A DNA stretch of 57,747 bases. Origin: Actinomycetota bacterium (lineage in GTDB: Bacteria; Actinomycetota; Coriobacteriia; Anaerosomatales; JAENZW01). The stretch is from positions 1 through 57,747 of the forward strand of contig JAENZW010000002.1 of the NCBI GenBank assembly GCA_016841065.1. The letters are read 5' to 3'. The notes under the pieces were generated by a model. The model ran no database searches, was not told the DNA's origin, and was given only the letters and a program-made list of their open reading frames with translations. The first letter of the stretch is position 1, and every line of letters begins with the position of its first letter. Shown piece after piece: positions 1 through 57,747 of the stretch. Position numbers and translations under genes: made by a program.

Positions 1-1
1 C

Positions 2-253
2 GAACTCGATTCGGAAGCGATGCGGAAGGCATCGCGCCGTCCCGTACTGGTTACGGTGGAGGATCACGGCGTGCGGACGGGACTGGCCGCCTCTGTCGCG
101 GAGTGGCTGGCCATGAACCGGGTCACTACGCAGTTCGAGCGAATCGGCGTTGACGGCTACCAGAGTAGCGGGGCGGCAGAGAGTCTCATGTCCGAGTGCG
201 GTTTGGACGCGGATGCAATTGCAGAGAGGCTCATGCGTCTTCTTGGGGCCTAG
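2..253 (+). CDS. transketolase C-terminal subunit, 3' end only (gene starts upstream of window)
   Basis: Frame is open from the window edge. ...AMRKASRRPVLVTVEDHGVRTGLAASVAEWL...RIGVDGYQSSGAAESLMSECGLDADAI matches the pattern of the C-terminal domain of split transketolases. Confidence 0.7.
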   Translation, partial: ELDSEAMRKASRRPVLVTVEDHGVRTGLAASVAEWLAMNRVTTQFERIGVDGYQSSGAAESLMSECGLDADAIAERLMRLLGA

Positions 254-268
254 TGCGAGACGCCCCCG

Positions 269-820
269 TCAGTCGGCATCCTCGTAGGTTCGGATCGACT
301 CGATGATCCGCGCGGTCCCGTCGTCGGTCTTGCACGGTTTCGAAGTGACGCCCTTCTCGGCAAGGACGATCAGAACCGCCTCGATCGCGGCCTGAAGCGC
401 GTTCTCGACTTCGGGGGTGAGTGTGGTGACCCACTGTTCGATTCGGCCGACCTGAACACCGATGCACTCCGCGTGCACCACGACTCCGGTGAGCTCGGCT
501 GCTTCGAGCACGTTCACGAACTTCATGTCGTGCAGTGAGTGCATGACCTGGTTCGGAGCGATGTCCTCCGGTGAGAGCCGCACGATGGTTCCGGCCGGGT
601 GTCCAGTCCGGTCAACAGCATCGACAACCAGCACGAAGTTGCGATCGCGAAGCAGGTGGAGCATTCCGAGTCCCATCGTGCCGGCGTCGAGGAGCTCCAC
701 GGTGTCTGGGAACTGGAACGCGGACATGAGCAGCTCGACCACGCGGACGCCGACACCCTCGTCCCCCATGAGGGGGTTGCCGATCCCCAGTACAAGAATC
801 GGGGCGACATTGTTCCGCAT
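269..820 (-). CDS. [NiFe]-hydrogenase maturation endopeptidase (HyaD/HybD/HupD family)
   Basis: ILVLGIGNPLMGDEGVGVRVVELL is the family N-terminal motif. Start trimmed to ATG 818-820 (MRNNVAPILVLGIGN). Located in a hydrogenase gene neighbourhood. Confidence 0.85.
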   Translation of the reverse strand: MRNNVAPILVLGIGNPLMGDEGVGVRVVELLMSAFQFPDTVELLDAGTMGLGMLHLLRDRNFVLVVDAVDRTGHPAGTIVRLSPEDIAPNQVMHSLHDMKFVNVLEAAELTGVVVHAECIGVQVGRIEQWVTTLTPEVENALQAAIEAVLIVLAEKGVTSKPCKTDDGTARIIESIRTYEDAD

Positions 821-851
821 TGCGGGTTCTCCTCTGGGACGTGGGAGCCGT

Positions 852-878
852 GAGATGCGCGCCGATCGAGCGCATCTC
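852..878 (-). other. perfect 9-bp stem hairpin between the radical SAM gene and the protease gene
   Basis: GAGATGCGC-N9-GCGCATCTC seen directly, lying between stop 919 and start 820. No U-tract, so it is an intercistronic structure rather than a clear terminator. Confidence 0.4.
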
Positions 879-918
879 ATCGTATCGAAATGCTACTCGC
901 CGGGGAACGACGCAGTCT

Positions 919-2244
919 CTAGCAAGCCGCCAGCTCCGGCTCCCTGAAGTCGGTGCAGGTCTCACCCTCGAGAAGCAACATGCGCTCCTCTGTCGGCAAG
1001 GCTTCGCGCGCAGCATCTCTCTTGTCGTTTGAGGTCGCGAGAGTCTCGCGCATCATGACCATCAGGAGGTAGCGCCCCTTCTCGGTCAGCGTGATCTCCT
1101 CATCGTTGTGGGATGCGATACCACCAGCCGCGTGCATGAAGGCGATCTCCGCCGCCAGCCCTCGCTCGACCGGCACACCGAAATCGGCTTCGAAACGCTT
1201 CCTGTCCAGACGCATGCCGAAGAGGTCGGTCACGAAGCGATAGCGCATGAGGGCCTTCCTGTTGTACTGGCGTCCTCGTGTGGCGACGCCCATGTGACCC
1301 TGTGAGACTCGCCTCTCGTAGTCTTTCAGGGAGTGCGTGTTTCCGTATATCCGTCCGCCGAGGAACGACAGCGCTCCAGAGCCAACCCCGACGTACTCCT
1401 CGTAGTCAACGATGTACTCGTCGATCATGGCGTCCGTGTCGCGAGAATAGGTCCAGGCGGAAGCCGGAGAGAATGTGTCGCTGAGTCCTTCGGCGATGAT
1501 TCTGTAGTAGCGTGTTTCGCGGCTGAAATCGATCGGCCCGACAGCCCGCTCCATCTCGACTCGTGACTTGCGAGAAGCCATGAGCGGGTAGAAGGTCGTC
1601 TGGTTCGTGCCGGTGGCCTTCAGAAGTTCGATATCGCGCCAGAGCATGTCCTCCGTCTGGCTCGGGAAGTTGAAGATCATGTCCACATTCAGAGAGTGGA
1701 AGGCGCCTTCGACCGATTTCACCTTCTCGAACAACTCCTCGCCACCGCCGTACTTGTCGAGGCGATCCATCTGCTTCAGGAGCGTGTCCTCGAAGCTCTG
1801 CACACCTACCGACAGACGCTGCACCCGTTCGGACAGCGCATCGATGAGTTCGGGGCCGAGATGGTTCGGGCTTGTTTCGCAGGACACCTCCTGCACAGAG
1901 AAGAGCGTCTTCGCGAGATCGATGGTTGCGCAGAGTTCGTCCAGGAGGATCGTCGGGGTACCCCCGCCGATATACAGCGAGGGGAAGTCATACCCTAGTC
2001 CGGCGACGATTCGCATCTCCTCCCTCAGCGAGCGGAAGTAGGCGCGTGCGCGGTCTTCGCTGTACAGGAACCTGTTGAACGAGCAGTACAGGCAGAGGCG
2101 CTCACAGAACGGTACGTGCGCGTAGAGGACGTATCCGTGTCCGGGTTCGGGATCCGGCAGGTGTTCGAGTTCGCACGGTGATTCCGCGAGATAGTAACGA
2201 TTGAGCACGTGCAACGCGCTCGAAATCATTCGCTCAGATAGCAT
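919..2244 (-). CDS. radical SAM protein, HemN/HemW-like (oxygen-independent coproporphyrinogen-III oxidase family)
   Basis: 441 aa. CxxxCxxC motif in YAHVPFCERLCLYCSFNRF, GGGTP motif (YIGGGTPT), and a HemN-like C-terminal region. Confidence 0.75.
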   Translation of the reverse strand: MLSERMISSALHVLNRYYLAESPCELEHLPDPEPGHGYVLYAHVPFCERLCLYCSFNRFLYSEDRARAYFRSLREEMRIVAGLGYDFPSLYIGGGTPTILLDELCATIDLAKTLFSVQEVSCETSPNHLGPELIDALSERVQRLSVGVQSFEDTLLKQMDRLDKYGGGEELFEKVKSVEGAFHSLNVDMIFNFPSQTEDMLWRDIELLKATGTNQTTFYPLMASRKSRVEMERAVGPIDFSRETRYYRIIAEGLSDTFSPASAWTYSRDTDAMIDEYIVDYEEYVGVGSGALSFLGGRIYGNTHSLKDYERRVSQGHMGVATRGRQYNRKALMRYRFVTDLFGMRLDRKRFEADFGVPVERGLAAEIAFMHAAGGIASHNDEEITLTEKGRYLLMVMMRETLATSNDKRDAAREALPTEERMLLLEGETCTDFREPELAAC

Positions 2245-2452
2245 CGGTCCTCCGCTGTTGGTTGCTCAGCGTACTCGCCGGCATGCGTCAGCGGGACCAG
2301 AAGTAGCGACCGGTTGCGAACCGCACCCCTTCACCTGCCTTGCGACTGGTGTCCCCCGGCGGTCTGCGCCCGCAACGCGCGCGCATACGGTCCGTCTCGT
2401 CCCTTCGGCAACTTCTTCGGCATGCAGAGCGCGACTCCTGCCGTGCCGGCGT

Positions 2453-2487
2453 TCAAAAGGATAGAGGCCCCGGTCTCCCGAGGCCTC
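2453..2487 (-). terminator. intrinsic terminator after the cytochrome b gene
   Basis: Minus-strand RNA reads GAGGCCUCGG-GAGA-CCGGGGCCUC (10 bp including one G.U, tetraloop) followed by UAUCCUUUUGAAC. It lies 34 nt after the stop at 2521. Confidence 0.7.
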
Positions 2488-2520
2488 CCTCCGCCTGCAA
2501 ACATCCCGGCAGGATTGCAG

Positions 2521-3198
2521 CTAGTGCGCCTTGCCTCCCGCAGGATTGCCTTCCTTGTCGAAGTGCAGGCCCTCGCTCTCCTTCCAAGCGAAGATGAGCC
2601 CGGAAGGCGCGAAGCCCTCGACGTTGGCCAGGTAGGCGTGGATGGCCGTGAACACGATGAACACCCACATGAGGAAGTAGTGGATGACACGCATGTACAT
2701 GTACCCACCGACCCAGCCCGCACCGGCACTGAAGAAGCTCCAGTCCATCGTCGGACCCCAGATCGAGAAGCCCGTGTACGCCATGACGAACGTCAGCGGT
2801 ACCGTGGCGATGTACGCGATCTTCTGCAGGACGCCGTACTTCGCGCCCAGCGGGTGGTCCTTCTTCATGAACAGGTAGTACTTGATCCAGGCGAGGAACT
2901 GGTGACGGTTCGCCTTCTGTGGCAGCCAGTTCTTGATGTCCGTGTCTACCTCGCGCGAGCCGAGAGACACAGCTGACTTCACGAAGAAGGCGGCAATGAT
3001 CCGGAACGTGAGGTTGATGATGAGCACGAACATGAAGAAGAAGTGCATGCCACGAGCGACACCCATGAACCCGGCGAAGAAGGGGTAGTGGATGTAGAAG
3101 CCCGAGAAGGCGAGCGACACCATTGCGATGAGGTTGATCCAGTGGGTGAGGACGAACACCATCGGGTGTGCCTCACGGTAGTGCGCGGGGTGCGCCAT
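2521..3198 (-). CDS. Ni/Fe-hydrogenase b-type cytochrome subunit (HyaC/HupC family)
   Basis: 225 aa with four predicted TM helices. N-terminus HPMVFVLTHWINLIAMVSLAFSGFYIHYP is typical of the family. It immediately follows the large subunit gene. Confidence 0.85.
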   Translation of the reverse strand: MAHPAHYREAHPMVFVLTHWINLIAMVSLAFSGFYIHYPFFAGFMGVARGMHFFFMFVLIINLTFRIIAAFFVKSAVSLGSREVDTDIKNWLPQKANRHQFLAWIKYYLFMKKDHPLGAKYGVLQKIAYIATVPLTFVMAYTGFSIWGPTMDWSFFSAGAGWVGGYMYMRVIHYFLMWVFIVFTAIHAYLANVEGFAPSGLIFAWKESEGLHFDKEGNPAGGKAH

Positions 3199-3199
3199 C

Positions 3200-4981
3200 T
3201 TACCTCACCCCCATCGGCTTGGTGTTGACGAACGCTTCCTTGCCCGTTTTCGGTTCAATCACGTGAACCGCACAGCCGATTCAAGGATCGAAGCTGCGGA
3301 CGATCCTGACGACCTCCATGGGCCGTTCGGGGTCCATAACGGGTGCGCCGATCAAGGACTCCTCGATCGGTCCGCGAACCGCGTCGGCACCTTCCTTGTC
3401 GCGAGGGGCGATGTCCCATGTGGTGGGCGCGACGACCTGGTAGTTCGAGAGCTTGCCGCCCTCGACGGTCATCCAATGCGCGACGGAGCCGCGCGGAGCC
3501 TCCCACATTCCGACACCCTTGCCGTCGGACACGGAGTGCGGCTCAAACCACTTGACGTCGCCCTCTTTGACATAGCCGACGAGTTCGAGCACGGAAGCAA
3601 CCGAGAGATCCGCGACGAAGGCGGTCTCAAGATTCCGTGCCGCCACCCGTCCAAGCAGCGACTGAAGCGCGGCGAGCGGCACGGGGCCCGTCAGGCCCAG
3701 TTCGCTGCCAAGCGCGCCCAGCGTCAGGTCGATGAGCTGCTTGGGCGTGCGGACGCCATCCGGCCACTGCATTTCTGTGTCGCGCAGATAGGCGACGAGC
3801 ATGCGTGACAGCGGGCCGACCTCCATGGGGAGATCGTCGTAGCGAACCGCTTTGCCCCATGAGTACTTGCCGTTCACGTCGTAATCGACATATTTGGCGC
3901 TGGTCTCACCGTCGGACGGATTGAGACCATCGGCGGAGTCGTACCACGACCGGGACACGTACTCCATGACCTTCGAGGGATCAGGATCCTCGAGTCCCGG
4001 AATCACGCCTGCGGCGAGATCCAGACCCTTGATGACGCCACCCGGGAGGTAGCGTTTCGTGAGTTCGAAGCTCGGATCGTTGAAGACTCCCCACGCCAGG
4101 TAGTTCTTGCATCCTGCACCGTAGGCGGCCGAAGAGACGATGCCCTCATTCGGGTAGTCTTTCGCGTAATACGGAGCGATGGCCAGCGTGTCCGGGATCA
4201 TGACGTTGTTGACGAAGTCCACGACCTTCATGAGTCGGTACAGCACGTCGTCGAGCTTCTCCTCAGTGGGAACGAAGGTCGTGCCGCCGTTGACCGATGT
4301 CATGAAGTGCGGGAACTTGCCTCCCATGATGCCGATGATCTGCGACGCTTCGGCTTGCACCTGGAGCGCCTCAAGATAGTGAGCGACGGCGATCAAGTGA
4401 AGCTCGGCTGGCATCTCGGATGGATACGCGGGATGTCCTAGCCAACCGTTGGTGAAGATCGACAGCCGGTTGTTGTTCAGCCCGGCGTTGATGAACTCGC
4501 CAACGCGCTTCTGTACGGCGCCGAAGTCGGTTACACGCACGTCGAAGCCGGCAGGGGCGTACTTCCCCGCAACGGCAAGCGCAAGATCGTAGGTCGCCGC
4601 GATATCGGCAGACAAGGCCTTGAGCGGGTCGACGTAGTCGAGCGCTGCCAGGGTGTAGAACCACAACACGTGACTGTGGAGGTACTGTGCACACTCGATG
4701 ATGTTGCGTACGAGTCGCGCCCCGTTCGGGATGGTGAGATCGTACGTGTCTTCGGCCGACATCGTGGATGCGTGGCCGTGAGAGATCGGGCAGACACCAC
4801 AGATGCGCTGCGACACATAGAACGCATCCTGGGGACGGCGGCCCTTGAGCACTGTCTCCATGCCTCGGTAGAGGGTGCCCGATACCCAGGCGTCGGATAC
4901 TTTGCTGTCAGCACCGATCTCCACCTCGACGCGTAGGTGACCCTCGATCCGGGTCAGTGGATCGACAACTACACGTGCCAT
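3200..4981 (-). CDS. group-1 [NiFeSe]-hydrogenase large subunit, with selenocysteine encoded by the in-frame TGA at 3281-3283
   Basis: N-terminal RIEGHLRVEV and RICGVCPISH motifs. The ORF track stops at ...RSFDP-TGA. Same-frame read-through gives U-IGCAVH-VIEPKTGKEAFVNTKPMGVR-TAA, restoring DP(U)xxCxxH plus a cleavable tail. A hairpin follows 10 nt after the TGA. Confidence 0.85.
3251..3270 (-). promoter_or_regulatory. SECIS-like stem-loop for Sec insertion
   Basis: Minus-strand RNA: UGA-AUCGGCUGUG-CGGUUCA-CGUGAU-UGAACCG. Perfect 7-bp stem, 6-nt loop containing GU, stem beginning 10 nt after the UGA. Confidence 0.65.
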
Positions 4982-6216
4982 TACTTACCGCCTCCCTTCT
5001 TGCGATCGTGTGCCCGCACGTCCTCATACGGAGCGCCGCCGTCCATGCGTCCGGCTACCTTCATGCCGATTCCGTGGACGAGGAGCGCGCCCGCGGCGAC
5101 CGCGCCGACTGCGGCGCCGATGGTGGAGGGCTGGAATGTCGTGCCAGCGATGGGCAGGTCGGGCATGCGATTCAGGAACGGTGCACCGACGTCCACCCAG
5201 TTGCCGCCAGGCGACAACGGATTCGCGTTGCCGCACCCGATGCAGGGAGCACCAGATTCGACGCACCAAGATGCCCCGTCGTTCCAGCGCACGATGGGAC
5301 AGTTCGTGAACGTCTGCGGTCCCTTGCAGCCGACGGCATACAGGCAGTAGCCCTTGGCTTCCTCAGCGGAACCGAATTCGTACACGAACTCGCCGTTCTC
5401 GAAGTGCCCGCGACGTGGGCAGTTGTCGTGAATGGTCTGGCCGAATATGAGACTCGGCCGGCCGAAGTCGTCGAGCTTATCGAGTATCGCGCCGCTCTCA
5501 AGCTGGCCGAGGAGCAGGACGTCGATAACCATGGCGACGACCCATTCGGGATTGACCGGGCACGTCGGCAGGTTGATGACCGGCGTCGCGATCCCCTCGT
5601 CCTTGCAGAACTGCTGAATGCCTTTGCCTTCTGCCGGATTCGGACGGGCAGCGACCCAACCACCGTCGACCGCACAAGAGCCAACGGCGACGATGGCGGC
5701 GGCGTTCTTGCATATCTCAGGCAGTTCTTCGGTCTGAGACTTGCCGGCGATGCGAAGTGCATTGCCGCCGAAGCCGGTCATGACCGTGCCTTCGAAGATG
5801 AGGATGTAGCCACCCTCCTCGAGCATCGTCTTGATTGCGCCCTCAGCCGTGAGCTCGGGCTTCGCCTCAACGACTCCTTCCTGATAGCCAGGAATCATTT
5901 CGGGGCCGCCCTGAGCCATCATGACCGTCTCGAAGTAGTTGAGTGAGAGAAGATCCAGGACGACAGTTGCGACGTCCGGAGTCATTCCCTGCGCCATCGA
6001 TTCAGTGCAACCAGTGCATGCACCGCCGTTGATCCATAGGGCGGGTGCTCTGGGTGTGAGAGCTGCCGCCTCGACGGCTGCGGCTATCTGCGGAATCGCG
6101 GTCTCAGCGAGACCCATGAGTGTAGCGATCGAGCCGCAGAACTTGAGGAAATCCCGACGTGTCACGCCTCGAGCCGCTAGCTGCGAGTACAACGCGTCGT
6201 GGTTCCCATGTGCCAT
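4981..6216 (-). CDS. group-1 [NiFe(Se)]-hydrogenase small subunit, Tat-exported, with C-terminal TM anchor
   Basis: Twin-arginine signal GVTRRDFLKFCGS. GGACTGCTESM and other Fe-S cysteine motifs. C-terminal hydrophobic helix IGAAVGAVAAGALLVHGI. Start set at ATG 6214-6216 (MAHGN), 7 nt after AAGGAGG. TAATG overlap with the large subunit start. Confidence 0.9.
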   Translation of the reverse strand: MAHGNHDALYSQLAARGVTRRDFLKFCGSIATLMGLAETAIPQIAAAVEAAALTPRAPALWINGGACTGCTESMAQGMTPDVATVVLDLLSLNYFETVMMAQGGPEMIPGYQEGVVEAKPELTAEGAIKTMLEEGGYILIFEGTVMTGFGGNALRIAGKSQTEELPEICKNAAAIVAVGSCAVDGGWVAARPNPAEGKGIQQFCKDEGIATPVINLPTCPVNPEWVVAMVIDVLLLGQLESGAILDKLDDFGRPSLIFGQTIHDNCPRRGHFENGEFVYEFGSAEEAKGYCLYAVGCKGPQTFTNCPIVRWNDGASWCVESGAPCIGCGNANPLSPGGNWVDVGAPFLNRMPDLPIAGTTFQPSTIGAAVGAVAAGALLVHGIGMKVAGRMDGGAPYEDVRAHDRKKGGGK

Positions 6217-7056
6217 GCGATACACCTCCTTGTGGTTTGCGATCGGTACGTGTGGTTTGACGTCAGCCGCGCAGCAGTTCCGATGAGCGGCTGTGTGTGT
6301 GACGCGATCAGCCTCCTTCCAGGCAGCTCAGGGGCTTGCATGTGCCAAAGGGAAGTCCTCGATGCAGGCATCGACCGGAGATGCATGCATCGCCCAAGGC
6401 CGAGTGAGATCTGCCGGGGAATCCGCGGCAGAGGGGAGTTCCGGCGAGTCGGAGACTCCGGATGGGGAGCGAGCGAGGGAAGGGTGAGGCAGCGTCACAG
6501 ACGTGACGCTGCGCAAAACGCATGGTCCCCCAAGAACCGCGCATTGTTCGCATGAAGCCGCTGTACCCCTCGTCTTCGTCCCAGGCACAATCGGACGAGC
6601 GGAGACTTCTTACAGCTGGTCATTCTACATACATCCCCCGTCGCGCGCCATGTCGGCGGGGACTCATTTGGCTGCTGAGGGGAACACTCACACACAGAGG
6701 CACAGATCCTCGTGCCTATGTGGGTATTGGAGGTGTTCGCACCGTGAAACATCGACAGGTAGAGAACGGAAGAGAAGCACTCGGCGGGGCGCCGGACACG
6801 CCTCTTCCAGTGGATGCGCCGGAGGACTTGCGCGAGAAATGCGCGAACGACAGGGATGCGCTGTCGCCGAGGCAGACGGCAGACTGTGCTGGCACAGACC
6901 TGGCCGAGTTGTATGAGAACGAGGAAGACGGGGGGTCATAGAAGCGCGAAACTGGCGCACATGGGCAATCATCGGAGAGGAACGGGCACATGTGCGAAGA
7001 ATCACTCAATAGATAGTGTTGTGCACGCATTCTAGCGACTCAAGGAACGGGTGCGA

Positions 7057-7335
7057 ATGGTATCAGGCTCCCCACACGGTCTGGTGGTGGATCTTCGCGG
7101 ATTCACTCCCGGTCTTCGACGGCCAGTCGTGTTCGCCGTTCTGGACAAGATGCTGGAACTAGACGCGGACGACAGTCTCGTGGTCGTGTGCGATCACGAA
7201 CCAGCAGGACTTGGCTACCAGATCGACCTTCGCAAGGAGACCAAGGGTCGCTTTGAGTACTTCTACGACCAGCGCATGGATGGCGCGTGGGTAGCGCTCA
7301 TCCGGCGCAAGCTCGGCTCGGGCAGGTCAATCTAG
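7057..7335 (+). CDS. DUF2249 domain protein
   Basis: VVDLRGFTPGLRRPVVFAVLDKM...LVVVCDHEPAGLGYQI...WVALIRRK follows the DUF2249 pattern as I recall it. ATG 7057 is preceded by AAGGAACGG. Confidence 0.6.
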   Translation: MVSGSPHGLVVDLRGFTPGLRRPVVFAVLDKMLELDADDSLVVVCDHEPAGLGYQIDLRKETKGRFEYFYDQRMDGAWVALIRRKLGSGRSI

Positions 7336-7343
7336 GTAGCCAT

Positions 7344-8042
7344 CTACACCCTGAATATGCGTTCGAGAAGATCGGGCAGATCCTCCAGGGTCCCGCGGTA
7401 GGTAGCGTGCGGTGAAGGCGCTTCGCCGACGCTGAAGGTCGCCATTCCCGAGTCGACGGCCGACATGTCGAGAATGGGATCGTCGCCGATCATGAGACAA
7501 TCCCGCGGCTCGACTCCGATCATCTGCGCGGTCTCGTCGAAGTAGGCCCGAAGTGGTTTGCATGCGTGCATGCATTCGTAGGCAGTGATGGCGTGGGCGC
7601 GCGAGGGGTCTATTCCTGCCCAACTGAGACGATGTTCGACGGCGCGCAGCGGGAAGATAGGGTTGGTAGCGATCGCGATGCGCAGCCCGATTTCCTCGGC
7701 GGCAGCAAGGGCCTCCTCCGCACCTGCGACCGGACCCGTTCCGCCTCCGAGACTGGGGAAGCGCTCTTCGTAGAAGCGGGAGAAGACGTCCGCATTCGCA
7801 TCGATGTCGACACCGGTGAGGCGCAGGTATTCTCGGTGGAAGACATCCTTGTTCGTGACACCGGGGTGGGGACGGATCATGGCTTCGGTAGCGTCGTTGA
7901 GGGCCTGCATGGCGTTCTCCACCTGTCCTGCAGGGACGAGCTGGGCGACGGTCTCTGCAAGCGCGTCGAAGTAGCGGCGCAGGAAAGCACCCATGTCTAT
8001 GTCCAAGAGAGTGCCATCGAGATCGAAGAGAATGCCCTGCAT
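7344..8042 (-). CDS. HAD-superfamily hydrolase (subfamily IA-like phosphatase)
   Basis: N-terminal MQGILFDLDGTLLD (DxDGT motif I). Later ...ATNP... and MIGDDPILD motifs. Confidence 0.8.
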   Translation of the reverse strand: MQGILFDLDGTLLDIDMGAFLRRYFDALAETVAQLVPAGQVENAMQALNDATEAMIRPHPGVTNKDVFHREYLRLTGVDIDANADVFSRFYEERFPSLGGGTGPVAGAEEALAAAEEIGLRIAIATNPIFPLRAVEHRLSWAGIDPSRAHAITAYECMHACKPLRAYFDETAQMIGVEPRDCLMIGDDPILDMSAVDSGMATFSVGEAPSPHATYRGTLEDLPDLLERIFRV

Positions 8043-8250
8043 GTGGCCTCCGAGGGGTAGCGTCGAGAACGTCCTATCCTAGCACGGAGTGGGCCGGGAG
8101 ACCGTTTGACTGTGGCATACCTGGCTGGGTATGCTTCGTATCGGTTGCCCCGATACCCCTATGGGCATACCGCTTGCTTTCAACTCACACGAGAACCTGT
8201 TCACAAGCGATGCCGGATATGCTTCTACATGCGAGAGGACACCGAGTCTC

Positions 8251-11200
8251 ATGGCTGCTGTTACCGAAAGAGTCGAAACCCGTCTTCGGGATGTGTTCGG
8301 GGATAGGGTGAGGACCGACCGGGTCGAACGCAAGATGTACTCGTTCGACATCGGCGCGATGCCTTCTCTCGTCAGGCCGTTCGTTCCGGCGGGCATCGCT
8401 GGTGCCGTCGTCCGGCCGAAGAGCGAAGACGAGATCGTCGCACTCATGAACCTTGCCCGGGAGGAGCGTCTCAAGATCGTCCCGAGAAGCTGGGCGACCT
8501 CCGGCTACGGTGGTGTCCTGCCTACTACCGGGGCGGTCGTGGCGGACATGTCGGGGATGCAGAAGATCCTTTCGGCAAATCAGAAGGGAATGACCGTCAC
8601 GGTACAGGCCGCGACGATCTGGGAGCAGATCGAGCGCGAACTCGAGAAGGATGGTCTGGCCCTCAGGTTGTACCCGTCGTCGTCGCCGAGTTCGGGCGCA
8701 GCGGGTTGGCTGGCGCAAGGCGGCGCAGGCTTCGGCTCGTATGAATATGGAACCATCAAGGAGAACGTTGTTTCGGCCCGAGTAGTGCTTCCGAGCGGTG
8801 AAGTGAAGGTCTTTGACGGCAAGGAGCTCCTTGAGCGAGTAGCCGATGCTGAGGGCATAACCGGCATCATCACGGAGCTGACCATCAGGATTCGGAACCT
8901 CGAACCGGAGGTCCATCGCGCAATCTCCTTCGAAGATGCTGGCGCTCTGGCCTCTGCCCTGAAGGCAATCTCTGAAGAGCATCTCCCAATCTGGTCGATC
9001 ACGTTCTTGAACCCCGAGTCCATCCGACTCAAGAAGGAACTGCCGCACCGGCACGGTCATCCATACGAGATGGCGCACGATCACTTCGATCCGGTGCTCC
9101 CTGAGAAGTACATTGCGATGATCGCGTATCCGGAGTCGCGGCGCGACGCGATCGACATGGCTCTCACCGCGATTGCGGCGTCTACCGGTGGCGAGGAACT
9201 CTCCGCCGAAGCGGCCGAGCATGAATGGGAACTGAGGTTCTCGCCCATGCGCCTCAAGCGGATCGGTCCCTCGCTGGTTCCGACGGAAGTCGTCGTGCCG
9301 CTGGCCTCTCTTGCATCCGTGCTGCAGGAGATCGACCGCAAGATCGATCAGCCGTTCATTCTCGAGGGAATGCACGCGAAAGGCGACAAGGTCGTTCTTC
9401 TCGGCTTCGTGCCTCATGACGAGCGAAGTCTCGCGTTCAACCTCGCATTCGCTCTGTCGCTTTCGGTCATCAAGATCGCCAAGCAGAACGGTGGCTCGGC
9501 GTACTCCACCGGTCTCTACTTCCGGCGTGAGGCGGAGTCCGTTCTCGGCAAGGACAAGTTGCGAGCACTGTCCGCCTACAAGGCCGAGGTGGATCCGAAG
9601 GGGTTCATGAACCCCGGCAAGGTACTCGGGTCTGGTGTGATCGACCTGCTGATGGGAACGGCTGGCGCATTGGAGCCGATAGTGCGACCGATTGCGAACG
9701 CCGCGAAGCCGCCGCAGCGTCACGAGGACTTCTCGAAGGAGCGGAATGGTGTTCCGGGGGAAGTTGCATTCATGGCCTACGCCTGTGCGCGGTGCGGCTA
9801 CTGCGTCCCAACATGCGAGCAGTACTCCGGAAGGGGTTGGGAGTCGCATTCGCCGCGCGGCAAGTACGCGTTCCTGCGCGAAGTGATCGAGGGGCGCGAG
9901 GAGTGGAATCGGAAGGCTATAGACACATTCCTCGTGTGCACGACATGCGAGGTGTGCAATACCCGCTGCCAGCTCCAGCTTCCTGTGGAACACAACTGGA
10001 TGGCCATGCGCGGAAAGCTGATCAACGAGGACAAGCGGGGCACGTTCCCGCCCTTTGAGATGATGGCCGCGTCGCTACGCGGTGAACGGGATATCTGGGC
10101 GGGCAAGGCTGAGAATCGCGACGCGTGGGTGCCCGAGGACGTTGCAGAGAAGATCCCGGAGCAGTCGGACATCCTGTACTTCGCGGGCTGCACTGCCAGT
10201 TTCGTCGAGACTGACATCGCAGAGGCGAGCATTCGCCTGCTCCAGGACTCCGGGTATAGCGTCGGATACATGGGCAAGGACGAGGCTTGTTGTGGCATTC
10301 CCATGAAGGTTGCCGGCAAGTGGGACCTGTTCGAGGAGATATTCGAGCACAACACATCTGAGGCCCGAAAGCGGGGTGCCAAGACGATCGTCACCTCGTG
10401 TCCTGCGTGCGGCCTCGTGTGGAAGGAGCTCTACGCGAACATCGCCGCCGAGCGCGGCGAGGAGTACGAGTTCGAGGTGAAGCACTACTCGGAACTCGTG
10501 GCAGACGCGATTGCTGAAGGCAAGCTGGAGCTGAAGGACAGCCCGTTCGACGGCAGTACGGTCACGTTCCACGATTCGTGTCACATGGGTCGGGCTCAGG
10601 GCAACTACGAGCCACCCCGCGACATGCTCAAAGCCATTCCCGGCGTCGACTTCGTCGAGATGGAGCACAATCGCGAGGAGGGTCTGTGCTGCGGCTCCGT
10701 GCTGACGCTCGTCGGCGAGATGCCCGTGGCGCCCGTTCTCGGCAAGGAGCGTCTGCAGGAGGCTGTCGACGCCGGGGCGGATACGGTCGTCGCACTGTGT
10801 CCGTGCTGCCAGGTGCAGCTGAGGGACAGCAACATCAAGAACGACCTGGGGCTCAAGATCGACGACCTCTCGCGCGTAGTGGCTGAGGCTGCCGGCTATG
10901 ACATACCGGAGTCGACAGAGTACTCGATGTACATGTGGAGCTACTTCGAGAAGTTCATCATCCTTCTGGAACCGAAGAACATGGCGACGTTCATGGGCCG
11001 GATCTTCCCGCAGATGATGGATGCGATGCCTTTCGGTATGAAGCCGATGATGAAGTCGATGAAGTACGTTCCGGGCGGGCTCGCCATGATGAACAAGATG
11101 ATGCCGGTGCTGTTCCCGATGCTTGCGCCGGGTGTTCTCGGGAAGGTCATGCCGGATATGGTTCGCGAGGTTGAGGACTACATCGGCGAGATGCCCGCAG

Positions 11201-11325
11201 ACATGCAGGATCTGATGCCAGACCTTCTGCCGAAGACGATGGAGTCGCTTATGCCCACGTACCTTCCGCAGCTGATCCCGCACCTCACACCGCTTATGAT
11301 CGACTACATCAGAACCGAGATGTAG
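8251..11325 (+). CDS. fusion oxidoreductase: FAD-linked oxidase (GlcD/Dld-like) + 2x[4Fe-4S] + two CCG cysteine-rich domains + Met-rich C-terminal tail; candidate D-lactate/2-hydroxyacid dehydrogenase
   Basis: FAD_binding_4-like VVRPKSEDEIVALMNLA...IVPRSWATSGYGG. CARCGYCVPTCEQY and CTTCEVCNTRCQ ferredoxin motifs. CCG motifs (FAGCTASF, CCGIPM, FHDSCHMGR, LCCGS). Start trimmed to ATG 8251 (MAAVTERVE). Confidence 0.8.
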   Translation: MAAVTERVETRLRDVFGDRVRTDRVERKMYSFDIGAMPSLVRPFVPAGIAGAVVRPKSEDEIVALMNLAREERLKIVPRSWATSGYGGVLPTTGAVVADMSGMQKILSANQKGMTVTVQAATIWEQIERELEKDGLALRLYPSSSPSSGAAGWLAQGGAGFGSYEYGTIKENVVSARVVLPSGEVKVFDGKELLERVADAEGITGIITELTIRIRNLEPEVHRAISFEDAGALASALKAISEEHLPIWSITFLNPESIRLKKELPHRHGHPYEMAHDHFDPVLPEKYIAMIAYPESRRDAIDMALTAIAASTGGEELSAEAAEHEWELRFSPMRLKRIGPSLVPTEVVVPLASLASVLQEIDRKIDQPFILEGMHAKGDKVVLLGFVPHDERSLAFNLAFALSLSVIKIAKQNGGSAYSTGLYFRREAESVLGKDKLRALSAYKAEVDPKGFMNPGKVLGSGVIDLLMGTAGALEPIVRPIANAAKPPQRHEDFSKERNGVPGEVAFMAYACARCGYCVPTCEQYSGRGWESHSPRGKYAFLREVIEGREEWNRKAIDTFLVCTTCEVCNTRCQLQLPVEHNWMAMRGKLINEDKRGTFPPFEMMAASLRGERDIWAGKAENRDAWVPEDVAEKIPEQSDILYFAGCTASFVETDIAEASIRLLQDSGYSVGYMGKDEACCGIPMKVAGKWDLFEEIFEHNTSEARKRGAKTIVTSCPACGLVWKELYANIAAERGEEYEFEVKHYSELVADAIAEGKLELKDSPFDGSTVTFHDSCHMGRAQGNYEPPRDMLKAIPGVDFVEMEHNREEGLCCGSVLTLVGEMPVAPVLGKERLQEAVDAGADTVVALCPCCQVQLRDSNIKNDLGLKIDDLSRVVAEAAGYDIPESTEYSMYMWSYFEKFIILLEPKNMATFMGRIFPQMMDAMPFGMKPMMKSMKYVPGGLAMMNKMMPVLFPMLAPGVLGKVMPDMVREVEDYIGEMPADMQDLMPDLLPKTMESLMPTYLPQLIPHLTPLMIDYIRTEM

Positions 11326-11359
11326 GGTCGGATAGACGCTTCACAAACTGAGAACGCCA

Positions 11360-11396
11360 GAGGCGGCAGAGTCAATCTGCCGCCTCTTCCTTCTGT
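11360..11396 (+). terminator. intrinsic terminator
   Basis: GAGGCGGCAGA-GUCAA-UCUGCCGCCUC (perfect 11 bp) followed by UUCCUUCUGU, 35 nt after the stop at 11325. Confidence 0.8.
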
Positions 11397-11513
11397 ATGG
11401 TGAAGGCGATTGCGGAAGGTCTGCCCTGGGAATGTGACTGCGGGCGCTGGACTGTGACGATCCAAGCGCAAGTGTGTGTCAAGTCACAGTGTGGAGGGGC
11501 CGATATCACAGAC

Positions 11514-12212
11514 ATGAGAACGAACACTTCAAGAGAACAGTCCGTTGCGAAACTCCGCGCCATTCCGATGTTCGCCGATCTCGGCGCGGAGGACATCGAA
11601 ACGTTCGCGGATATGGTGCAATACCGCACATACCCGAAGAACGCGTTCATCGTGAATCAGAACGAGGCCGGTTCGGCCATGTACCTGCTGGTGTCCGGCC
11701 GCGTCAAGGTCTCGCTTGCGTCGCCTGACGGTAAGGAACTGGCGTTGAACTACTTGGAGGCGCCGGCGCATTTCGGAGAGATGAGTCTGGTCGATGCAGA
11801 GCCACGTTCCGCTGACGTCATCGCAGTGACGGACGTCGAGTTGTTCGCGCTGGACGCCAAGGATCTCTCTTCGGCCATCCAGATCAATCCGCGACTGGCG
11901 CTGTCGCTGATAGCGACTCTCTCGCGTAGGCTGCGACACACCATTGCGCGCCTCGAAGACATGGCGTTCCATGACGCGACCCATCGCGTTATGCGGGTCG
12001 TGCTGAATGTGGCGACCGCGAGCTACGAAACACGTGGCGTTCCGGTCATCCAGGGACTCACGCACTACGACATGGCGACCCTCGCAGGCACGTCACGGGA
12101 GACGGCGAGCAGGATTATCTCGAACCTCGCCAAGGAGGGCGTGCTTGCCACCAAGGGTCGCAAGATAGTCGTAGATCTCATCAAGCTGCGGGAGCGTCTC
12201 GAGGGTCAGTAG
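11514..12212 (+). CDS. Crp/Fnr family transcriptional regulator
   Basis: cNMP-binding-type domain (LRAIPMFADLGAEDIETF..., FGEMSLVD) plus C-terminal HTH (THYDMATLAGTSRETASRIISNL). Start at ATG 11514, downstream of GTGGAGGGG. Confidence 0.85.
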   Translation: MRTNTSREQSVAKLRAIPMFADLGAEDIETFADMVQYRTYPKNAFIVNQNEAGSAMYLLVSGRVKVSLASPDGKELALNYLEAPAHFGEMSLVDAEPRSADVIAVTDVELFALDAKDLSSAIQINPRLALSLIATLSRRLRHTIARLEDMAFHDATHRVMRVVLNVATASYETRGVPVIQGLTHYDMATLAGTSRETASRIISNLAKEGVLATKGRKIVVDLIKLRERLEGQ

Positions 12213-12571
12213 GATCTCACCAGTGACGCTCCGCCACGTCTGTCTTTCCATCACGGACACTGTTGTTGTCGTACATCGCTTCTTCATCAACGACGTTGAC
12301 GATGGATCTGGACGGCGAGTCAACCGATCTGGCGGTCGACTACGAGGATGTGATCCTGTCGAAGGAGGCTCAGTCCCTCGTTCCGCTTGCGGTCCGGGAA
12401 TCCCCACGACTGCAACCGTGCGGGCGACTCGATTGCCTGGCAGGCTGCGCAGACGTCGCCGCGACGGGTGATGAGGACCAGACATTCGGTTTAGGGCCAG
12501 CGGTTTCGCGCGCGCTTTCCGGGGGGAAATATCGAGTGTTCCTATGCCCATCACACCTGCTGGAGGCGCGC

Positions 12572-12799
12572 ATGAAGGACTTCACTGCCGAGGATCTGGC
12601 TACCTTTGACGGCAAGAGCGGGAAGCCCGCGTACGTTGCGTACAAGGGTGTTGTCTACGACGTGACAGAGAGCGCCATGTGGGGAGACGGCGATCACGAG
12701 GGCGTCCACGCGGCGGGACGAGATCTGACGAGTGATCATGATGACGCGCCGCACGACGTCTATGTGACCGACTTCCCGGAAGTCGGGCGACTCGTCTAG
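12572..12799 (+). CDS. cytochrome b5-like heme/steroid-binding domain protein
   Basis: MKDFTAEDLATFDGKSGKPAYVAYKGVVYDVTES..W.DGDHEGVHAAGRDLT is typical of small bacterial cyt-b5-like proteins. ATG 12572 is preceded by CTGGAGG. Confidence 0.7.
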   Translation: MKDFTAEDLATFDGKSGKPAYVAYKGVVYDVTESAMWGDGDHEGVHAAGRDLTSDHDDAPHDVYVTDFPEVGRLV

Positions 12800-12810
12800 G
12801 GCGCGACATG

Positions 12811-14109
12811 CTAGGCCTTCTCGAAGATTGCGACCGTCTCGATGTGATACGTCTGCGGAAAGAGGTCGACCGGTTGGGCTCGCACTAGCGAATAGCCGGC
12901 CTCCAGGAGCGCCGAAGCGTCCCGCGCGAGTGTCGTTGGGTCGCATGACACGTACGCGATCTTCGAGGGCCGTGCCGCGACAACTGAGACGAGCGCCTGG
13001 TCTCCGAGGCCAGCTCGCGGCGGGTCCACGACTACGAGATCCATCCGACCGAGATCGCCGATAATCCTGCCGGCGTCTCCGGGGTGGATCTCAACGAAGC
13101 CATCGACACCCTCGAGGTTCCGTTCGAGGTCGCCGAGAGCGTATTTGGATGACTCGATCGCCGCGACCTCGCCAGCGCGCTGGGCGAGGGGAACGGTGAA
13201 CGTGCCGACGCCTGCATAGGCGTCAAGGACCCTGTCCGTGCCGTCACAGGCGATCGACTCGATGACGTTCGATACGAGGTGCTCGGCCGCCTTGGTGTTT
13301 ACCTGGAAGAACGACGGTGCGGACACCGCCATCCTGTGCTCCCCGAGCCGCTCGGACCAAACCGGTTTGCCCGCGAGGATTTCCACCTTGACGATCTTCC
13401 GGACGGCCTCGTCCTTCTTCGACAGAACGCGAACGACGCTGTCAGCACCTGTCGCATCGATAATGGTCTTCGCGGCGGCATGGCGTGGGAAGGCACCCGG
13501 AGGGGTCCAGATCGCAATCTGAAGGCTGTTCGTTCGTGCCGCAGCGCGAATAGTGACGCGGCTGATCTCGAGATCAGAGGATCCCGAGAGGTAGCGCAGG
13601 GCTCCTTGCAGCGACCTCGGGAGCGCACGAACCTTCTTCGGCAGGAGCATACATTCTGCTATGGCGATGACGTCGGACGAACCGGCGCGAGCGAAGCCGA
13701 GCACCAAGCGACCGTGGTCGCTGGCGGCATGCAGCTCTATCTTGTTGCGGTAGCCATAGTCGGCGTCCGATGCTATGCAGTCGAGCACCACCGGGTTGCC
13801 GATCGAACCGATTCTGGCCAGCGCGTCGCGAACAGCGTTCGTCTTCGCTTCGCGCTGCGCCTGGGTAGCGACATGCTGCCACTGGCACCCTCCACAGACG
13901 CCGAAGTAGGGGCACGGCGGCTGAACGCGGTCTGGAGACGGTTCTAGAATCTCACCGAGGGTTGCGCGGAGGTAACGGGATTGCTCGGAGATGACTGTCG
14001 CCTCAACAACGTCTCCGGGGCACGTCGCGGGTATGAATACCACGCGACCGTCGGGCGAGTGGGCCACACCATCGCCGCCGTATGCGATGCTTTCGATGTG
14101 GAGTCGCAC
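12811..14109 (-). CDS. 23S rRNA (uracil-C5)-methyltransferase, RlmD/RumA family
   Basis: N-terminal TRAM-like domain. Fe-S motif CPYFGVCGGCQWQH. SAM-methyltransferase core (VLDAYAGVGTFTV) and catalytic C-terminal region (YVSCDPTTLARD). Confidence 0.8.
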   Translation of the reverse strand: MRLHIESIAYGGDGVAHSPDGRVVFIPATCPGDVVEATVISEQSRYLRATLGEILEPSPDRVQPPCPYFGVCGGCQWQHVATQAQREAKTNAVRDALARIGSIGNPVVLDCIASDADYGYRNKIELHAASDHGRLVLGFARAGSSDVIAIAECMLLPKKVRALPRSLQGALRYLSGSSDLEISRVTIRAAARTNSLQIAIWTPPGAFPRHAAAKTIIDATGADSVVRVLSKKDEAVRKIVKVEILAGKPVWSERLGEHRMAVSAPSFFQVNTKAAEHLVSNVIESIACDGTDRVLDAYAGVGTFTVPLAQRAGEVAAIESSKYALGDLERNLEGVDGFVEIHPGDAGRIIGDLGRMDLVVVDPPRAGLGDQALVSVVAARPSKIAYVSCDPTTLARDASALLEAGYSLVRAQPVDLFPQTYHIETVAIFEKA

Positions 14110-14302
14110 GAGGTGCCTTTCGATAGGAGTGCCTACGGTGGGCGACAGCGCCTATACTACCCTGTGACGGTGCATGCACGAGGACGGGGCCCTTCAGCCA
14201 CCGGTCCAGGGTGCCGATACCAGCATCGTGCAGGGGTTTCGCGGCTCTCGCAACGTTTGCGTGGAAATCATCTGGTGGAGTCTCGCGAGGAGGGACCAGC
14301 CT

Positions 14303-16006
14303 GTGGCTGAGAAGAAGGTGCTGATAGTCCACGAGGACGCTGACCTCATGGAGAGGGTTCGTTCGGGGTTGTCATCGTCTGGATCGGACATCGAGGTCAT
14401 TAGTGCGCTATCAGGTCCGCGGGCCATAGGCATGGTTGGCGCCCAGAGACCGGACATCATTGTCGTCGACGGTGAGCTAGAGGGCATGGATGGCTATGCT
14501 CTGACGCAGCAGATCAAGTCCGACCCTGCTGCAGCGGACATTCCGATTATCATCCTGTCGCTCCAGCCGAACGAGATGACAGCGCTGCGTGCGCGCCAGG
14601 CTGGTGCTGCGGCTCATCTTCCGGCTGCCGGACCTCCAGCCCAGCTAGTCGAGAAGATCCTCTCGTTGGTGAATGTCGAGGCTTCTCCGGCAGCGACGGG
14701 ACCCGCGGTTGCGGGTGACTACGGAACGCCGCAAGAAGTCCGCGCATCTGTCGGGGCCGCAGAGACTCCCCAGGCGCCCGAGGCGTCCACTCCTGCGCCC
14801 GATTCGTCGTATGGAGTGATGCAGCCGGTTCCAGATACTCGGCCGCCTGCAACCCCAACACAGACGGCCGCTCCCCACGAGCCTGTCGGACCGACTGCCG
14901 AAGGGCGTATCGGATCGGACGCGCCGAAGACGGGGGAGTTCCCGCACATCGACGACCTGCTTCGGCTTATGCTCGACCGCGGCGGTTCGGACCTGCACAT
15001 CACCGTTGGAAGCGCTCCGGGAATCCGTCAGCGCGGCGAGATCATTCCTATTGAGAATCTTCGGCCGTTGATGCCTCGCGACACGCAGGAGATGATTCTG
15101 AACCTCCTGTCCGAGGAACAGCGCAAGCGCTTCGAGACAGAGCTGGAACTGGACTTCGCGTACAGCATTCCCGGGGTATCCAGATTCCGCGCGAACGTGT
15201 TCCAGCAGCGCAACTCAATGGGCGCTGTCTTCCGCGTTATTCCAATCAAGATTCCGACGATCGAGGAACTTGCCCTGCCGAAGGTCTGCCGCTACCTCGC
15301 GGACAGGCCGCGTGGTCTCGTTCTCGTGACGGGTCCGACCGGGTCGGGAAAGTCGACGACACTAGCCGCGATGGTGGACCACATCAACGAGGCGCGAGCG
15401 TGTCACATCATCACTCTCGAGGACCCCATCGAGTTCATGCACAAGAACAAGAAGGCCTACGTGAACCAGCGCGAGATCGGGGAGGACACGCACTCGTTCG
15501 CTTCCGCACTCAGGCGCGTCCTGCGTCAGGACCCCGACGTGATATTGGTGGGCGAGCTGCGTGACCTGGAGACGATCTCGGCGGCGATCACTGCGGCCGA
15601 GACCGGGCATCTGGTGCTGGCGACTCTGCACACTACCGGCGGTCCGGCTACTGTCGATCGCGTCATCGATGTGTTTCCCCCGCATCAGCAGCAGCAGGTC
15701 CGAATGCAACTCTCGACGACGCTCGAGGGTGTGCTCTCCCAGGTGCTCATGCGTACCACCGACGGGCGCAGTCGGATTCTGGCCATGGAGATCATGCTCG
15801 GTATACCGGCGATTCAGAACCTGATTCGCGAGGGCAAGACTCACCAGATGGCTACGATCATCCAGGGCGGCGCCTCGCTGGGGATGCAGACACTCGACCA
15901 GCACCTCAAGGCGCTGCTGCAGGCGGGCAAGATCACGTTCGAAGAGGCGATCGGCAAGGCGATGAACCCGCGCGAACTCGCGCAGATGGTGGGACGCAAG
16001 ATCTAG
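14303..16006 (+). CDS. response-regulator receiver domain fused to a PilT-type (type IV pilus retraction family) hexameric ATPase
   Basis: REC: KKVLIVHEDADL...PDIIVVDGELEGMDGY. About 110 aa Pro/Ala/Thr-rich linker. PilT core: GPTGSGKSTT Walker A, ILVGELRD, TGHLVLATLHT. Start at GTG 14303, 8 nt after GAGGAGGG. Confidence 0.8.
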   Translation: MAEKKVLIVHEDADLMERVRSGLSSSGSDIEVISALSGPRAIGMVGAQRPDIIVVDGELEGMDGYALTQQIKSDPAAADIPIIILSLQPNEMTALRARQAGAAAHLPAAGPPAQLVEKILSLVNVEASPAATGPAVAGDYGTPQEVRASVGAAETPQAPEASTPAPDSSYGVMQPVPDTRPPATPTQTAAPHEPVGPTAEGRIGSDAPKTGEFPHIDDLLRLMLDRGGSDLHITVGSAPGIRQRGEIIPIENLRPLMPRDTQEMILNLLSEEQRKRFETELELDFAYSIPGVSRFRANVFQQRNSMGAVFRVIPIKIPTIEELALPKVCRYLADRPRGLVLVTGPTGSGKSTTLAAMVDHINEARACHIITLEDPIEFMHKNKKAYVNQREIGEDTHSFASALRRVLRQDPDVILVGELRDLETISAAITAAETGHLVLATLHTTGGPATVDRVIDVFPPHQQQQVRMQLSTTLEGVLSQVLMRTTDGRSRILAMEIMLGIPAIQNLIREGKTHQMATIIQGGASLGMQTLDQHLKALLQAGKITFEEAIGKAMNPRELAQMVGRKI

Positions 16007-16054
16007 AGTCCGGGTAGAAACCTTCTAACCGTCATCAATCCTCGGAGGGCGCCG

Positions 16055-16495
16055 ATGGATACCGTCAACGTGCGCTGGGCTGGCAATCGCCAGTTCGTCG
16101 GTTGGGACGAGACCGGGCACGGTCTTGTGATGGATTCGAAGCCGGAGTACAAGGGCGAAGGTACGGGCACACGCCCGCTGGAACTCGTGCTCTATGCTCT
16201 CGCGGGATGTACCGCGATGGATGTCGTCTCGATTCTGGAGAAGAAGCGCCAGGATGTCGCGGGTCTCGAGATCCGCGTCGAGGCGCAGCAAAGAGAAGAC
16301 GACTATCCGAAGATCTACACGAGGATCAACCTTCACTATGTGGTCACCGGACGCGGCATCACGGACGCAGCCGTGTCGCGGTCTATCGAGCTGTCCGAAG
16401 AGAAGTACTGCTCCGTCCGGGGGATGCTCGGGCCTCAGGTGGAGGTTTCTACCTCCTTCGAGGTGCTGGAGTCGAGTTCGCCGGGAGCAGACTGA
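16055..16495 (+). CDS. OsmC/Ohr family protein (thiol peroxidase-like)
   Basis: 146 aa. RPLELVLYALAGCTAMDVVSILEKKR and C-terminal EKYCSV contain the two conserved Cys regions. Confidence 0.75.
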   Translation: MDTVNVRWAGNRQFVGWDETGHGLVMDSKPEYKGEGTGTRPLELVLYALAGCTAMDVVSILEKKRQDVAGLEIRVEAQQREDDYPKIYTRINLHYVVTGRGITDAAVSRSIELSEEKYCSVRGMLGPQVEVSTSFEVLESSSPGAD

Positions 16496-16498
16496 CGC

Positions 16499-17221
16499 AT
16501 GTCAGGGGCACAGCGTTGCGCCGGCGATCTCGTCCTCATGCCTGTCTTCAACGAGGCATCGAGTGTGGCGGGAGTACTTGATGCGGTCAGGCGTCACTAC
16601 GACGGGGAGATCCTCGTGGTCAACGACGGTTCCACCGACGAAACGACCGCGGTGCTCGCAGCTCGCGACGACGTGAACGTCATCGCGCACCCCACGAACC
16701 TGGGATATGGCCGCGCCCTCAGCGAGGGCGTCGCCGTCGCCCGATGCAGGGGCGTGGCGCGTGTGGTGACCATGGACTGCGATGGTCAACATGAGCCCGC
16801 GCACATCCCGCAGTTCCTGAAGGTGCTGGATGAAGGATGGGACATCGTCTCAGGCAGCCGATACCTGCCGGAGAGCCGGCAGTTGGGAGAGCCGCCCAAG
16901 AGCCGTCCGGAAGTGAACGCCAGTATCACCGCGGAGATCAACCGCGTGACCGGCTGGGAGCTGACGGATGCATTCTGCGGCTTCAAGGCGTATCGACTCG
17001 CGTCGCTCGATGGCATGCGATTGGATGAGCCGGGGTATGCGATGCCCCTGCAACTCTGGGCATATGCATGGCGCAGGGAACTGCGGGTGACGGAGATCCC
17101 GGTCGAGCGAATCTACTTCGAGCACGACCGGTCCTTCGGCGAGGACCTCGACGACCCCGAGCGGCGCCACGCATACTACATGCAAGTGTGGAAGTCGGCG
17201 CTCGAGGAGACCGAATGGTAG
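16499..17221 (+). CDS. family 2 glycosyltransferase (Dpm1/polyprenyl-phosphate glycosyltransferase-like)
   Basis: LVLMPVFNEASSV...ILVVNDGSTDET...VVTMDCDGQH (DxD-type) motifs. Confidence 0.75.
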   Translation: MSGAQRCAGDLVLMPVFNEASSVAGVLDAVRRHYDGEILVVNDGSTDETTAVLAARDDVNVIAHPTNLGYGRALSEGVAVARCRGVARVVTMDCDGQHEPAHIPQFLKVLDEGWDIVSGSRYLPESRQLGEPPKSRPEVNASITAEINRVTGWELTDAFCGFKAYRLASLDGMRLDEPGYAMPLQLWAYAWRRELRVTEIPVERIYFEHDRSFGEDLDDPERRHAYYMQVWKSALEETEW

Positions 17222-17895
17222 ATTATGCCTGCATAGGTGCCCACCCCGACGACGTGGAGATCGGTATGGGCGCGACGATCGCGGGGCTCGTCCGTCGGGG
17301 AAAGAGCGTCGCGATCATCGACCTCACCGACGGGGAGCCGACGCCTCACGGCACGCGGGAGACGCGCGCGAAGGAGTCGGCACGCGCAGCGGAGATCCTC
17401 GGTGCGCAGCGCCGTACACTATCGCTTCGGAACCGGTACCTCTTCGACACGGTGGAGGCCAGGACGGAACTCGCCGAGGTACTGCGCGAGCTGCGCCCCG
17501 CGACTCTGTTCATCCCGTTCGCCGAAGACGCCCATCCCGATCACATCGCGGCCCACGCGATCTGTGTGGCTGCGCGGTTCTACTCGAAGTTCACGAAGAC
17601 CGAGATGTCCGGTGAGCCGCACTATCCATCGCGCATCTACCAGTACATGGCCGTACACAGAAGGATCCTGAGAGAGCCGTCTTTCGTTGTCGATGTGACC
17701 TCAGACCTCGACAAGAAGCTCGAGGCTCTCTCTGCCTACGAGTCTCAGTTCTCGGCGAATCCGTCGAATGCCGGCATCGTTTCGATGATCGAGCAGTACG
17801 CGCGCATGTGGGGTGGCCTCATCAATACTGAGGCGGGCGAACCGTTCTACGGGCTCGAGCCGGTCGGCGTGCGCGCGGTAGAGGACCTGGTGTAG
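17215..17895 (+). CDS. PIG-L/LmbE family N-acetylglucosaminyl deacetylase (BshB/MshB-like)
   Basis: ACIGAHPDDVEIGMGATIA (PDD motif), EDAHPDHIAAH zinc-binding motif. ATG 17215 overlaps the upstream stop (ATGGTAG). Confidence 0.8.
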   Translation: MVDYACIGAHPDDVEIGMGATIAGLVRRGKSVAIIDLTDGEPTPHGTRETRAKESARAAEILGAQRRTLSLRNRYLFDTVEARTELAEVLRELRPATLFIPFAEDAHPDHIAAHAICVAARFYSKFTKTEMSGEPHYPSRIYQYMAVHRRILREPSFVVDVTSDLDKKLEALSAYESQFSANPSNAGIVSMIEQYARMWGGLINTEAGEPFYGLEPVGVRAVEDLV

Positions 17896-17900
17896 CCGAT

Positions 17901-19475
17901 ATGCTCCGCAGCAGACCCGGGTTGCCGCGCGGTCACGGAGAGATCCTTTCGGAACCGCCATTCGACGAGTGGGCACAGCTTGCCGAAGAGAATGCCTCGC
18001 ACGCGGCCGGATGGGACTTCACCGTCGGCGGCGTTCCCGTGTCTGTCGCTCGTGATGAGGCTAGAAGGGAGTTCGTCGCTGCTGCCGTCCACTACTCCGA
18101 GCGAATCGGTGTTCCGCTTACGCCGGTCTCGGAGGCTCCGGATCGGATCGCTCTGACCGGACACCAGCCACTGCTATATCACCCTGGCGTCTGGATCAAG
18201 GACTTCCTTCTGCAACGGTTCTGTGACGAGACGGGGGCTGTCGGCGTAGACCTCGTGGTCGACACCGATTCGTTCGATGCGATCTCGTTCACGGCGCCGT
18301 GTCTCAGTCCCGAGGTGAGGAAGTGCAGCATAAGCCTTGCCGCGGGCGGCAAGGACGTGTGCTTTGCGTGCGCACTTGTACCCTCTGCGGCTGAGATCGA
18401 GCGTTTCGCCGCATCGGGAGCGGATGCTCTGAGCGGACTTCCGACGCCGGCTCTCGGTCACCACTTCGACAACTTCTGCGAATCGCTCAGATCGTCGGCC
18501 GACGACACGGACAATCTGGGCGATCTGATGACTTTCGCCAGACGGCGATACGAGGCCGTCTCGGGCACCGACTACCTCGAGATCCCGGCGACACGAATGG
18601 GGCGCACGCAGTCCTTCCTGCGCTTTGTCGCTGAGATGGCTCTGCGTGCGCGGGAGTTTGCGGAGTGCTACAACCACGAGCTGCAGGCGTATCGGATCGC
18701 GGGCCGCATCCGTACGAGCGCACAGCCGTTTCCCGACCTGGCAGTTGGAGACGAATCGGTGGAGCTGCCGTTGTGGGTCATCGAGGCTGCAGGTAGGCGG
18801 ACCTTGAGTGTGAGTCGCGAGGGTGATGGACTGGCGTTCCACGCGGACGGCGAGAGGCTGTTCGACTCGGCTGCCGACCCTGCCGAAGTGATGCGCACGT
18901 TCGAGGGCCTGACTGCAACACTCGCGCCCAAAGCTCTGACCCTCACCCTCTACGTTCGCCTATTCATCGCCGATCTATTCATTCACGGAGTCGGTGGCGG
19001 GCGCTACGACCACGTCACGAACGGTGTCATGCGTGGTTTCTTCGGCGTACAGGCGCCCCGATACGCGGTTGCCTCGATGACCATGTATCTGCCGCTGGGC
19101 GCGCACATAGTCGGAGACGAGGAGATTGCGCAGGCGAAACAGGACTTGCATCGCGCGGAGCACAACCCGGATGCCTTGCTCGGCGAAGTCGAATTCGATA
19201 CTGAGGTGGAGTCGGCCAGGGCCACAGCCCTCGCGGAAGAAAAGGGGAAGCTCGTTCGTGAGATCGGGGAGCCGGGCGCGAACAAGAAGATGCTTGGGGA
19301 GCGCATACGCGCGATCAACGTCGAGCTCGCGGCAATCATGGCCCCGCTGGTCACCGAGTTTCGCGTGCGTCTCTCGTCACTCGAGAATCAGCAAGCGGCA
19401 ACAGCGATACTGACCGACCGTGAGTACCCGTACTGCCTCTGGAGCCCTGCGGAGATACAGGACAAGGCGCGCTAG
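17901..19475 (+). CDS. conserved hypothetical protein, 524 aa, possibly BshC-like (putative ligase fold with C-terminal coiled coil)
   Basis: No textbook motif. LTGHQPLLYHPGVWIKD, DLVVDTDSFDAISF and LFIHGVGGGRYDHV resemble, from my memory only, the order and spacing of BshC motifs. Size and the helical C-terminus also fit. Confidence 0.35.
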   Translation: MLRSRPGLPRGHGEILSEPPFDEWAQLAEENASHAAGWDFTVGGVPVSVARDEARREFVAAAVHYSERIGVPLTPVSEAPDRIALTGHQPLLYHPGVWIKDFLLQRFCDETGAVGVDLVVDTDSFDAISFTAPCLSPEVRKCSISLAAGGKDVCFACALVPSAAEIERFAASGADALSGLPTPALGHHFDNFCESLRSSADDTDNLGDLMTFARRRYEAVSGTDYLEIPATRMGRTQSFLRFVAEMALRAREFAECYNHELQAYRIAGRIRTSAQPFPDLAVGDESVELPLWVIEAAGRRTLSVSREGDGLAFHADGERLFDSAADPAEVMRTFEGLTATLAPKALTLTLYVRLFIADLFIHGVGGGRYDHVTNGVMRGFFGVQAPRYAVASMTMYLPLGAHIVGDEEIAQAKQDLHRAEHNPDALLGEVEFDTEVESARATALAEEKGKLVREIGEPGANKKMLGERIRAINVELAAIMAPLVTEFRVRLSSLENQQAATAILTDREYPYCLWSPAEIQDKAR

Positions 19476-19549
19476 CGTTCTCCGTGTTATCATGTGCGCC
19501 ACGCTGTCAGGGCGGACGAGTGTCCGCGGGCTGTTGAAAGGATCGTGAG

Positions 19550-19726
19550 ATGTCCATTCCTGTTGTTGACGCGAATCTGTGTACGGCCTGTGGCATCTGC
19601 GTGGACGAGTGCCCGCAGGCCTGCTACGACCTAGAGGATGTCGCCGCACTGAATCGTCCGGAGGACTGCACGGAGTGCGGCATCTGCGTCGATTCCTGTC
19701 CCAACGAATCAATCACGATGGACTAG
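19550..19726 (+). CDS. 2x[4Fe-4S] ferredoxin, 58 aa (absent from the ORF track, below its length cut-off)
   Basis: Translated by hand: MSIPVVDANLCTACGICVDECPQACYDLEDVAALNRPEDCTECGICVDSCPNESITMD. Two CxxCxxCxxxCP motifs. AAAGGA lies upstream of the ATG. Confidence 0.8.
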   Translation: MSIPVVDANLCTACGICVDECPQACYDLEDVAALNRPEDCTECGICVDSCPNESITMD

Positions 19727-19747
19727 GCGTTCATCCAAGTTCTGTGT

Positions 19748-19780
19748 GCGAAGCCGAGTTGATCGATGACTCGGCTTCGC
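19748..19780. terminator. strong hairpin between convergent genes (putative bidirectional terminator)
   Basis: GCGAAGCCGAGT-N9-ACTCGGCTTCGC, perfect 12-bp stem. No clear U-tract on either strand. Confidence 0.5.
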
Positions 19781-19829
19781 TGCGTCGATGGGGGAAATCC
19801 GCTGAGCTGGCACGCGCCTCCGGGACCGA

Positions 19830-20588
19830 CTATCCGCGCGGCCCCATCCGGTCCTCCACATACATACGGGGCTCACGGCCGCGTATCAGACCCACGAAGC
19901 GGTGATGGTGACGGGCGTAGACGACGATTGCGAGAATCGTCACGAAGAGGGTGTCTCGCTGATGAGCGGCGACGGCGTATATCGGTAGCGCGACCACGGC
20001 GGCGACCTGTCCAGCCATCATGTAGCGCGTGAAGGCGATCGTGAGTAGGCCCACGACCATCGCGACGACGAAGTAGCGCCAGTTGTAGGCGAGAAGCGCG
20101 CCGCCTCCGGTCGCGAGACCCTTTCCTCCGATCACCCGACGCTTGGCCAGACTCAGCCACAGGGAGTAGTTGTGGCCCAAGACGCATCCGACAACGACAG
20201 TCGCGGGACCGAAGACCGCGACGCCCACCAGGGGTGTAAGTGTCGGATTCGTCATCCAGACGAAGCCATCGACCAAGCTGCGCTCGATGAAGATGGGCGG
20301 CACGATGACGACTGCGAGCGTGGGGACGAAACCTTTGAAGGCGTCCGCGAGCATCGCCATTGAGAACCAGAACCACGATCCGGTCGTTCGACGGACGTTC
20401 ATTGCGCCGACGTTTCCCGTGCCGTGCTCGGTGATGTCTTCGCCGCTCACTGCCCGGGCGATGATGTACGAGAATGGCACCGAGCCGATGAGATATGCCG
20501 CAACGAAGAGCACACAGCATGGCCAGAGCATGCGAAGGACCTCAACGGGACCCAGCCGCGCGAAGGCTTCTATCAGCGTTGCGTGCAT
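19830..20588 (-). CDS. plsY: glycerol-3-phosphate acyltransferase PlsY
   Basis: YLIGSVPFSYIIAR...HGTGNVGAMNVRR motifs and multiple TM helices. Start set at ATG 20586-20588, which overlaps the upstream stop (ATGA). Confidence 0.8.
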   Translation of the reverse strand: MHATLIEAFARLGPVEVLRMLWPCCVLFVAAYLIGSVPFSYIIARAVSGEDITEHGTGNVGAMNVRRTTGSWFWFSMAMLADAFKGFVPTLAVVIVPPIFIERSLVDGFVWMTNPTLTPLVGVAVFGPATVVVGCVLGHNYSLWLSLAKRRVIGGKGLATGGGALLAYNWRYFVVAMVVGLLTIAFTRYMMAGQVAAVVALPIYAVAAHQRDTLFVTILAIVVYARHHHRFVGLIRGREPRMYVEDRMGPRG

Positions 20589-21496
20589 CAGTCGTTCTCC
20601 GGGACGATGACATCGATGGCGCTGGGGAGTATCCGGATATCGTAGTGAGAGTCGAGCATCACTTCGCCGTCTATCTGACCTTCGATCGGACGCTCCGACC
20701 ATAGCCGAATCCTCGAGTGCCGCGACATATGCACGGGTCGCATGTTCTCGTGTCTACCGAGGATTACTGCCGGAAGGCGCCACAGCGCCTCGAAGAGGCC
20801 GATGGAGTCCATCACGCAGACGTCGAGGAGGCCATCGTCACCAATGGCATGCGGTGTGATGAAGAATCCGCCTCCGTAGGTCGGCCCGTTGGTCACGGCA
20901 ATCAAGAGCATGTCGTAGTCGAAAGGTTTCTCGTCGTCGAACTGCATGCGTACGGGATGTGAATAGAACTGCTTGAAGAGAACGTAGAACAGCGCGCGGA
21001 GATAGAGCGGCAATCCGGACCAACCTGTCCGGACCTTCAGTTCAACCGCCTTCGCGGTGACGCGAGCGTCCAAGCCGATGGCCATCGAGTTTGCGAAGTA
21101 CGCTCCGTTCACCACGCCCACGTCGAACCGATGATGCACCCCGCGTCCGATCTGTCGGACAGCCGTTGGTAGATCGGTAGAGATACCGAGTGTGCGCCTG
21201 TAGTCGTTGCCCGATCCCGTCGGGAGCAGGGTCATCGAGGGCCGGTCTTCAGCCGGGCGCTCCATAAGACCGTTGAGGACCTCGTGAAGGGTCCCATCTC
21301 CGCCGACAGCGATTACTGTGTCGTAACCAGATGAATCGCGGGCGATCTCAAGTGCGTGCCTCGGCGCCTCGGACACGACGAGATCGTAGTCGCAGATGCC
21401 ATCGAGCAGCCTGCGTATCGCTGGCAGCATGCGGCCGGTGACGCCGTGCTTAGCCGCAGGGTTCGCGATCACGAGGCTCTTGCCGAGGGATGACAC
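20588..21496 (-). CDS. diacylglycerol/lipid kinase (YegS/BmrU/DagK family)
   Basis: LVIANPAAKHG..., VIAVGGDGTLHEVLNGL, LPTGSGNDY motifs. Confidence 0.8.
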   Translation of the reverse strand: MSSLGKSLVIANPAAKHGVTGRMLPAIRRLLDGICDYDLVVSEAPRHALEIARDSSGYDTVIAVGGDGTLHEVLNGLMERPAEDRPSMTLLPTGSGNDYRRTLGISTDLPTAVRQIGRGVHHRFDVGVVNGAYFANSMAIGLDARVTAKAVELKVRTGWSGLPLYLRALFYVLFKQFYSHPVRMQFDDEKPFDYDMLLIAVTNGPTYGGGFFITPHAIGDDGLLDVCVMDSIGLFEALWRLPAVILGRHENMRPVHMSRHSRIRLWSERPIEGQIDGEVMLDSHYDIRILPSAIDVIVPEND

Positions 21497-21556
21497 TGAT
21501 TCACCTCCGCGTTCACAGGTGGTATGAGCATAGCTGATTCACGTGCGGAGCGGCTC

Positions 21557-21585
21557 TTGGTAGGCCACTGTGTGTATGGTAGAGT
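21557..21585 (+). promoter_or_regulatory. putative sigma-70-type promoter for tRNA-Arg
   Basis: TTGGTA-17 nt-TAGAGT, about 20 nt upstream of the tRNA 5' end. Confidence 0.4.
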
Positions 21586-21605
21586 GCGCCTGTTGTCGCC
21601 AAGAT

Positions 21606-21681
21606 GCCCTCTTAGCTCAGTGGATAGAGCGTCTGCCTCCGGAGCAGAAGGTCGCAGGTTCGAATCCTGCAGAGGGCGCCA
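21606..21681 (+). tRNA. tRNA-Arg (anticodon CCG), CCA encoded
   Basis: Cloverleaf folded by hand: acceptor GCCCTCT/AGAGGGC, D arm GCTC..GAGC, anticodon stem TCTGC/GCAGA with loop CT-CCG-GA, T arm GCAGG-TTCGAAT-CCTGC. Confidence 0.9.
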
Positions 21682-21720
21682 TTTCATTCTCCGAAGCAGG
21701 CTTCATTCATTCGACAAGAA

Positions 21721-21749
21721 GAAGGCCAGCCCCAACAGGGCCGGCCTTC
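21721..21749. terminator. bidirectional terminator hairpin (tRNA-Arg / EF-G paralogue)
   Basis: GAAGGCCAGCCC-CAACA-GGGCCGGCCTTC (11 of 12 bp) with U-rich tails on both strands (UCGUUCUGU and UUCUUGU). Confidence 0.6.
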
Positions 21750-21781
21750 TCGTTCTGTGAAGCGCGTATGGTCTGAGAGTC

Positions 21782-23839
21782 CTATTCTTCCTTCGCCGCC
21801 TCGATGATCTTCTTGGCGATGTCTCCGGGAACCTCCTCGTAGCTGTCGATGGACAGCGTGTACGAGCCCGTTCCACTGGTGATCGATCGGAGATGCGGGG
21901 AGTAGTGGACGACCTCTGCGTACGGTGCCTGTGCCTTGATGACCTGCACACCGGGCTCTGGTGCGTCCATGCCCAGAACCCGACCCCGTATCGAGCTGAT
22001 ATCGCCCATGACCGCGCCCGCGTGCGCGTCGGGTACGGTGATCTCAAGGGTGGCGATGGGCTCGAGGAGGACGGCCCCTGCCTGCTCGGCGGCGGCCCGG
22101 AAGCCGATTCGTGCCGCAGTTCGGAACGCCATCTCGTTACTGTCCACTGCGTGCATTGAGCCGTCGAATACGGCGACCTTCACGTCGACGACGGGGTAGC
22201 CGGCAACAGCGCCTCCGGACATGGTCTCCTGAACTCCACGGTCGATGGCGACGATGAAGGGTTTGGAGATTCTGCCGCCGACGATCTCATCGACGAACTC
22301 ATATCCGCGACCGGGGTTGGGCTCGATCCTGAGCGAGCAATCGGCGAACTGACCCGACCCGCCGGTCTGCTTCTTGTGACGACCCTGGGCCTTCGCCGTC
22401 CTGCGGATGGTCTCCCGGTAGGGGATACGAAGCTCGGTGAGCTCCGCCTCGACATGGAAGCGGTCGTGCAGTCTCGACAGCACGACGTCGACAGCGGTAT
22501 CGCCGACAGCCGAGAGCACCGTCTGGTGCGTCTCCTCGTCGCGCGTTAGCACGAGTGTCGGTTCCTCGTCGACGATGCTCTTGAGTGCAGTACCGAGCTT
22601 GTCCTCGTCGGCTTTGGTCTTTGCGACGATGGCGACGGGATACGGGGGATTCGGGAAGGGAATCGGTGCGAGCTTGACCTTGCCCGAGGCGCTGAGCGTG
22701 TCACCGGTCAAGGTGTCCGAGAGTTTCGGGAGAACGACGATGTCTCCGGCCGAAACGGATTGGACGTCTGTGCTCTCCTTGCCGATGAGCTGGAAGACGT
22801 GGCCGACGCGTTCCTTCTTGCCGGTCCGCGAGTTCACGAGCTCAGTATTGGGCGTGAGTTCGCCCGAAATGATCTTCACGAAGTTCAGCCGGCCGATGTA
22901 GGGGTCGGACGTCGTCTTGAAGACCCACGCCACCAGTTCGCCGGAGGTAGACACTTCGATTTCGCCCCCGTCGTCGAGTGCCACGGGGCCATGGGCGGTG
23001 GGCTCGGGGAAGAAGGCAACGATTTCGTCGAGGAGATCCTCGACGCCCTGGAGCGCGATCGCAGAAGTCACGAACACCGGTACGAAGATGCCCTGGGCGA
23101 TAGCCTTGTCGAGGAGCGTCTCGAGCTCGTCCTGGGTGAGTGGCTCCCCGTCGAGGAGGTACTTCTCCATAAGCGCGTCGTCGGCTTCCGCGACCAGTTC
23201 AGTCAGCTTGTCTCGCGCTGACTCGGCCGCTGCGGCAAACTCATCGGGTATGGCTGTGATCTGCTCATTGTCACCCTCGTGGTGATACGCCTTCATTCGG
23301 ATGATGTCGATGACGCCCCGGAAGTCCGCTTCGCTTCCCATAGGCATCTGGACAGCCCCGACTCGGTGTCCGAACTTCGACTGGAGTGCCGATATGACTG
23401 CATCGAAGTTCGCGTGCTCCTTGTCGACGCGATTCACCACGATGGAGCGCGCAATCCCGATCTCGTCAGCCATCTTCCACAGACGTTCTGTCTGAACCTG
23501 GGGACCGGAGACGGCATCGACAACGAACAGAGCCATCTCTGCGGCTTCCATTCCTGCCGCGGCGTCGCCCAGGAAGTCGGCGTAGCCCGGAGTGTCGATG
23601 ATGTTGATCTGGTATCCCTTGTGGGGAACCGGAGCAATCGACAGGTTGATGGTCATCTGACGCTTCTGCTCTTCGGAATCGTAGTCGAGGTTGCTGTGAC
23701 CTTCGTCAACGCTGCCGAGGCGTTTCGTTGCGCCGGCCAGGAATAGCATCGCTTCCGCGAGAGAGGTCTTGCCCGCACCGCCGTGGCCGACCAGTACGAC
23801 GTTGCGGATCTTATCAGTGCTTAGGGCTCCCAAGTGCAT
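21782..23839 (-). CDS. elongation factor G paralogue (EF-G-like translational GTPase)
   Basis: 685 aa. G1 motif HGGAGKTSL, DTPGYADF, NRVD, followed by EF-G domains II-V. Confidence 0.85.
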   Translation of the reverse strand: MHLGALSTDKIRNVVLVGHGGAGKTSLAEAMLFLAGATKRLGSVDEGHSNLDYDSEEQKRQMTINLSIAPVPHKGYQINIIDTPGYADFLGDAAAGMEAAEMALFVVDAVSGPQVQTERLWKMADEIGIARSIVVNRVDKEHANFDAVISALQSKFGHRVGAVQMPMGSEADFRGVIDIIRMKAYHHEGDNEQITAIPDEFAAAAESARDKLTELVAEADDALMEKYLLDGEPLTQDELETLLDKAIAQGIFVPVFVTSAIALQGVEDLLDEIVAFFPEPTAHGPVALDDGGEIEVSTSGELVAWVFKTTSDPYIGRLNFVKIISGELTPNTELVNSRTGKKERVGHVFQLIGKESTDVQSVSAGDIVVLPKLSDTLTGDTLSASGKVKLAPIPFPNPPYPVAIVAKTKADEDKLGTALKSIVDEEPTLVLTRDEETHQTVLSAVGDTAVDVVLSRLHDRFHVEAELTELRIPYRETIRRTAKAQGRHKKQTGGSGQFADCSLRIEPNPGRGYEFVDEIVGGRISKPFIVAIDRGVQETMSGGAVAGYPVVDVKVAVFDGSMHAVDSNEMAFRTAARIGFRAAAEQAGAVLLEPIATLEITVPDAHAGAVMGDISSIRGRVLGMDAPEPGVQVIKAQAPYAEVVHYSPHLRSITSGTGSYTLSIDSYEEVPGDIAKKIIEAAKEE

Positions 23840-23920
23840 CTCCTCCTCGAATACTCAAGGCGGGCAACGTCCTACGGGGGTGCCCGCCGCGGCATGCGAC
23901 GTACCCCCGTAGCATACTCC

Positions 23921-23949
23921 TTATCACGTGCGAACCGCACTGGTAGAAT
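23921..23949 (+). promoter_or_regulatory. putative sigma-70-type promoter for the cyclophilin gene
   Basis: TTATCA-17 nt-TAGAAT with a TGG extension just upstream of the -10 box, about 65 nt before ATG 24016. Confidence 0.4.
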
Positions 23950-24015
23950 GACTCACGGTCCGGTGCAGTTCTGCACCGGAAGAAGACAACCGCTCACAGG
24001 AGGAACCGATCGCTC

Positions 24016-24738
24016 ATGCCCAACTCGCAGCACAGGATACTCACGACCATTCTTGCTGGCGCTCTCGCGATGTCGTTACTTGGCGTGGCCGGTTGTTCAA
24101 CAGGAGACGAGGCCTCAAAGGAGACCGACAACGTTTCGAAGGACACGCCGAAGGAGTCCTCCGAGCAGACCGTGACGATTCCAGGGGAGGAACCCTTGTA
24201 CACAGCGAGCTACAAGCCCAACGGTAGCGAGGTCGCCGTTCTCGAGACCTCGAAGGGCACGATTAGGATTGAGTTCTATTCGGATGTCGCTCCGAACCAT
24301 GTGGGAGCGTTCATCGAACTTTCGCAGGCGGGATTCTACAACGGAGTCAAGTTCCACCGGGTCGTTCCGGGATTCGTTGTCCAGGGCGGTGACCCACAGA
24401 CCAAGGGGTTCACCGGCACCGAAGTGGCCGAGATAGTGCAGAGGCAATCGGTGGGCCAGTACGAGCCCGGCGAACCCGCCCTCGGGACCGGGGGTCCCGA
24501 ATACCGCTTGGCGCAGGAGTTCAACGAGCGTCAGCATCTCGAAGGTACGCTTGCGATGGCAAGGTCGACCGATCCCGACTCTGGAGGATCGCAGTTCTAC
24601 ATCTGTCTGGCTCCGCAACCGAAACTCGATGGCGACTACACTGTCTTCGGCCAGGTGATCGACGGCATGGACGTTGTGAAGAAGCTTGCAGTTGGCGACG
24701 AGATCGTGTCACTGAAGATCGAGAACTCTACACCGTAG
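24016..24738 (+). CDS. cyclophilin-type peptidyl-prolyl isomerase, lipoprotein
   Basis: Signal peptide with lipobox LLGVAGC. FHRVVPGFVVQGGDP, LAMARS..PDSGGSQFYI and YTVFGQV motifs. Confidence 0.85.
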   Translation: MPNSQHRILTTILAGALAMSLLGVAGCSTGDEASKETDNVSKDTPKESSEQTVTIPGEEPLYTASYKPNGSEVAVLETSKGTIRIEFYSDVAPNHVGAFIELSQAGFYNGVKFHRVVPGFVVQGGDPQTKGFTGTEVAEIVQRQSVGQYEPGEPALGTGGPEYRLAQEFNERQHLEGTLAMARSTDPDSGGSQFYICLAPQPKLDGDYTVFGQVIDGMDVVKKLAVGDEIVSLKIENSTP

Positions 24739-24755
24739 AGGTCCTCGGAGGTAGC

Positions 24756-26126
24756 GTGGACGACGCCCGATACCAGGAAGCGAAGCAAGCCTACGACGCG
24801 GGGGACTATCGCACCGCGGCCAAAGGCTTCCTTGCGGCAGCCGTTGGCGGCCCGGAAGGGAATGGCTCTGCCTTCCACATGGCCGGGAACTCGCTCATGC
24901 GACTTCGACGCTATTCCGATGCGGTGACTGTCTACCGGCACGCCCTCAAAGATGAGCTCTACGATCGCAGGGGGGCAGTGCGCTCGAACCTCGCGCAGGC
25001 TCTCGCCTCGCTCGGCGAGTACGCGGAGTCCGTGAAGGAATACAGAGCGGCGCTCGAGGAGCCAGACTACGCGACCCCGCACAAGGCGCTCCAGGGTATG
25101 GCGTCAGCGCTTCTGGAAATGGGCCGGTATGACGAGGCCGCGGCGAGCTACAGGCAGGCCGCCCTCGACGGCGGCAACCCCGACCCAGGGAGGGCGCTGA
25201 ACAACCTCGGTCTCTGCTTCATGGCCCTGCAGCGACCCGCCGACGCGGTCGAGGCGTACAAGGCAGCTCTCGGCTTCGACGCGTATTCGGGAAAGGGGCG
25301 AGCGCTCGTCAATCTGGGCATCGCATTCAACGCGCTCGGACAGTATGGCGAGTCGATCAAGGCATTCGAGAAGGCGACTCAACTCCATGGGCACACGCTT
25401 TCTCCGCAGGCGATTGCGGCCTTCAACAAGAGTCGCGATGCCGTCATTCCGAAACACGAGACGGTCGAAGGGTGGAGCACCGGGGAGATACCGCCGATCG
25501 TGGTCGACTCACCCGAGGGGTCGGACGGGTGGAATACCGGCGAGCTCCGGGCTTTGTCCGATATTGCCGACGAATCGCCGATCGAGTCGGTGGTCACTTC
25601 GGCTGTTCCCGTTGTCGAGTTCGGTGATGACGAAGCGGTGTCGTCGTTCTTCAGCATGACCGAAGAGGAGATGCGAGATCGAGATCGGGTTGCCCGCCGG
25701 GCCGAGCGTGAAGCACGAAGCGAGCACCACAACCCGTGGATTGCCGTGGCCATCGGCGTCCTTGTCGTTGCCGTGGTGTTGGGCGGGCTAGTGGGACTCT
25801 ACGCACTCGGGTACGGTTACCCCACACAGTCCATGACCGTCGAGGGGATGCTCGGCGCGCGGGCCGAGGGCGCCGAGGTGGAGCAGTACTGGGTGGGGAG
25901 CGTCTCTTCGGCAGACGTGGAAAAGGAGATGAGCAAACTCCCCCCGGCGAAGGACTACGAGGTTCAGTCCGTGCAGAAGGGCAGGAGCCGGTCCACTGTG
26001 ACAGCGGCCGTCACTCCGCAGGACGCCTCGCCACTGATCCTTACTATCACGCTTGGGCGTGAGGGTGTCGGCTGGAAGATTACTGGCGTCGAGATCGTAT
26101 TCAATGACAAGAGTGGTGGCATCTGA
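24756..26126 (+). CDS. TPR-repeat membrane protein (N-terminal TPRs, acidic linker, one TM helix, about 110 aa C-terminal domain)
   Basis: Repeated A..Y..AL TPR-like units. TM segment WIAVAIGVLVVAVVLGGLVGLYALGY. No catalytic motif recognised. Confidence 0.55.
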   Translation: MDDARYQEAKQAYDAGDYRTAAKGFLAAAVGGPEGNGSAFHMAGNSLMRLRRYSDAVTVYRHALKDELYDRRGAVRSNLAQALASLGEYAESVKEYRAALEEPDYATPHKALQGMASALLEMGRYDEAAASYRQAALDGGNPDPGRALNNLGLCFMALQRPADAVEAYKAALGFDAYSGKGRALVNLGIAFNALGQYGESIKAFEKATQLHGHTLSPQAIAAFNKSRDAVIPKHETVEGWSTGEIPPIVVDSPEGSDGWNTGELRALSDIADESPIESVVTSAVPVVEFGDDEAVSSFFSMTEEEMRDRDRVARRAEREARSEHHNPWIAVAIGVLVVAVVLGGLVGLYALGYGYPTQSMTVEGMLGARAEGAEVEQYWVGSVSSADVEKEMSKLPPAKDYEVQSVQKGRSRSTVTAAVTPQDASPLILTITLGREGVGWKITGVEIVFNDKSGGI

Positions 26127-26165
26127 CCTGGACGCCACGCGCACGTACCGGAAGAGAGGGAACGA

Positions 26166-26570
26166 GTGAGCCAGAAGACCTATGTGATGATCAAGCCCGA
26201 TGCCGTCGCCCGTGGTTTTGTCGGCCGCATCGTGCAGCGTTTCGAAGATACCGGTCTGATCATCGAGCGTTTGGAGTACGGCGTCGTCACACAGGACGAA
26301 GCCGCGCAGAACTACCGCGAGCATGAAGGCAAGCCCTTCTACGCGGGCCTCGTCGACTACATCACCTCCGGACCCGTGGTCAAGATGGTTCTGTCCGGGC
26401 CCGAGGCTGTCGCGGTATGTCGCAAGCTCATGGGAGCGACGAATCCACGCGACGCGGCACCTGGCACGATAAGAGGAGATTTCGGCCTCTCTGTCGAAGC
26501 CAATGTCGTGCACGGGTCGGATTCTCCGGAATCCGCCGAACGCGAGATCGCGATATTTTTCGGCGCGTAG
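26166..26570 (+). CDS. ndk: nucleoside-diphosphate kinase
   Basis: KTYVMIKPDAV.RG.VG.I..RFE, PFY..LV.Y..SGP, NVVHGSDS (active-site His) motifs. Confidence 0.9.
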   Translation: MSQKTYVMIKPDAVARGFVGRIVQRFEDTGLIIERLEYGVVTQDEAAQNYREHEGKPFYAGLVDYITSGPVVKMVLSGPEAVAVCRKLMGATNPRDAAPGTIRGDFGLSVEANVVHGSDSPESAEREIAIFFGA

Positions 26571-26653
26571 CGCCCGTCGCAGTGCCGCTCGCCTGAGAGC
26601 GGCGCCACACCAGTAGGTCTCGGTCCCTGCTCTGCCGGGGGTGAGGGGGAGGC

Positions 26654-27676
26654 ATGTTCTTTCGCATCATGGATCGGTCACGCATGCCCGATTTGGTGCG
26701 TGGCCTGGCCGCAGAGTACGAAGTCATCGGTCCGATAGCCAAGGACGGCAAGTTCGTCTTCGGCAAGGTAGAAGATCCGTCGGACCTTCGGCTCGACTAC
26801 GACACGACGCTATTGCCGCCGAAGAAGCTGTTCTTCCCGCCGGAAGAACAGATGATGCGGTTTCGTGTGGCGGACAACGAGGTCGTTGACGACGAGGTGT
26901 ATGCCGCGCCCCGTGTGGTGTTCGGTCTCCACTCGTGCGACATCAACGGGCTCTTGCTCATGGACAACGTCTTCATGCGCGACTACGAAGACCCCTATTA
27001 CAGGGCGCGGCGGGAATCGACGCTGCTCGTGGGCGTTTCGTGCACGTCGTCCGAGACGTGTTTCTGCAACGCATGGGGGACCGACGAGGTCCACTGGGGG
27101 TTCGATATCTTCCTGACGGATCTGGGCGACCGGTATTTCGTATCCGTACAGTCCGTCAAGGGCGCCGAGCTTCTCGATCGCCATGTCGAGTCTCGCGAGA
27201 TCACGTCGGAGGATACCGAGGAGTTCCAGTCGGTTACGGCGGCTTTCAAGGACTCGTTCTCAGAGACGCTGGACACCTCTCAACTACCCCTTCTGCTCGA
27301 TGCGAAGTTCAACAGCCCAATGTGGGATGAGCTGGGCGACAGGTGCCTGTCTTGCGGGGCGTGCTCCATGGTATGTCCGACGTGCTACTGCTTCGACGTC
27401 GTTGATCGGCTGGCTCCAGATCAGAAGAGCGGCGCTCGCGAGCGGCGTTGGGACTCGTGTCAGTTCGGAGAGTTCGCAGCGGTCGCGCACGGCCAGAACT
27501 TTCGGGAGTCCCGCGCGAGCCGAGTGAAGTACCGGTACTACCACAAGCAGTGGGGATACCTCTCGAAGTTCGAGCGCGTGCTGTGCGTCGGCTGTGGCCG
27601 TTGCCAGCGTGCATGTCTCGCGGGGATCAGCCCGCGGGAAGTCGTGAAGGCGCTCGAGACGGGGGGCGTGCAGTGA
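26654..27676 (+). CDS. group-3b [NiFe]-hydrogenase beta subunit (AsrA/HydB-like Fe-S protein)
   Basis: 340 aa. CLSCGACSMVCPTCYCF and CVGCGRCQRACLAGI clusters. First gene of a four-gene beta-gamma-delta-alpha set. Confidence 0.7.
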   Translation: MFFRIMDRSRMPDLVRGLAAEYEVIGPIAKDGKFVFGKVEDPSDLRLDYDTTLLPPKKLFFPPEEQMMRFRVADNEVVDDEVYAAPRVVFGLHSCDINGLLLMDNVFMRDYEDPYYRARRESTLLVGVSCTSSETCFCNAWGTDEVHWGFDIFLTDLGDRYFVSVQSVKGAELLDRHVESREITSEDTEEFQSVTAAFKDSFSETLDTSQLPLLLDAKFNSPMWDELGDRCLSCGACSMVCPTCYCFDVVDRLAPDQKSGARERRWDSCQFGEFAAVAHGQNFRESRASRVKYRYYHKQWGYLSKFERVLCVGCGRCQRACLAGISPREVVKALETGGVQ

Positions 27677-28530
27677 AGACCGCACTGGCGTATCAGCAGG
27701 CGGGCGTGAATCCCTATCGGCCGTGGCCCGCCCGGATCACATCAATCCTCGACCTGACCGAAAAGGAGAAGCTCTTCGAGCTGCGCATCATCGACGACGA
27801 GGTTCGTGGCGCGTTCTCGTTCGATTCAGGTCAGTTCGTCGAACTGTCGATCTTCGGTGTCGGTGAAGCTCCGATCTCGATATCTTCGGCACCAAGCAAG
27901 CAGGGCTTCATCGAGCTCTGTGTGCGGGAGGCGGGGGACGTCACCAGCGCACTTCACGCCAAGCGCTGCGGGGACATCGTGGGGATTCGCGGCCCGTTCG
28001 GCCGGGGCTTCCCGATGCAGGAGATGAAGGGACACGACGTTCTGCTGGTGGCCGGCGGTCTCGGTATCGCGCCGCTCAAGTCTCTCATCAATCACATTCA
28101 CGACGAGAGGCATGAATTCGGCAAGGTCACCATCCTCTACGGTGCGCGGAACCCAGATGAGATCCTGTTCAGGTACCAGTTCGATATGTGGAAGCACCGA
28201 GACGACTTCGAGCTCATCCTCACTGTCGACGTGCCTGACGACACGTGGACCGATGAGGTGGGTCGTGTCACCCGGCTGTTCGAGATGATCGAGATTGACC
28301 CGAAGAAGACATATGGGGCCATCTGCGGTCCTCCGGTCATGTATCGCTACGTGATCGACGAGATGCGCCGCAAGGAGATGGACGTCGATCGAATCTACGT
28401 TTCCTTCGAGCGACGAATGAAGTGTGGAATTGGGAAATGCGGGCACTGCGGCGTCGGGCATCAGTACACATGCATCGACGGTCCGGTGTTCAACTACTGG
28501 GAAGCGATGAACTTGCAGGAGGCGATATAG
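27673..28530 (+). CDS. group-3b [NiFe]-hydrogenase gamma subunit (FAD/NAD(P)-binding, 2Fe-2S; AsrB/HydG-like)
   Basis: FNR-like fold (GQFVELSIFGVGEAPISI, LLVAGGLGIAPL) and C-terminal CGIGKCGHCGVGH...C. GTG 27673 overlaps the upstream stop (GTGA). Confidence 0.7.
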   Translation: MKTALAYQQAGVNPYRPWPARITSILDLTEKEKLFELRIIDDEVRGAFSFDSGQFVELSIFGVGEAPISISSAPSKQGFIELCVREAGDVTSALHAKRCGDIVGIRGPFGRGFPMQEMKGHDVLLVAGGLGIAPLKSLINHIHDERHEFGKVTILYGARNPDEILFRYQFDMWKHRDDFELILTVDVPDDTWTDEVGRVTRLFEMIEIDPKKTYGAICGPPVMYRYVIDEMRRKEMDVDRIYVSFERRMKCGIGKCGHCGVGHQYTCIDGPVFNYWEAMNLQEAI

Positions 28531-29274
28531 ATGGCGCCTCGAGTAGTCGTGATCGGACTCGCGAGTGACTTCGGATGCCAGGTACAGATGACCAACATCG
28601 AGGATCACCTTCTCGAGGTCCTTGGGTTGATCGACCTGACCTACTGGCAGCTTGCGAGCAGCGGGCATATGCCCGACGAATACGATGTCGCGATCGTCGA
28701 GGGCGCGGCGACGACGCAAGAGCACCTCGATCTGCTACGCAGGGTGCGGGAGACTGCGGGTGTCGTCATTGCCATCGGATCTTGCGCGGTCACGGGGGGC
28801 ATATCCGCAATCGCAAACGCAGCTGGCATCGAGGAGGGCTTCGCGCTCGTCTACGGCGAGCGTGGACGGGTTGCGCTCGGCCGAGTCGCCCCCGCGTCCG
28901 TCGTTTCGGTCATCGATGTCGACTACATCGTTCCAGGGTGTCCGATCGACACGGATGAGTTCCTACACGTGCTTTCGCGCGCCCTACACGGACTCAGGGA
29001 CAAGACGCCGAGGCAGCCGATGTGCTTCGCATGCAAGACCCGGGAGAACGTCTGCTTCTTCGAGAAGGGTCAGCTCTGCCTGGGTGTCGTCACTCGTTCC
29101 GGATGTCATGCCCGATGCGTCACGCTGGGTCGTCCGTGCACTGGTTGCCGAGGAATCGCTCCCGAAGCCAACCTCCCTGCAGCGCGGATCGTCTTCGAGG
29201 ACCACGGGTTCGATGCCGAAAGAGCGCTGTCGTATATCAGTCTGTACAACACCAATGAAGAGGTGGTCCTCTGA
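28531..29274 (+). CDS. group-3b [NiFe]-hydrogenase small (delta) subunit
   Basis: VVVIGLASDFGCQV, IAIGSCAVTGG, VPGCPI motifs of cytoplasmic hydrogenase small subunits, followed by additional Cys clusters. Confidence 0.75.
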   Translation: MAPRVVVIGLASDFGCQVQMTNIEDHLLEVLGLIDLTYWQLASSGHMPDEYDVAIVEGAATTQEHLDLLRRVRETAGVVIAIGSCAVTGGISAIANAAGIEEGFALVYGERGRVALGRVAPASVVSVIDVDYIVPGCPIDTDEFLHVLSRALHGLRDKTPRQPMCFACKTRENVCFFEKGQLCLGVVTRSGCHARCVTLGRPCTGCRGIAPEANLPAARIVFEDHGFDAERALSYISLYNTNEEVVL

Positions 29275-30536
29275 TGGCGTTGCTCACCGTCGAACATGTT
29301 GCGCGTATCGAGGGGCACGGGACCATATCAGTCGAGGTCGAGAACGGAGAAGTCCGGGATATCACGATGGATGTCGTGGAACCCGCCCGTTTCTTCGAGT
29401 CGATGGTCGTCGGTCGTAGGTTCGATGAGGTTCCGCTGATCACATCCCGCATCTGCGGGATATGTTCGCCGAATCACGCCTTGACATCGGTGAAGGCTGT
29501 CGAGGCTGCGCTGGGTATCGAGGTGAGCGAGCGAACCACACTGATGCGAAAACTGCTTGTCTACGCCAGCTACCTTCAGAACCATGCAACGCACTTGTAC
29601 GTCTTCGCTGCCCCGGATTTCGTAGGCCTCCCGAGTGTGTTTCCTCTGGCCGAAACCCACCCAGAGGTCGTGGAACGTGCGCTGCGAATCAAGAAGCTAG
29701 GCAATGATCTGACCGCGCTCGTGGGTGGACGTCCGGTGCACCCGGTCACGGCCGTGATCGGGGGCTTCACGAAGGAACCCGACCCGTGGCAGCTGGGGAT
29801 CTTCGCGGACATGCTGCGTGAAGTGGCCACCGACGTGGCGGAGACAGTGAGCCTCTTTTCGGCGTTCCCCGTGCCCGATTTCTCGACGACTGGCGATATG
29901 TTGGCGCTCCGGGATGACAAGGACTACGCGATCTTCGATGGGGAAACGGTCTCATTGGAGGGTGGTTGGCGCAGGCCGGCGGCCGAGTATCGCGAGTTCA
30001 TCCGCGAGGAGATCGTTGCTCACAGCAACGCGAAGCACTCTACGGTGGACGGTCGGACCTTCATGGTCGGTTCGCTTCCTCGTCTCAACATCTCCTCTGA
30101 TCTGCTGACCCCCCGTGCCAAGGACTGCCTACGTGCCGCGCGCATAGGTATCGCATCGCGCAACACGTTCCACAACAACGTGTGCCAGGCCGTTGAGCTG
30201 GTGGACGCGTCCGAGAGATGTGCTGGATACATAGAGGACCTTCTCGACATGGGCGGCGACACCACGCCGGTGCCATATGCTATTCGCGCCGGTGACGGAG
30301 TTGGAGCGTCCGAGGCGCCTCGCGGTACCCTCTATCACAGCTACTCGATCGATGACGACGGCCTCGTATCGGATGGCGACGTGATCACGCCCACCGCACA
30401 GAACCTTGCGAACCTCGAAGCGGACATGCGGGCATTCGCTCCGACTGTGACCGATCTGCCTCGAGAGGAGTTCCTCCTGGCGATTGAGCAGCTGGTGCGC
30501 GCCTACGACCCGTGCCTGAGTTGCTCAGTGCACTAG
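29274..30536 (+). CDS. group-3b [NiFe]-hydrogenase large (alpha) subunit
   Basis: RIEGHG, RICGICSPNHA and a C-terminus ending exactly in DPCLSCSVH-stop. TGATG overlap with the small subunit gene. Confidence 0.85.
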   Translation: MALLTVEHVARIEGHGTISVEVENGEVRDITMDVVEPARFFESMVVGRRFDEVPLITSRICGICSPNHALTSVKAVEAALGIEVSERTTLMRKLLVYASYLQNHATHLYVFAAPDFVGLPSVFPLAETHPEVVERALRIKKLGNDLTALVGGRPVHPVTAVIGGFTKEPDPWQLGIFADMLREVATDVAETVSLFSAFPVPDFSTTGDMLALRDDKDYAIFDGETVSLEGGWRRPAAEYREFIREEIVAHSNAKHSTVDGRTFMVGSLPRLNISSDLLTPRAKDCLRAARIGIASRNTFHNNVCQAVELVDASERCAGYIEDLLDMGGDTTPVPYAIRAGDGVGASEAPRGTLYHSYSIDDDGLVSDGDVITPTAQNLANLEADMRAFAPTVTDLPREEFLLAIEQLVRAYDPCLSCSVH

Positions 30537-30620
30537 GACGCTCCCGGAAAGCAGGAATCAGTGTCCCGGTAGTCGAAATCTTGTCTAAACCCGCACGCAA
30601 CAGCAATTGAGAGGGTTCCT

Positions 30621-31922
30621 TTGGGCAAGGCCGGGTTCAGGGGTGGGGTACATCCTCCTACGTTCAAGGAGGCCACGCGAGACGTAGATACCACAAGGGC
30701 ACCTCTGCCCGAGCGGATCGTCTTGCCGATGAGCCAACACCTCGGTGCGCCGTGCATCCCGACGGTTGCGGTCGGCGAACGCGTTGCGCGAGGACAGGTT
30801 GTCGGCGACATCGACGCAATGGTCAGCGCACCCATACACTCTCCTGTGAATGGAGAGGTGACTGCCGTCGGCACCTGCATCACACCTGGTGGCACGAGGG
30901 GCGCATCCGTTGAAGTGGCGCCCGATGCGGACCAGGACTTTGCCTCATTCGTGCCGCTCGCCGATGCGGAAGACCCGCGCGACATTGTGCGCGCCGCCGG
31001 GATCGTTGGACTCGGAGGCGCTGCCTTCCCGTCGCACGTCAAGCTCCGTCCGCCTCACGACATGCCCGTCGGTGTGGTCATCCTCAACGGTTGCGAATGC
31101 GAACCGTTCCTAACGTGCGATGATCGGCTCATGCGCGAGCGCCCACAGCGAGTTGTCGCAGGGGCGCGTCACATTCGCGACATGGTGGGGGCCGCGAGAA
31201 TCATCATAGGCATCGAGGACAACAAGCCAGAGGCGATTGCCTCGATTTCGGCTGAAGCAGGCGAGGACGTGGAAGTCCTCGTTCTGCCCACGAACTACCC
31301 GCAGGGAGCTGAGAAGCAACTCATCTGGGCTACCCTCGGCAAAGAGGTTCCCCACGGCAAGCTTCCTGCGGCGACCGGTGCTTTGGTGCACAACGTTGGC
31401 ACCGCGGCGGCCATCGCCGACGCTATCGAGCTCAAGAAGCCGTTGATGGAGCGAATTGTGACCGTGACGGGCGCGGTGGCTCGACCTGCCAACTACCTCG
31501 CCCTGCTGGGCACGCCACTCGCAACTCTCGTCGCTCAATCAGGTGGGCTGATCGGCGATGTCGATCGGGTGATTGCCGGCGGTCCGATGACAGGGGCGGC
31601 TCTCGCGGACCTCTCGGTCCCCCTCGTGAAGGGTACGTCCGGCGTTGTCGGGCTCGAGCGGGGCGTCGCGGCGCCGGCGGTGAACGATGATCAGGCGTGC
31701 ATCCGTTGCGGGCGCTGCTCTAGGGCGTGCCCGATGTCTCTTGAGCCATTTGCGATCGGGATCCATGCGAACAGGGGCGATTGGGATGGATCTGAGCGAT
31801 TCATGGCGCTCGACTGTATCGAGTGCGGGTGCTGCAGCTTCGTATGCCCGACGAGACGTCCTCTGGTGCAACTGATCAGGCGCGCGAAGGGCGCGCTGAT
31901 GCAGAGGGGGTCCAGGTCGTGA
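30621..31922 (+). CDS. rnfC: Rnf electron transport complex subunit C
   Basis: GLGGAAFPSHVKL, CECEPFLTCD, CIRCGRCSRACP and CIECGCCSFVCP. TTG start after GAGAGGG. Confidence 0.85.
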   Translation: MGKAGFRGGVHPPTFKEATRDVDTTRAPLPERIVLPMSQHLGAPCIPTVAVGERVARGQVVGDIDAMVSAPIHSPVNGEVTAVGTCITPGGTRGASVEVAPDADQDFASFVPLADAEDPRDIVRAAGIVGLGGAAFPSHVKLRPPHDMPVGVVILNGCECEPFLTCDDRLMRERPQRVVAGARHIRDMVGAARIIIGIEDNKPEAIASISAEAGEDVEVLVLPTNYPQGAEKQLIWATLGKEVPHGKLPAATGALVHNVGTAAAIADAIELKKPLMERIVTVTGAVARPANYLALLGTPLATLVAQSGGLIGDVDRVIAGGPMTGAALADLSVPLVKGTSGVVGLERGVAAPAVNDDQACIRCGRCSRACPMSLEPFAIGIHANRGDWDGSERFMALDCIECGCCSFVCPTRRPLVQLIRRAKGALMQRGSRS

Positions 31923-32944
31923 GCGAACCCGTCATCGATCTCAGTCGACCGAAGATCACCTCATCACCGCATGTCGCGGCGAGCGAGAACGTGACCCAGA
32001 TCATGCTCTGGGTGGTCGCAGCTCTCGCGCCTGCGGCTATCTGGGCAGTCTGGAACCTGGGCATTCCGGCCGTAATCGTGTTCGTGGCGTGTCTCACATC
32101 CTGCCTCGGAACGGAGGCGCTGTGGAACTACCTTGCGAAACGCCCCCAGACACTGCTTGACGGGAGTGCGCTGGTGACGGGGCTTCTGCTCGCGATGACT
32201 CTGCCTCCAAGAACGCCGTGGTGGATGGCGGCGACCGGCGGCATCCTTGCCATCGCGCTCGCGAAGATGATCTTCGGGGGCCTCGGTTGGAACCTCTTCA
32301 ATCCCGCTCTCGTTGGGCGGGCGATGGTCACGATTTCATGGGCCGGGGTTCTGGCGATCCAGAAGGTGCCCGGGGGGTGGTTCGAGGGGCTGAGTCTTCC
32401 GGCAACCGGCGACCTGGATGCCATCAACGGCGCCACCCGTCTCGCGCTTGCCGCCGCGGACCGAGCCGCGAGTGGCGGCTACGCATATGACCTACAGGCC
32501 CAGTTCCAGCCGCTGCTGGTTCGCAACCTCTCCGGTTGCATCGGCGAGGTCTCGGGTGCTCTGCTCGTTCTTGGCGGATTCGTTCTGATCGCGAAGGGCA
32601 TCATTGACTGGCGGATACCGGCCGGATACATAGGCACCGTGGCGGTACTGTCGGGGCTCTTCGGCGTGAACGGTTTTCTCGAGGAGGCCGCATTCAACGT
32701 GCTCGCAGGCGGTGTCTTGCTGGGAGCGTTCTTCATGGCGACCGACTACGTGACCTCGCCCATGACAAGGACCGGGAGACTGATCTTTGCCTTCGGGTGC
32801 GGTCTGATCAATGTGGTCGGACGGTTCTTCGGACCGATGCCTGAGTCGACCACGTTCGCGATTCTGTTCATGAACGGACTCGTTCCGTTGATCGACCGCT
32901 CGCTTCGGCCGAGAACCTTCGGGTGGGTGAGCCGAGATGGATAG
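31919..32944 (+). CDS. rnfD: Rnf complex subunit D
   Basis: Polytopic membrane protein with FFMATDYVTSPMT (FMN-attachment Thr region). GTG 31919 overlaps the rnfC stop. Confidence 0.85.
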   Translation: MSEPVIDLSRPKITSSPHVAASENVTQIMLWVVAALAPAAIWAVWNLGIPAVIVFVACLTSCLGTEALWNYLAKRPQTLLDGSALVTGLLLAMTLPPRTPWWMAATGGILAIALAKMIFGGLGWNLFNPALVGRAMVTISWAGVLAIQKVPGGWFEGLSLPATGDLDAINGATRLALAAADRAASGGYAYDLQAQFQPLLVRNLSGCIGEVSGALLVLGGFVLIAKGIIDWRIPAGYIGTVAVLSGLFGVNGFLEEAAFNVLAGGVLLGAFFMATDYVTSPMTRTGRLIFAFGCGLINVVGRFFGPMPESTTFAILFMNGLVPLIDRSLRPRTFGWVSRDG

Positions 32945-33524
32945 GGCACCGTCGACCCCGACGAGCATGGTCCTTTCCGTCCTTGTCACCTGTGTGGTGG
33001 CGTCGGCTGCGCTGACGTTCACATACGAGATGACCCGTGAGCGGATCGCCGAACAGGAGCGCGTTGCCCGCGAAAAGGCGCTGAAGGACGTGCTACCTGC
33101 CGCGACGGAGTTCACGGCGGTGGATGCGAACGTGCTTTCCGCGGCAGAAGAGGCGGCGGGCGATACGCAGGTCGCTGCCGTATTCGACGCGGGAGAGAGC
33201 GGCTGGGGCATTCTTGTGGCACCCCGCGGCTACGGAGGGCCGATGAGCATGGTTGTCGGCGTGGATAGAAACGGGAAAGTGACAGGTGTCAAGATCATCA
33301 CGCAGAACGAAACGCCTGGTCTTGGCAGCAAGGTGATGACGGAACCAGAGTTCCTGCCCCAGTTCGAGGCGTGGGACGCTTCCGAGATCGAGAAGGCAGC
33401 CAAGGCGTTCGACGCGATTTCGGGCGCGACCAAGTCGTCGAACGGCGTGAGGAAGGGCGTACTGGCCGCAGGACACGTGTATGCGGACGTGCTCTCAGGT
33501 GAGGGAGGGGGAAGCAAACAGTGA
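32937..33524 (+). CDS. rnfG: Rnf complex subunit G (FMN-binding)
   Basis: N-terminal TM helix, then ETPGLGSKV and DAISGATKSSNGV motifs. Confidence 0.85.
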   Translation: MDRAPSTPTSMVLSVLVTCVVASAALTFTYEMTRERIAEQERVAREKALKDVLPAATEFTAVDANVLSAAEEAAGDTQVAAVFDAGESGWGILVAPRGYGGPMSMVVGVDRNGKVTGVKIITQNETPGLGSKVMTEPEFLPQFEAWDASEIEKAAKAFDAISGATKSSNGVRKGVLAAGHVYADVLSGEGGGSKQ

Positions 33525-34183
33525 CGGACTGGATCGCGACATTCAAGCGCGGGCTGTCTATCGAGAACCCGCTCACCATCCTCATGATCGGACTGTGCGC
33601 CACCCTGGCTGTCTCCACCAAGTTCGAGGGTGCCTTCTTCATGGGGCTGGCCGTCATCTTCGTCCTGACGATGTCGAGCATGATCATCTCGGCATTGCGC
33701 AGGGTCATCCCGGAACAGGTTCGGATACCGATCTTCATCGTCGTGATCGCATCCTTCGTGACCATCGTCGACCTGACGATGCACGCGTTCCTGCCGCCGG
33801 TCTACAACTTCCTGGGAGTGTGGATTCCTCTCATAGTCGTGAACTGCGTCATTCTCGGACGCGCCGAGGCGTTCGCGTACCACAACTCGGTTTCACTGGC
33901 CGTTGCCGACGGACTTGGCATGGGAACGGGATACTCGTTCGTGATCATCGTCCTGGCCACTTTCCGTGAATTCGTCGGGAGCGGCGAGATAGTGTTCATG
34001 AACCAGCGGATAGTGGCTCTCCCGCCTTCGTACCAGGGCCCCGGAATCGTCCTGCTGTTCCCCGGCGCATTCATAATCTTCGGCTTCATGATCGCCGGGG
34101 CTCGCTGGGTGACCGAGCGTCAAGGTCGTCGGGTGGTCGAGACCTCGAAGCACTGCACGATCGAGGAAGGGCGGGCATTGTGA
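33521..34183 (+). CDS. rnfE: Rnf complex subunit E
   Basis: NPLTILMIGLCATLAVS and IPLIVVNCVILGRAEAFA motifs. Confidence 0.85.
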   Translation: MTDWIATFKRGLSIENPLTILMIGLCATLAVSTKFEGAFFMGLAVIFVLTMSSMIISALRRVIPEQVRIPIFIVVIASFVTIVDLTMHAFLPPVYNFLGVWIPLIVVNCVILGRAEAFAYHNSVSLAVADGLGMGTGYSFVIIVLATFREFVGSGEIVFMNQRIVALPPSYQGPGIVLLFPGAFIIFGFMIAGARWVTERQGRRVVETSKHCTIEEGRAL

Positions 34184-34803
34184 TCGACATGCTGCGCAAC
34201 CTCGCACTGCTGTTCATCGGGGCCGCTCTCGTGAACAACATCCTGCTCACGCGCTTCATCGGCCTCTGCCCGTTCTTCGGTGTTTCGAGCGCGATGGAGA
34301 CATCGGTCGGCATGGCCGGAGCGGTAGTCTTCGTAATGACGCTGGCTTCTTCGGCAACGTGGGTCTTCTGGAACGTTCTGCTCGAGCCCCTGGGCGTCGG
34401 TGACTTCCTGTACATACCGGCGTTCATTCTGGTCATCGCCGCCCTCGTACAGTTCGTGGAGATGTACTTGCGCAAGGCCATGCCGGGGTTGTACCGCGCA
34501 ATGGGCATCTACCTGCCCCTCATCACGACGAACTGCGCTGTTCTTGCCGCGGCTACCGAGGCGGTGAAGCCAGGCTTCTTCAAGATGAACATCGCGTACG
34601 GTTTCGGTTTCGGTGAGGCTGTCGTATACACGCTCGGAGTCGCGGTTGGTTTCGGGTTCGCGCTCATCAGCTTCGCAGCACTGCGCGAGCGTCTCGATGT
34701 CGCTCCAGTGCCGAAGATCATGCGAGGAGCGCCGATGGCGTTTGTGACCGCGGGATTGCTGTCGCTCGGCTACGTCGGACTCTCCGGCATGTTCGGCATC
34801 TAG
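34180..34803 (+). CDS. rnfA: Rnf complex subunit A
   Basis: NNILLTRFIGLCPFFGVS and LPLITTNCAVL motifs. Confidence 0.85.
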   Translation: MIDMLRNLALLFIGAALVNNILLTRFIGLCPFFGVSSAMETSVGMAGAVVFVMTLASSATWVFWNVLLEPLGVGDFLYIPAFILVIAALVQFVEMYLRKAMPGLYRAMGIYLPLITTNCAVLAAATEAVKPGFFKMNIAYGFGFGEAVVYTLGVAVGFGFALISFAALRERLDVAPVPKIMRGAPMAFVTAGLLSLGYVGLSGMFGI

Positions 34804-34812
34804 GGGGTGACG

Positions 34813-35730
34813 ATGGAGCTCGATCTCGTACTCAAGGCTGTGGTCGCGCTGAGCGCCATCGGGATAGTCGCGTCGGCAGCGCTGGCGGCTGCCTCCAGGA
34901 AGTTCTACGTTGAGGTGGACCCACGAGTGGAAGCCGTTCTCGCATCCCTTCCTGGAGCGAACTGCGGAGCGTGTGGGAATCCATCGTGTTTCGGCGCGGC
35001 CGAAGCGATCGTCGAGGAGAAGATACCGATCACGGCGTGTACGGCGGGCGGTCAGGCTGTGGCGGACGCGGTGGCCGCGGTTCTGGGCGTCGAGGCATGT
35101 GCGGTTGCCGCCAACGTGTCATTGCGCCATTGCGGTGGAGGCCGTGCGGCATCGCGTACGTATGACTACTCCGGGCTGCAGTCATGCGCCTCAGTTGCTC
35201 GCCTGGCTGGCGGAGACCTGACGTGTCCCTATGGCTGTTTCGGCTACGGCGACTGCATGAAGGCGTGTCCGTTCGACGCCATCGCGATGGATCATCGGGG
35301 CCTGCCGGTAGTCGACCTGGACAAGTGCACTGGGTGTGAGGCGTGCGTGGCAGAGTGTCCACGCGGGCGCATCGGGCTGCTCGCGATGGTGCCCTCGGAG
35401 GGTGCGGTTGCTGTTCGCTGCAACTCTCACGACAAGCCGAAAGGTCGGAAGGCGTACTGCTCGATGTGCTGCATTGCGTGCAAGAAGTGTGAGAAGGCCT
35501 GTCCGGCCGACGCGATACACGTCGAGAATCTCAATGCGGTCGTTGACTACGACAAATGCACGGGCTGCGGGCAATGTGTGGCCGTCTGCCCGCAAGAGTG
35601 CATTGATCTGACCGGCAGGGACGCGATGGTCAGTTCAGCGCTGGCGGACGGACGTGGGCCGAAGGTCGACGGGTTCGTTCCCCGCGAGACCACTCGACTG
35701 GATTTCGCGGAAGAGGAGCCATCGGAGTGA
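34813..35730 (+). CDS. rnfB: Rnf complex subunit B (polyferredoxin)
   Basis: N-terminal TM helix, LPGANCGACGNPSCFGAAEAIV, then several CxxCxxCxxxCP motifs. ATG 34813 preferred over GTG 34807. Confidence 0.85.
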   Translation: MELDLVLKAVVALSAIGIVASAALAAASRKFYVEVDPRVEAVLASLPGANCGACGNPSCFGAAEAIVEEKIPITACTAGGQAVADAVAAVLGVEACAVAANVSLRHCGGGRAASRTYDYSGLQSCASVARLAGGDLTCPYGCFGYGDCMKACPFDAIAMDHRGLPVVDLDKCTGCEACVAECPRGRIGLLAMVPSEGAVAVRCNSHDKPKGRKAYCSMCCIACKKCEKACPADAIHVENLNAVVDYDKCTGCGQCVAVCPQECIDLTGRDAMVSSALADGRGPKVDGFVPRETTRLDFAEEEPSE

Positions 35731-36092
35731 CTCGCGGAGACCGGACAATCGTCGTGGCGATTCTCGTGGCGGTGCTGGTGTCAATACCCGTCGCGATTGC
35801 CTGGGCCGGCACAGGCTCGAGTGTGGCGACGATCGTCGGTCCGTCTGGCGAGACGCGAGTGGATCTCGCGGACAACGCCTGCTACGAGGTTGAGGGTCGC
35901 GAGGGAATCGTAATGTTCGAGGTCCGCGACGGATGTCTCCTGTGTGTGTCGTCTACCTGTGATGACCAAGTGTGCGTGAATCAAGGTCGCGTCTCCATAG
36001 GCCGTCCGGTGGTCTGCGCGCCCAACGGCGTCGTCGCGTTCGCCGCACCCACGCGGCGAGGACAGGAGGCGCTCGATGCCGTATCGCGCTAG
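35727..36092 (+). CDS. NusG domain II-containing small membrane-anchored protein (DUF1312-like)
   Basis: 121 aa. N-terminal TM helix then a beta-rich domain with CxxxxC...C. The gene context (with a Gx transporter, after rnf) is typical. Confidence 0.5.
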   Translation: MTRGDRTIVVAILVAVLVSIPVAIAWAGTGSSVATIVGPSGETRVDLADNACYEVEGREGIVMFEVRDGCLLCVSSTCDDQVCVNQGRVSIGRPVVCAPNGVVAFAAPTRRGQEALDAVSR

Positions 36093-36612
36093 CGGCGCCG
36101 ATGCACGCACAGTCTCCATGGTTGCGCTCCTTCTATCCTTTGCATCGTGCGTGGCGTATGCCGAGGCGGTGCTGCTGCCATCCCTGCCGATTCCCGGAGT
36201 GCGACTGGGGTTTGCGAACATCGCGGTCGTCGTCGCGATTCTGGTGTCCGGTTCAAGGAGCGCGCTCGTCGTGTCTGTCGGTCGGGTGCTCATCGTCGCT
36301 CTTGCTACGGGCGCGCTCGGCGGACCGTCTTTTCTGTTGTCGATTGCGGGAGCGCTGGCCGCGTGGGCAACCATGAGTATGCTCGCCTCGCGCGGAGCAG
36401 TGTTCTCGCCGATTGGCTGGTCGGTCGCCGGCTCGGCCGTGCACGTCGTGACTCAGCTGGTCGTCGCCTCCTGGATCGTCGGTTCGACCGCCCCGCTTCT
36501 GATGCTGCCACTGTCCCTTGGCGCAAGCTTGCCCGCTGGCCTCGCTGTCGGCTACTCCGCCGGTCTCCTAGTCTCCCGAATCCCCGAGACAACATTGGTA
36601 TTCGGACACTAG
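36076..36612 (+). CDS. Gx transporter family protein (heptaprenyl diphosphate synthase component I-like membrane protein)
   Basis: 178 aa, 5-6 TM helices. LPIPGVRLGFANIAVVVAILVSG matches the family N-terminal signature as I recall it. Confidence 0.55.
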   Translation: MPYRASGADARTVSMVALLLSFASCVAYAEAVLLPSLPIPGVRLGFANIAVVVAILVSGSRSALVVSVGRVLIVALATGALGGPSFLLSIAGALAAWATMSMLASRGAVFSPIGWSVAGSAVHVVTQLVVASWIVGSTAPLLMLPLSLGASLPAGLAVGYSAGLLVSRIPETTLVFGH

Positions 36613-36631
36613 GAGAGAGAGGTGGTCGCCG

Positions 36632-37294
36632 GTGGCGCCACGTCCTCAGGGGGTCGATGCATCCCCCCGAGAGCTGTTGCTTGGCGGCTTCCCGGAGTCG
36701 GTCTCCTATGCGGGACTGTTGGCGGTCCTCATCGGAGAAGACGATGAAGAGTGGGGCCGCAACATACTCGGTCGGGACTTCGGTGCGCTCGATCCGTGGA
36801 GGCTGTCCGCCGAGGATCTCACCGCACTTCCAGGTGTTGGGCCCGCACGTGCGGCATCCGTGTTGGCCGGTCTCGAGATGACTCGGCGAGCAGGCTCCTG
36901 GAGGTCGAGTCGGAAAGACACCGTGAACACCCCGGAGGACGTCGTCGCGCTATGCGGTCTCCAGCTGAGAGGTTGCGATCGAGAACACTTCTGGGCGCTG
37001 GCACTGAACACGAAGAACCGGCTGCTGAGAACTATCGAGGTCTCCGTGGGCAGCCTCAATGCATCGATCGTGCATCCCAGGGAACTGTTCAAGGATGCCG
37101 TCCGTGCGTCCGCCGCCTCGATTGTCGTCGTTCACAACCATCCGAGCGGCGACCCCGCACCGTCTGGGGCGGATATCCAGCTGACCCGACGGCTGGTGAA
37201 GGCCGGGGATGTGCTTGGGATTGAGGTTCTGGACCACGTGATTGTCGGAGACGAGGGCGAGCACGCGAGTATGAGAGAACTCGGTCTCATGTAG
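36632..37294 (+). CDS. radC: RadC-family JAB-domain protein
   Basis: HhH region LTALPGVGPARAASVL. JAMM motif VVHNHPSGDPAPSGADIQLT. Confidence 0.85.
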   Translation: MAPRPQGVDASPRELLLGGFPESVSYAGLLAVLIGEDDEEWGRNILGRDFGALDPWRLSAEDLTALPGVGPARAASVLAGLEMTRRAGSWRSSRKDTVNTPEDVVALCGLQLRGCDREHFWALALNTKNRLLRTIEVSVGSLNASIVHPRELFKDAVRASAASIVVVHNHPSGDPAPSGADIQLTRRLVKAGDVLGIEVLDHVIVGDEGEHASMRELGLM

Positions 37295-37392
37295 CCGGTG
37301 GTCACCGCTTCAGTCCGTCTACCTGCATGATGTTGCCGTTCCGTAGCGAGAAGCGGGCGCGTGCTGTGCTACACTTGTTCCGTTTTCATGCA

Positions 37393-37430
37393 CGGCCGTT
37401 CGGCGAGTAGGCAGCCGACGGGCCGTTTTG
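37393..37430 (+). terminator. putative intrinsic terminator after radC
   Basis: CGGCCGUUCGGC-N9-GCCGACGGGCCG (10 of 12 bp) followed by UUUUGUC. Confidence 0.5.
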
Positions 37431-37495
37431 TCATGCGCTCAGCGTGTCGGCATCACTTCACGTCCTCGACACGCTGTGAAAGGAGAAGGCGACAC

Positions 37496-38536
37496 ATGTC
37501 GCTTATTGATATGTTCTTCAACTCATGGGGCGGCGACATGGCCGTTGACCTCGGGACCGCGAACACCCTCGTGTCGGTCCGCGGTCGCGGCATCGTGCTC
37601 ATCGAACCGTCTGTTGTTGCGGTTGAGCGGGACTCGAAACGCGTGCTTGCTGTGGGTATCGAGGCCAAGCGGATGCTCGGCAGAACGCCCGGCAGCATCG
37701 TTGCCATCCGGCCCCTGAAGGACGGCGTAATCGCGGACTTCGAGGTCACCGAGGCGATGCTCAGGTACTTCATCAACAAGACGCGAGTGAAGCGTTTCCC
37801 CTGGCAGCCGAAGCCTCGCGTTGTCGTGTGCGTACCGAGTGGCGTGACCGAGGTCGAGAAGCGTGCCGTGTTCGAGGCGACCATGCAGGCGGGGGCTCGT
37901 CAGGCATACCTCATCGAGGAACCGATGGCAGCAGCGATCGGGGCCGGACTCCCCATCCAGGAGCCCGCTGGGAACATGGTGGTAGACATCGGGGGCGGCA
38001 CCACTGAGGTCGCCGTCATCTCGCTGGGCGGAATCGTCGAGGCACAATCCATCCGTATCGCGGGCGATGAGTTCGATGAGGCGGTCGTCGCCCACGTCAA
38101 GCGCGTGCATAACGTGCTCATCGGCGAGCGCACTGCTGAGGAGATCAAGTTCGAGATCGGCTCGGCCTGGCCCTTGTTGGAGGAAGTGGATGCAGAGGTG
38201 CGCGGCCGTGACCTGGCGACAGGTCTCCCAAAGACTGTCTCGCTGGAGTCCGAAGAGATCCGTGATGCGATCGAGGAGCCGCTTCAGGCCATCATCGCTG
38301 CAGTCAAGGCGACGCTGGAGCGCACTCCGCCCGAGCTTGCGAGCGACCTCATGGAGTACGGAATCGTTCTTACCGGCGGCGGATCGCTGTTGCGCGGGCT
38401 CGACGAACGTCTCAGGCACGAGACTGGAATGCCCGTGCACGTGTCTGACAACGCACTCACGAACGTCGTCGATGGCTCGGCGATGGCGCTCGAAGAGATC
38501 GACACGCTCAAGAAGGTCCTGACAGGCGGCCGATAG
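37496..38536 (+). CDS. mreB: rod shape-determining protein MreB
   Basis: [58 protein letters not shown] 37496 follows AAAGGAGAAGG. Confidence 0.92.
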
Positions 38537-38551
38537 GGTGGCTCGCCTCCC

Positions 38552-39415
38552 ATGAAGCTACCTCAGTCCGAGAGATCCGTTGGGTCCAACGGTGTTCTTG
38601 CACTCCTTGTCGTCGTGTCTATCGTCCTCATGACCATGTACGCACGTGAAGGGGAGCGCGGCGCCCTACACCGCATGCGAAGTGGCGTCCAGTCAGCGAC
38701 AGCGCCGGTGGCTGCCGCCGGCACTTGGGCGACGACACCGCTCCGCGCCGTCGGCGACTGGACGAACGGACTGACGGTCTCGAGAAGCGAGATCGACCGG
38801 CTGCGAAGCGACAACGACGCTCTGCGGAAGGCCGTGGCCGATCTGGAAGAGGCGAGACTGGAGAACGAGCGCCTGAAGACCCTCGTCGGGTTCATCGACG
38901 CTCGCGATCTCGAGAACGAGAGCGTCGGTGCACGCGTTATCGCCCGTCCGACCAACTCATGGGAAGCGGTCATCACCATCGACCGGGGCACCGCTGACGG
39001 TGTCGACAATGGGATGCCCGTTCTTGGTCCTCAGGGCTTGCTCGGACAGACGGTCGAGGTTACTGAGCACAGTGCGAGAGTCCGGCTGATTGCCGATCAG
39101 CGCAGTGGCGTTGCCGCGATGATCCAGGCGACCCGCGCCGAGGGCGTGGTTTGGGGATCGCTTGCCGGGAGTCTTCGAATGGACTATGTGTCGCGGGAGA
39201 CAACGGTTGTACCAGGTGATCTAGTCTTGACCTCAGGTATGGGCGGCGTGTACCCGAAGGGCCTGCTCATCGGAGAGGTGACCGAGATCGACACGCCTGA
39301 GAACGCACTCTTTCCTCGCATCGCTGTTCGACCCTCGGCGCGTCTAGATGGTATTGAAGAGGTCATCGTGCTGGTAGGCGCGAACAGCGCCGGAGATGTC
39401 GGGGGTGGAGAATGA
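38552..39415 (+). CDS. mreC: rod shape-determining protein MreC
   Basis: N-terminal TM helix, coiled coil (LRSDNDALRKAVADLEEARLENERLK), and beta-rich C-terminal domain ending in TSGMGGVYPKGLLIGEV. Confidence 0.85.
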   Translation: MKLPQSERSVGSNGVLALLVVVSIVLMTMYAREGERGALHRMRSGVQSATAPVAAAGTWATTPLRAVGDWTNGLTVSRSEIDRLRSDNDALRKAVADLEEARLENERLKTLVGFIDARDLENESVGARVIARPTNSWEAVITIDRGTADGVDNGMPVLGPQGLLGQTVEVTEHSARVRLIADQRSGVAAMIQATRAEGVVWGSLAGSLRMDYVSRETTVVPGDLVLTSGMGGVYPKGLLIGEVTEIDTPENALFPRIAVRPSARLDGIEEVIVLVGANSAGDVGGGE

Positions 39416-39927
39416 AAAGGATGTTGCCTACGGCCACCGCAATCTTTGTGGCGGCGCTCCTTCAGGTCGGTCTCGCACCCCAGATGGCGATCGGTGGCGT
39501 GGTTCCCAATCTGCTGCTCCTCGTCACGATTTCCCTCGGCCTCGTCGAGGGATCACTCGCGGGCGCAGTCGGCGGCTTCGCGGCAGGGTTCATCTTCGAC
39601 CTACTCGGCACGAATCCCATAGGTGCGATGGCGCTGATGCTTGCCGTTGTTGGACACCTTGCTGGATCTCTGCAGGAGCACATGTTCGCCGAAGGTTGGC
39701 GACTGCCCGTGACCGTAGTGTTTGTTGCGAGCTTCTTGGCCGGGTTGGGCTACTGGATCGTGCTGTGGGTCCATCCGGAGATGGAACCCGGTTTCGGCAC
39801 CGCGATCGTGCACGTGATACTGCCGGGCGCGTTGTATAATGGCGCGTTGGCGCTGCTGATATTCCCGGTCTTGGCGCGCTTCTTGCGCCGGGAACACCAG
39901 ATACGGACGTATCGTCGTCTCGCGTAG
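39412..39927 (+). CDS. mreD: rod shape-determining protein MreD
   Basis: 171 aa polytopic membrane protein directly after mreC with an ATGA overlap. Confidence 0.75.
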   Translation: MKRMLPTATAIFVAALLQVGLAPQMAIGGVVPNLLLLVTISLGLVEGSLAGAVGGFAAGFIFDLLGTNPIGAMALMLAVVGHLAGSLQEHMFAEGWRLPVTVVFVASFLAGLGYWIVLWVHPEMEPGFGTAIVHVILPGALYNGALALLIFPVLARFLRREHQIRTYRRLA

Positions 39928-40000
39928 CGAGCGGCCCCCAGAAGGGTCAAGGTCCTTCTCGGGTCGGGTCGCCGCAGCGGGGACCTCTGGAGCCATATAG

Positions 40001-41857
40001 ATGTCCACCTTCCGCGAACAGCTCAAAGGCCGCTACGCCGCCCTCGCTCTCGTCGTCTTGACGTGCCTGGGCGTTCTTCTGGTGCGCCTGTGGAGCATGC
40101 AGGTTCTGTCCGGGACCGAGTACGCGGCAATGGCGAACGACAACCGCGTTCGAGAAATCACGATCGACGCCCCCAGGGGGAGGATCCTCGATCGCGACGG
40201 CAACCCCCTCGTCACGAACCGCGCCTCACTTGCGGTGAGCGTCTCCCCTTCGGCGAAGGATGACGAAGAGATGCTGTACCGGCTGTCGGCTCTCCTCGAC
40301 AAGCCGTTGGAGGAAGTGAAGTTGCGGGTTGCCTCGACGCGCGAAGAAGCCTTGCGGCCGCGCATCGTCGCGGTCGACGTCTCGCGCGACGTCGTGAGCT
40401 ATCTCGCGGAACACGAGTCCGAGTACCCGGGCGTCGAAGTACAGGTCGTCGCAGTGAGGCAGTATCCCGAGGGCAATCTGGCTGCGCACGTGCTCGGCTA
40501 CACGGGTGAAATCTCCGAAGAACAGATTGCCCTGCCCGATTTCGAGAGCTACGCGCTGGGTGACATCGTGGGCAAAACGGGCGCGGAACGCCAGTTCGAA
40601 TCGGTGCTGCAAGGGGACAAGGGATATCGCCGAATCGAGGTGGACGCGCGCGGACGCGAGCGTCACGTCATCGAAGAGGGTGAGCCGATACCCGGGCGCG
40701 ACGTCGTGTTGACCATCGATTCGGAAACCCAGAAGGTCGCCGAACAGGCACTGGTCCATGCTCTCGAGGACGCTCACGCCGACAAGTTTACGCATGCGAA
40801 GGCAGGCGCTGCAGTCGCGATCGACATAGAGACCGGCGAGATCCTGGCCATGGCGAGCATGCCAACCTATGACCCCGCATTGTTCATAGGGGGGATCTCC
40901 GAGAAGAACTGGAAGCGTCTCAACGCAAAGGGCAGCGAGTACCCGCTCACGAACAGAGCGGTGATGGCGCAGTATCCCCCGGCATCAACATTCAAGGCGT
41001 TCACTGGTCTCGCGGGGCTCACCCACGATGTGAACGGAGAGTGGAGCCAGTACTACTGTCCGGGCAAATGGATCGAGATGGGCGAGCAGTGGCCCAAATG
41101 GTGTTGGCAGAGGACGGGCCATGGCACCATCAACTTCCATGACGGCGTCGTGGAGAGCTGTGACACGGTGTTCTACGAGATTGGCTACGAGTTCTACAAG
41201 CAAGGTGATGAGGAGCTTCAGAAGCTCGCCAGGGAGTTCGGATTCGGCAGTCTCACCGGGGTCGATCTGCCCGGTGAGGTCGAAGGGCGTGTGCCCGACG
41301 CCGCATGGAAGGCGGAGTTCAACGCCGACTACCCCGAGTACAAGCAGTGGCTGCCTGGCGACACCGTGAACATAGCGATTGGCCAGGGCGACATGCTCGT
41401 CACGCCACTGCAGCTTGCGGTGGCCTACGCCGGAATCGCGAACGACGGCACCCTCATGCGCCCACACGTCATGCAAGAGGTTCGCGACGAAACAGGGCAG
41501 GCCGTCTTGTCATACGAGCTTGAGACTCTTGCCACTCCGGGCGTCTCGAAGAGCGATCTTGCCGTCATGCAACGCGCACTCAAGGACGTGACACAGAGCG
41601 GCACCGCCGCTGACGCGTTCTCGGGATTCGGCGCCAGTGTTGCGGGCAAGACCGGAACCGCACAGGTTGCGGGCAAGGATGACTACGCGTGGTTCGTTGC
41701 GACTGCTCCGACTGACAAGCCGAAGTACGCGGTTGCGGTCGTCATCGAGGAGGGTGGGCATGGGGGATCTATCGCTGCGCCTGCCGCCCGCGAGATTCTG
41801 TCTTCCTTGCTCGGCCTGCCTATCGAGCACGTGCGTGCTCAGGATGTCTCGAGGTGA
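40001..41857 (+). CDS. mrdA: penicillin-binding protein 2 (elongasome transpeptidase)
   Basis: PBP dimerisation domain plus transpeptidase motifs PASTFK (SxxK), SCD (SxN-like) and KTGTA (KTG). Confidence 0.9.
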   Translation: MSTFREQLKGRYAALALVVLTCLGVLLVRLWSMQVLSGTEYAAMANDNRVREITIDAPRGRILDRDGNPLVTNRASLAVSVSPSAKDDEEMLYRLSALLDKPLEEVKLRVASTREEALRPRIVAVDVSRDVVSYLAEHESEYPGVEVQVVAVRQYPEGNLAAHVLGYTGEISEEQIALPDFESYALGDIVGKTGAERQFESVLQGDKGYRRIEVDARGRERHVIEEGEPIPGRDVVLTIDSETQKVAEQALVHALEDAHADKFTHAKAGAAVAIDIETGEILAMASMPTYDPALFIGGISEKNWKRLNAKGSEYPLTNRAVMAQYPPASTFKAFTGLAGLTHDVNGEWSQYYCPGKWIEMGEQWPKWCWQRTGHGTINFHDGVVESCDTVFYEIGYEFYKQGDEELQKLAREFGFGSLTGVDLPGEVEGRVPDAAWKAEFNADYPEYKQWLPGDTVNIAIGQGDMLVTPLQLAVAYAGIANDGTLMRPHVMQEVRDETGQAVLSYELETLATPGVSKSDLAVMQRALKDVTQSGTAADAFSGFGASVAGKTGTAQVAGKDDYAWFVATAPTDKPKYAVAVVIEEGGHGGSIAAPAAREILSSLLGLPIEHVRAQDVSR

Positions 41858-41860
41858 CGC

Positions 41861-42976
41861 GTGGTTCGCTCTCACGTCACTAGGTTCGGACGCTGGGTCA
41901 ATCTACCCCTGCTTGTTACCGTTGCGCTTCTTGTCGTCTTCGGCAGCGTTGTCGTGGAGTCGGCTACGTCTGCCATGGCAGGCGGGGACGGGCTCTTCCG
42001 CAGGCATCTGTTTGGCATTGCTGTCGGCATCGTGCTGATGGCGTTCGCGTGGGCGTTTGACTACACGGAGTTCAAGGGCTGGCTCGGCCCGCTGGTCATT
42101 CTCGACGCACTGTTGATCATCAGTCCGCGAGTACCTGGTCTCGGCGATACGGCCAAGGGGGCAACGTCATGGCTGCAGATTGCCGGGTTCAGGCTGTTCC
42201 AGCCGTCCGAGCCGGCGAAGCTGGTGACGATCGTGATCATGGCCATCGTCATCGCGCAGTACAAGGGTCGCATCGAAGAGACCAAAGACGTCGCTCGCGT
42301 GATGGGCTTCCTGGCTCTGCCGCTCGCGCTGATCTTGTTGCAGCCGGACCTCGGGACTGGAATGGTCTTCGTGGCGATCGTCATGGGGATGCTTCTCATC
42401 GGCGGGCTGAAGGCGCGTTGGTTCCTGATCTTCGCGTTGATTGGATCGGTTGTCGTCGGGGCGGTTCTCTACTTCAACGTGCTGGCCGACTACCAGGAGG
42501 ACCGTTTGCTGGTATTTGTGGATCCCACCCGGGATCCGTGGGGTGCGGGATACAACCTGGCGCAATCGAAGATTGCCATCGGGTCTGGTGAGCTCACTGG
42601 CAAGGGTCTTGGTTCGGGGACTCAATCGAACCTGAACTTCCTGCCCGAGCGACATACGGACTTCATCTTCTCCGTCCTCGGCGAGGAGATGGGCTTCACG
42701 GGGGCGGTGACGCTCCTCGGCCTCTATCTCGCGCTGCTGGTGATAGCTCTGGAGATGTCTACCTCGTCTCGGGACCTGACCGGTTCCCTCATTGCCACTG
42801 GCCTGATCAGCATGTGGACGTTCCAGATTCTTATCAACGTCGGCATGACAATCGGATTGATGCCCATCACGGGTATTCCTTTGCCGTTCATGAGCTTCGG
42901 GAGCTCGTTCATGGTCACCAACCTCGTAGGAACGGGTATGCTTCTGTCCGTGTGGGCACGCCGCTACGGAGTCTGA
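41861..42976 (+). CDS. rodA: rod shape-determining protein RodA (SEDS glycosyltransferase)
   Basis: FQPSEPAKL, LQPDLGT, PERHTDFIFSVLGEE..G, and GIPLPFMSFGSS at the C-terminus. Confidence 0.9.
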   Translation: MVRSHVTRFGRWVNLPLLVTVALLVVFGSVVVESATSAMAGGDGLFRRHLFGIAVGIVLMAFAWAFDYTEFKGWLGPLVILDALLIISPRVPGLGDTAKGATSWLQIAGFRLFQPSEPAKLVTIVIMAIVIAQYKGRIEETKDVARVMGFLALPLALILLQPDLGTGMVFVAIVMGMLLIGGLKARWFLIFALIGSVVVGAVLYFNVLADYQEDRLLVFVDPTRDPWGAGYNLAQSKIAIGSGELTGKGLGSGTQSNLNFLPERHTDFIFSVLGEEMGFTGAVTLLGLYLALLVIALEMSTSSRDLTGSLIATGLISMWTFQILINVGMTIGLMPITGIPLPFMSFGSSFMVTNLVGTGMLLSVWARRYGV

Positions 42977-42995
42977 TTCTCAGGAGATGTGAAAC

Positions 42996-43910
42996 GTGAA
43001 GATGCCGGTAGACATACGCGACATCGTGAAGTCGGGCTCGAAGATCAATGAGGAACGAGAAGAGCAGGTTCGACTCGCCGTTCTGGTAGAGGCCGACGCT
43101 CCCGAGGTGCTTGTCGATGTACTCGAGGCTTCGTTCCGAGCGCACACGGCGAACGCTCATCTACATATTGAGGTAGTCGAACCTGGCAAGGAATTCCTCA
43201 TCGATGGGGCCGCCGACGCGGTTATCGCGGTTCTCGGTAGCGGACGAATGGGACTTATCGAGCAGCTCGCGGACCCGCGCGAACGCTCGATTCCCATCGC
43301 GGTGATTGCACTTGGCGAAGAGGCTGGTCCCATCGCGGACCTCTTGCATCACGCATACAGGGACACGCTCGCCGACCCTGATGCCGAGCGCCTCGTGGAA
43401 GATCAACTCGGCGAATGGCTGGTGGAACGCTTGCCCGGGAAGCGTCTGTCTCTCGCGCACAACTACGAGTTCATGCGACGCGCGGTGGCACTTGAGGCCG
43501 TGCGGAACACCGCGTGGCAGAACGGGGCCATAGGCGCCGTGGCCTTCCTGCCCGGCGCGGACATGCCGCTGATGACAGCTAATCAGATCAAGATGCTCAT
43601 GCAGATAGCAGCGGCGTACGGCGAGAGTCTCGGAATGGAGCGTCTTCGTGAGCTGATGGTGATCGTCGGGGGCGGCTTCGCACTCCGATCCATCGCTCGC
43701 CAGGCGGTAGCGTTTGTTCCTGGCTTCGGGTGGGCGATCAAGGGTGGCATCGGTGCAAGTGGCACTCTGGCGATGGGCTTTGCGAGCATCAAATACTTCG
43801 AGGGTGGTGCCGACGTCGGTCGACTCTCAGAGCAGTTTGACCGTCTTAGAGAGAGCGTAGCGAGGCGTCTGAAGCCTGCCGACCAGGAGCGCGCCGCCGG
43901 TGTCGAGTAG
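42996..43910 (+). CDS. hypothetical protein, DUF697-like C-terminal half
   Basis: 304 aa. The C-terminal Gly-rich amphipathic region (MVIVGGGFALRSIARQAVAFVPGFGWAIKGGIGASGTLAMG) resembles DUF697 from memory. Confidence 0.35.
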   Translation: MKMPVDIRDIVKSGSKINEEREEQVRLAVLVEADAPEVLVDVLEASFRAHTANAHLHIEVVEPGKEFLIDGAADAVIAVLGSGRMGLIEQLADPRERSIPIAVIALGEEAGPIADLLHHAYRDTLADPDAERLVEDQLGEWLVERLPGKRLSLAHNYEFMRRAVALEAVRNTAWQNGAIGAVAFLPGADMPLMTANQIKMLMQIAAAYGESLGMERLRELMVIVGGGFALRSIARQAVAFVPGFGWAIKGGIGASGTLAMGFASIKYFEGGADVGRLSEQFDRLRESVARRLKPADQERAAGVE

Positions 43911-45768
43911 CGAATGGGAACGCGTTGAGCGACTACTGAACCGCGTCGAGCGACCCGCTCGCTACATCGACCATGAGTGGGGTGCATCCCGCGAGCCAGG
44001 CTTCAACTATCGTGCGGTGCTCCTGTACCCGGATACGTACGAGCTTGGCATGGCCAATCAGGCGATCTCGATTCTGTACGAGCGTCTGAACGCTGCCGAT
44101 GAGGTCCTGGCCGAAAGGTGCTTCCTGCCGTGGATCGACATGGCGGCAGCGATGCGCGAGGAGGACATCCCTCTCTTCGGCCTCGAAACAGGCCTGGCAG
44201 TGCGCGACGCGGACCTGTTCGGCATCACGCTACCGTACGAGCTGACATACACGAACATCCTCGAGGCTCTGGATCTCGCCGGGATTCCGCTCCGTGCGCG
44301 AGATCGCGGCGAGGGAGATCCCGTTGTGTTGGGCGGGGGGCCGTGCGCATACAACCCTGAACCCATTGCCGAGTTCTTCGACGCGATTCTGATCGGTGAG
44401 GGTGAGGAGGCCATCCTCGAGATTGCCAACGTTCACAGGCGTGCGCGGGACGGTGGGGCAGATCGTGTCGGCATCCTACGCGAGCTTGCGCGACTGGACG
44501 GCGTATACGTCCCCCGGTTCTATCAGCCGGTTCGCGATGCCGAAGGGGCGCTCACAGGTGTGGTCGCGGACACCGGAATCACACCCGTCGTGAACAAGCG
44601 GGTACTCGCCGATCTAGACACGTTCCGGGCCCCGACCTGCCCGGTCGTGCCGTTCATGGACGTAGTCCACGATCGGGCGTCGGTCGAGATCCTCCGAGGC
44701 TGCACTCGCGGATGTCGGTTCTGCCAGGCGGGGATGGTGTATCGACCGGTTCGAGAGCGTTCGGCTGATTCGATCGTGCGCGATGCAATCGCATCGCTGA
44801 AGTGCACGGGGTACGACGAGGTGTCTTTGACGTCGCTGTCCACGACCGACCACTCACAGCTCGAGGACGTTCTTCGGCGACTGACCCGTCGTCTCGAGGG
44901 CAAGGGGATCTCGGTCTCGGTTCCCAGCTTGCGCGTCGACGCGTTCTCCATCGACATGGCGCGCCTGGTTGGAGGAGGCCGCAAGTCCGGACTCACCTTT
45001 GCCCCAGAGGCCGGCACGCAACGGCTACGGGACGTTATCAACAAGAACGTCACCGAAGAGGAGCTACTCGGGACTGTTCGACACGCATTCGACGCAGGCT
45101 GGAGACGGGTCAAGCTGTACTTCATGCTCGGGCTGCCGACGGAGACCGACGCGGACGTGCTCGGCATCTCCGACCTGGTTCGCAAGGTTAGCGACGAGGC
45201 TCGCTCATGCGTCGAGCCCTCTCAAAGAGGCTCGATTCGGATCGCGGTGTCCGTCTCCGTCTTCGTGCCGAAGGCGCACACCCCATTCCAGTGGGATCCG
45301 CAGCTACCGAGAGACGAGATAGGGCGGCGTCAGGACCTGCTGCGCTCTTCCATGCCCAGAAAGGGAATCGAGCTATCGTGGCATGAGGCTGACGTGTCAT
45401 TCCTCGAGGCAGTCATGGCCCGTGGTGGACGCGAGATCGCGGATGCGATCGAGGCTGCATGGCGCACGGGCGCCGTGTTCGACGCATGGACGGAACGTTT
45501 TGACATCGGGACATGGCTCGGTGCGTTCGCGAGCGTAGGGGTCGATCCGGCCTCGGTAGCGGTTGGTGAGAAGAGTTCCAACGAGATCCTCCCCTGGGAC
45601 CACATCTCGTGCGGAGTCTCACGGGCGTATCTTGCGCGAGAGCGGGAGAGGGCATCTGAGGCGTCGACGACATCGGACTGCAGCTTCGACGGCTGCACAG
45701 GCTGCGATGCCTGCGACGAACTCGGAGTCGAAATCGTCCTTGGGGGTGGCACACGTGGCGCCCGGTGA
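43900..45768 (+). CDS. B12-binding-domain radical SAM protein (TIGR03960-like)
   Basis: 622 aa. ILRGCTRGCRFCQAGMVYRP (CxxxCxxC). Always-paired context with the following DUF2344-like gene. Confidence 0.75.
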   Translation: MSSSEWERVERLLNRVERPARYIDHEWGASREPGFNYRAVLLYPDTYELGMANQAISILYERLNAADEVLAERCFLPWIDMAAAMREEDIPLFGLETGLAVRDADLFGITLPYELTYTNILEALDLAGIPLRARDRGEGDPVVLGGGPCAYNPEPIAEFFDAILIGEGEEAILEIANVHRRARDGGADRVGILRELARLDGVYVPRFYQPVRDAEGALTGVVADTGITPVVNKRVLADLDTFRAPTCPVVPFMDVVHDRASVEILRGCTRGCRFCQAGMVYRPVRERSADSIVRDAIASLKCTGYDEVSLTSLSTTDHSQLEDVLRRLTRRLEGKGISVSVPSLRVDAFSIDMARLVGGGRKSGLTFAPEAGTQRLRDVINKNVTEEELLGTVRHAFDAGWRRVKLYFMLGLPTETDADVLGISDLVRKVSDEARSCVEPSQRGSIRIAVSVSVFVPKAHTPFQWDPQLPRDEIGRRQDLLRSSMPRKGIELSWHEADVSFLEAVMARGGREIADAIEAAWRTGAVFDAWTERFDIGTWLGAFASVGVDPASVAVGEKSSNEILPWDHISCGVSRAYLARERERASEASTTSDCSFDGCTGCDACDELGVEIVLGGGTRGAR

Positions 45769-46447
45769 GTTTCGCCTGCGGATTGCATACCAGAAGATCG
45801 GGAGACTTCGCTTCCTGTCGCACCTGGAAGTGCTACGTGCGATGGAACGCGCTGCGCGTCGCGCTGATTTGCCCTATTCTGTCACCAAGGGATTCTCTCC
45901 CCACATGAAACTCGCGTTCGGACCGGCGCTTCCCGTCGGAACGGCGGGCGAGCGGGAGTACGTGGACATCTGGCTCACGACGTACGAACCAGCAGAGGGT
46001 CTGGCCGGTCGGCTCCGAGAAGCTTCTGTTTCGGACCTTGCTCCAGTAGCAGCCGGGTTTGTGGCCGCAGGGGAGCCGTCTTTGACGGCAGCCTGCACGA
46101 TTGCAGAGTACGAGGTGATTGTAGGCGGAGACGGAGCACGTGGAACGGCGTTGGCAGAGTCGCTGAAGACACTGGTTGACAGCAGAGAATTCGCGGTCGA
46201 GCACAAGGGCAAGAAGAAGGTTTTCGACCTCGCGCGCAGTCTCCCGAAGGAGCATCGCGTGGAGTCGTGCGGCCGCGGAGCTACTGTAGATCTCATCGTT
46301 CGAATGGGGCCGGAGGGTTCGCTAAGACCCGATGTGTTCGTCCGGGAAGCCATTCTGCGAGCCAGCATCGACGCGTCGATCGACACCGTGACACGAACAG
46401 GCACCCTCATCGAAGACTCGGAGGGTGCGTGGCGCCGTCCCCTGTAG
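45755..46447 (+). CDS. radical SAM-associated protein (DUF2344/TIGR03936-like)
   Basis: FRLRIAYQKIGRLRFLSHLEVLRAMERAARRADLPYSVTKGFSPHMKLAFGPALPVG. GTG start is ambiguous (45746 or 45755) and overlaps the upstream gene. Confidence 0.65.
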   Translation: MAPGEFRLRIAYQKIGRLRFLSHLEVLRAMERAARRADLPYSVTKGFSPHMKLAFGPALPVGTAGEREYVDIWLTTYEPAEGLAGRLREASVSDLAPVAAGFVAAGEPSLTAACTIAEYEVIVGGDGARGTALAESLKTLVDSREFAVEHKGKKKVFDLARSLPKEHRVESCGRGATVDLIVRMGPEGSLRPDVFVREAILRASIDASIDTVTRTGTLIEDSEGAWRRPL

Positions 46448-46468
46448 CGGGACAATGGAGGCGCCGCC

Positions 46469-47962
46469 GTGGCGGACATCCAGCGTGAGATGCTTATCTC
46501 GCACGACTCAGATGAGACACGAGTCGCGTTCCTTGAGAACGGCGAACTCGTTGAGCTCTACATTGAACGGCCGAAGCGGTCCGTTGTAGGCAACGTCTAC
46601 GTGGGCAAGGTCAAAGACGTGCTGCCGGGCATGCAGGCGGCATTCGTGGACATCGGGCTTGAGAAGAACGCGTTCCTCTACGTTGACGAGGTTGTCACGC
46701 CCGAAGACCTTGAAGATGTCCCTCGCAGAGACATTCAATCGCTGCTGAAACCTGGCCAGCAGATCATGGTCCAGGTCCTGAAGGACCCGATGGGCACGAA
46801 GGGCGCTCGGGTGACGACCGAAATAACGCTTCCCGGACGCTTCCTGGTCCTGATGCCCTTCTCGGAATTCGTCGGGGTGTCGCGCAAGATCCCCAACGGT
46901 GAGCGGGACCGCCTGCACGAGATCATAGAGCCCTATGTGCCCGAAGGGCTCGGTGTGATTGTTAGGACCGTCGCTGCCGGGGTCTCCGAGAAGGACATTG
47001 TGTCTGACCTTGAGTTCCTGTTGCGACTGTGGAAGCGAGTCGCGAACCAGGCGAGAGAAGGCCTGCCTCCCGAGATCATCTACACCGAGATGGATCTCGC
47101 GCTACGCCTCGTCAGGGACGTGTTCTCTGATGATTTCCGGCGGATGCTGATTGATGACAGGCCCGTTTACGAGAAGGTCCTCTCCTTCCTCAAGAAGACT
47201 TCTCCTCACCTCGCGCGGCGCGTGATGTTGTACCGGGAGAAGATACCGCTCTTCGACAACTTCGGCGTACATCCGACCATAGAATCAGCACTCCGGCGGG
47301 TGGTGCCTCTGCCTTCAGGAGGCCACATCCAGATCGACAAGACGGAGGCTCTGACCGCCATCGACGTGAACACGGGGAAGTTTGTAGGGAAGAAGAACCT
47401 TGCCGACACTATCTTCCGGACCAACGTCGAGGCGGCCGAGGAAGTTGTGCGCCAACTCCGCCTTCGTGACATCGGCGGGATCATTGTTGTCGACTTCATC
47501 GACATGGAGGACCACTTCCACAGGGCGGAGGTCATGCAGCGACTGACGACGGCACTTGAGCGCGACCGAACGAAGACGCGCGTCACGGAGTTTTCGAAGC
47601 TCGGTCTCGTTGAGATGACCAGGAAGAACGTGACTGATGGGCTGTTCGGCGTTCTCACCGAGCAGTGTCCGTGTTGTGGTGGTGAGGGGCGCGTTCTGTC
47701 CAGCGTGAGTCAGCGAATCGCTGTCGAGCGCCGAATGCGGGAGATTCTGGCCAACGGTCGTTCGGCGGCGTACCTATTTGGCGTCTCGACGGCGGCATAC
47801 GAGCAGCTCATGGCCCCGGGCCACAACGCTGTGGCGACCCTTCGATCGTCAACCGGCAAACAGGTTTCAATCGTGCCGGTAGATGATTGCGCGCTCACGG
47901 AAGTTCGCGTTCTCATCGAAGGAAAGGCAGGAGTTCTGCAGGGGGGCACCGAGTCTCGTTGA
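46469..47962 (+). CDS. rng: ribonuclease G/E family endoribonuclease
   Basis: S1 domain VGNVYVGKVKDVLPGMQAAFVDIG. DNase-I-like ALTAIDVNTGKF. GGIIVVDFIDM. Zn-link CPCCGGEG. Confidence 0.88.
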   Translation: MADIQREMLISHDSDETRVAFLENGELVELYIERPKRSVVGNVYVGKVKDVLPGMQAAFVDIGLEKNAFLYVDEVVTPEDLEDVPRRDIQSLLKPGQQIMVQVLKDPMGTKGARVTTEITLPGRFLVLMPFSEFVGVSRKIPNGERDRLHEIIEPYVPEGLGVIVRTVAAGVSEKDIVSDLEFLLRLWKRVANQAREGLPPEIIYTEMDLALRLVRDVFSDDFRRMLIDDRPVYEKVLSFLKKTSPHLARRVMLYREKIPLFDNFGVHPTIESALRRVVPLPSGGHIQIDKTEALTAIDVNTGKFVGKKNLADTIFRTNVEAAEEVVRQLRLRDIGGIIVVDFIDMEDHFHRAEVMQRLTTALERDRTKTRVTEFSKLGLVEMTRKNVTDGLFGVLTEQCPCCGGEGRVLSSVSQRIAVERRMREILANGRSAAYLFGVSTAAYEQLMAPGHNAVATLRSSTGKQVSIVPVDDCALTEVRVLIEGKAGVLQGGTESR

Positions 47963-47987
47963 CGCTGGTCAGACCGTGTGCTAGCAT
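47959..47987 (+). promoter_or_regulatory. putative sigma-70-type promoter for rplU-rpmA
   Basis: TTGACG-17 nt-TAGCAT, about 38 nt upstream of ATG 48026. Confidence 0.45.
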
Positions 47988-48025
47988 ACCCCCTTGCGCG
48001 CAACCGCTAATGAGAGGCCTACTCG

Positions 48026-48565
48026 ATGTACGCTGTCGTTTCCACAGGTGGAAAGCAACTCAAGGTAGAACAGGGTACCGAGGCTGTCATCGAGCGTATC
48101 GATGTCGGCGTTGGTGACACTGTTGAACTAGACGTACTCTTCGTCGCCGATGGCGACACGGTCAAGGTCGGCGCGGATGCCGCATCGGCGACCGTGACGG
48201 CCGAGGTCGTCGAGCACTTTCTCGGCGAGAAGGTCGTCGTGTTCAAGTTCAAGAAGCGCAAGGGCTACAAGCGCAACAAGGGTCACCGTCAGAGTCTGAC
48301 CCGCATCCTCATAACGGATATCGCGGGCGGTTCGGGTGCCAAGAAGGCCGCAAAGAAGTCGGAGTCTGCTGCCGAGAAGCCCGCCAAGGCCGAGAAGCCT
48401 GCGAAGGCGGCGCCTGCACCCGCGGCGAAGGAAGATGTCGTCGCGACTGTCGAGCAGGTAGCCGGTCGGTGCGAGGCCATCAAGTCCAATGGCGAGCGTT
48501 GCAGCAACAAGGCCAAGGATGGCTCCAAGTACTGCGGCGTTCACGCGAAGAAGTACGAAGGCTAG
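48026..48565 (+). CDS. rplU: 50S ribosomal protein L21 with an approximately 80-aa C-terminal extension
   Basis: MYAVVSTGGKQLKVEQG...FKFKKRKGYKRNKGHRQ is the canonical L21 core (about 100 aa). A Lys/Ala/Pro-rich tract and a Cx9Cx10Cx2H segment follow. Confidence 0.9.
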   Translation: MYAVVSTGGKQLKVEQGTEAVIERIDVGVGDTVELDVLFVADGDTVKVGADAASATVTAEVVEHFLGEKVVVFKFKKRKGYKRNKGHRQSLTRILITDIAGGSGAKKAAKKSESAAEKPAKAEKPAKAAPAPAAKEDVVATVEQVAGRCEAIKSNGERCSNKAKDGSKYCGVHAKKYEG

Positions 48566-48626
48566 GACCGGTCCCTGAGAGACCGAGTATCGGCTGACTG
48601 AAGAACTCAAAGGCAGGTAGAGGAAG

Positions 48627-48881
48627 ATGGCTCACAAGAAAGGTTTGGGCAGCACAAAGAACGGACGTGACTCCAAGCCCAAGATGCTGGGAGTCAAGCG
48701 GTTCGCTGGCCAGGAAGTCACTGCGGGCTCGATCCTCGTCCGCCAGCGTGGTACTCGTCTCAAGGCGGGACAGAACGTGGGTAGGGGCGGCGACGACACG
48801 TTGTTTGCGTTGATTGACGGCGTTGTTGACTTCACCCGCGGCAAGGATCGTCGCGTTCATGTTCGACCGCTGGAGGGCTAG
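48627..48881 (+). CDS. rpmA: 50S ribosomal protein L27
   Basis: [29 protein letters not shown]...[10 protein letters not shown]. Confidence 0.95.
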
Positions 48882-48922
48882 AGAGCAGTAGCCCCGACGG
48901 CTGATGAGCGATGTGAGGCGAG

Positions 48923-48958
48923 CCCTCCGCTCCTCCGGGGCGGGGGGTTCGTGTGTTC
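48923..48958 (+). terminator. putative terminator after rpmA
   Basis: CCCUCCGC-N9-GCGGGGGG (8 bp including one G.U) followed by UUCGUGUGUUC. Confidence 0.4.
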
Positions 48959-48968
48959 AATGAGATGA

Positions 48969-51457
<2,489 letters not shown>

Positions 51458-51494
51458 GTGACAGGCAGGTCTTGGAGAGAAGAGGGAGCAAACG

Positions 51495-52748
51495 ATGTCG
51501 GAAGTGATGACGCTCGCGACGCGCGCGCGTGAGGCAGCGCAGCGCCTCGGGAACACCTCGACCGAGCAGCGTAACCGTGCGTTGCTGGCCATGGCTCACG
51601 CGCTGACCCACAACCAGGACGAAATCTTGGCCGCGAACGCGAAGGACTTGGATGCCGCACGCGCAAAGAACGTGGCTACGGCACTTGTCGACCGGCTCGA
51701 ACTGAATCCCTCGCGACTCAAGTCGATGTCCGAGGCTCTCAAGGCTCTGGCGCTTCTGTCCGACCCGATCGGCGAGGTGATAGCTGGACACACGCTTCCG
51801 AATGGCATCCAGGTATCGCAGATACGAGTGCCCCTGGGCGTGGTCGCAATAATCTACGAGGCCCGTCCCAACGTTACGGCTGACGCCGCCGGCCTCTGCA
51901 TCAAGACCGGGAATGCGGTCATCCTCCGCGGGGGGTCCCTCGCGGTGAACTCGAACATAGCCCTGACCCGTGTTCTGGCTGCGGCGGCGACGAATGCGGG
52001 TATGCCGGTCGGTTCCGTGCAGTCTGTGGAGTCCACGGATCGTGCGGCCGCGGAGGAGTTGATGGGTCTGCACGGCTACATCGATGTGCTGATCCCGCGC
52101 GGCGGAGCGGGTCTGATTAAGAGCGTCGTGGAGAACGCGAAGGTGCCGGTCATTGAGACTGGTGTCGGCAACTGTCATGTGTACGTTCACAAGGACGCGG
52201 ATCCCGAGATGGCGAAGCGGATCGTCGTCAACGCCAAGTGCCAACGTCCTGGGGTCTGCAACGCTGCCGAATCGCTTCTCGTAGACGAAGAGGCGCACGC
52301 CAAGGTCCTGCCGCCGATTCTCAAGGCGTTGGAGGAGAATGGCGTCACGATAGTCGGCGATGATCCTACGCGGGCTCTCGGAGCTGTGATGCGCATCGAG
52401 CGTGCATCGGAGGAGGACTGGGGGACCGAGTACCTGGACCTCAAGATGTCCGTGAAGGTCGTGGCAGGTCTGGACGAGGCTATTCAGCACATCAACACGT
52501 ACGGGACGAAGCACTCGGAAGCCATTATCACCGAGGACTACTCGGCGGCACGACGGTTCATGAGGGAGATCGATGCTGCAGCCGTCTACGTGAACGCCTC
52601 AACACGGTTCACCGATGGTGGCGAATTCGGCATGGGAGCCGAGATCGGAATCTCCACACAGAAGCTGCACGCACGCGGGCCTATGGGACTCGCCGCGCTC
52701 ACGTCGACGAAGTTCGTCGCGATGGGCAGTGGCCAGATCCGGGAGTAG
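51495..52748 (+). CDS. proA: glutamate-5-semialdehyde dehydrogenase
   Basis: PLGVVAIIYEARPNVT, ILRGGS, CNAAESLLV, HINTYGTKHSEAIIT, NASTRFTDG. Confidence 0.92.
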   Translation: MSEVMTLATRAREAAQRLGNTSTEQRNRALLAMAHALTHNQDEILAANAKDLDAARAKNVATALVDRLELNPSRLKSMSEALKALALLSDPIGEVIAGHTLPNGIQVSQIRVPLGVVAIIYEARPNVTADAAGLCIKTGNAVILRGGSLAVNSNIALTRVLAAAATNAGMPVGSVQSVESTDRAAAEELMGLHGYIDVLIPRGGAGLIKSVVENAKVPVIETGVGNCHVYVHKDADPEMAKRIVVNAKCQRPGVCNAAESLLVDEEAHAKVLPPILKALEENGVTIVGDDPTRALGAVMRIERASEEDWGTEYLDLKMSVKVVAGLDEAIQHINTYGTKHSEAIITEDYSAARRFMREIDAAAVYVNASTRFTDGGEFGMGAEIGISTQKLHARGPMGLAALTSTKFVAMGSGQIRE

Positions 52749-52771
52749 CCACGAAAGCGCGCCTCGGCATA

Positions 52772-53362
52772 ATGGGTGGGACCTTCGATCCCATCCACTT
52801 CGGTCACCTGGTCGCGGCGGAGGAGGCCTTGGTCCAGTTCAACCTGGACAGAGTCATCTTCATGCCCACGGGAGAGCCGGCTCGAAAGACGCACCTCGAC
52901 GTGACGCAGGCCGAGGACAGGTATCTGATGGCGGTCATCGCCACGGCGAGTCATCCGGACTTCGAAGTCTCTCGCATGGAGATCGACAGACCCGGGCCCA
53001 CATACACCGTGGACACCCTCAGGGCGCTGCGGAACATCCACGGCAAGATGGCGGACCTCTACTTCATCACAGGCGCGGACGCGGTCTGGGAGATGCTGAC
53101 GTGGAAGGATGCCGAAGAGTTCGAGGATCTGTGCACGTTCATCGCGGCAACACGGCCCGGATACGATCTGGATGCTGCGAGACAGGAACATGCGGACGCG
53201 CTCGCGCGTCTCAGGATTGAGTTCATCGAGGTCCCGGCGCTGGCCATCTCGTCGACGGATATTCGGCAGCGAGTAGGCGAGAGGCGACCCATCCGCTACC
53301 TCACGCCGGAGTCTGTCGTGGCCTACATCAAGAAGCACCGACTCTACCAGGAGGCCTACTAA
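52772..53362 (+). CDS. nadD: nicotinate-nucleotide adenylyltransferase
   Basis: MGGTFDPIHFGHL (HxGH) and ISSTDIRQRV motifs. Confidence 0.9.
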   Translation: MGGTFDPIHFGHLVAAEEALVQFNLDRVIFMPTGEPARKTHLDVTQAEDRYLMAVIATASHPDFEVSRMEIDRPGPTYTVDTLRALRNIHGKMADLYFITGADAVWEMLTWKDAEEFEDLCTFIAATRPGYDLDAARQEHADALARLRIEFIEVPALAISSTDIRQRVGERRPIRYLTPESVVAYIKKHRLYQEAY

Positions 53363-53363
53363 C

Positions 53364-53945
53364 ATGTCAGGCGTGTCCTTCGACGAGGCTCGTGCGGCGC
53401 TAGCCGATCGTGTCGGCCCTGACGCGCTTGCGCACTGTGAGCGAGTCGCGACCACCGCCGGACACCTCGCCGAAGTCTACGGAGTCGACGAGGGCGTTGC
53501 GTGTCTCGCCGGCCTGCTGCACGACTGGTGCCGGGATGATTCTCCCGACGAGTTGATACGGGCAGCGGAAGCAGCGGGCCTCGAGATCACCCACGTGGAC
53601 CGCAGTCGCCCGTATCTTCTGCACGCGCACACGGCTGCGGCGCAACTGCTTCAGGTGTTGCCGGGGCTGTCGCCGGCGGTTCTTTCGGCAATCGAGGCGC
53701 ACACAATGGGTCGCGAGGAGATGTCGGATCTCGATAGGCTGGTCTACATCGCCGACATGCTTGAGCCGGAGCGTGACTATCCCGCGCTGCGGGATCTGCG
53801 GGCTACCGTCGGCTTCGTGTCGCTGAGAGAGCTGTTTCTGAGCGCATATGCTGTCTCGATCGGGCACCTCGTCGAGCGTCGTGCGCTCATACATCCCCGC
53901 ACCATCGCCGTCTGGAACCGACTCGTCAGCGAAGAGACAACGTGA
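53364..53945 (+). CDS. yqeK: HD-domain Ap4A hydrolase YqeK
   Basis: HCERVA...LAGLLHDWCR HD motif. Conserved nadD-yqeK-rsfS neighbourhood. Confidence 0.8.
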   Translation: MSGVSFDEARAALADRVGPDALAHCERVATTAGHLAEVYGVDEGVACLAGLLHDWCRDDSPDELIRAAEAAGLEITHVDRSRPYLLHAHTAAAQLLQVLPGLSPAVLSAIEAHTMGREEMSDLDRLVYIADMLEPERDYPALRDLRATVGFVSLRELFLSAYAVSIGHLVERRALIHPRTIAVWNRLVSEETT

Positions 53946-55081
53946 CTGAGACTGACGACAAGAAGACGAGGCGCTCGCGCGCTCCCGATCCCGACGCCCA
54001 GGAGATGCCGCAAGGGTGGCGCATGTCCCGGCGCAGCACGCGCGCGGGCAAGAAGGTGCGCAAGGATATGAAGTCCCAGGAGAGAAGGGACAAGGTCGCC
54101 TTCTCGGCAGGTAGGGCCGGCAGGTCATTCCAGCGCTACGCATATGTCGCAGGCGTCGCAATCGCTGGAGTCGCGGCGAGCATCCTCGTGCTCGTTCTCA
54201 TCGCGACCGTGATCAACGGTCTTGCTCGCTGGAGCGCCAGCCGGGGCACGAACAGCGATTCCGGGATTGATGCACGGGCCGAACAGGACAAGAACAACTT
54301 GCTGCTCATAGCTCTTGAGGGCGACAAGGCGACGGGATTCCTGGCCATCCGCAGCGATTCTGAGAAAGAAATGGTGTATGGAATAGCGATTCCCGACGCG
54401 GCGTTCATCGAAGTTCCCGGGCAAGGGTTCGAGCGCGTTGGTGATTCGTACGAGGCCGGTCCGGACGTGTCGGCTTCAGCGATCGCCAACTTCCTGGGTG
54501 TGCCGTTCAGCAAGTGGGTGTTGATAGACGCGGAGACGTACAAGACGGCAGTGTCATCCCAGAGCCTTTCGGGGGTTGTCAGTTCGGCCGTGGAAACCAA
54601 CATGACTGCCGAGGAGCGCGATAGATGGGCTGGGGTTGTCGATGCTATCGCGACGGAGAACGTCGCCATCGTGCCGCTCCCAACGGAGCCGGTGAACGTC
54701 GGCAATCAGACATACCTGGATCCGCAGCGCGACGAGGTCGCCGCTCTAGTCGAGCAGTGGTGGGGAGTCTCGCAGGAAGCGCGCCAGGACGTCGTGCGAG
54801 TCATCGTCTACAACGGAGCGGGTGTGCCAGGGATAGCCGGGAAGGCCGGGCAGATCCTGATTCGCGAAGGATACCGCGTGGTCGACACCAAGAACGCGGA
54901 CCGTTTCGACTACGGGGCAACTCAGATCATCGTTCAGAACGGCGATGAGAATACCGGCGCGGGCGTTCGCGATGTTCTCGGGGTTGGCGAGGTCGTAGTC
55001 CGCCCCGCGGACCAACAGGTCGCCGACGTGATTGTGATAATAGGGAAGGACTACTCGCCGCCGGGCACCGGTAGTGAGTGA
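53942..55081 (+). CDS. LytR-CpsA-Psr (LCP) family protein with LytR_C domain
   Basis: Basic N-terminus plus TM helix. An LCP-like core (NLLLIALEGD...IPDAAFIEVPGQG). C-terminal VRVIVYNGAGVPGIAGKAGQIL LytR_C-like domain. Confidence 0.65.
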   Translation: MTETDDKKTRRSRAPDPDAQEMPQGWRMSRRSTRAGKKVRKDMKSQERRDKVAFSAGRAGRSFQRYAYVAGVAIAGVAASILVLVLIATVINGLARWSASRGTNSDSGIDARAEQDKNNLLLIALEGDKATGFLAIRSDSEKEMVYGIAIPDAAFIEVPGQGFERVGDSYEAGPDVSASAIANFLGVPFSKWVLIDAETYKTAVSSQSLSGVVSSAVETNMTAEERDRWAGVVDAIATENVAIVPLPTEPVNVGNQTYLDPQRDEVAALVEQWWGVSQEARQDVVRVIVYNGAGVPGIAGKAGQILIREGYRVVDTKNADRFDYGATQIIVQNGDENTGAGVRDVLGVGEVVVRPADQQVADVIVIIGKDYSPPGTGSE

Positions 55082-55505
55082 CGGAACAGGGAAGGGCTGG
55101 GCGATACAACTGGACTCGCTTGACTACCTGCTTGTAGCCGCGGAGGCGGCATCCGACAAGAAGGCCGAAAACATCGTGGCGCTCGACGTCGCCGAACTGC
55201 TCGTGGTCACCGACAGCTTCCTCATCTGCACCGGGCGTACAGACCGACAGGTCCGCACAATCGCGGATGAGATTGAGCTCAAGGTGAAGCAGGCAGGCTT
55301 GCCGCCCATGGGCATCGAGGGTCACGCCGAGGGGCGCTGGGTTCTGATCGACTTCGGTGATCTGGTCGCTCACGTGTTTCAGCCCGAGGAGCGAGAGTTC
55401 TACAGACTGGAGCGGCTCTGGGCGGATGCACCGCGCATCGGACTGCCCAAGAGCGTCACGGGCCCTGCTGAAGGCATTCTCGAGACCGAGCCCGCTCGGT
55501 CGTGA
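55074..55505 (+). CDS. rsfS: ribosome silencing factor RsfS
   Basis: AASDKKAENIVALDV...TDSFLICTGRTDRQVRTIADEI...WVLIDFGDLVAHVFQPEEREFYRLE.LW. Confidence 0.9.
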   Translation: MSDGTGKGWAIQLDSLDYLLVAAEAASDKKAENIVALDVAELLVVTDSFLICTGRTDRQVRTIADEIELKVKQAGLPPMGIEGHAEGRWVLIDFGDLVAHVFQPEEREFYRLERLWADAPRIGLPKSVTGPAEGILETEPARS

Positions 55506-56458
55506 AGGATCACAGCGCACGTTTCTGGGCTGCGGCGGCGCTCGTCGGCATCGCGGCTGTCTGGGGAGCCACCTTCGTCATGGTGAAGAACGCAGTGGCG
55601 CTGTACCCCCTGTATGCGTTCCTTTCCCTGCGATTCTCCATCGCTGTGCTCGCCTTCGCGATGATCTTCCCAAGAGCGTTGCGTCGCATGAATCGAGAGA
55701 CCATCTACGTGGGGTTGCTGGCTGGTGTGTTCCTGTGCCTGGGCTACGTCTTCCAGACATGGGGCTTGAAGGACACGACCGCCTCGAAGGCCGCCTTCAT
55801 CACCGGCATGTTCGTGGTGATCACGCCAGTCTTGCAGGCGGTGGTGCTTCGCAGTCTTCCACGTGCAGCTACACTCGCCGGTGTCGGACTTGCGGTCGTC
55901 GGTCTGTGGCTACTGTCTGGCGCGTCGGCCGACGGATGGACGATAGGTGACACTCGCGTGTTTCTCTGCGCGGTGGCCTACGCTGCTCACATGATCGTCC
56001 TGGGGGGCATGGGCAGACATCACGATCCTCTACCCCTCACCCTCGTCCAGCTTGCGATGGTCGCGTTGGTCTGCACGGGAATCTCTCTGTCGATAGAACC
56101 GTTCTCGCTCCCGTCGGACGCGTCTGTGTGGATTGCGCTGACGGTCACCGGGGTCCTTGCGTCTGCGATCGCGTTTGCAGGTCAGACGTGGGCACAGCGG
56201 TATCTCTCGCCGACGAAGACGGCGCTGATCCTCATCAACGAGCCGGTCTTCGGCGGCCTGTTCGGCTGGTTGGCAGGGGACATCTTCGGTGTACGCGGAC
56301 TCGCGGGCAGTGTTCTCATAGTCGGAGGGATGATCATCTCAGAACTCCTGGGCGCGATGCCTTCAGCTCGGGAACACGTGGTTCTCTCGAGCGCGCTCGA
56401 AGGCCCGCCCGTGCCGTTGCTTGAGCTCGACGAGGGCGGACCGGATATCGGCGTCTAG
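55502..56458 (+). CDS. EamA/DMT-family transporter
   Basis: Ten predicted TM helices in two EamA-like halves. GATFVMVK and FQTWGLKDT motifs. Confidence 0.75.
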   Translation: MKDHSARFWAAAALVGIAAVWGATFVMVKNAVALYPLYAFLSLRFSIAVLAFAMIFPRALRRMNRETIYVGLLAGVFLCLGYVFQTWGLKDTTASKAAFITGMFVVITPVLQAVVLRSLPRAATLAGVGLAVVGLWLLSGASADGWTIGDTRVFLCAVAYAAHMIVLGGMGRHHDPLPLTLVQLAMVALVCTGISLSIEPFSLPSDASVWIALTVTGVLASAIAFAGQTWAQRYLSPTKTALILINEPVFGGLFGWLAGDIFGVRGLAGSVLIVGGMIISELLGAMPSAREHVVLSSALEGPPVPLLELDEGGPDIGV

Positions 56459-56485
56459 CGCTGGTTTCGGCCTGTTGCGTGCGGC

Positions 56486-56513
56486 TTGACCGGCGGGAGG
56501 CGGCTGCTATACT
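56486..56513 (+). promoter_or_regulatory. putative sigma-70-type promoter for tRNA-Ala
   Basis: TTGACC-16 nt-TATACT, about 42 nt upstream of the tRNA. Confidence 0.45.
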
Positions 56514-56555
56514 GTCGCTTGCGCCGTACGGCGTCCAGCACAAGTGGGGCCATAG

Positions 56556-56631
56556 CTCAGCTGGGAGAGCGCATGGCTGGCAGCCATGAGGTCAGGGGTT
56601 CGATCCCCCTTGGCTCCACCAAGACATTTAG
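56556..56631 (+). tRNA. tRNA-Ala (anticodon GGC), CCA encoded
   Basis: Acceptor GGGGCCA/TGGCTCC with the G3:U70 identity pair. Anticodon stem CATGG/CCATG with loop CT-GGC-AG. T arm AGGGG-TTCGATC-CCCCT. Confidence 0.9.
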
Positions 56632-56641
56632 AGCCCGTCGG

Positions 56642-56673
56642 AGACTCCGGCGGGCTTTCTGTTGCGCGCGTGA
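56642..56673 (+). terminator. intrinsic terminator after tRNA-Ala
   Basis: AGCCCGUCGGA-GAC-UCCGGCGGGCU (11 bp including one G.U) followed by UUCUGUU. Confidence 0.65.
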
Positions 56674-56809
56674 GCGGCGGGATCTTGCGGTCGCGGGAGT
56701 CTGTCGCGACGTACGGCGGCTTGACGATTCGCTGTCGCATGACAGATAAATGGCCTATGGGTCCGACGGGCTGGTTGTCGCACGCCGCCCACGAAGAGGG
56801 GACAAGCCA

Positions 56810-57747
56810 ATGCGATTCAAACGCTCGCTGATCGGTCTGTTCGCAGCGGTCGCCGCTGTGGTGTTGCTCGCGGGGTGTGTCGACGTTGAGCAGCACCTGA
56901 CAATCAACTCCGACGGTAGTGCGGATATCGCGAATACGATCACGATGGACTCGAGTCTGCTCGACGCCGCGGCTTCCGAGGGCGGGGGCGAAGACCTCAC
57001 GGGCGTGTTCGATGACGTCGCAACCGAGTCCGAGGCGGATGGTTTCAAGGTCGAGGACATCGATGAAGGTGGCAAGAAGGGGATCAAGGCAACCAAACAT
57101 ATTGACGACATCGCTGATTTCGATCTTGCTGAGCTCGGCGAAGGCACGTCAGGTGAGATCAAGATAGAGAAGAGCTTCCTTCAGACGAAAGTAGTCGTCG
57201 ACCTGGCGGTCCCGTTCGACGCGAGCTCCGGGGGCGAGGACCTGGCTTCGGATCCGTCCATGGGCGACATCATCGAGGCCAACTTCAAGTTGACGCTTCC
57301 TGGCAAGATCACCGGCGACAACGCTGACGAGGTCAGCAGCGATGGGAAGACTGCCACATGGAAGCTGACGTCGGGGAGTGACGTGAAGATCGAGGCGGAA
57401 TCGTCTTCGTACAACACCGTCGCGCTTGCGGGAATCGGTGGCGGAGTGCTTCTGCTGGTCGTGGTGGTCGTGGCAATCATCGTCATAATGATGCGTCGCA
57501 AGAAGAGTGCCGCCGTTCCGGCGATGGGACCGCAGCCCGACGCTCTGCAGCCCGGGTATGTTCCTGCACCAATGCCGCAACCGCAGTACGCACCGCAGCC
57601 CGAGCCCGCAGCGCCCGTCGCAGAGCCCGCACCGGCCCCGATGCCCGAGCCTGCACCGGCCCCGATGCCCGAACCCGTTCCGGCCCCGATGCCCGAACCC
57701 GTTCCGGCCCCGATGCCCGAACCCGTTCCGGCCCCGATGCCCGAACC
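56810..57747 (+). CDS. LppM/DUF3153-like lipoprotein with TM helix and Pro-rich repeat tail (3' end beyond window)
   Basis: Translated by hand and not in the ORF track, because no stop lies in the window. MRFKRSLIGLFAAVAAVVLLAGC lipobox, an approximately 190-aa domain, TM helix GGGVLLLVVVVVAIIVIMM, then (PAPMPEPV)n. RBS GAAGAGGGG. Confidence 0.6.
   Translation, partial: MRFKRSLIGLFAAVAAVVLLAGCVDVEQHLTINSDGSADIANTITMDSSLLDAAASEGGGEDLTGVFDDVATESEADGFKVEDIDEGGKKGIKATKHIDDIADFDLAELGEGTSGEIKIEKSFLQTKVVVDLAVPFDASSGGEDLASDPSMGDIIEANFKLTLPGKITGDNADEVSSDGKTATWKLTSGSDVKIEAESSSYNTVALAGIGGGVLLLVVVVVAIIVIMMRRKKSAAVPAMGPQPDALQPGYVPAPMPQPQYAPQPEPAAPVAEPAPAPMPEPAPAPMPEPVPAPMPEPVPAPMPEPVPAPMPE
57632..57747 (+). 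repeat. 24-bp in-frame tandem repeat, at least 4.8 copies, truncated by the window end
   Basis: CCGGCCCCGATGCCCGA(A/G)CC(C/T)G(T/C)(T/A) units at 57632, 57656, 57680, 57704 and 57728. The last three full units are identical. Confidence 0.9.

Follow-up and report, generated by a model that had tools for sequence, protein, structure and literature searches.

The hydrogenase large-subunit gene on the minus strand (4981-3200) of the window, as the whole 57,747-nucleotide stretch of DNA analysed here is called, very probably encodes a 593-residue [NiFeSe] large subunit in which the UGA at 3283-3281 is decoded as selenocysteine (Sec) at residue 567. Judged from sequence, what looks like an early stop in this gene for a membrane-bound uptake hydrogenase is, almost certainly, a selenocysteine codon. 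Comparison with relatives indicates that Sec recoding is a feature of a large environmental Coriobacteriia clade and not a one-off. The host belongs to the class Coriobacteriia and is uncultured; the best matches of its large subunit carry the names Coriobacteriia or Anaerosomatales, and the operon is syntenic with that of the Coriobacteriia MAG GCA_029858605.1, whose enzyme is 78% identical. The features of the operon are collected in Table 1. The G+C content of the window is 61.9%, compared with 66.6% in Anaerosoma tenue and 67.7% in Parvivirga hydrogeniphila; an origin of the window from either species was rejected on this difference.

Table 1. Features of the hydrogenase operon, in window positions.
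Feature	Position	Strand	Basis or remark
Hydrogenase large-subunit gene, full length	3200..4981	-	593 codons + TAA, with predicted Sec567; translation, Pfam
In-frame UGA, predicted to be decoded as Sec (residue 567)	3281..3283	-	TGA at the homologous codon of relatives
C-terminal Ni/Fe-binding motif D-P-U-I-G-C-A-V-H	3263..3289	-	kept in 24 TGA loci
N-terminal Ni/Fe-binding motif RICGVCPISH (residues 59-68)	4778..4807	-	intact; translation
C-terminal extension, 20 residues, VIEPKTGKEAFVNTKPMGVR	3203..3262	-	contains Shine-Dalgarno-like GGGGTGAGG
Hydrogenase small subunit	4981..6225	-	Oxidored_q6 + NiFe_hyd_SSU_C (Pfam); start codon tentative
Hydrogenase b-type cytochrome subunit	2521..3198	-	Pfam Ni_hydr_CYTB
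HemN-like radical SAM protein (coproporphyrinogen III oxidase family)	919..2244	-	NCBIfam NF006385
HyaD/HybD-type maturation endopeptidase	269..880	-	Pfam HycI; NCBIfam TIGR00072
SECIS-like hairpin	3251..3270	-	fold; compensatory swaps; Sec versus Cys comparison

The called open reading frame of the large subunit finishes with ...VRSFDP followed by TGA and ends at 3281. Around this point, the minus-strand codons GAT CCT TGA ATC GGC TGT GCG GTT CAC read D-P-stop-I-G-C-A-V-H, and past the TGA the same frame gives IGCAVH, the 20 residues VIEPKTGKEAFVNTKPMGVR and then TAA at 3202-3200. An in-frame UGA in place of the first Cys of DPCxxCxx(H/R), the C-terminal motif, with the frame open through CxxH, is the mark of [NiFeSe] enzymes, and this is the arrangement seen here. 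In ordinary [NiFe] enzymes, the terminal Ni ligand at this position is Cys. The Pfam family NiFeSe_Hases matches over 3284-4981 with an E value of 2.6e-141, and the N-terminal RxCGxCxxxH is intact as RICGVCPISH, almost all positions of which are invariant in alignment A1. Alignment with PDB 1FRF_L spans DPCxxCxxH and reaches into the tail. A second hydrogenase in the window has TGC at the equivalent codon (DPCLSCSVH). Reassignment of TGA in the genetic code was ruled out because TGA serves as the ordinary stop of 17 other genes in the window.

The same TGA recurs in relatives. In the databases, 119 of the 120 best protein clusters (54-78% identity) terminate at ...SFDP, and such relatives "end" at ...FDP because all carry the same TGA. 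In all 18 nearest species-representative genomes, it is followed in frame by [IVM]GC[AG]V[HQ]V...TGK..., and TGA with the conserved in-frame tail was likewise found in L083/84, L085, L089/90, L092 and L095. The loci with TGA at the homologous codon are L001-L018, L043, L083-85, L089/90, L092 and L095; an Anaerosomatales MAG (L018) and the close relative OW818687.1 (GCA_942493275.1, L095), a single-contig genome, are of this type. The codon is TGC or TGT in 58 more distant orthologues. Of 23 Sec loci, 21 have a read-through of 26 codons past TGA. Over the first six of these codons, pairwise differences average 6% at the first codon position, 9% at the second and 44% at the third, a coding signature beyond the apparent stop. 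Since TGA and its in-frame continuation are kept in every close relative examined, their joint occurrence is, on these sequence comparisons, far beyond chance. A neighbour-joining (NJ) tree places the Sec forms in one monophyletic clade, sister to a Cys-type Coriobacteriia (Eggerthellaceae) clade. The sequence-only reading had proposed that the ORF caller truncated the large subunit and that Sec takes the first Cys position of DPCxxCxxH. The truncation is supported by the frame, which continues in 24 TGA loci, and by the codon-position constraint past the TGA, and the placement of Sec is supported by TGA conservation, the in-frame tail and a TGA-specific hairpin. The same reading would have given way to relatives that genuinely finish at ...FDP; what the relatives hold instead is the same TGA with a conserved CxxH tail and the hairpin.

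The hairpin begins 11 nt past the UGA and has a 7-bp stem, composed of a 5' arm CGGUUCA (3270-3264), a loop CGUGAU (3263-3258) with G22-U23 (numbered from the U of UGA), and a 3' arm UGAACCG (3257-3251). The bacterial SECIS consensus is a stem-loop just 3' of the UGA with G at apical-loop position 1 or 2 (PMC13582414). All 20 TGA loci analysed carry a hairpin of 6-8 bp with an apical-loop G about 20 nt downstream of the UGA; this G stands at loop position 1 or 2 and fits the consensus as cited in PMC13582414. Compensatory CG/GC swaps were found at two stem pairs, columns 20/39 and 21/38, with both sides changed in 4 and 7 cells, respectively. In four loci, the hairpin lies in a shifted register (GUCCAC/GUGGAC). 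The mean 27-nt minimum free energy (MFE) was -9.9 kcal/mol in Sec loci (n=20) versus -4.2 kcal/mol in Cys orthologues (n=58; Mann-Whitney p = 2.4e-9), in which the hairpin is mostly weak or missing. The Cys-type P0104/L094, with TGT, encodes a VHVVEPKTGK peptide identical to that of the Sec-type L018 through other synonymous codons; its fold reaches only -4.9 kcal/mol, and the hairpin is gone despite the same peptide. Hairpin conservation is nevertheless partly protein-level, because the hairpin overlaps strongly conserved codons.

No Rfam family matched the hairpin at gathering or permissive thresholds; this is weak negative evidence, because the bacterial SECIS models in Rfam are lineage-specific. 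The single-sequence fold was not unusual against shuffles (z = -0.76), and the comparative test was used instead. RNAalifold returned no consensus structure for the 58-nt alignment, probably due to a one-base register shift in four sequences, and explicit pair counts and per-locus folds were used in its place. A lower stem pairing the UGA region with GGCAAGG forms in the window; it is not claimed here, as it has no double-sided changes and many broken cells.

The genes surrounding the large subunit fit a Tat-exported, membrane-bound group 1 uptake hydrogenase. The translated small subunit (283.8 bits against NCBIfam TIGR00391) carries the twin-arginine signal RRDFLKF and, at its C-terminus, a hydrophobic helix, and a motif survey found the fourth Cys of the medial cluster (SWCVESGAPCIGC). 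This Cys was considered as a Sec-specific trait and rejected, being present in 24 of 24 Sec and 55 of 55 Cys small subunits. A single G (3199) separates the large-subunit TAA from the cytochrome b ATG (3198-3196), whose Shine-Dalgarno-like GGGGTGAGG lies at 3211-3203 within the large-subunit tail. The coupled cytochrome b start of the sequence-only reading, 1 nt past the restored stop with its ribosome-binding site inside the tail, was thus found as described. The cytochrome scored 96 bits against TIGR02125, under the cut-off of 121.5. The HemN-like protein scored 490.5 bits against NF006385, over the cut-off of 355; its gene takes the same position in the closest relatives (synteny, L083-L085), and the protein may supply haem for cytochrome b. 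The protease, at 125 bits, is over the TIGR00072 cut-off, and the true start of its gene is probably the ATG at 820. The proposal that the tail is of the type removed by such a protease agrees with its 20 residues past His573 and with the HycI/TIGR00072 protease in the operon; cleavage is predicted to take place after His573. The group 1i architecture, in which one operon of a Coriobacteriia host encodes both hydrogenase subunits, a b-type cytochrome and a maturation protease, is the one present here.

No selA, selB, selD or tRNA-Sec was found within the 57.7-kb window. In L017, selD, tRNA-Sec, selB and selA adjoin the TGA-type operon, and in L089/L090 and L092 selA and tRNA-Sec do so. Local tblastn of the L017 SelA, SelB and SelD against the initial set of loci and the window gave matches in L017 only. 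A database search with SelA returned P0124 and P0129, which proved to be neighbours of further TGA-type operons; among the five matches looked up, P0196, P0219 and P0195 showed no tie to the assemblies of TGA loci. In the supplementary tables for the biocathode bacterium EMTCatB1, sel genes stand under "tca_" tags only among the rows listed, and none stands under EMTCatB1 1c/1d tags.

Together with these data, a mechanism can be proposed. The hairpin, with its 7-bp stem and CGUGAU loop, would act as a bacterial SECIS and recruit SelB-GTP-Sec-tRNA(Sec), and translation would run on via C570 and H573 to the UAA at 3202-3200. Once the metal is inserted, the HyaD/HybD-type protease of the operon would cut behind His573 and release the tail of 20 residues. 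The large subunit would then be exported together with the Tat-signal small subunit, and the complex would be held in the membrane by the C-terminal helix of the small subunit and the b-type cytochrome, which would relay electrons from H2 to the quinone pool. Selenium incorporation, the cleavage site, membrane topology and quinone coupling are predicted parts of this model.

Three other explanations of the TGA were weighed. A true stop could mean a pseudogene, a nonsense mutation or a mistake in sequencing or assembly, and the protein would be non-functional and lack two metal ligands. Gene callers and the NCBI annotation do finish the protein at ...SFDP, and the window holds no sel genes, but the TGA is shared by 119 of the 120 best clusters and recurs in independent assemblies, more than 24 in number, that come from different studies. 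In addition, the 26 downstream codons are open, kept in length and under codon-position constraint, and the other genes of the operon are intact. This reading is very improbable and is effectively refuted by the comparative sequence data. Still less probable is a split large subunit, in which translation would terminate at TGA and the CxxH peptide would be made separately and assembled in trans. It has a precedent in VhuA/VhuU of Methanococcus voltae, a large subunit split so that a short C-terminal peptide contains the Sec; PMC13188914 lists VhuU in its table of selenoproteins. Between TGA and CxxH, however, there is neither a start codon nor a ribosome-binding site, and the hairpin lies at SECIS distance from the UGA; a peptide beginning past the TGA would also be without the ligand, because the TGA itself holds the ligand position.

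The UGA might instead be recoded to Cys, through a SelB-dependent tRNA(ReC)-type allo-tRNA or Cys-tRNA(Sec), giving an ordinary [NiFe] site by way of the SECIS. A Cys reading by a tRNA(ReC)-type tRNA is a caveat and an inherent limit of sequence-only analysis (PMC13582414). Against it, the operon-adjacent tRNA in L017, L089/90 and L092 is called as tRNA-SeC with anticodon TCA and lies beside selA (Sec synthase), in L017 also with selD. Such a costly route would moreover be pointless, because TGC or TGT is one mutation away, as seen in the sister clade. Cys recoding is also very improbable, though less so than either a true stop or a split subunit, and decoding as Sec is the preferred reading.

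The window enzyme was compared with the known [NiFeSe] and [NiFe] systems. Against the NCBIfam HysA model NF045518, the large subunit scored 393.5 bits in two stretches, below the cut-off of 780, and [NiFeSe] chains in the PDB scored 312 and 275 bits in two stretches, whereas a group 1b [NiFe] enzyme reached 409 bits. The HysA type is a soluble or lipoprotein heterodimer without cytochrome b or a transmembrane (TM) anchor, whereas a cytochrome b gene and a hydrophobic helix are present here. Judged by these sequence features, the enzyme is not of the classical periplasmic HysA type (group 1a) and is nearer to the [NiFe] group 1b structures. An architecture unlike that of the classical soluble [NiFeSe] enzymes, as noted in the sequence-only reading, is upheld by the cytochrome b, the TM anchor and the NF045518 score below cut-off. 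HysAB of Desulfovibrio vulgaris Hildenborough and Desulfomicrobium baculatum (HydDB 1a; PDB 5JSU, 2WPN, 1CC1) is only distantly related. It shares with the window enzyme a UGA-encoded Sec in place of the first Cys of DPCxxCxxH at the C-terminal end, a Ni-Fe large and an FeS small subunit, a C-terminal extension and a dedicated protease, as well as the fourth Cys at the medial cluster, from which three [4Fe-4S] clusters are predicted. In contrast, cytochrome b is a further subunit of the window enzyme and its small subunit is TM-anchored, and its host belongs to the Coriobacteriia and is not a sulfate reducer. The periplasmic [NiFe] enzymes of D. fructosivorans, D. vulgaris Miyazaki and D. gigas (1b; PDB 1FRF, 1H2A, 2FRV) are the top-scoring structures (409-368 bits) and align collinearly from residue 4 to the tail, VHVIEP(K/E)T included, but all four of their ligands are Cys and they are soluble and linked to cytochrome c3.

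The HydDB 1i "Coriobacteria-type" enzymes (Cys, Eggerthellaceae) share the operon, class, Tat signal and medial-cluster Cys of the window enzyme, have a similar tail (VH..EP.TGK....P[WM]GV[KR]) and form the sister clade in the NJ tree. They differ in the TGC/TGT codon, the mostly missing hairpin and an identity of 42-50% to the window enzyme. Eggerthellaceae are the taxa after which group 1i is named, and a 1i assignment of the window enzyme is tentative, with indirect support from the NJ tree. The small-large-cytochrome b-protease clusters of the Anaerosomatales isolates Anaerosoma tenue M08DHB and Parvivirga hydrogeniphila Es71-Z0120 (accession ranges MCK8113990-2 and MCL4078930-2) were classed as 1i by HydDB (PMC9686372), in a paper that does not mention selenium, and HydDB gives no [NiFeSe] variants for group 1i. 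The methanogen group 3 enzymes (Fru, Vhu) and the in-silico group 4 [NiFeSe] variants (PMC13582414) resemble the window enzyme in that a UGA-encoded Sec ligates the Ni-Fe site and annotation is truncated at the UGA, the evidence being a SECIS with an apical-loop G and co-occurring sel genes. They belong to other hydrogenase groups and complexes, the Sec of group 4 lies within the N-terminal motif, and the SECIS elements of archaea lie in the 3' UTR.

[NiFeSe] hydrogenases are prized for fast H2 production and for recovery after O2 exposure. Current reviews place them only among methanogens and sulfate reducers (PMC13188914); in HydDB, Sec variants are flagged for groups 1a, 3a and 3c alone (PMC5037454). 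No paper describing this lineage as [NiFeSe] was found in the open-access literature. It is an evenly balanced proposition that Actinomycetota that do not reduce sulfate (Coriobacteriia, with Anaerosomatales/OPB41 among them) contain a large clade, widespread in the environment, of [NiFeSe] uptake hydrogenases that are membrane-bound, linked to cytochrome b and quinone-reducing, and that stand apart from the classical periplasmic group 1a. The clade would be missing from hydrogenase and selenoproteome classifications because gene callers systematically truncate its members. Since sel genes adjoin the operon in some lineages, the data suggest that the hydrogenase is a main reason these lineages keep Sec decoding.

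If this is true, hundreds of database entries for Coriobacteriia uptake hydrogenases would be mis-annotated and short of two metal ligands. EMTCatB1 (locus L012) is a member of the clade, and on an electromethanogenic cathode the "NiFe hydrogenase" of this bacterium ranks with its most strongly expressed genes (PMC7943316); if the genes of that paper (1c0059-1c0061) correspond to locus L012 (BDLO01000001.1, 403,594-417,165), the cathode catalyst may be a selenoenzyme. The oxidation of H2 by subsurface and sediment bacteria of the OPB41/Anaerosomatales type would be selenium-dependent, and the Sec and Cys sister clades, with their identical operon, would offer a natural experiment on what Sec contributes to a respiratory hydrogenase.

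The open reading frame of the uptake hydrogenase large subunit starts at 4981 on the minus strand and ends with ...VVRIVRSFDP, followed by TGA at 3283-3281. Translation in the same frame past this TGA gives IGCAVH, then VIEPKTGKEAFVNTKPMGVR, and then TAA at 3202-3200, which bears out the sequence-only reading of U-I-G-C-A-V-H plus a tail. The N-terminal metal motif of the large subunit, RICGVCPISH, is intact. The cytochrome b ATG (3198-3196) lies one base beyond the restored stop, and a purine-rich GGGGTGAGG is located at 3211-3203 within the C-terminal tail, so the earlier claim of a closely spaced stop with a Shine-Dalgarno sequence inside the tail also holds. The remaining operon members are likewise as first described: a HyaC-type cytochrome b, a small subunit with a twin-arginine signal (TRRDFLKF) and a hydrophobic C-terminal helix, and a HyaD/HybD-type protease gene. 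In a 24-sequence alignment, six short private insertions make the window large subunit exceed its relatives in length by 25-45 residues.

Features of the hydrogenase operon and other genes in the window
Feature	Coordinates	Strand	Basis
Large subunit, NiFeSe_Hases	3284-4981	-	Pfam, E 2.6e-141
Small subunit, two domains	4981-6225	-	Pfam
Cytochrome b, Ni_hydr_CYTB	2521-3198	-	Pfam
Radical_SAM	919-2244	-	Pfam
HycI-type protease	269-880	-	Pfam
Private insertions, large subunit (residues 139-147, 168-171, 273-281, 322-326, 428-433, 532-534)	3200-4981	-	24-sequence alignment
Group-3b-like (sulfhydrogenase-type) hydrogenase, four subunits	26654-30536	+	
Rnf complex (rnfC, D, G, E, A, B)	30621-35730	+	
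Upstream neighbourhood	8131-11325	+	
Upstream neighbourhood	7344-8042	-	
Upstream neighbourhood	11397-16006		

The read-through protein, with U written as C, was searched against about 5.8 billion proteins. The 120 best-matching clusters show 54-78% identity, and 119 of them end exactly at ...SFDP; the named ones come from MAGs of Coriobacteriia or Anaerosomatales. When a single genome per GTDB species was scanned, 80 loci emerged, the 18 nearest of which (51-61% identity) belong to environmental Coriobacteriia, Anaerosomatales, and 'Actinomycetes' MAGs, including EMTCatB1. All 18 carry TGA at the homologous codon, followed in frame by [IVM]GC[AG]V[HQ]V...TGK...GV[KMR] and a stop. Loci farther away (<=50% identity) have TGC or TGT, with locus L043 as the sole exception; they come from Eggerthella, Adlercreutzia, Raoultibacter, Rubneribacter, Slackia, and other Eggerthellaceae, and from a Nitrospirota/Deltaproteobacteria group. 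The closest relatives fetched, namely P0002 (Coriobacteriia MAG GCA_029858605.1, 78% identity), P0004 (70% identity), and P0066 (OW818687.1, a 2.5-Mb single contig), share the TGA, tail, and gene order of the window. The relatives' proteins thus stop at ...FDP as annotated, yet all carry TGA and an in-frame tail. Over the six codons past TGA, pairwise differences average 6%, 9%, and 44% at codon positions 1, 2, and 3, and the read-through is 26 codons long in 21 of 23 loci. These patterns indicate that the sequence after TGA is translated under purifying selection, so the TGA is neither a sequencing error nor a nonsense mutation peculiar to one lineage, and the gene is no pseudogene. One Sec-clade member, L010 (L010:7549-7606), differs from the other 17 nearest loci in that its motif ends in Gln instead of His (DPU-VGC-GVQ). 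Cleavage by the maturation protease normally takes place after this final His; the Gln may reflect either genuine variation or a mistake in the assembly.

A hairpin begins 11 nt past the UGA (CGGUUCA-CGUGAU-UGAACCG, 3270-3251, minus strand). Its loop G and U occupy positions 22-23, numbered from the U of UGA, and in the E. coli fdhF SECIS, G23 and U24 contact SelB. The bacterial SECIS consensus has G at apical-loop position one or two (PMC13582414). The single-sequence fold of the window hairpin is unremarkable (z = -0.76), and no Rfam family matches it. Each of the 20 TGA loci analysed forms a 6-8 bp hairpin at the same place, and its first or second loop base is G. The two outer stem pairs alternate between C-G/G-C, G-C/C-G, and G-C/G-C (CGG...CCG, GCG...CGC, GGG...CCC), with both-sided changes in 4 and 7 cells. 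These swaps come with A to G and P to R replacements, which the protein tolerates. In four loci, the register is shifted by one base and the hairpin is kept (GUCCAC/GUGGAC; loop GUG or GUU). Over the same 27 nt, the mean MFE is -9.9 kcal/mol in Sec loci (n=20) versus -4.2 in Cys orthologues (n=58; Mann-Whitney p = 2.4e-9). The Cys-type (TGT) protein P0104 (L094:454-2088) is a natural control for a peptide-driven hairpin: its VHVVEPKTGK peptide is identical to that of Sec-type L018, encoded by different synonymous codons (GUA CAC GUC GUC GAG versus GUU CAC GUG GUU GAA), and it forms no stable hairpin (MFE only -4.9 kcal/mol). This comparative evidence argues that selection acts on the hairpin itself, as RNA, and that the structure does not merely follow from the encoded peptide. 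A lower stem including the UGA has no covariation support and is not claimed. P0104 is also the sole read-through among the 120 best matches; its tail resembles Sec-clade tails, and it may be a Sec-to-Cys reversion that lost its SECIS.

The 57.7-kb window contains two tRNAs (Arg and Ala) and no sel genes. In the related locus L017 (L017:43-4309), selA, selB, tRNA-Sec (anticodon TCA), and selD flank the TGA-type operon divergently. Its SelA, used as a query, led to two further Coriobacteriia contigs (L089/L090:4001-5676 and L092:4001-5708), where selA and tRNA-Sec directly adjoin another small-large-cytochrome b operon whose large subunit again has the TGA, tail, and hairpin. This divergent arrangement in three relatives hints that the hydrogenase is a principal selenoprotein of these genomes.

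Selenocysteine is the best explanation for the TGA-encoded residue 567. Decoding of UGA as Cys by a tRNA(ReC)-type system is not distinguished from Sec by sequence alone (PMC13582414), but it is disfavoured by the selA, selD, and tRNA-SeC genes adjoining the operon in relatives. The conservation data effectively refute true termination or a pseudogene. Nor do the data match a large subunit split as in M. voltae VhuA/VhuU, since the UGA is itself the ligand position and a start signal is absent after it. Reassignment of the code was rejected because TGA is the ordinary stop of 17 other window genes.

The best solved structures matching the window enzyme are group 1b [NiFe] hydrogenases, led by D. 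fructosivorans (409 bits), then D. vulgaris Miyazaki and D. gigas, followed by A. vinosum (357 bits), E. coli Hyd-2 (~350), and Hyd-1 (~312). The classical [NiFeSe] structures of D. vulgaris Hildenborough (312 bits) and Dm. baculatum (275) each match in two stretches. A HysA-type identity was rejected because the NCBIfam HysA model scores 393.5 bits against a cut-off of 780. In a neighbour-joining tree of 79 large subunits, built without group 1a sequences, the window and L001-L018 form one Sec clade, sister to a Cys-type Eggerthellaceae clade. The PDB matches of the Eggerthella sinensis enzyme rank in the same order as those of the window enzyme. L043 (L043:7521-7600; CAZNUM010000024.1, uncultured bacterium) is placed within a group-1b-like clade; it reads DPU-LGC-GVH with a similar hairpin past the UGA, has D. 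vulgaris Miyazaki as its best PDB match (507 bits), and adds a further, independent Sec lineage to group 1. In the window small subunit the medial cluster has its fourth Cys (WC in place of WP); this residue was rejected as a Sec-specific mark because all 55 Cys-type small subunits have it. In HydDB, group 1i is 'Coriobacteria-type (putative)', and 1a, 3a, and 3c are the only groups with marked [NiFeSe] variants (PMC5037454). The first OPB41/Anaerosomatales isolates have a small-large-cytochrome b-protease cluster classed as group 1i, and selenium is nowhere mentioned in their description (PMC9686372). We infer that the window enzyme belongs to group 1i.

Like those isolates, which have a group 3b enzyme (PMC9686372), the window encodes a group-3b-like hydrogenase, composed of Fer4_22 beta, NAD/FeS gamma, delta small, and alpha large subunits. 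Its large subunit ends in DPCLSCSVH-TAG with Cys as TGC and no extension past His, and provides a Cys control from within the genome itself. The complete Rnf complex lies directly downstream. The RnfC proteins of some bacteria are known selenoproteins, but no in-frame TGA extension of the window RnfC is evident. The upstream neighbourhood, common to the closest relatives L083, L085, and L095, encodes a HAD hydrolase, a Crp-family regulator, a TRAM methyltransferase, a response-regulator-T2SSE ATPase, and a 1064-aa FAD-oxidase/CCG-domain Fe-S oxidoreductase. The latter resembles the GlpC-type Fe-S oxidoreductase family, selenoproteins in some bacteria, and its gene has no internal TGA. The radical SAM gene between those for cytochrome b and the protease encodes a protein of the HemN-like coproporphyrinogen III oxidase family (NF006385 at 490 bits, above cut-off). 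The position of this gene is kept in L083-L085, and haem synthesis genes (ferrochelatase, UROD, amino-oxidase) lie just past the operon in relatives, which suggests a haem-supply module tied to the cytochrome b subunit.

In the proposed mechanism, SelB-GTP-Sec-tRNA(Sec) would bind the hairpin and insert Sec567 at the UGA, and the ribosome would continue for 26 further codons. The Ni-Fe(CN)2CO site would be assembled first, after which the operon's HyaD/HybD-type protease would cleave after His573, by analogy with the cleavage after the motif His established for this hydrogenase family. The large subunit would be exported together with the Tat-signal small subunit, the complex anchored by the small-subunit helix and cytochrome b, and electrons handed by cytochrome b to the quinone pool. 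Cytochrome b translation is probably coupled to successful Sec read-through, since the stop lies 1 nt before its ATG and the Shine-Dalgarno-like sequence lies inside the tail.

The mechanism, the Sec position, and the mis-annotation problem are well known; the lineage and architecture appear to be unreported. In full-text literature available without subscription, nothing save HydDB linked NiFeSe or selenocysteine with Coriobacteriia, OPB41, or 'group 1i'. A 2026 review describes [NiFeSe] hydrogenases as exclusive to sulfate reducers and methanogens (PMC13188914), and a 2026 survey adds group 4 to the groups 1 and 3 in which Sec variants were earlier known (PMC13582414). The biocathode Coriobacteriaceae bacterium EMTCatB1 has a TGA-type enzyme (L012, BDLO01000001.1). 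Its 'NiFe hydrogenase' (hyaA, hyaB, hyaC) was in the top 10% of transcripts under cathodic conditions in a paper that leaves selenium unmentioned (PMC7943316), and this cathode-expressed hydrogenase is plausibly the L012 enzyme. The window enzyme would be a [NiFeSe] hydrogenase of group 1 for which the subgroup, the host, and the membrane context are new.
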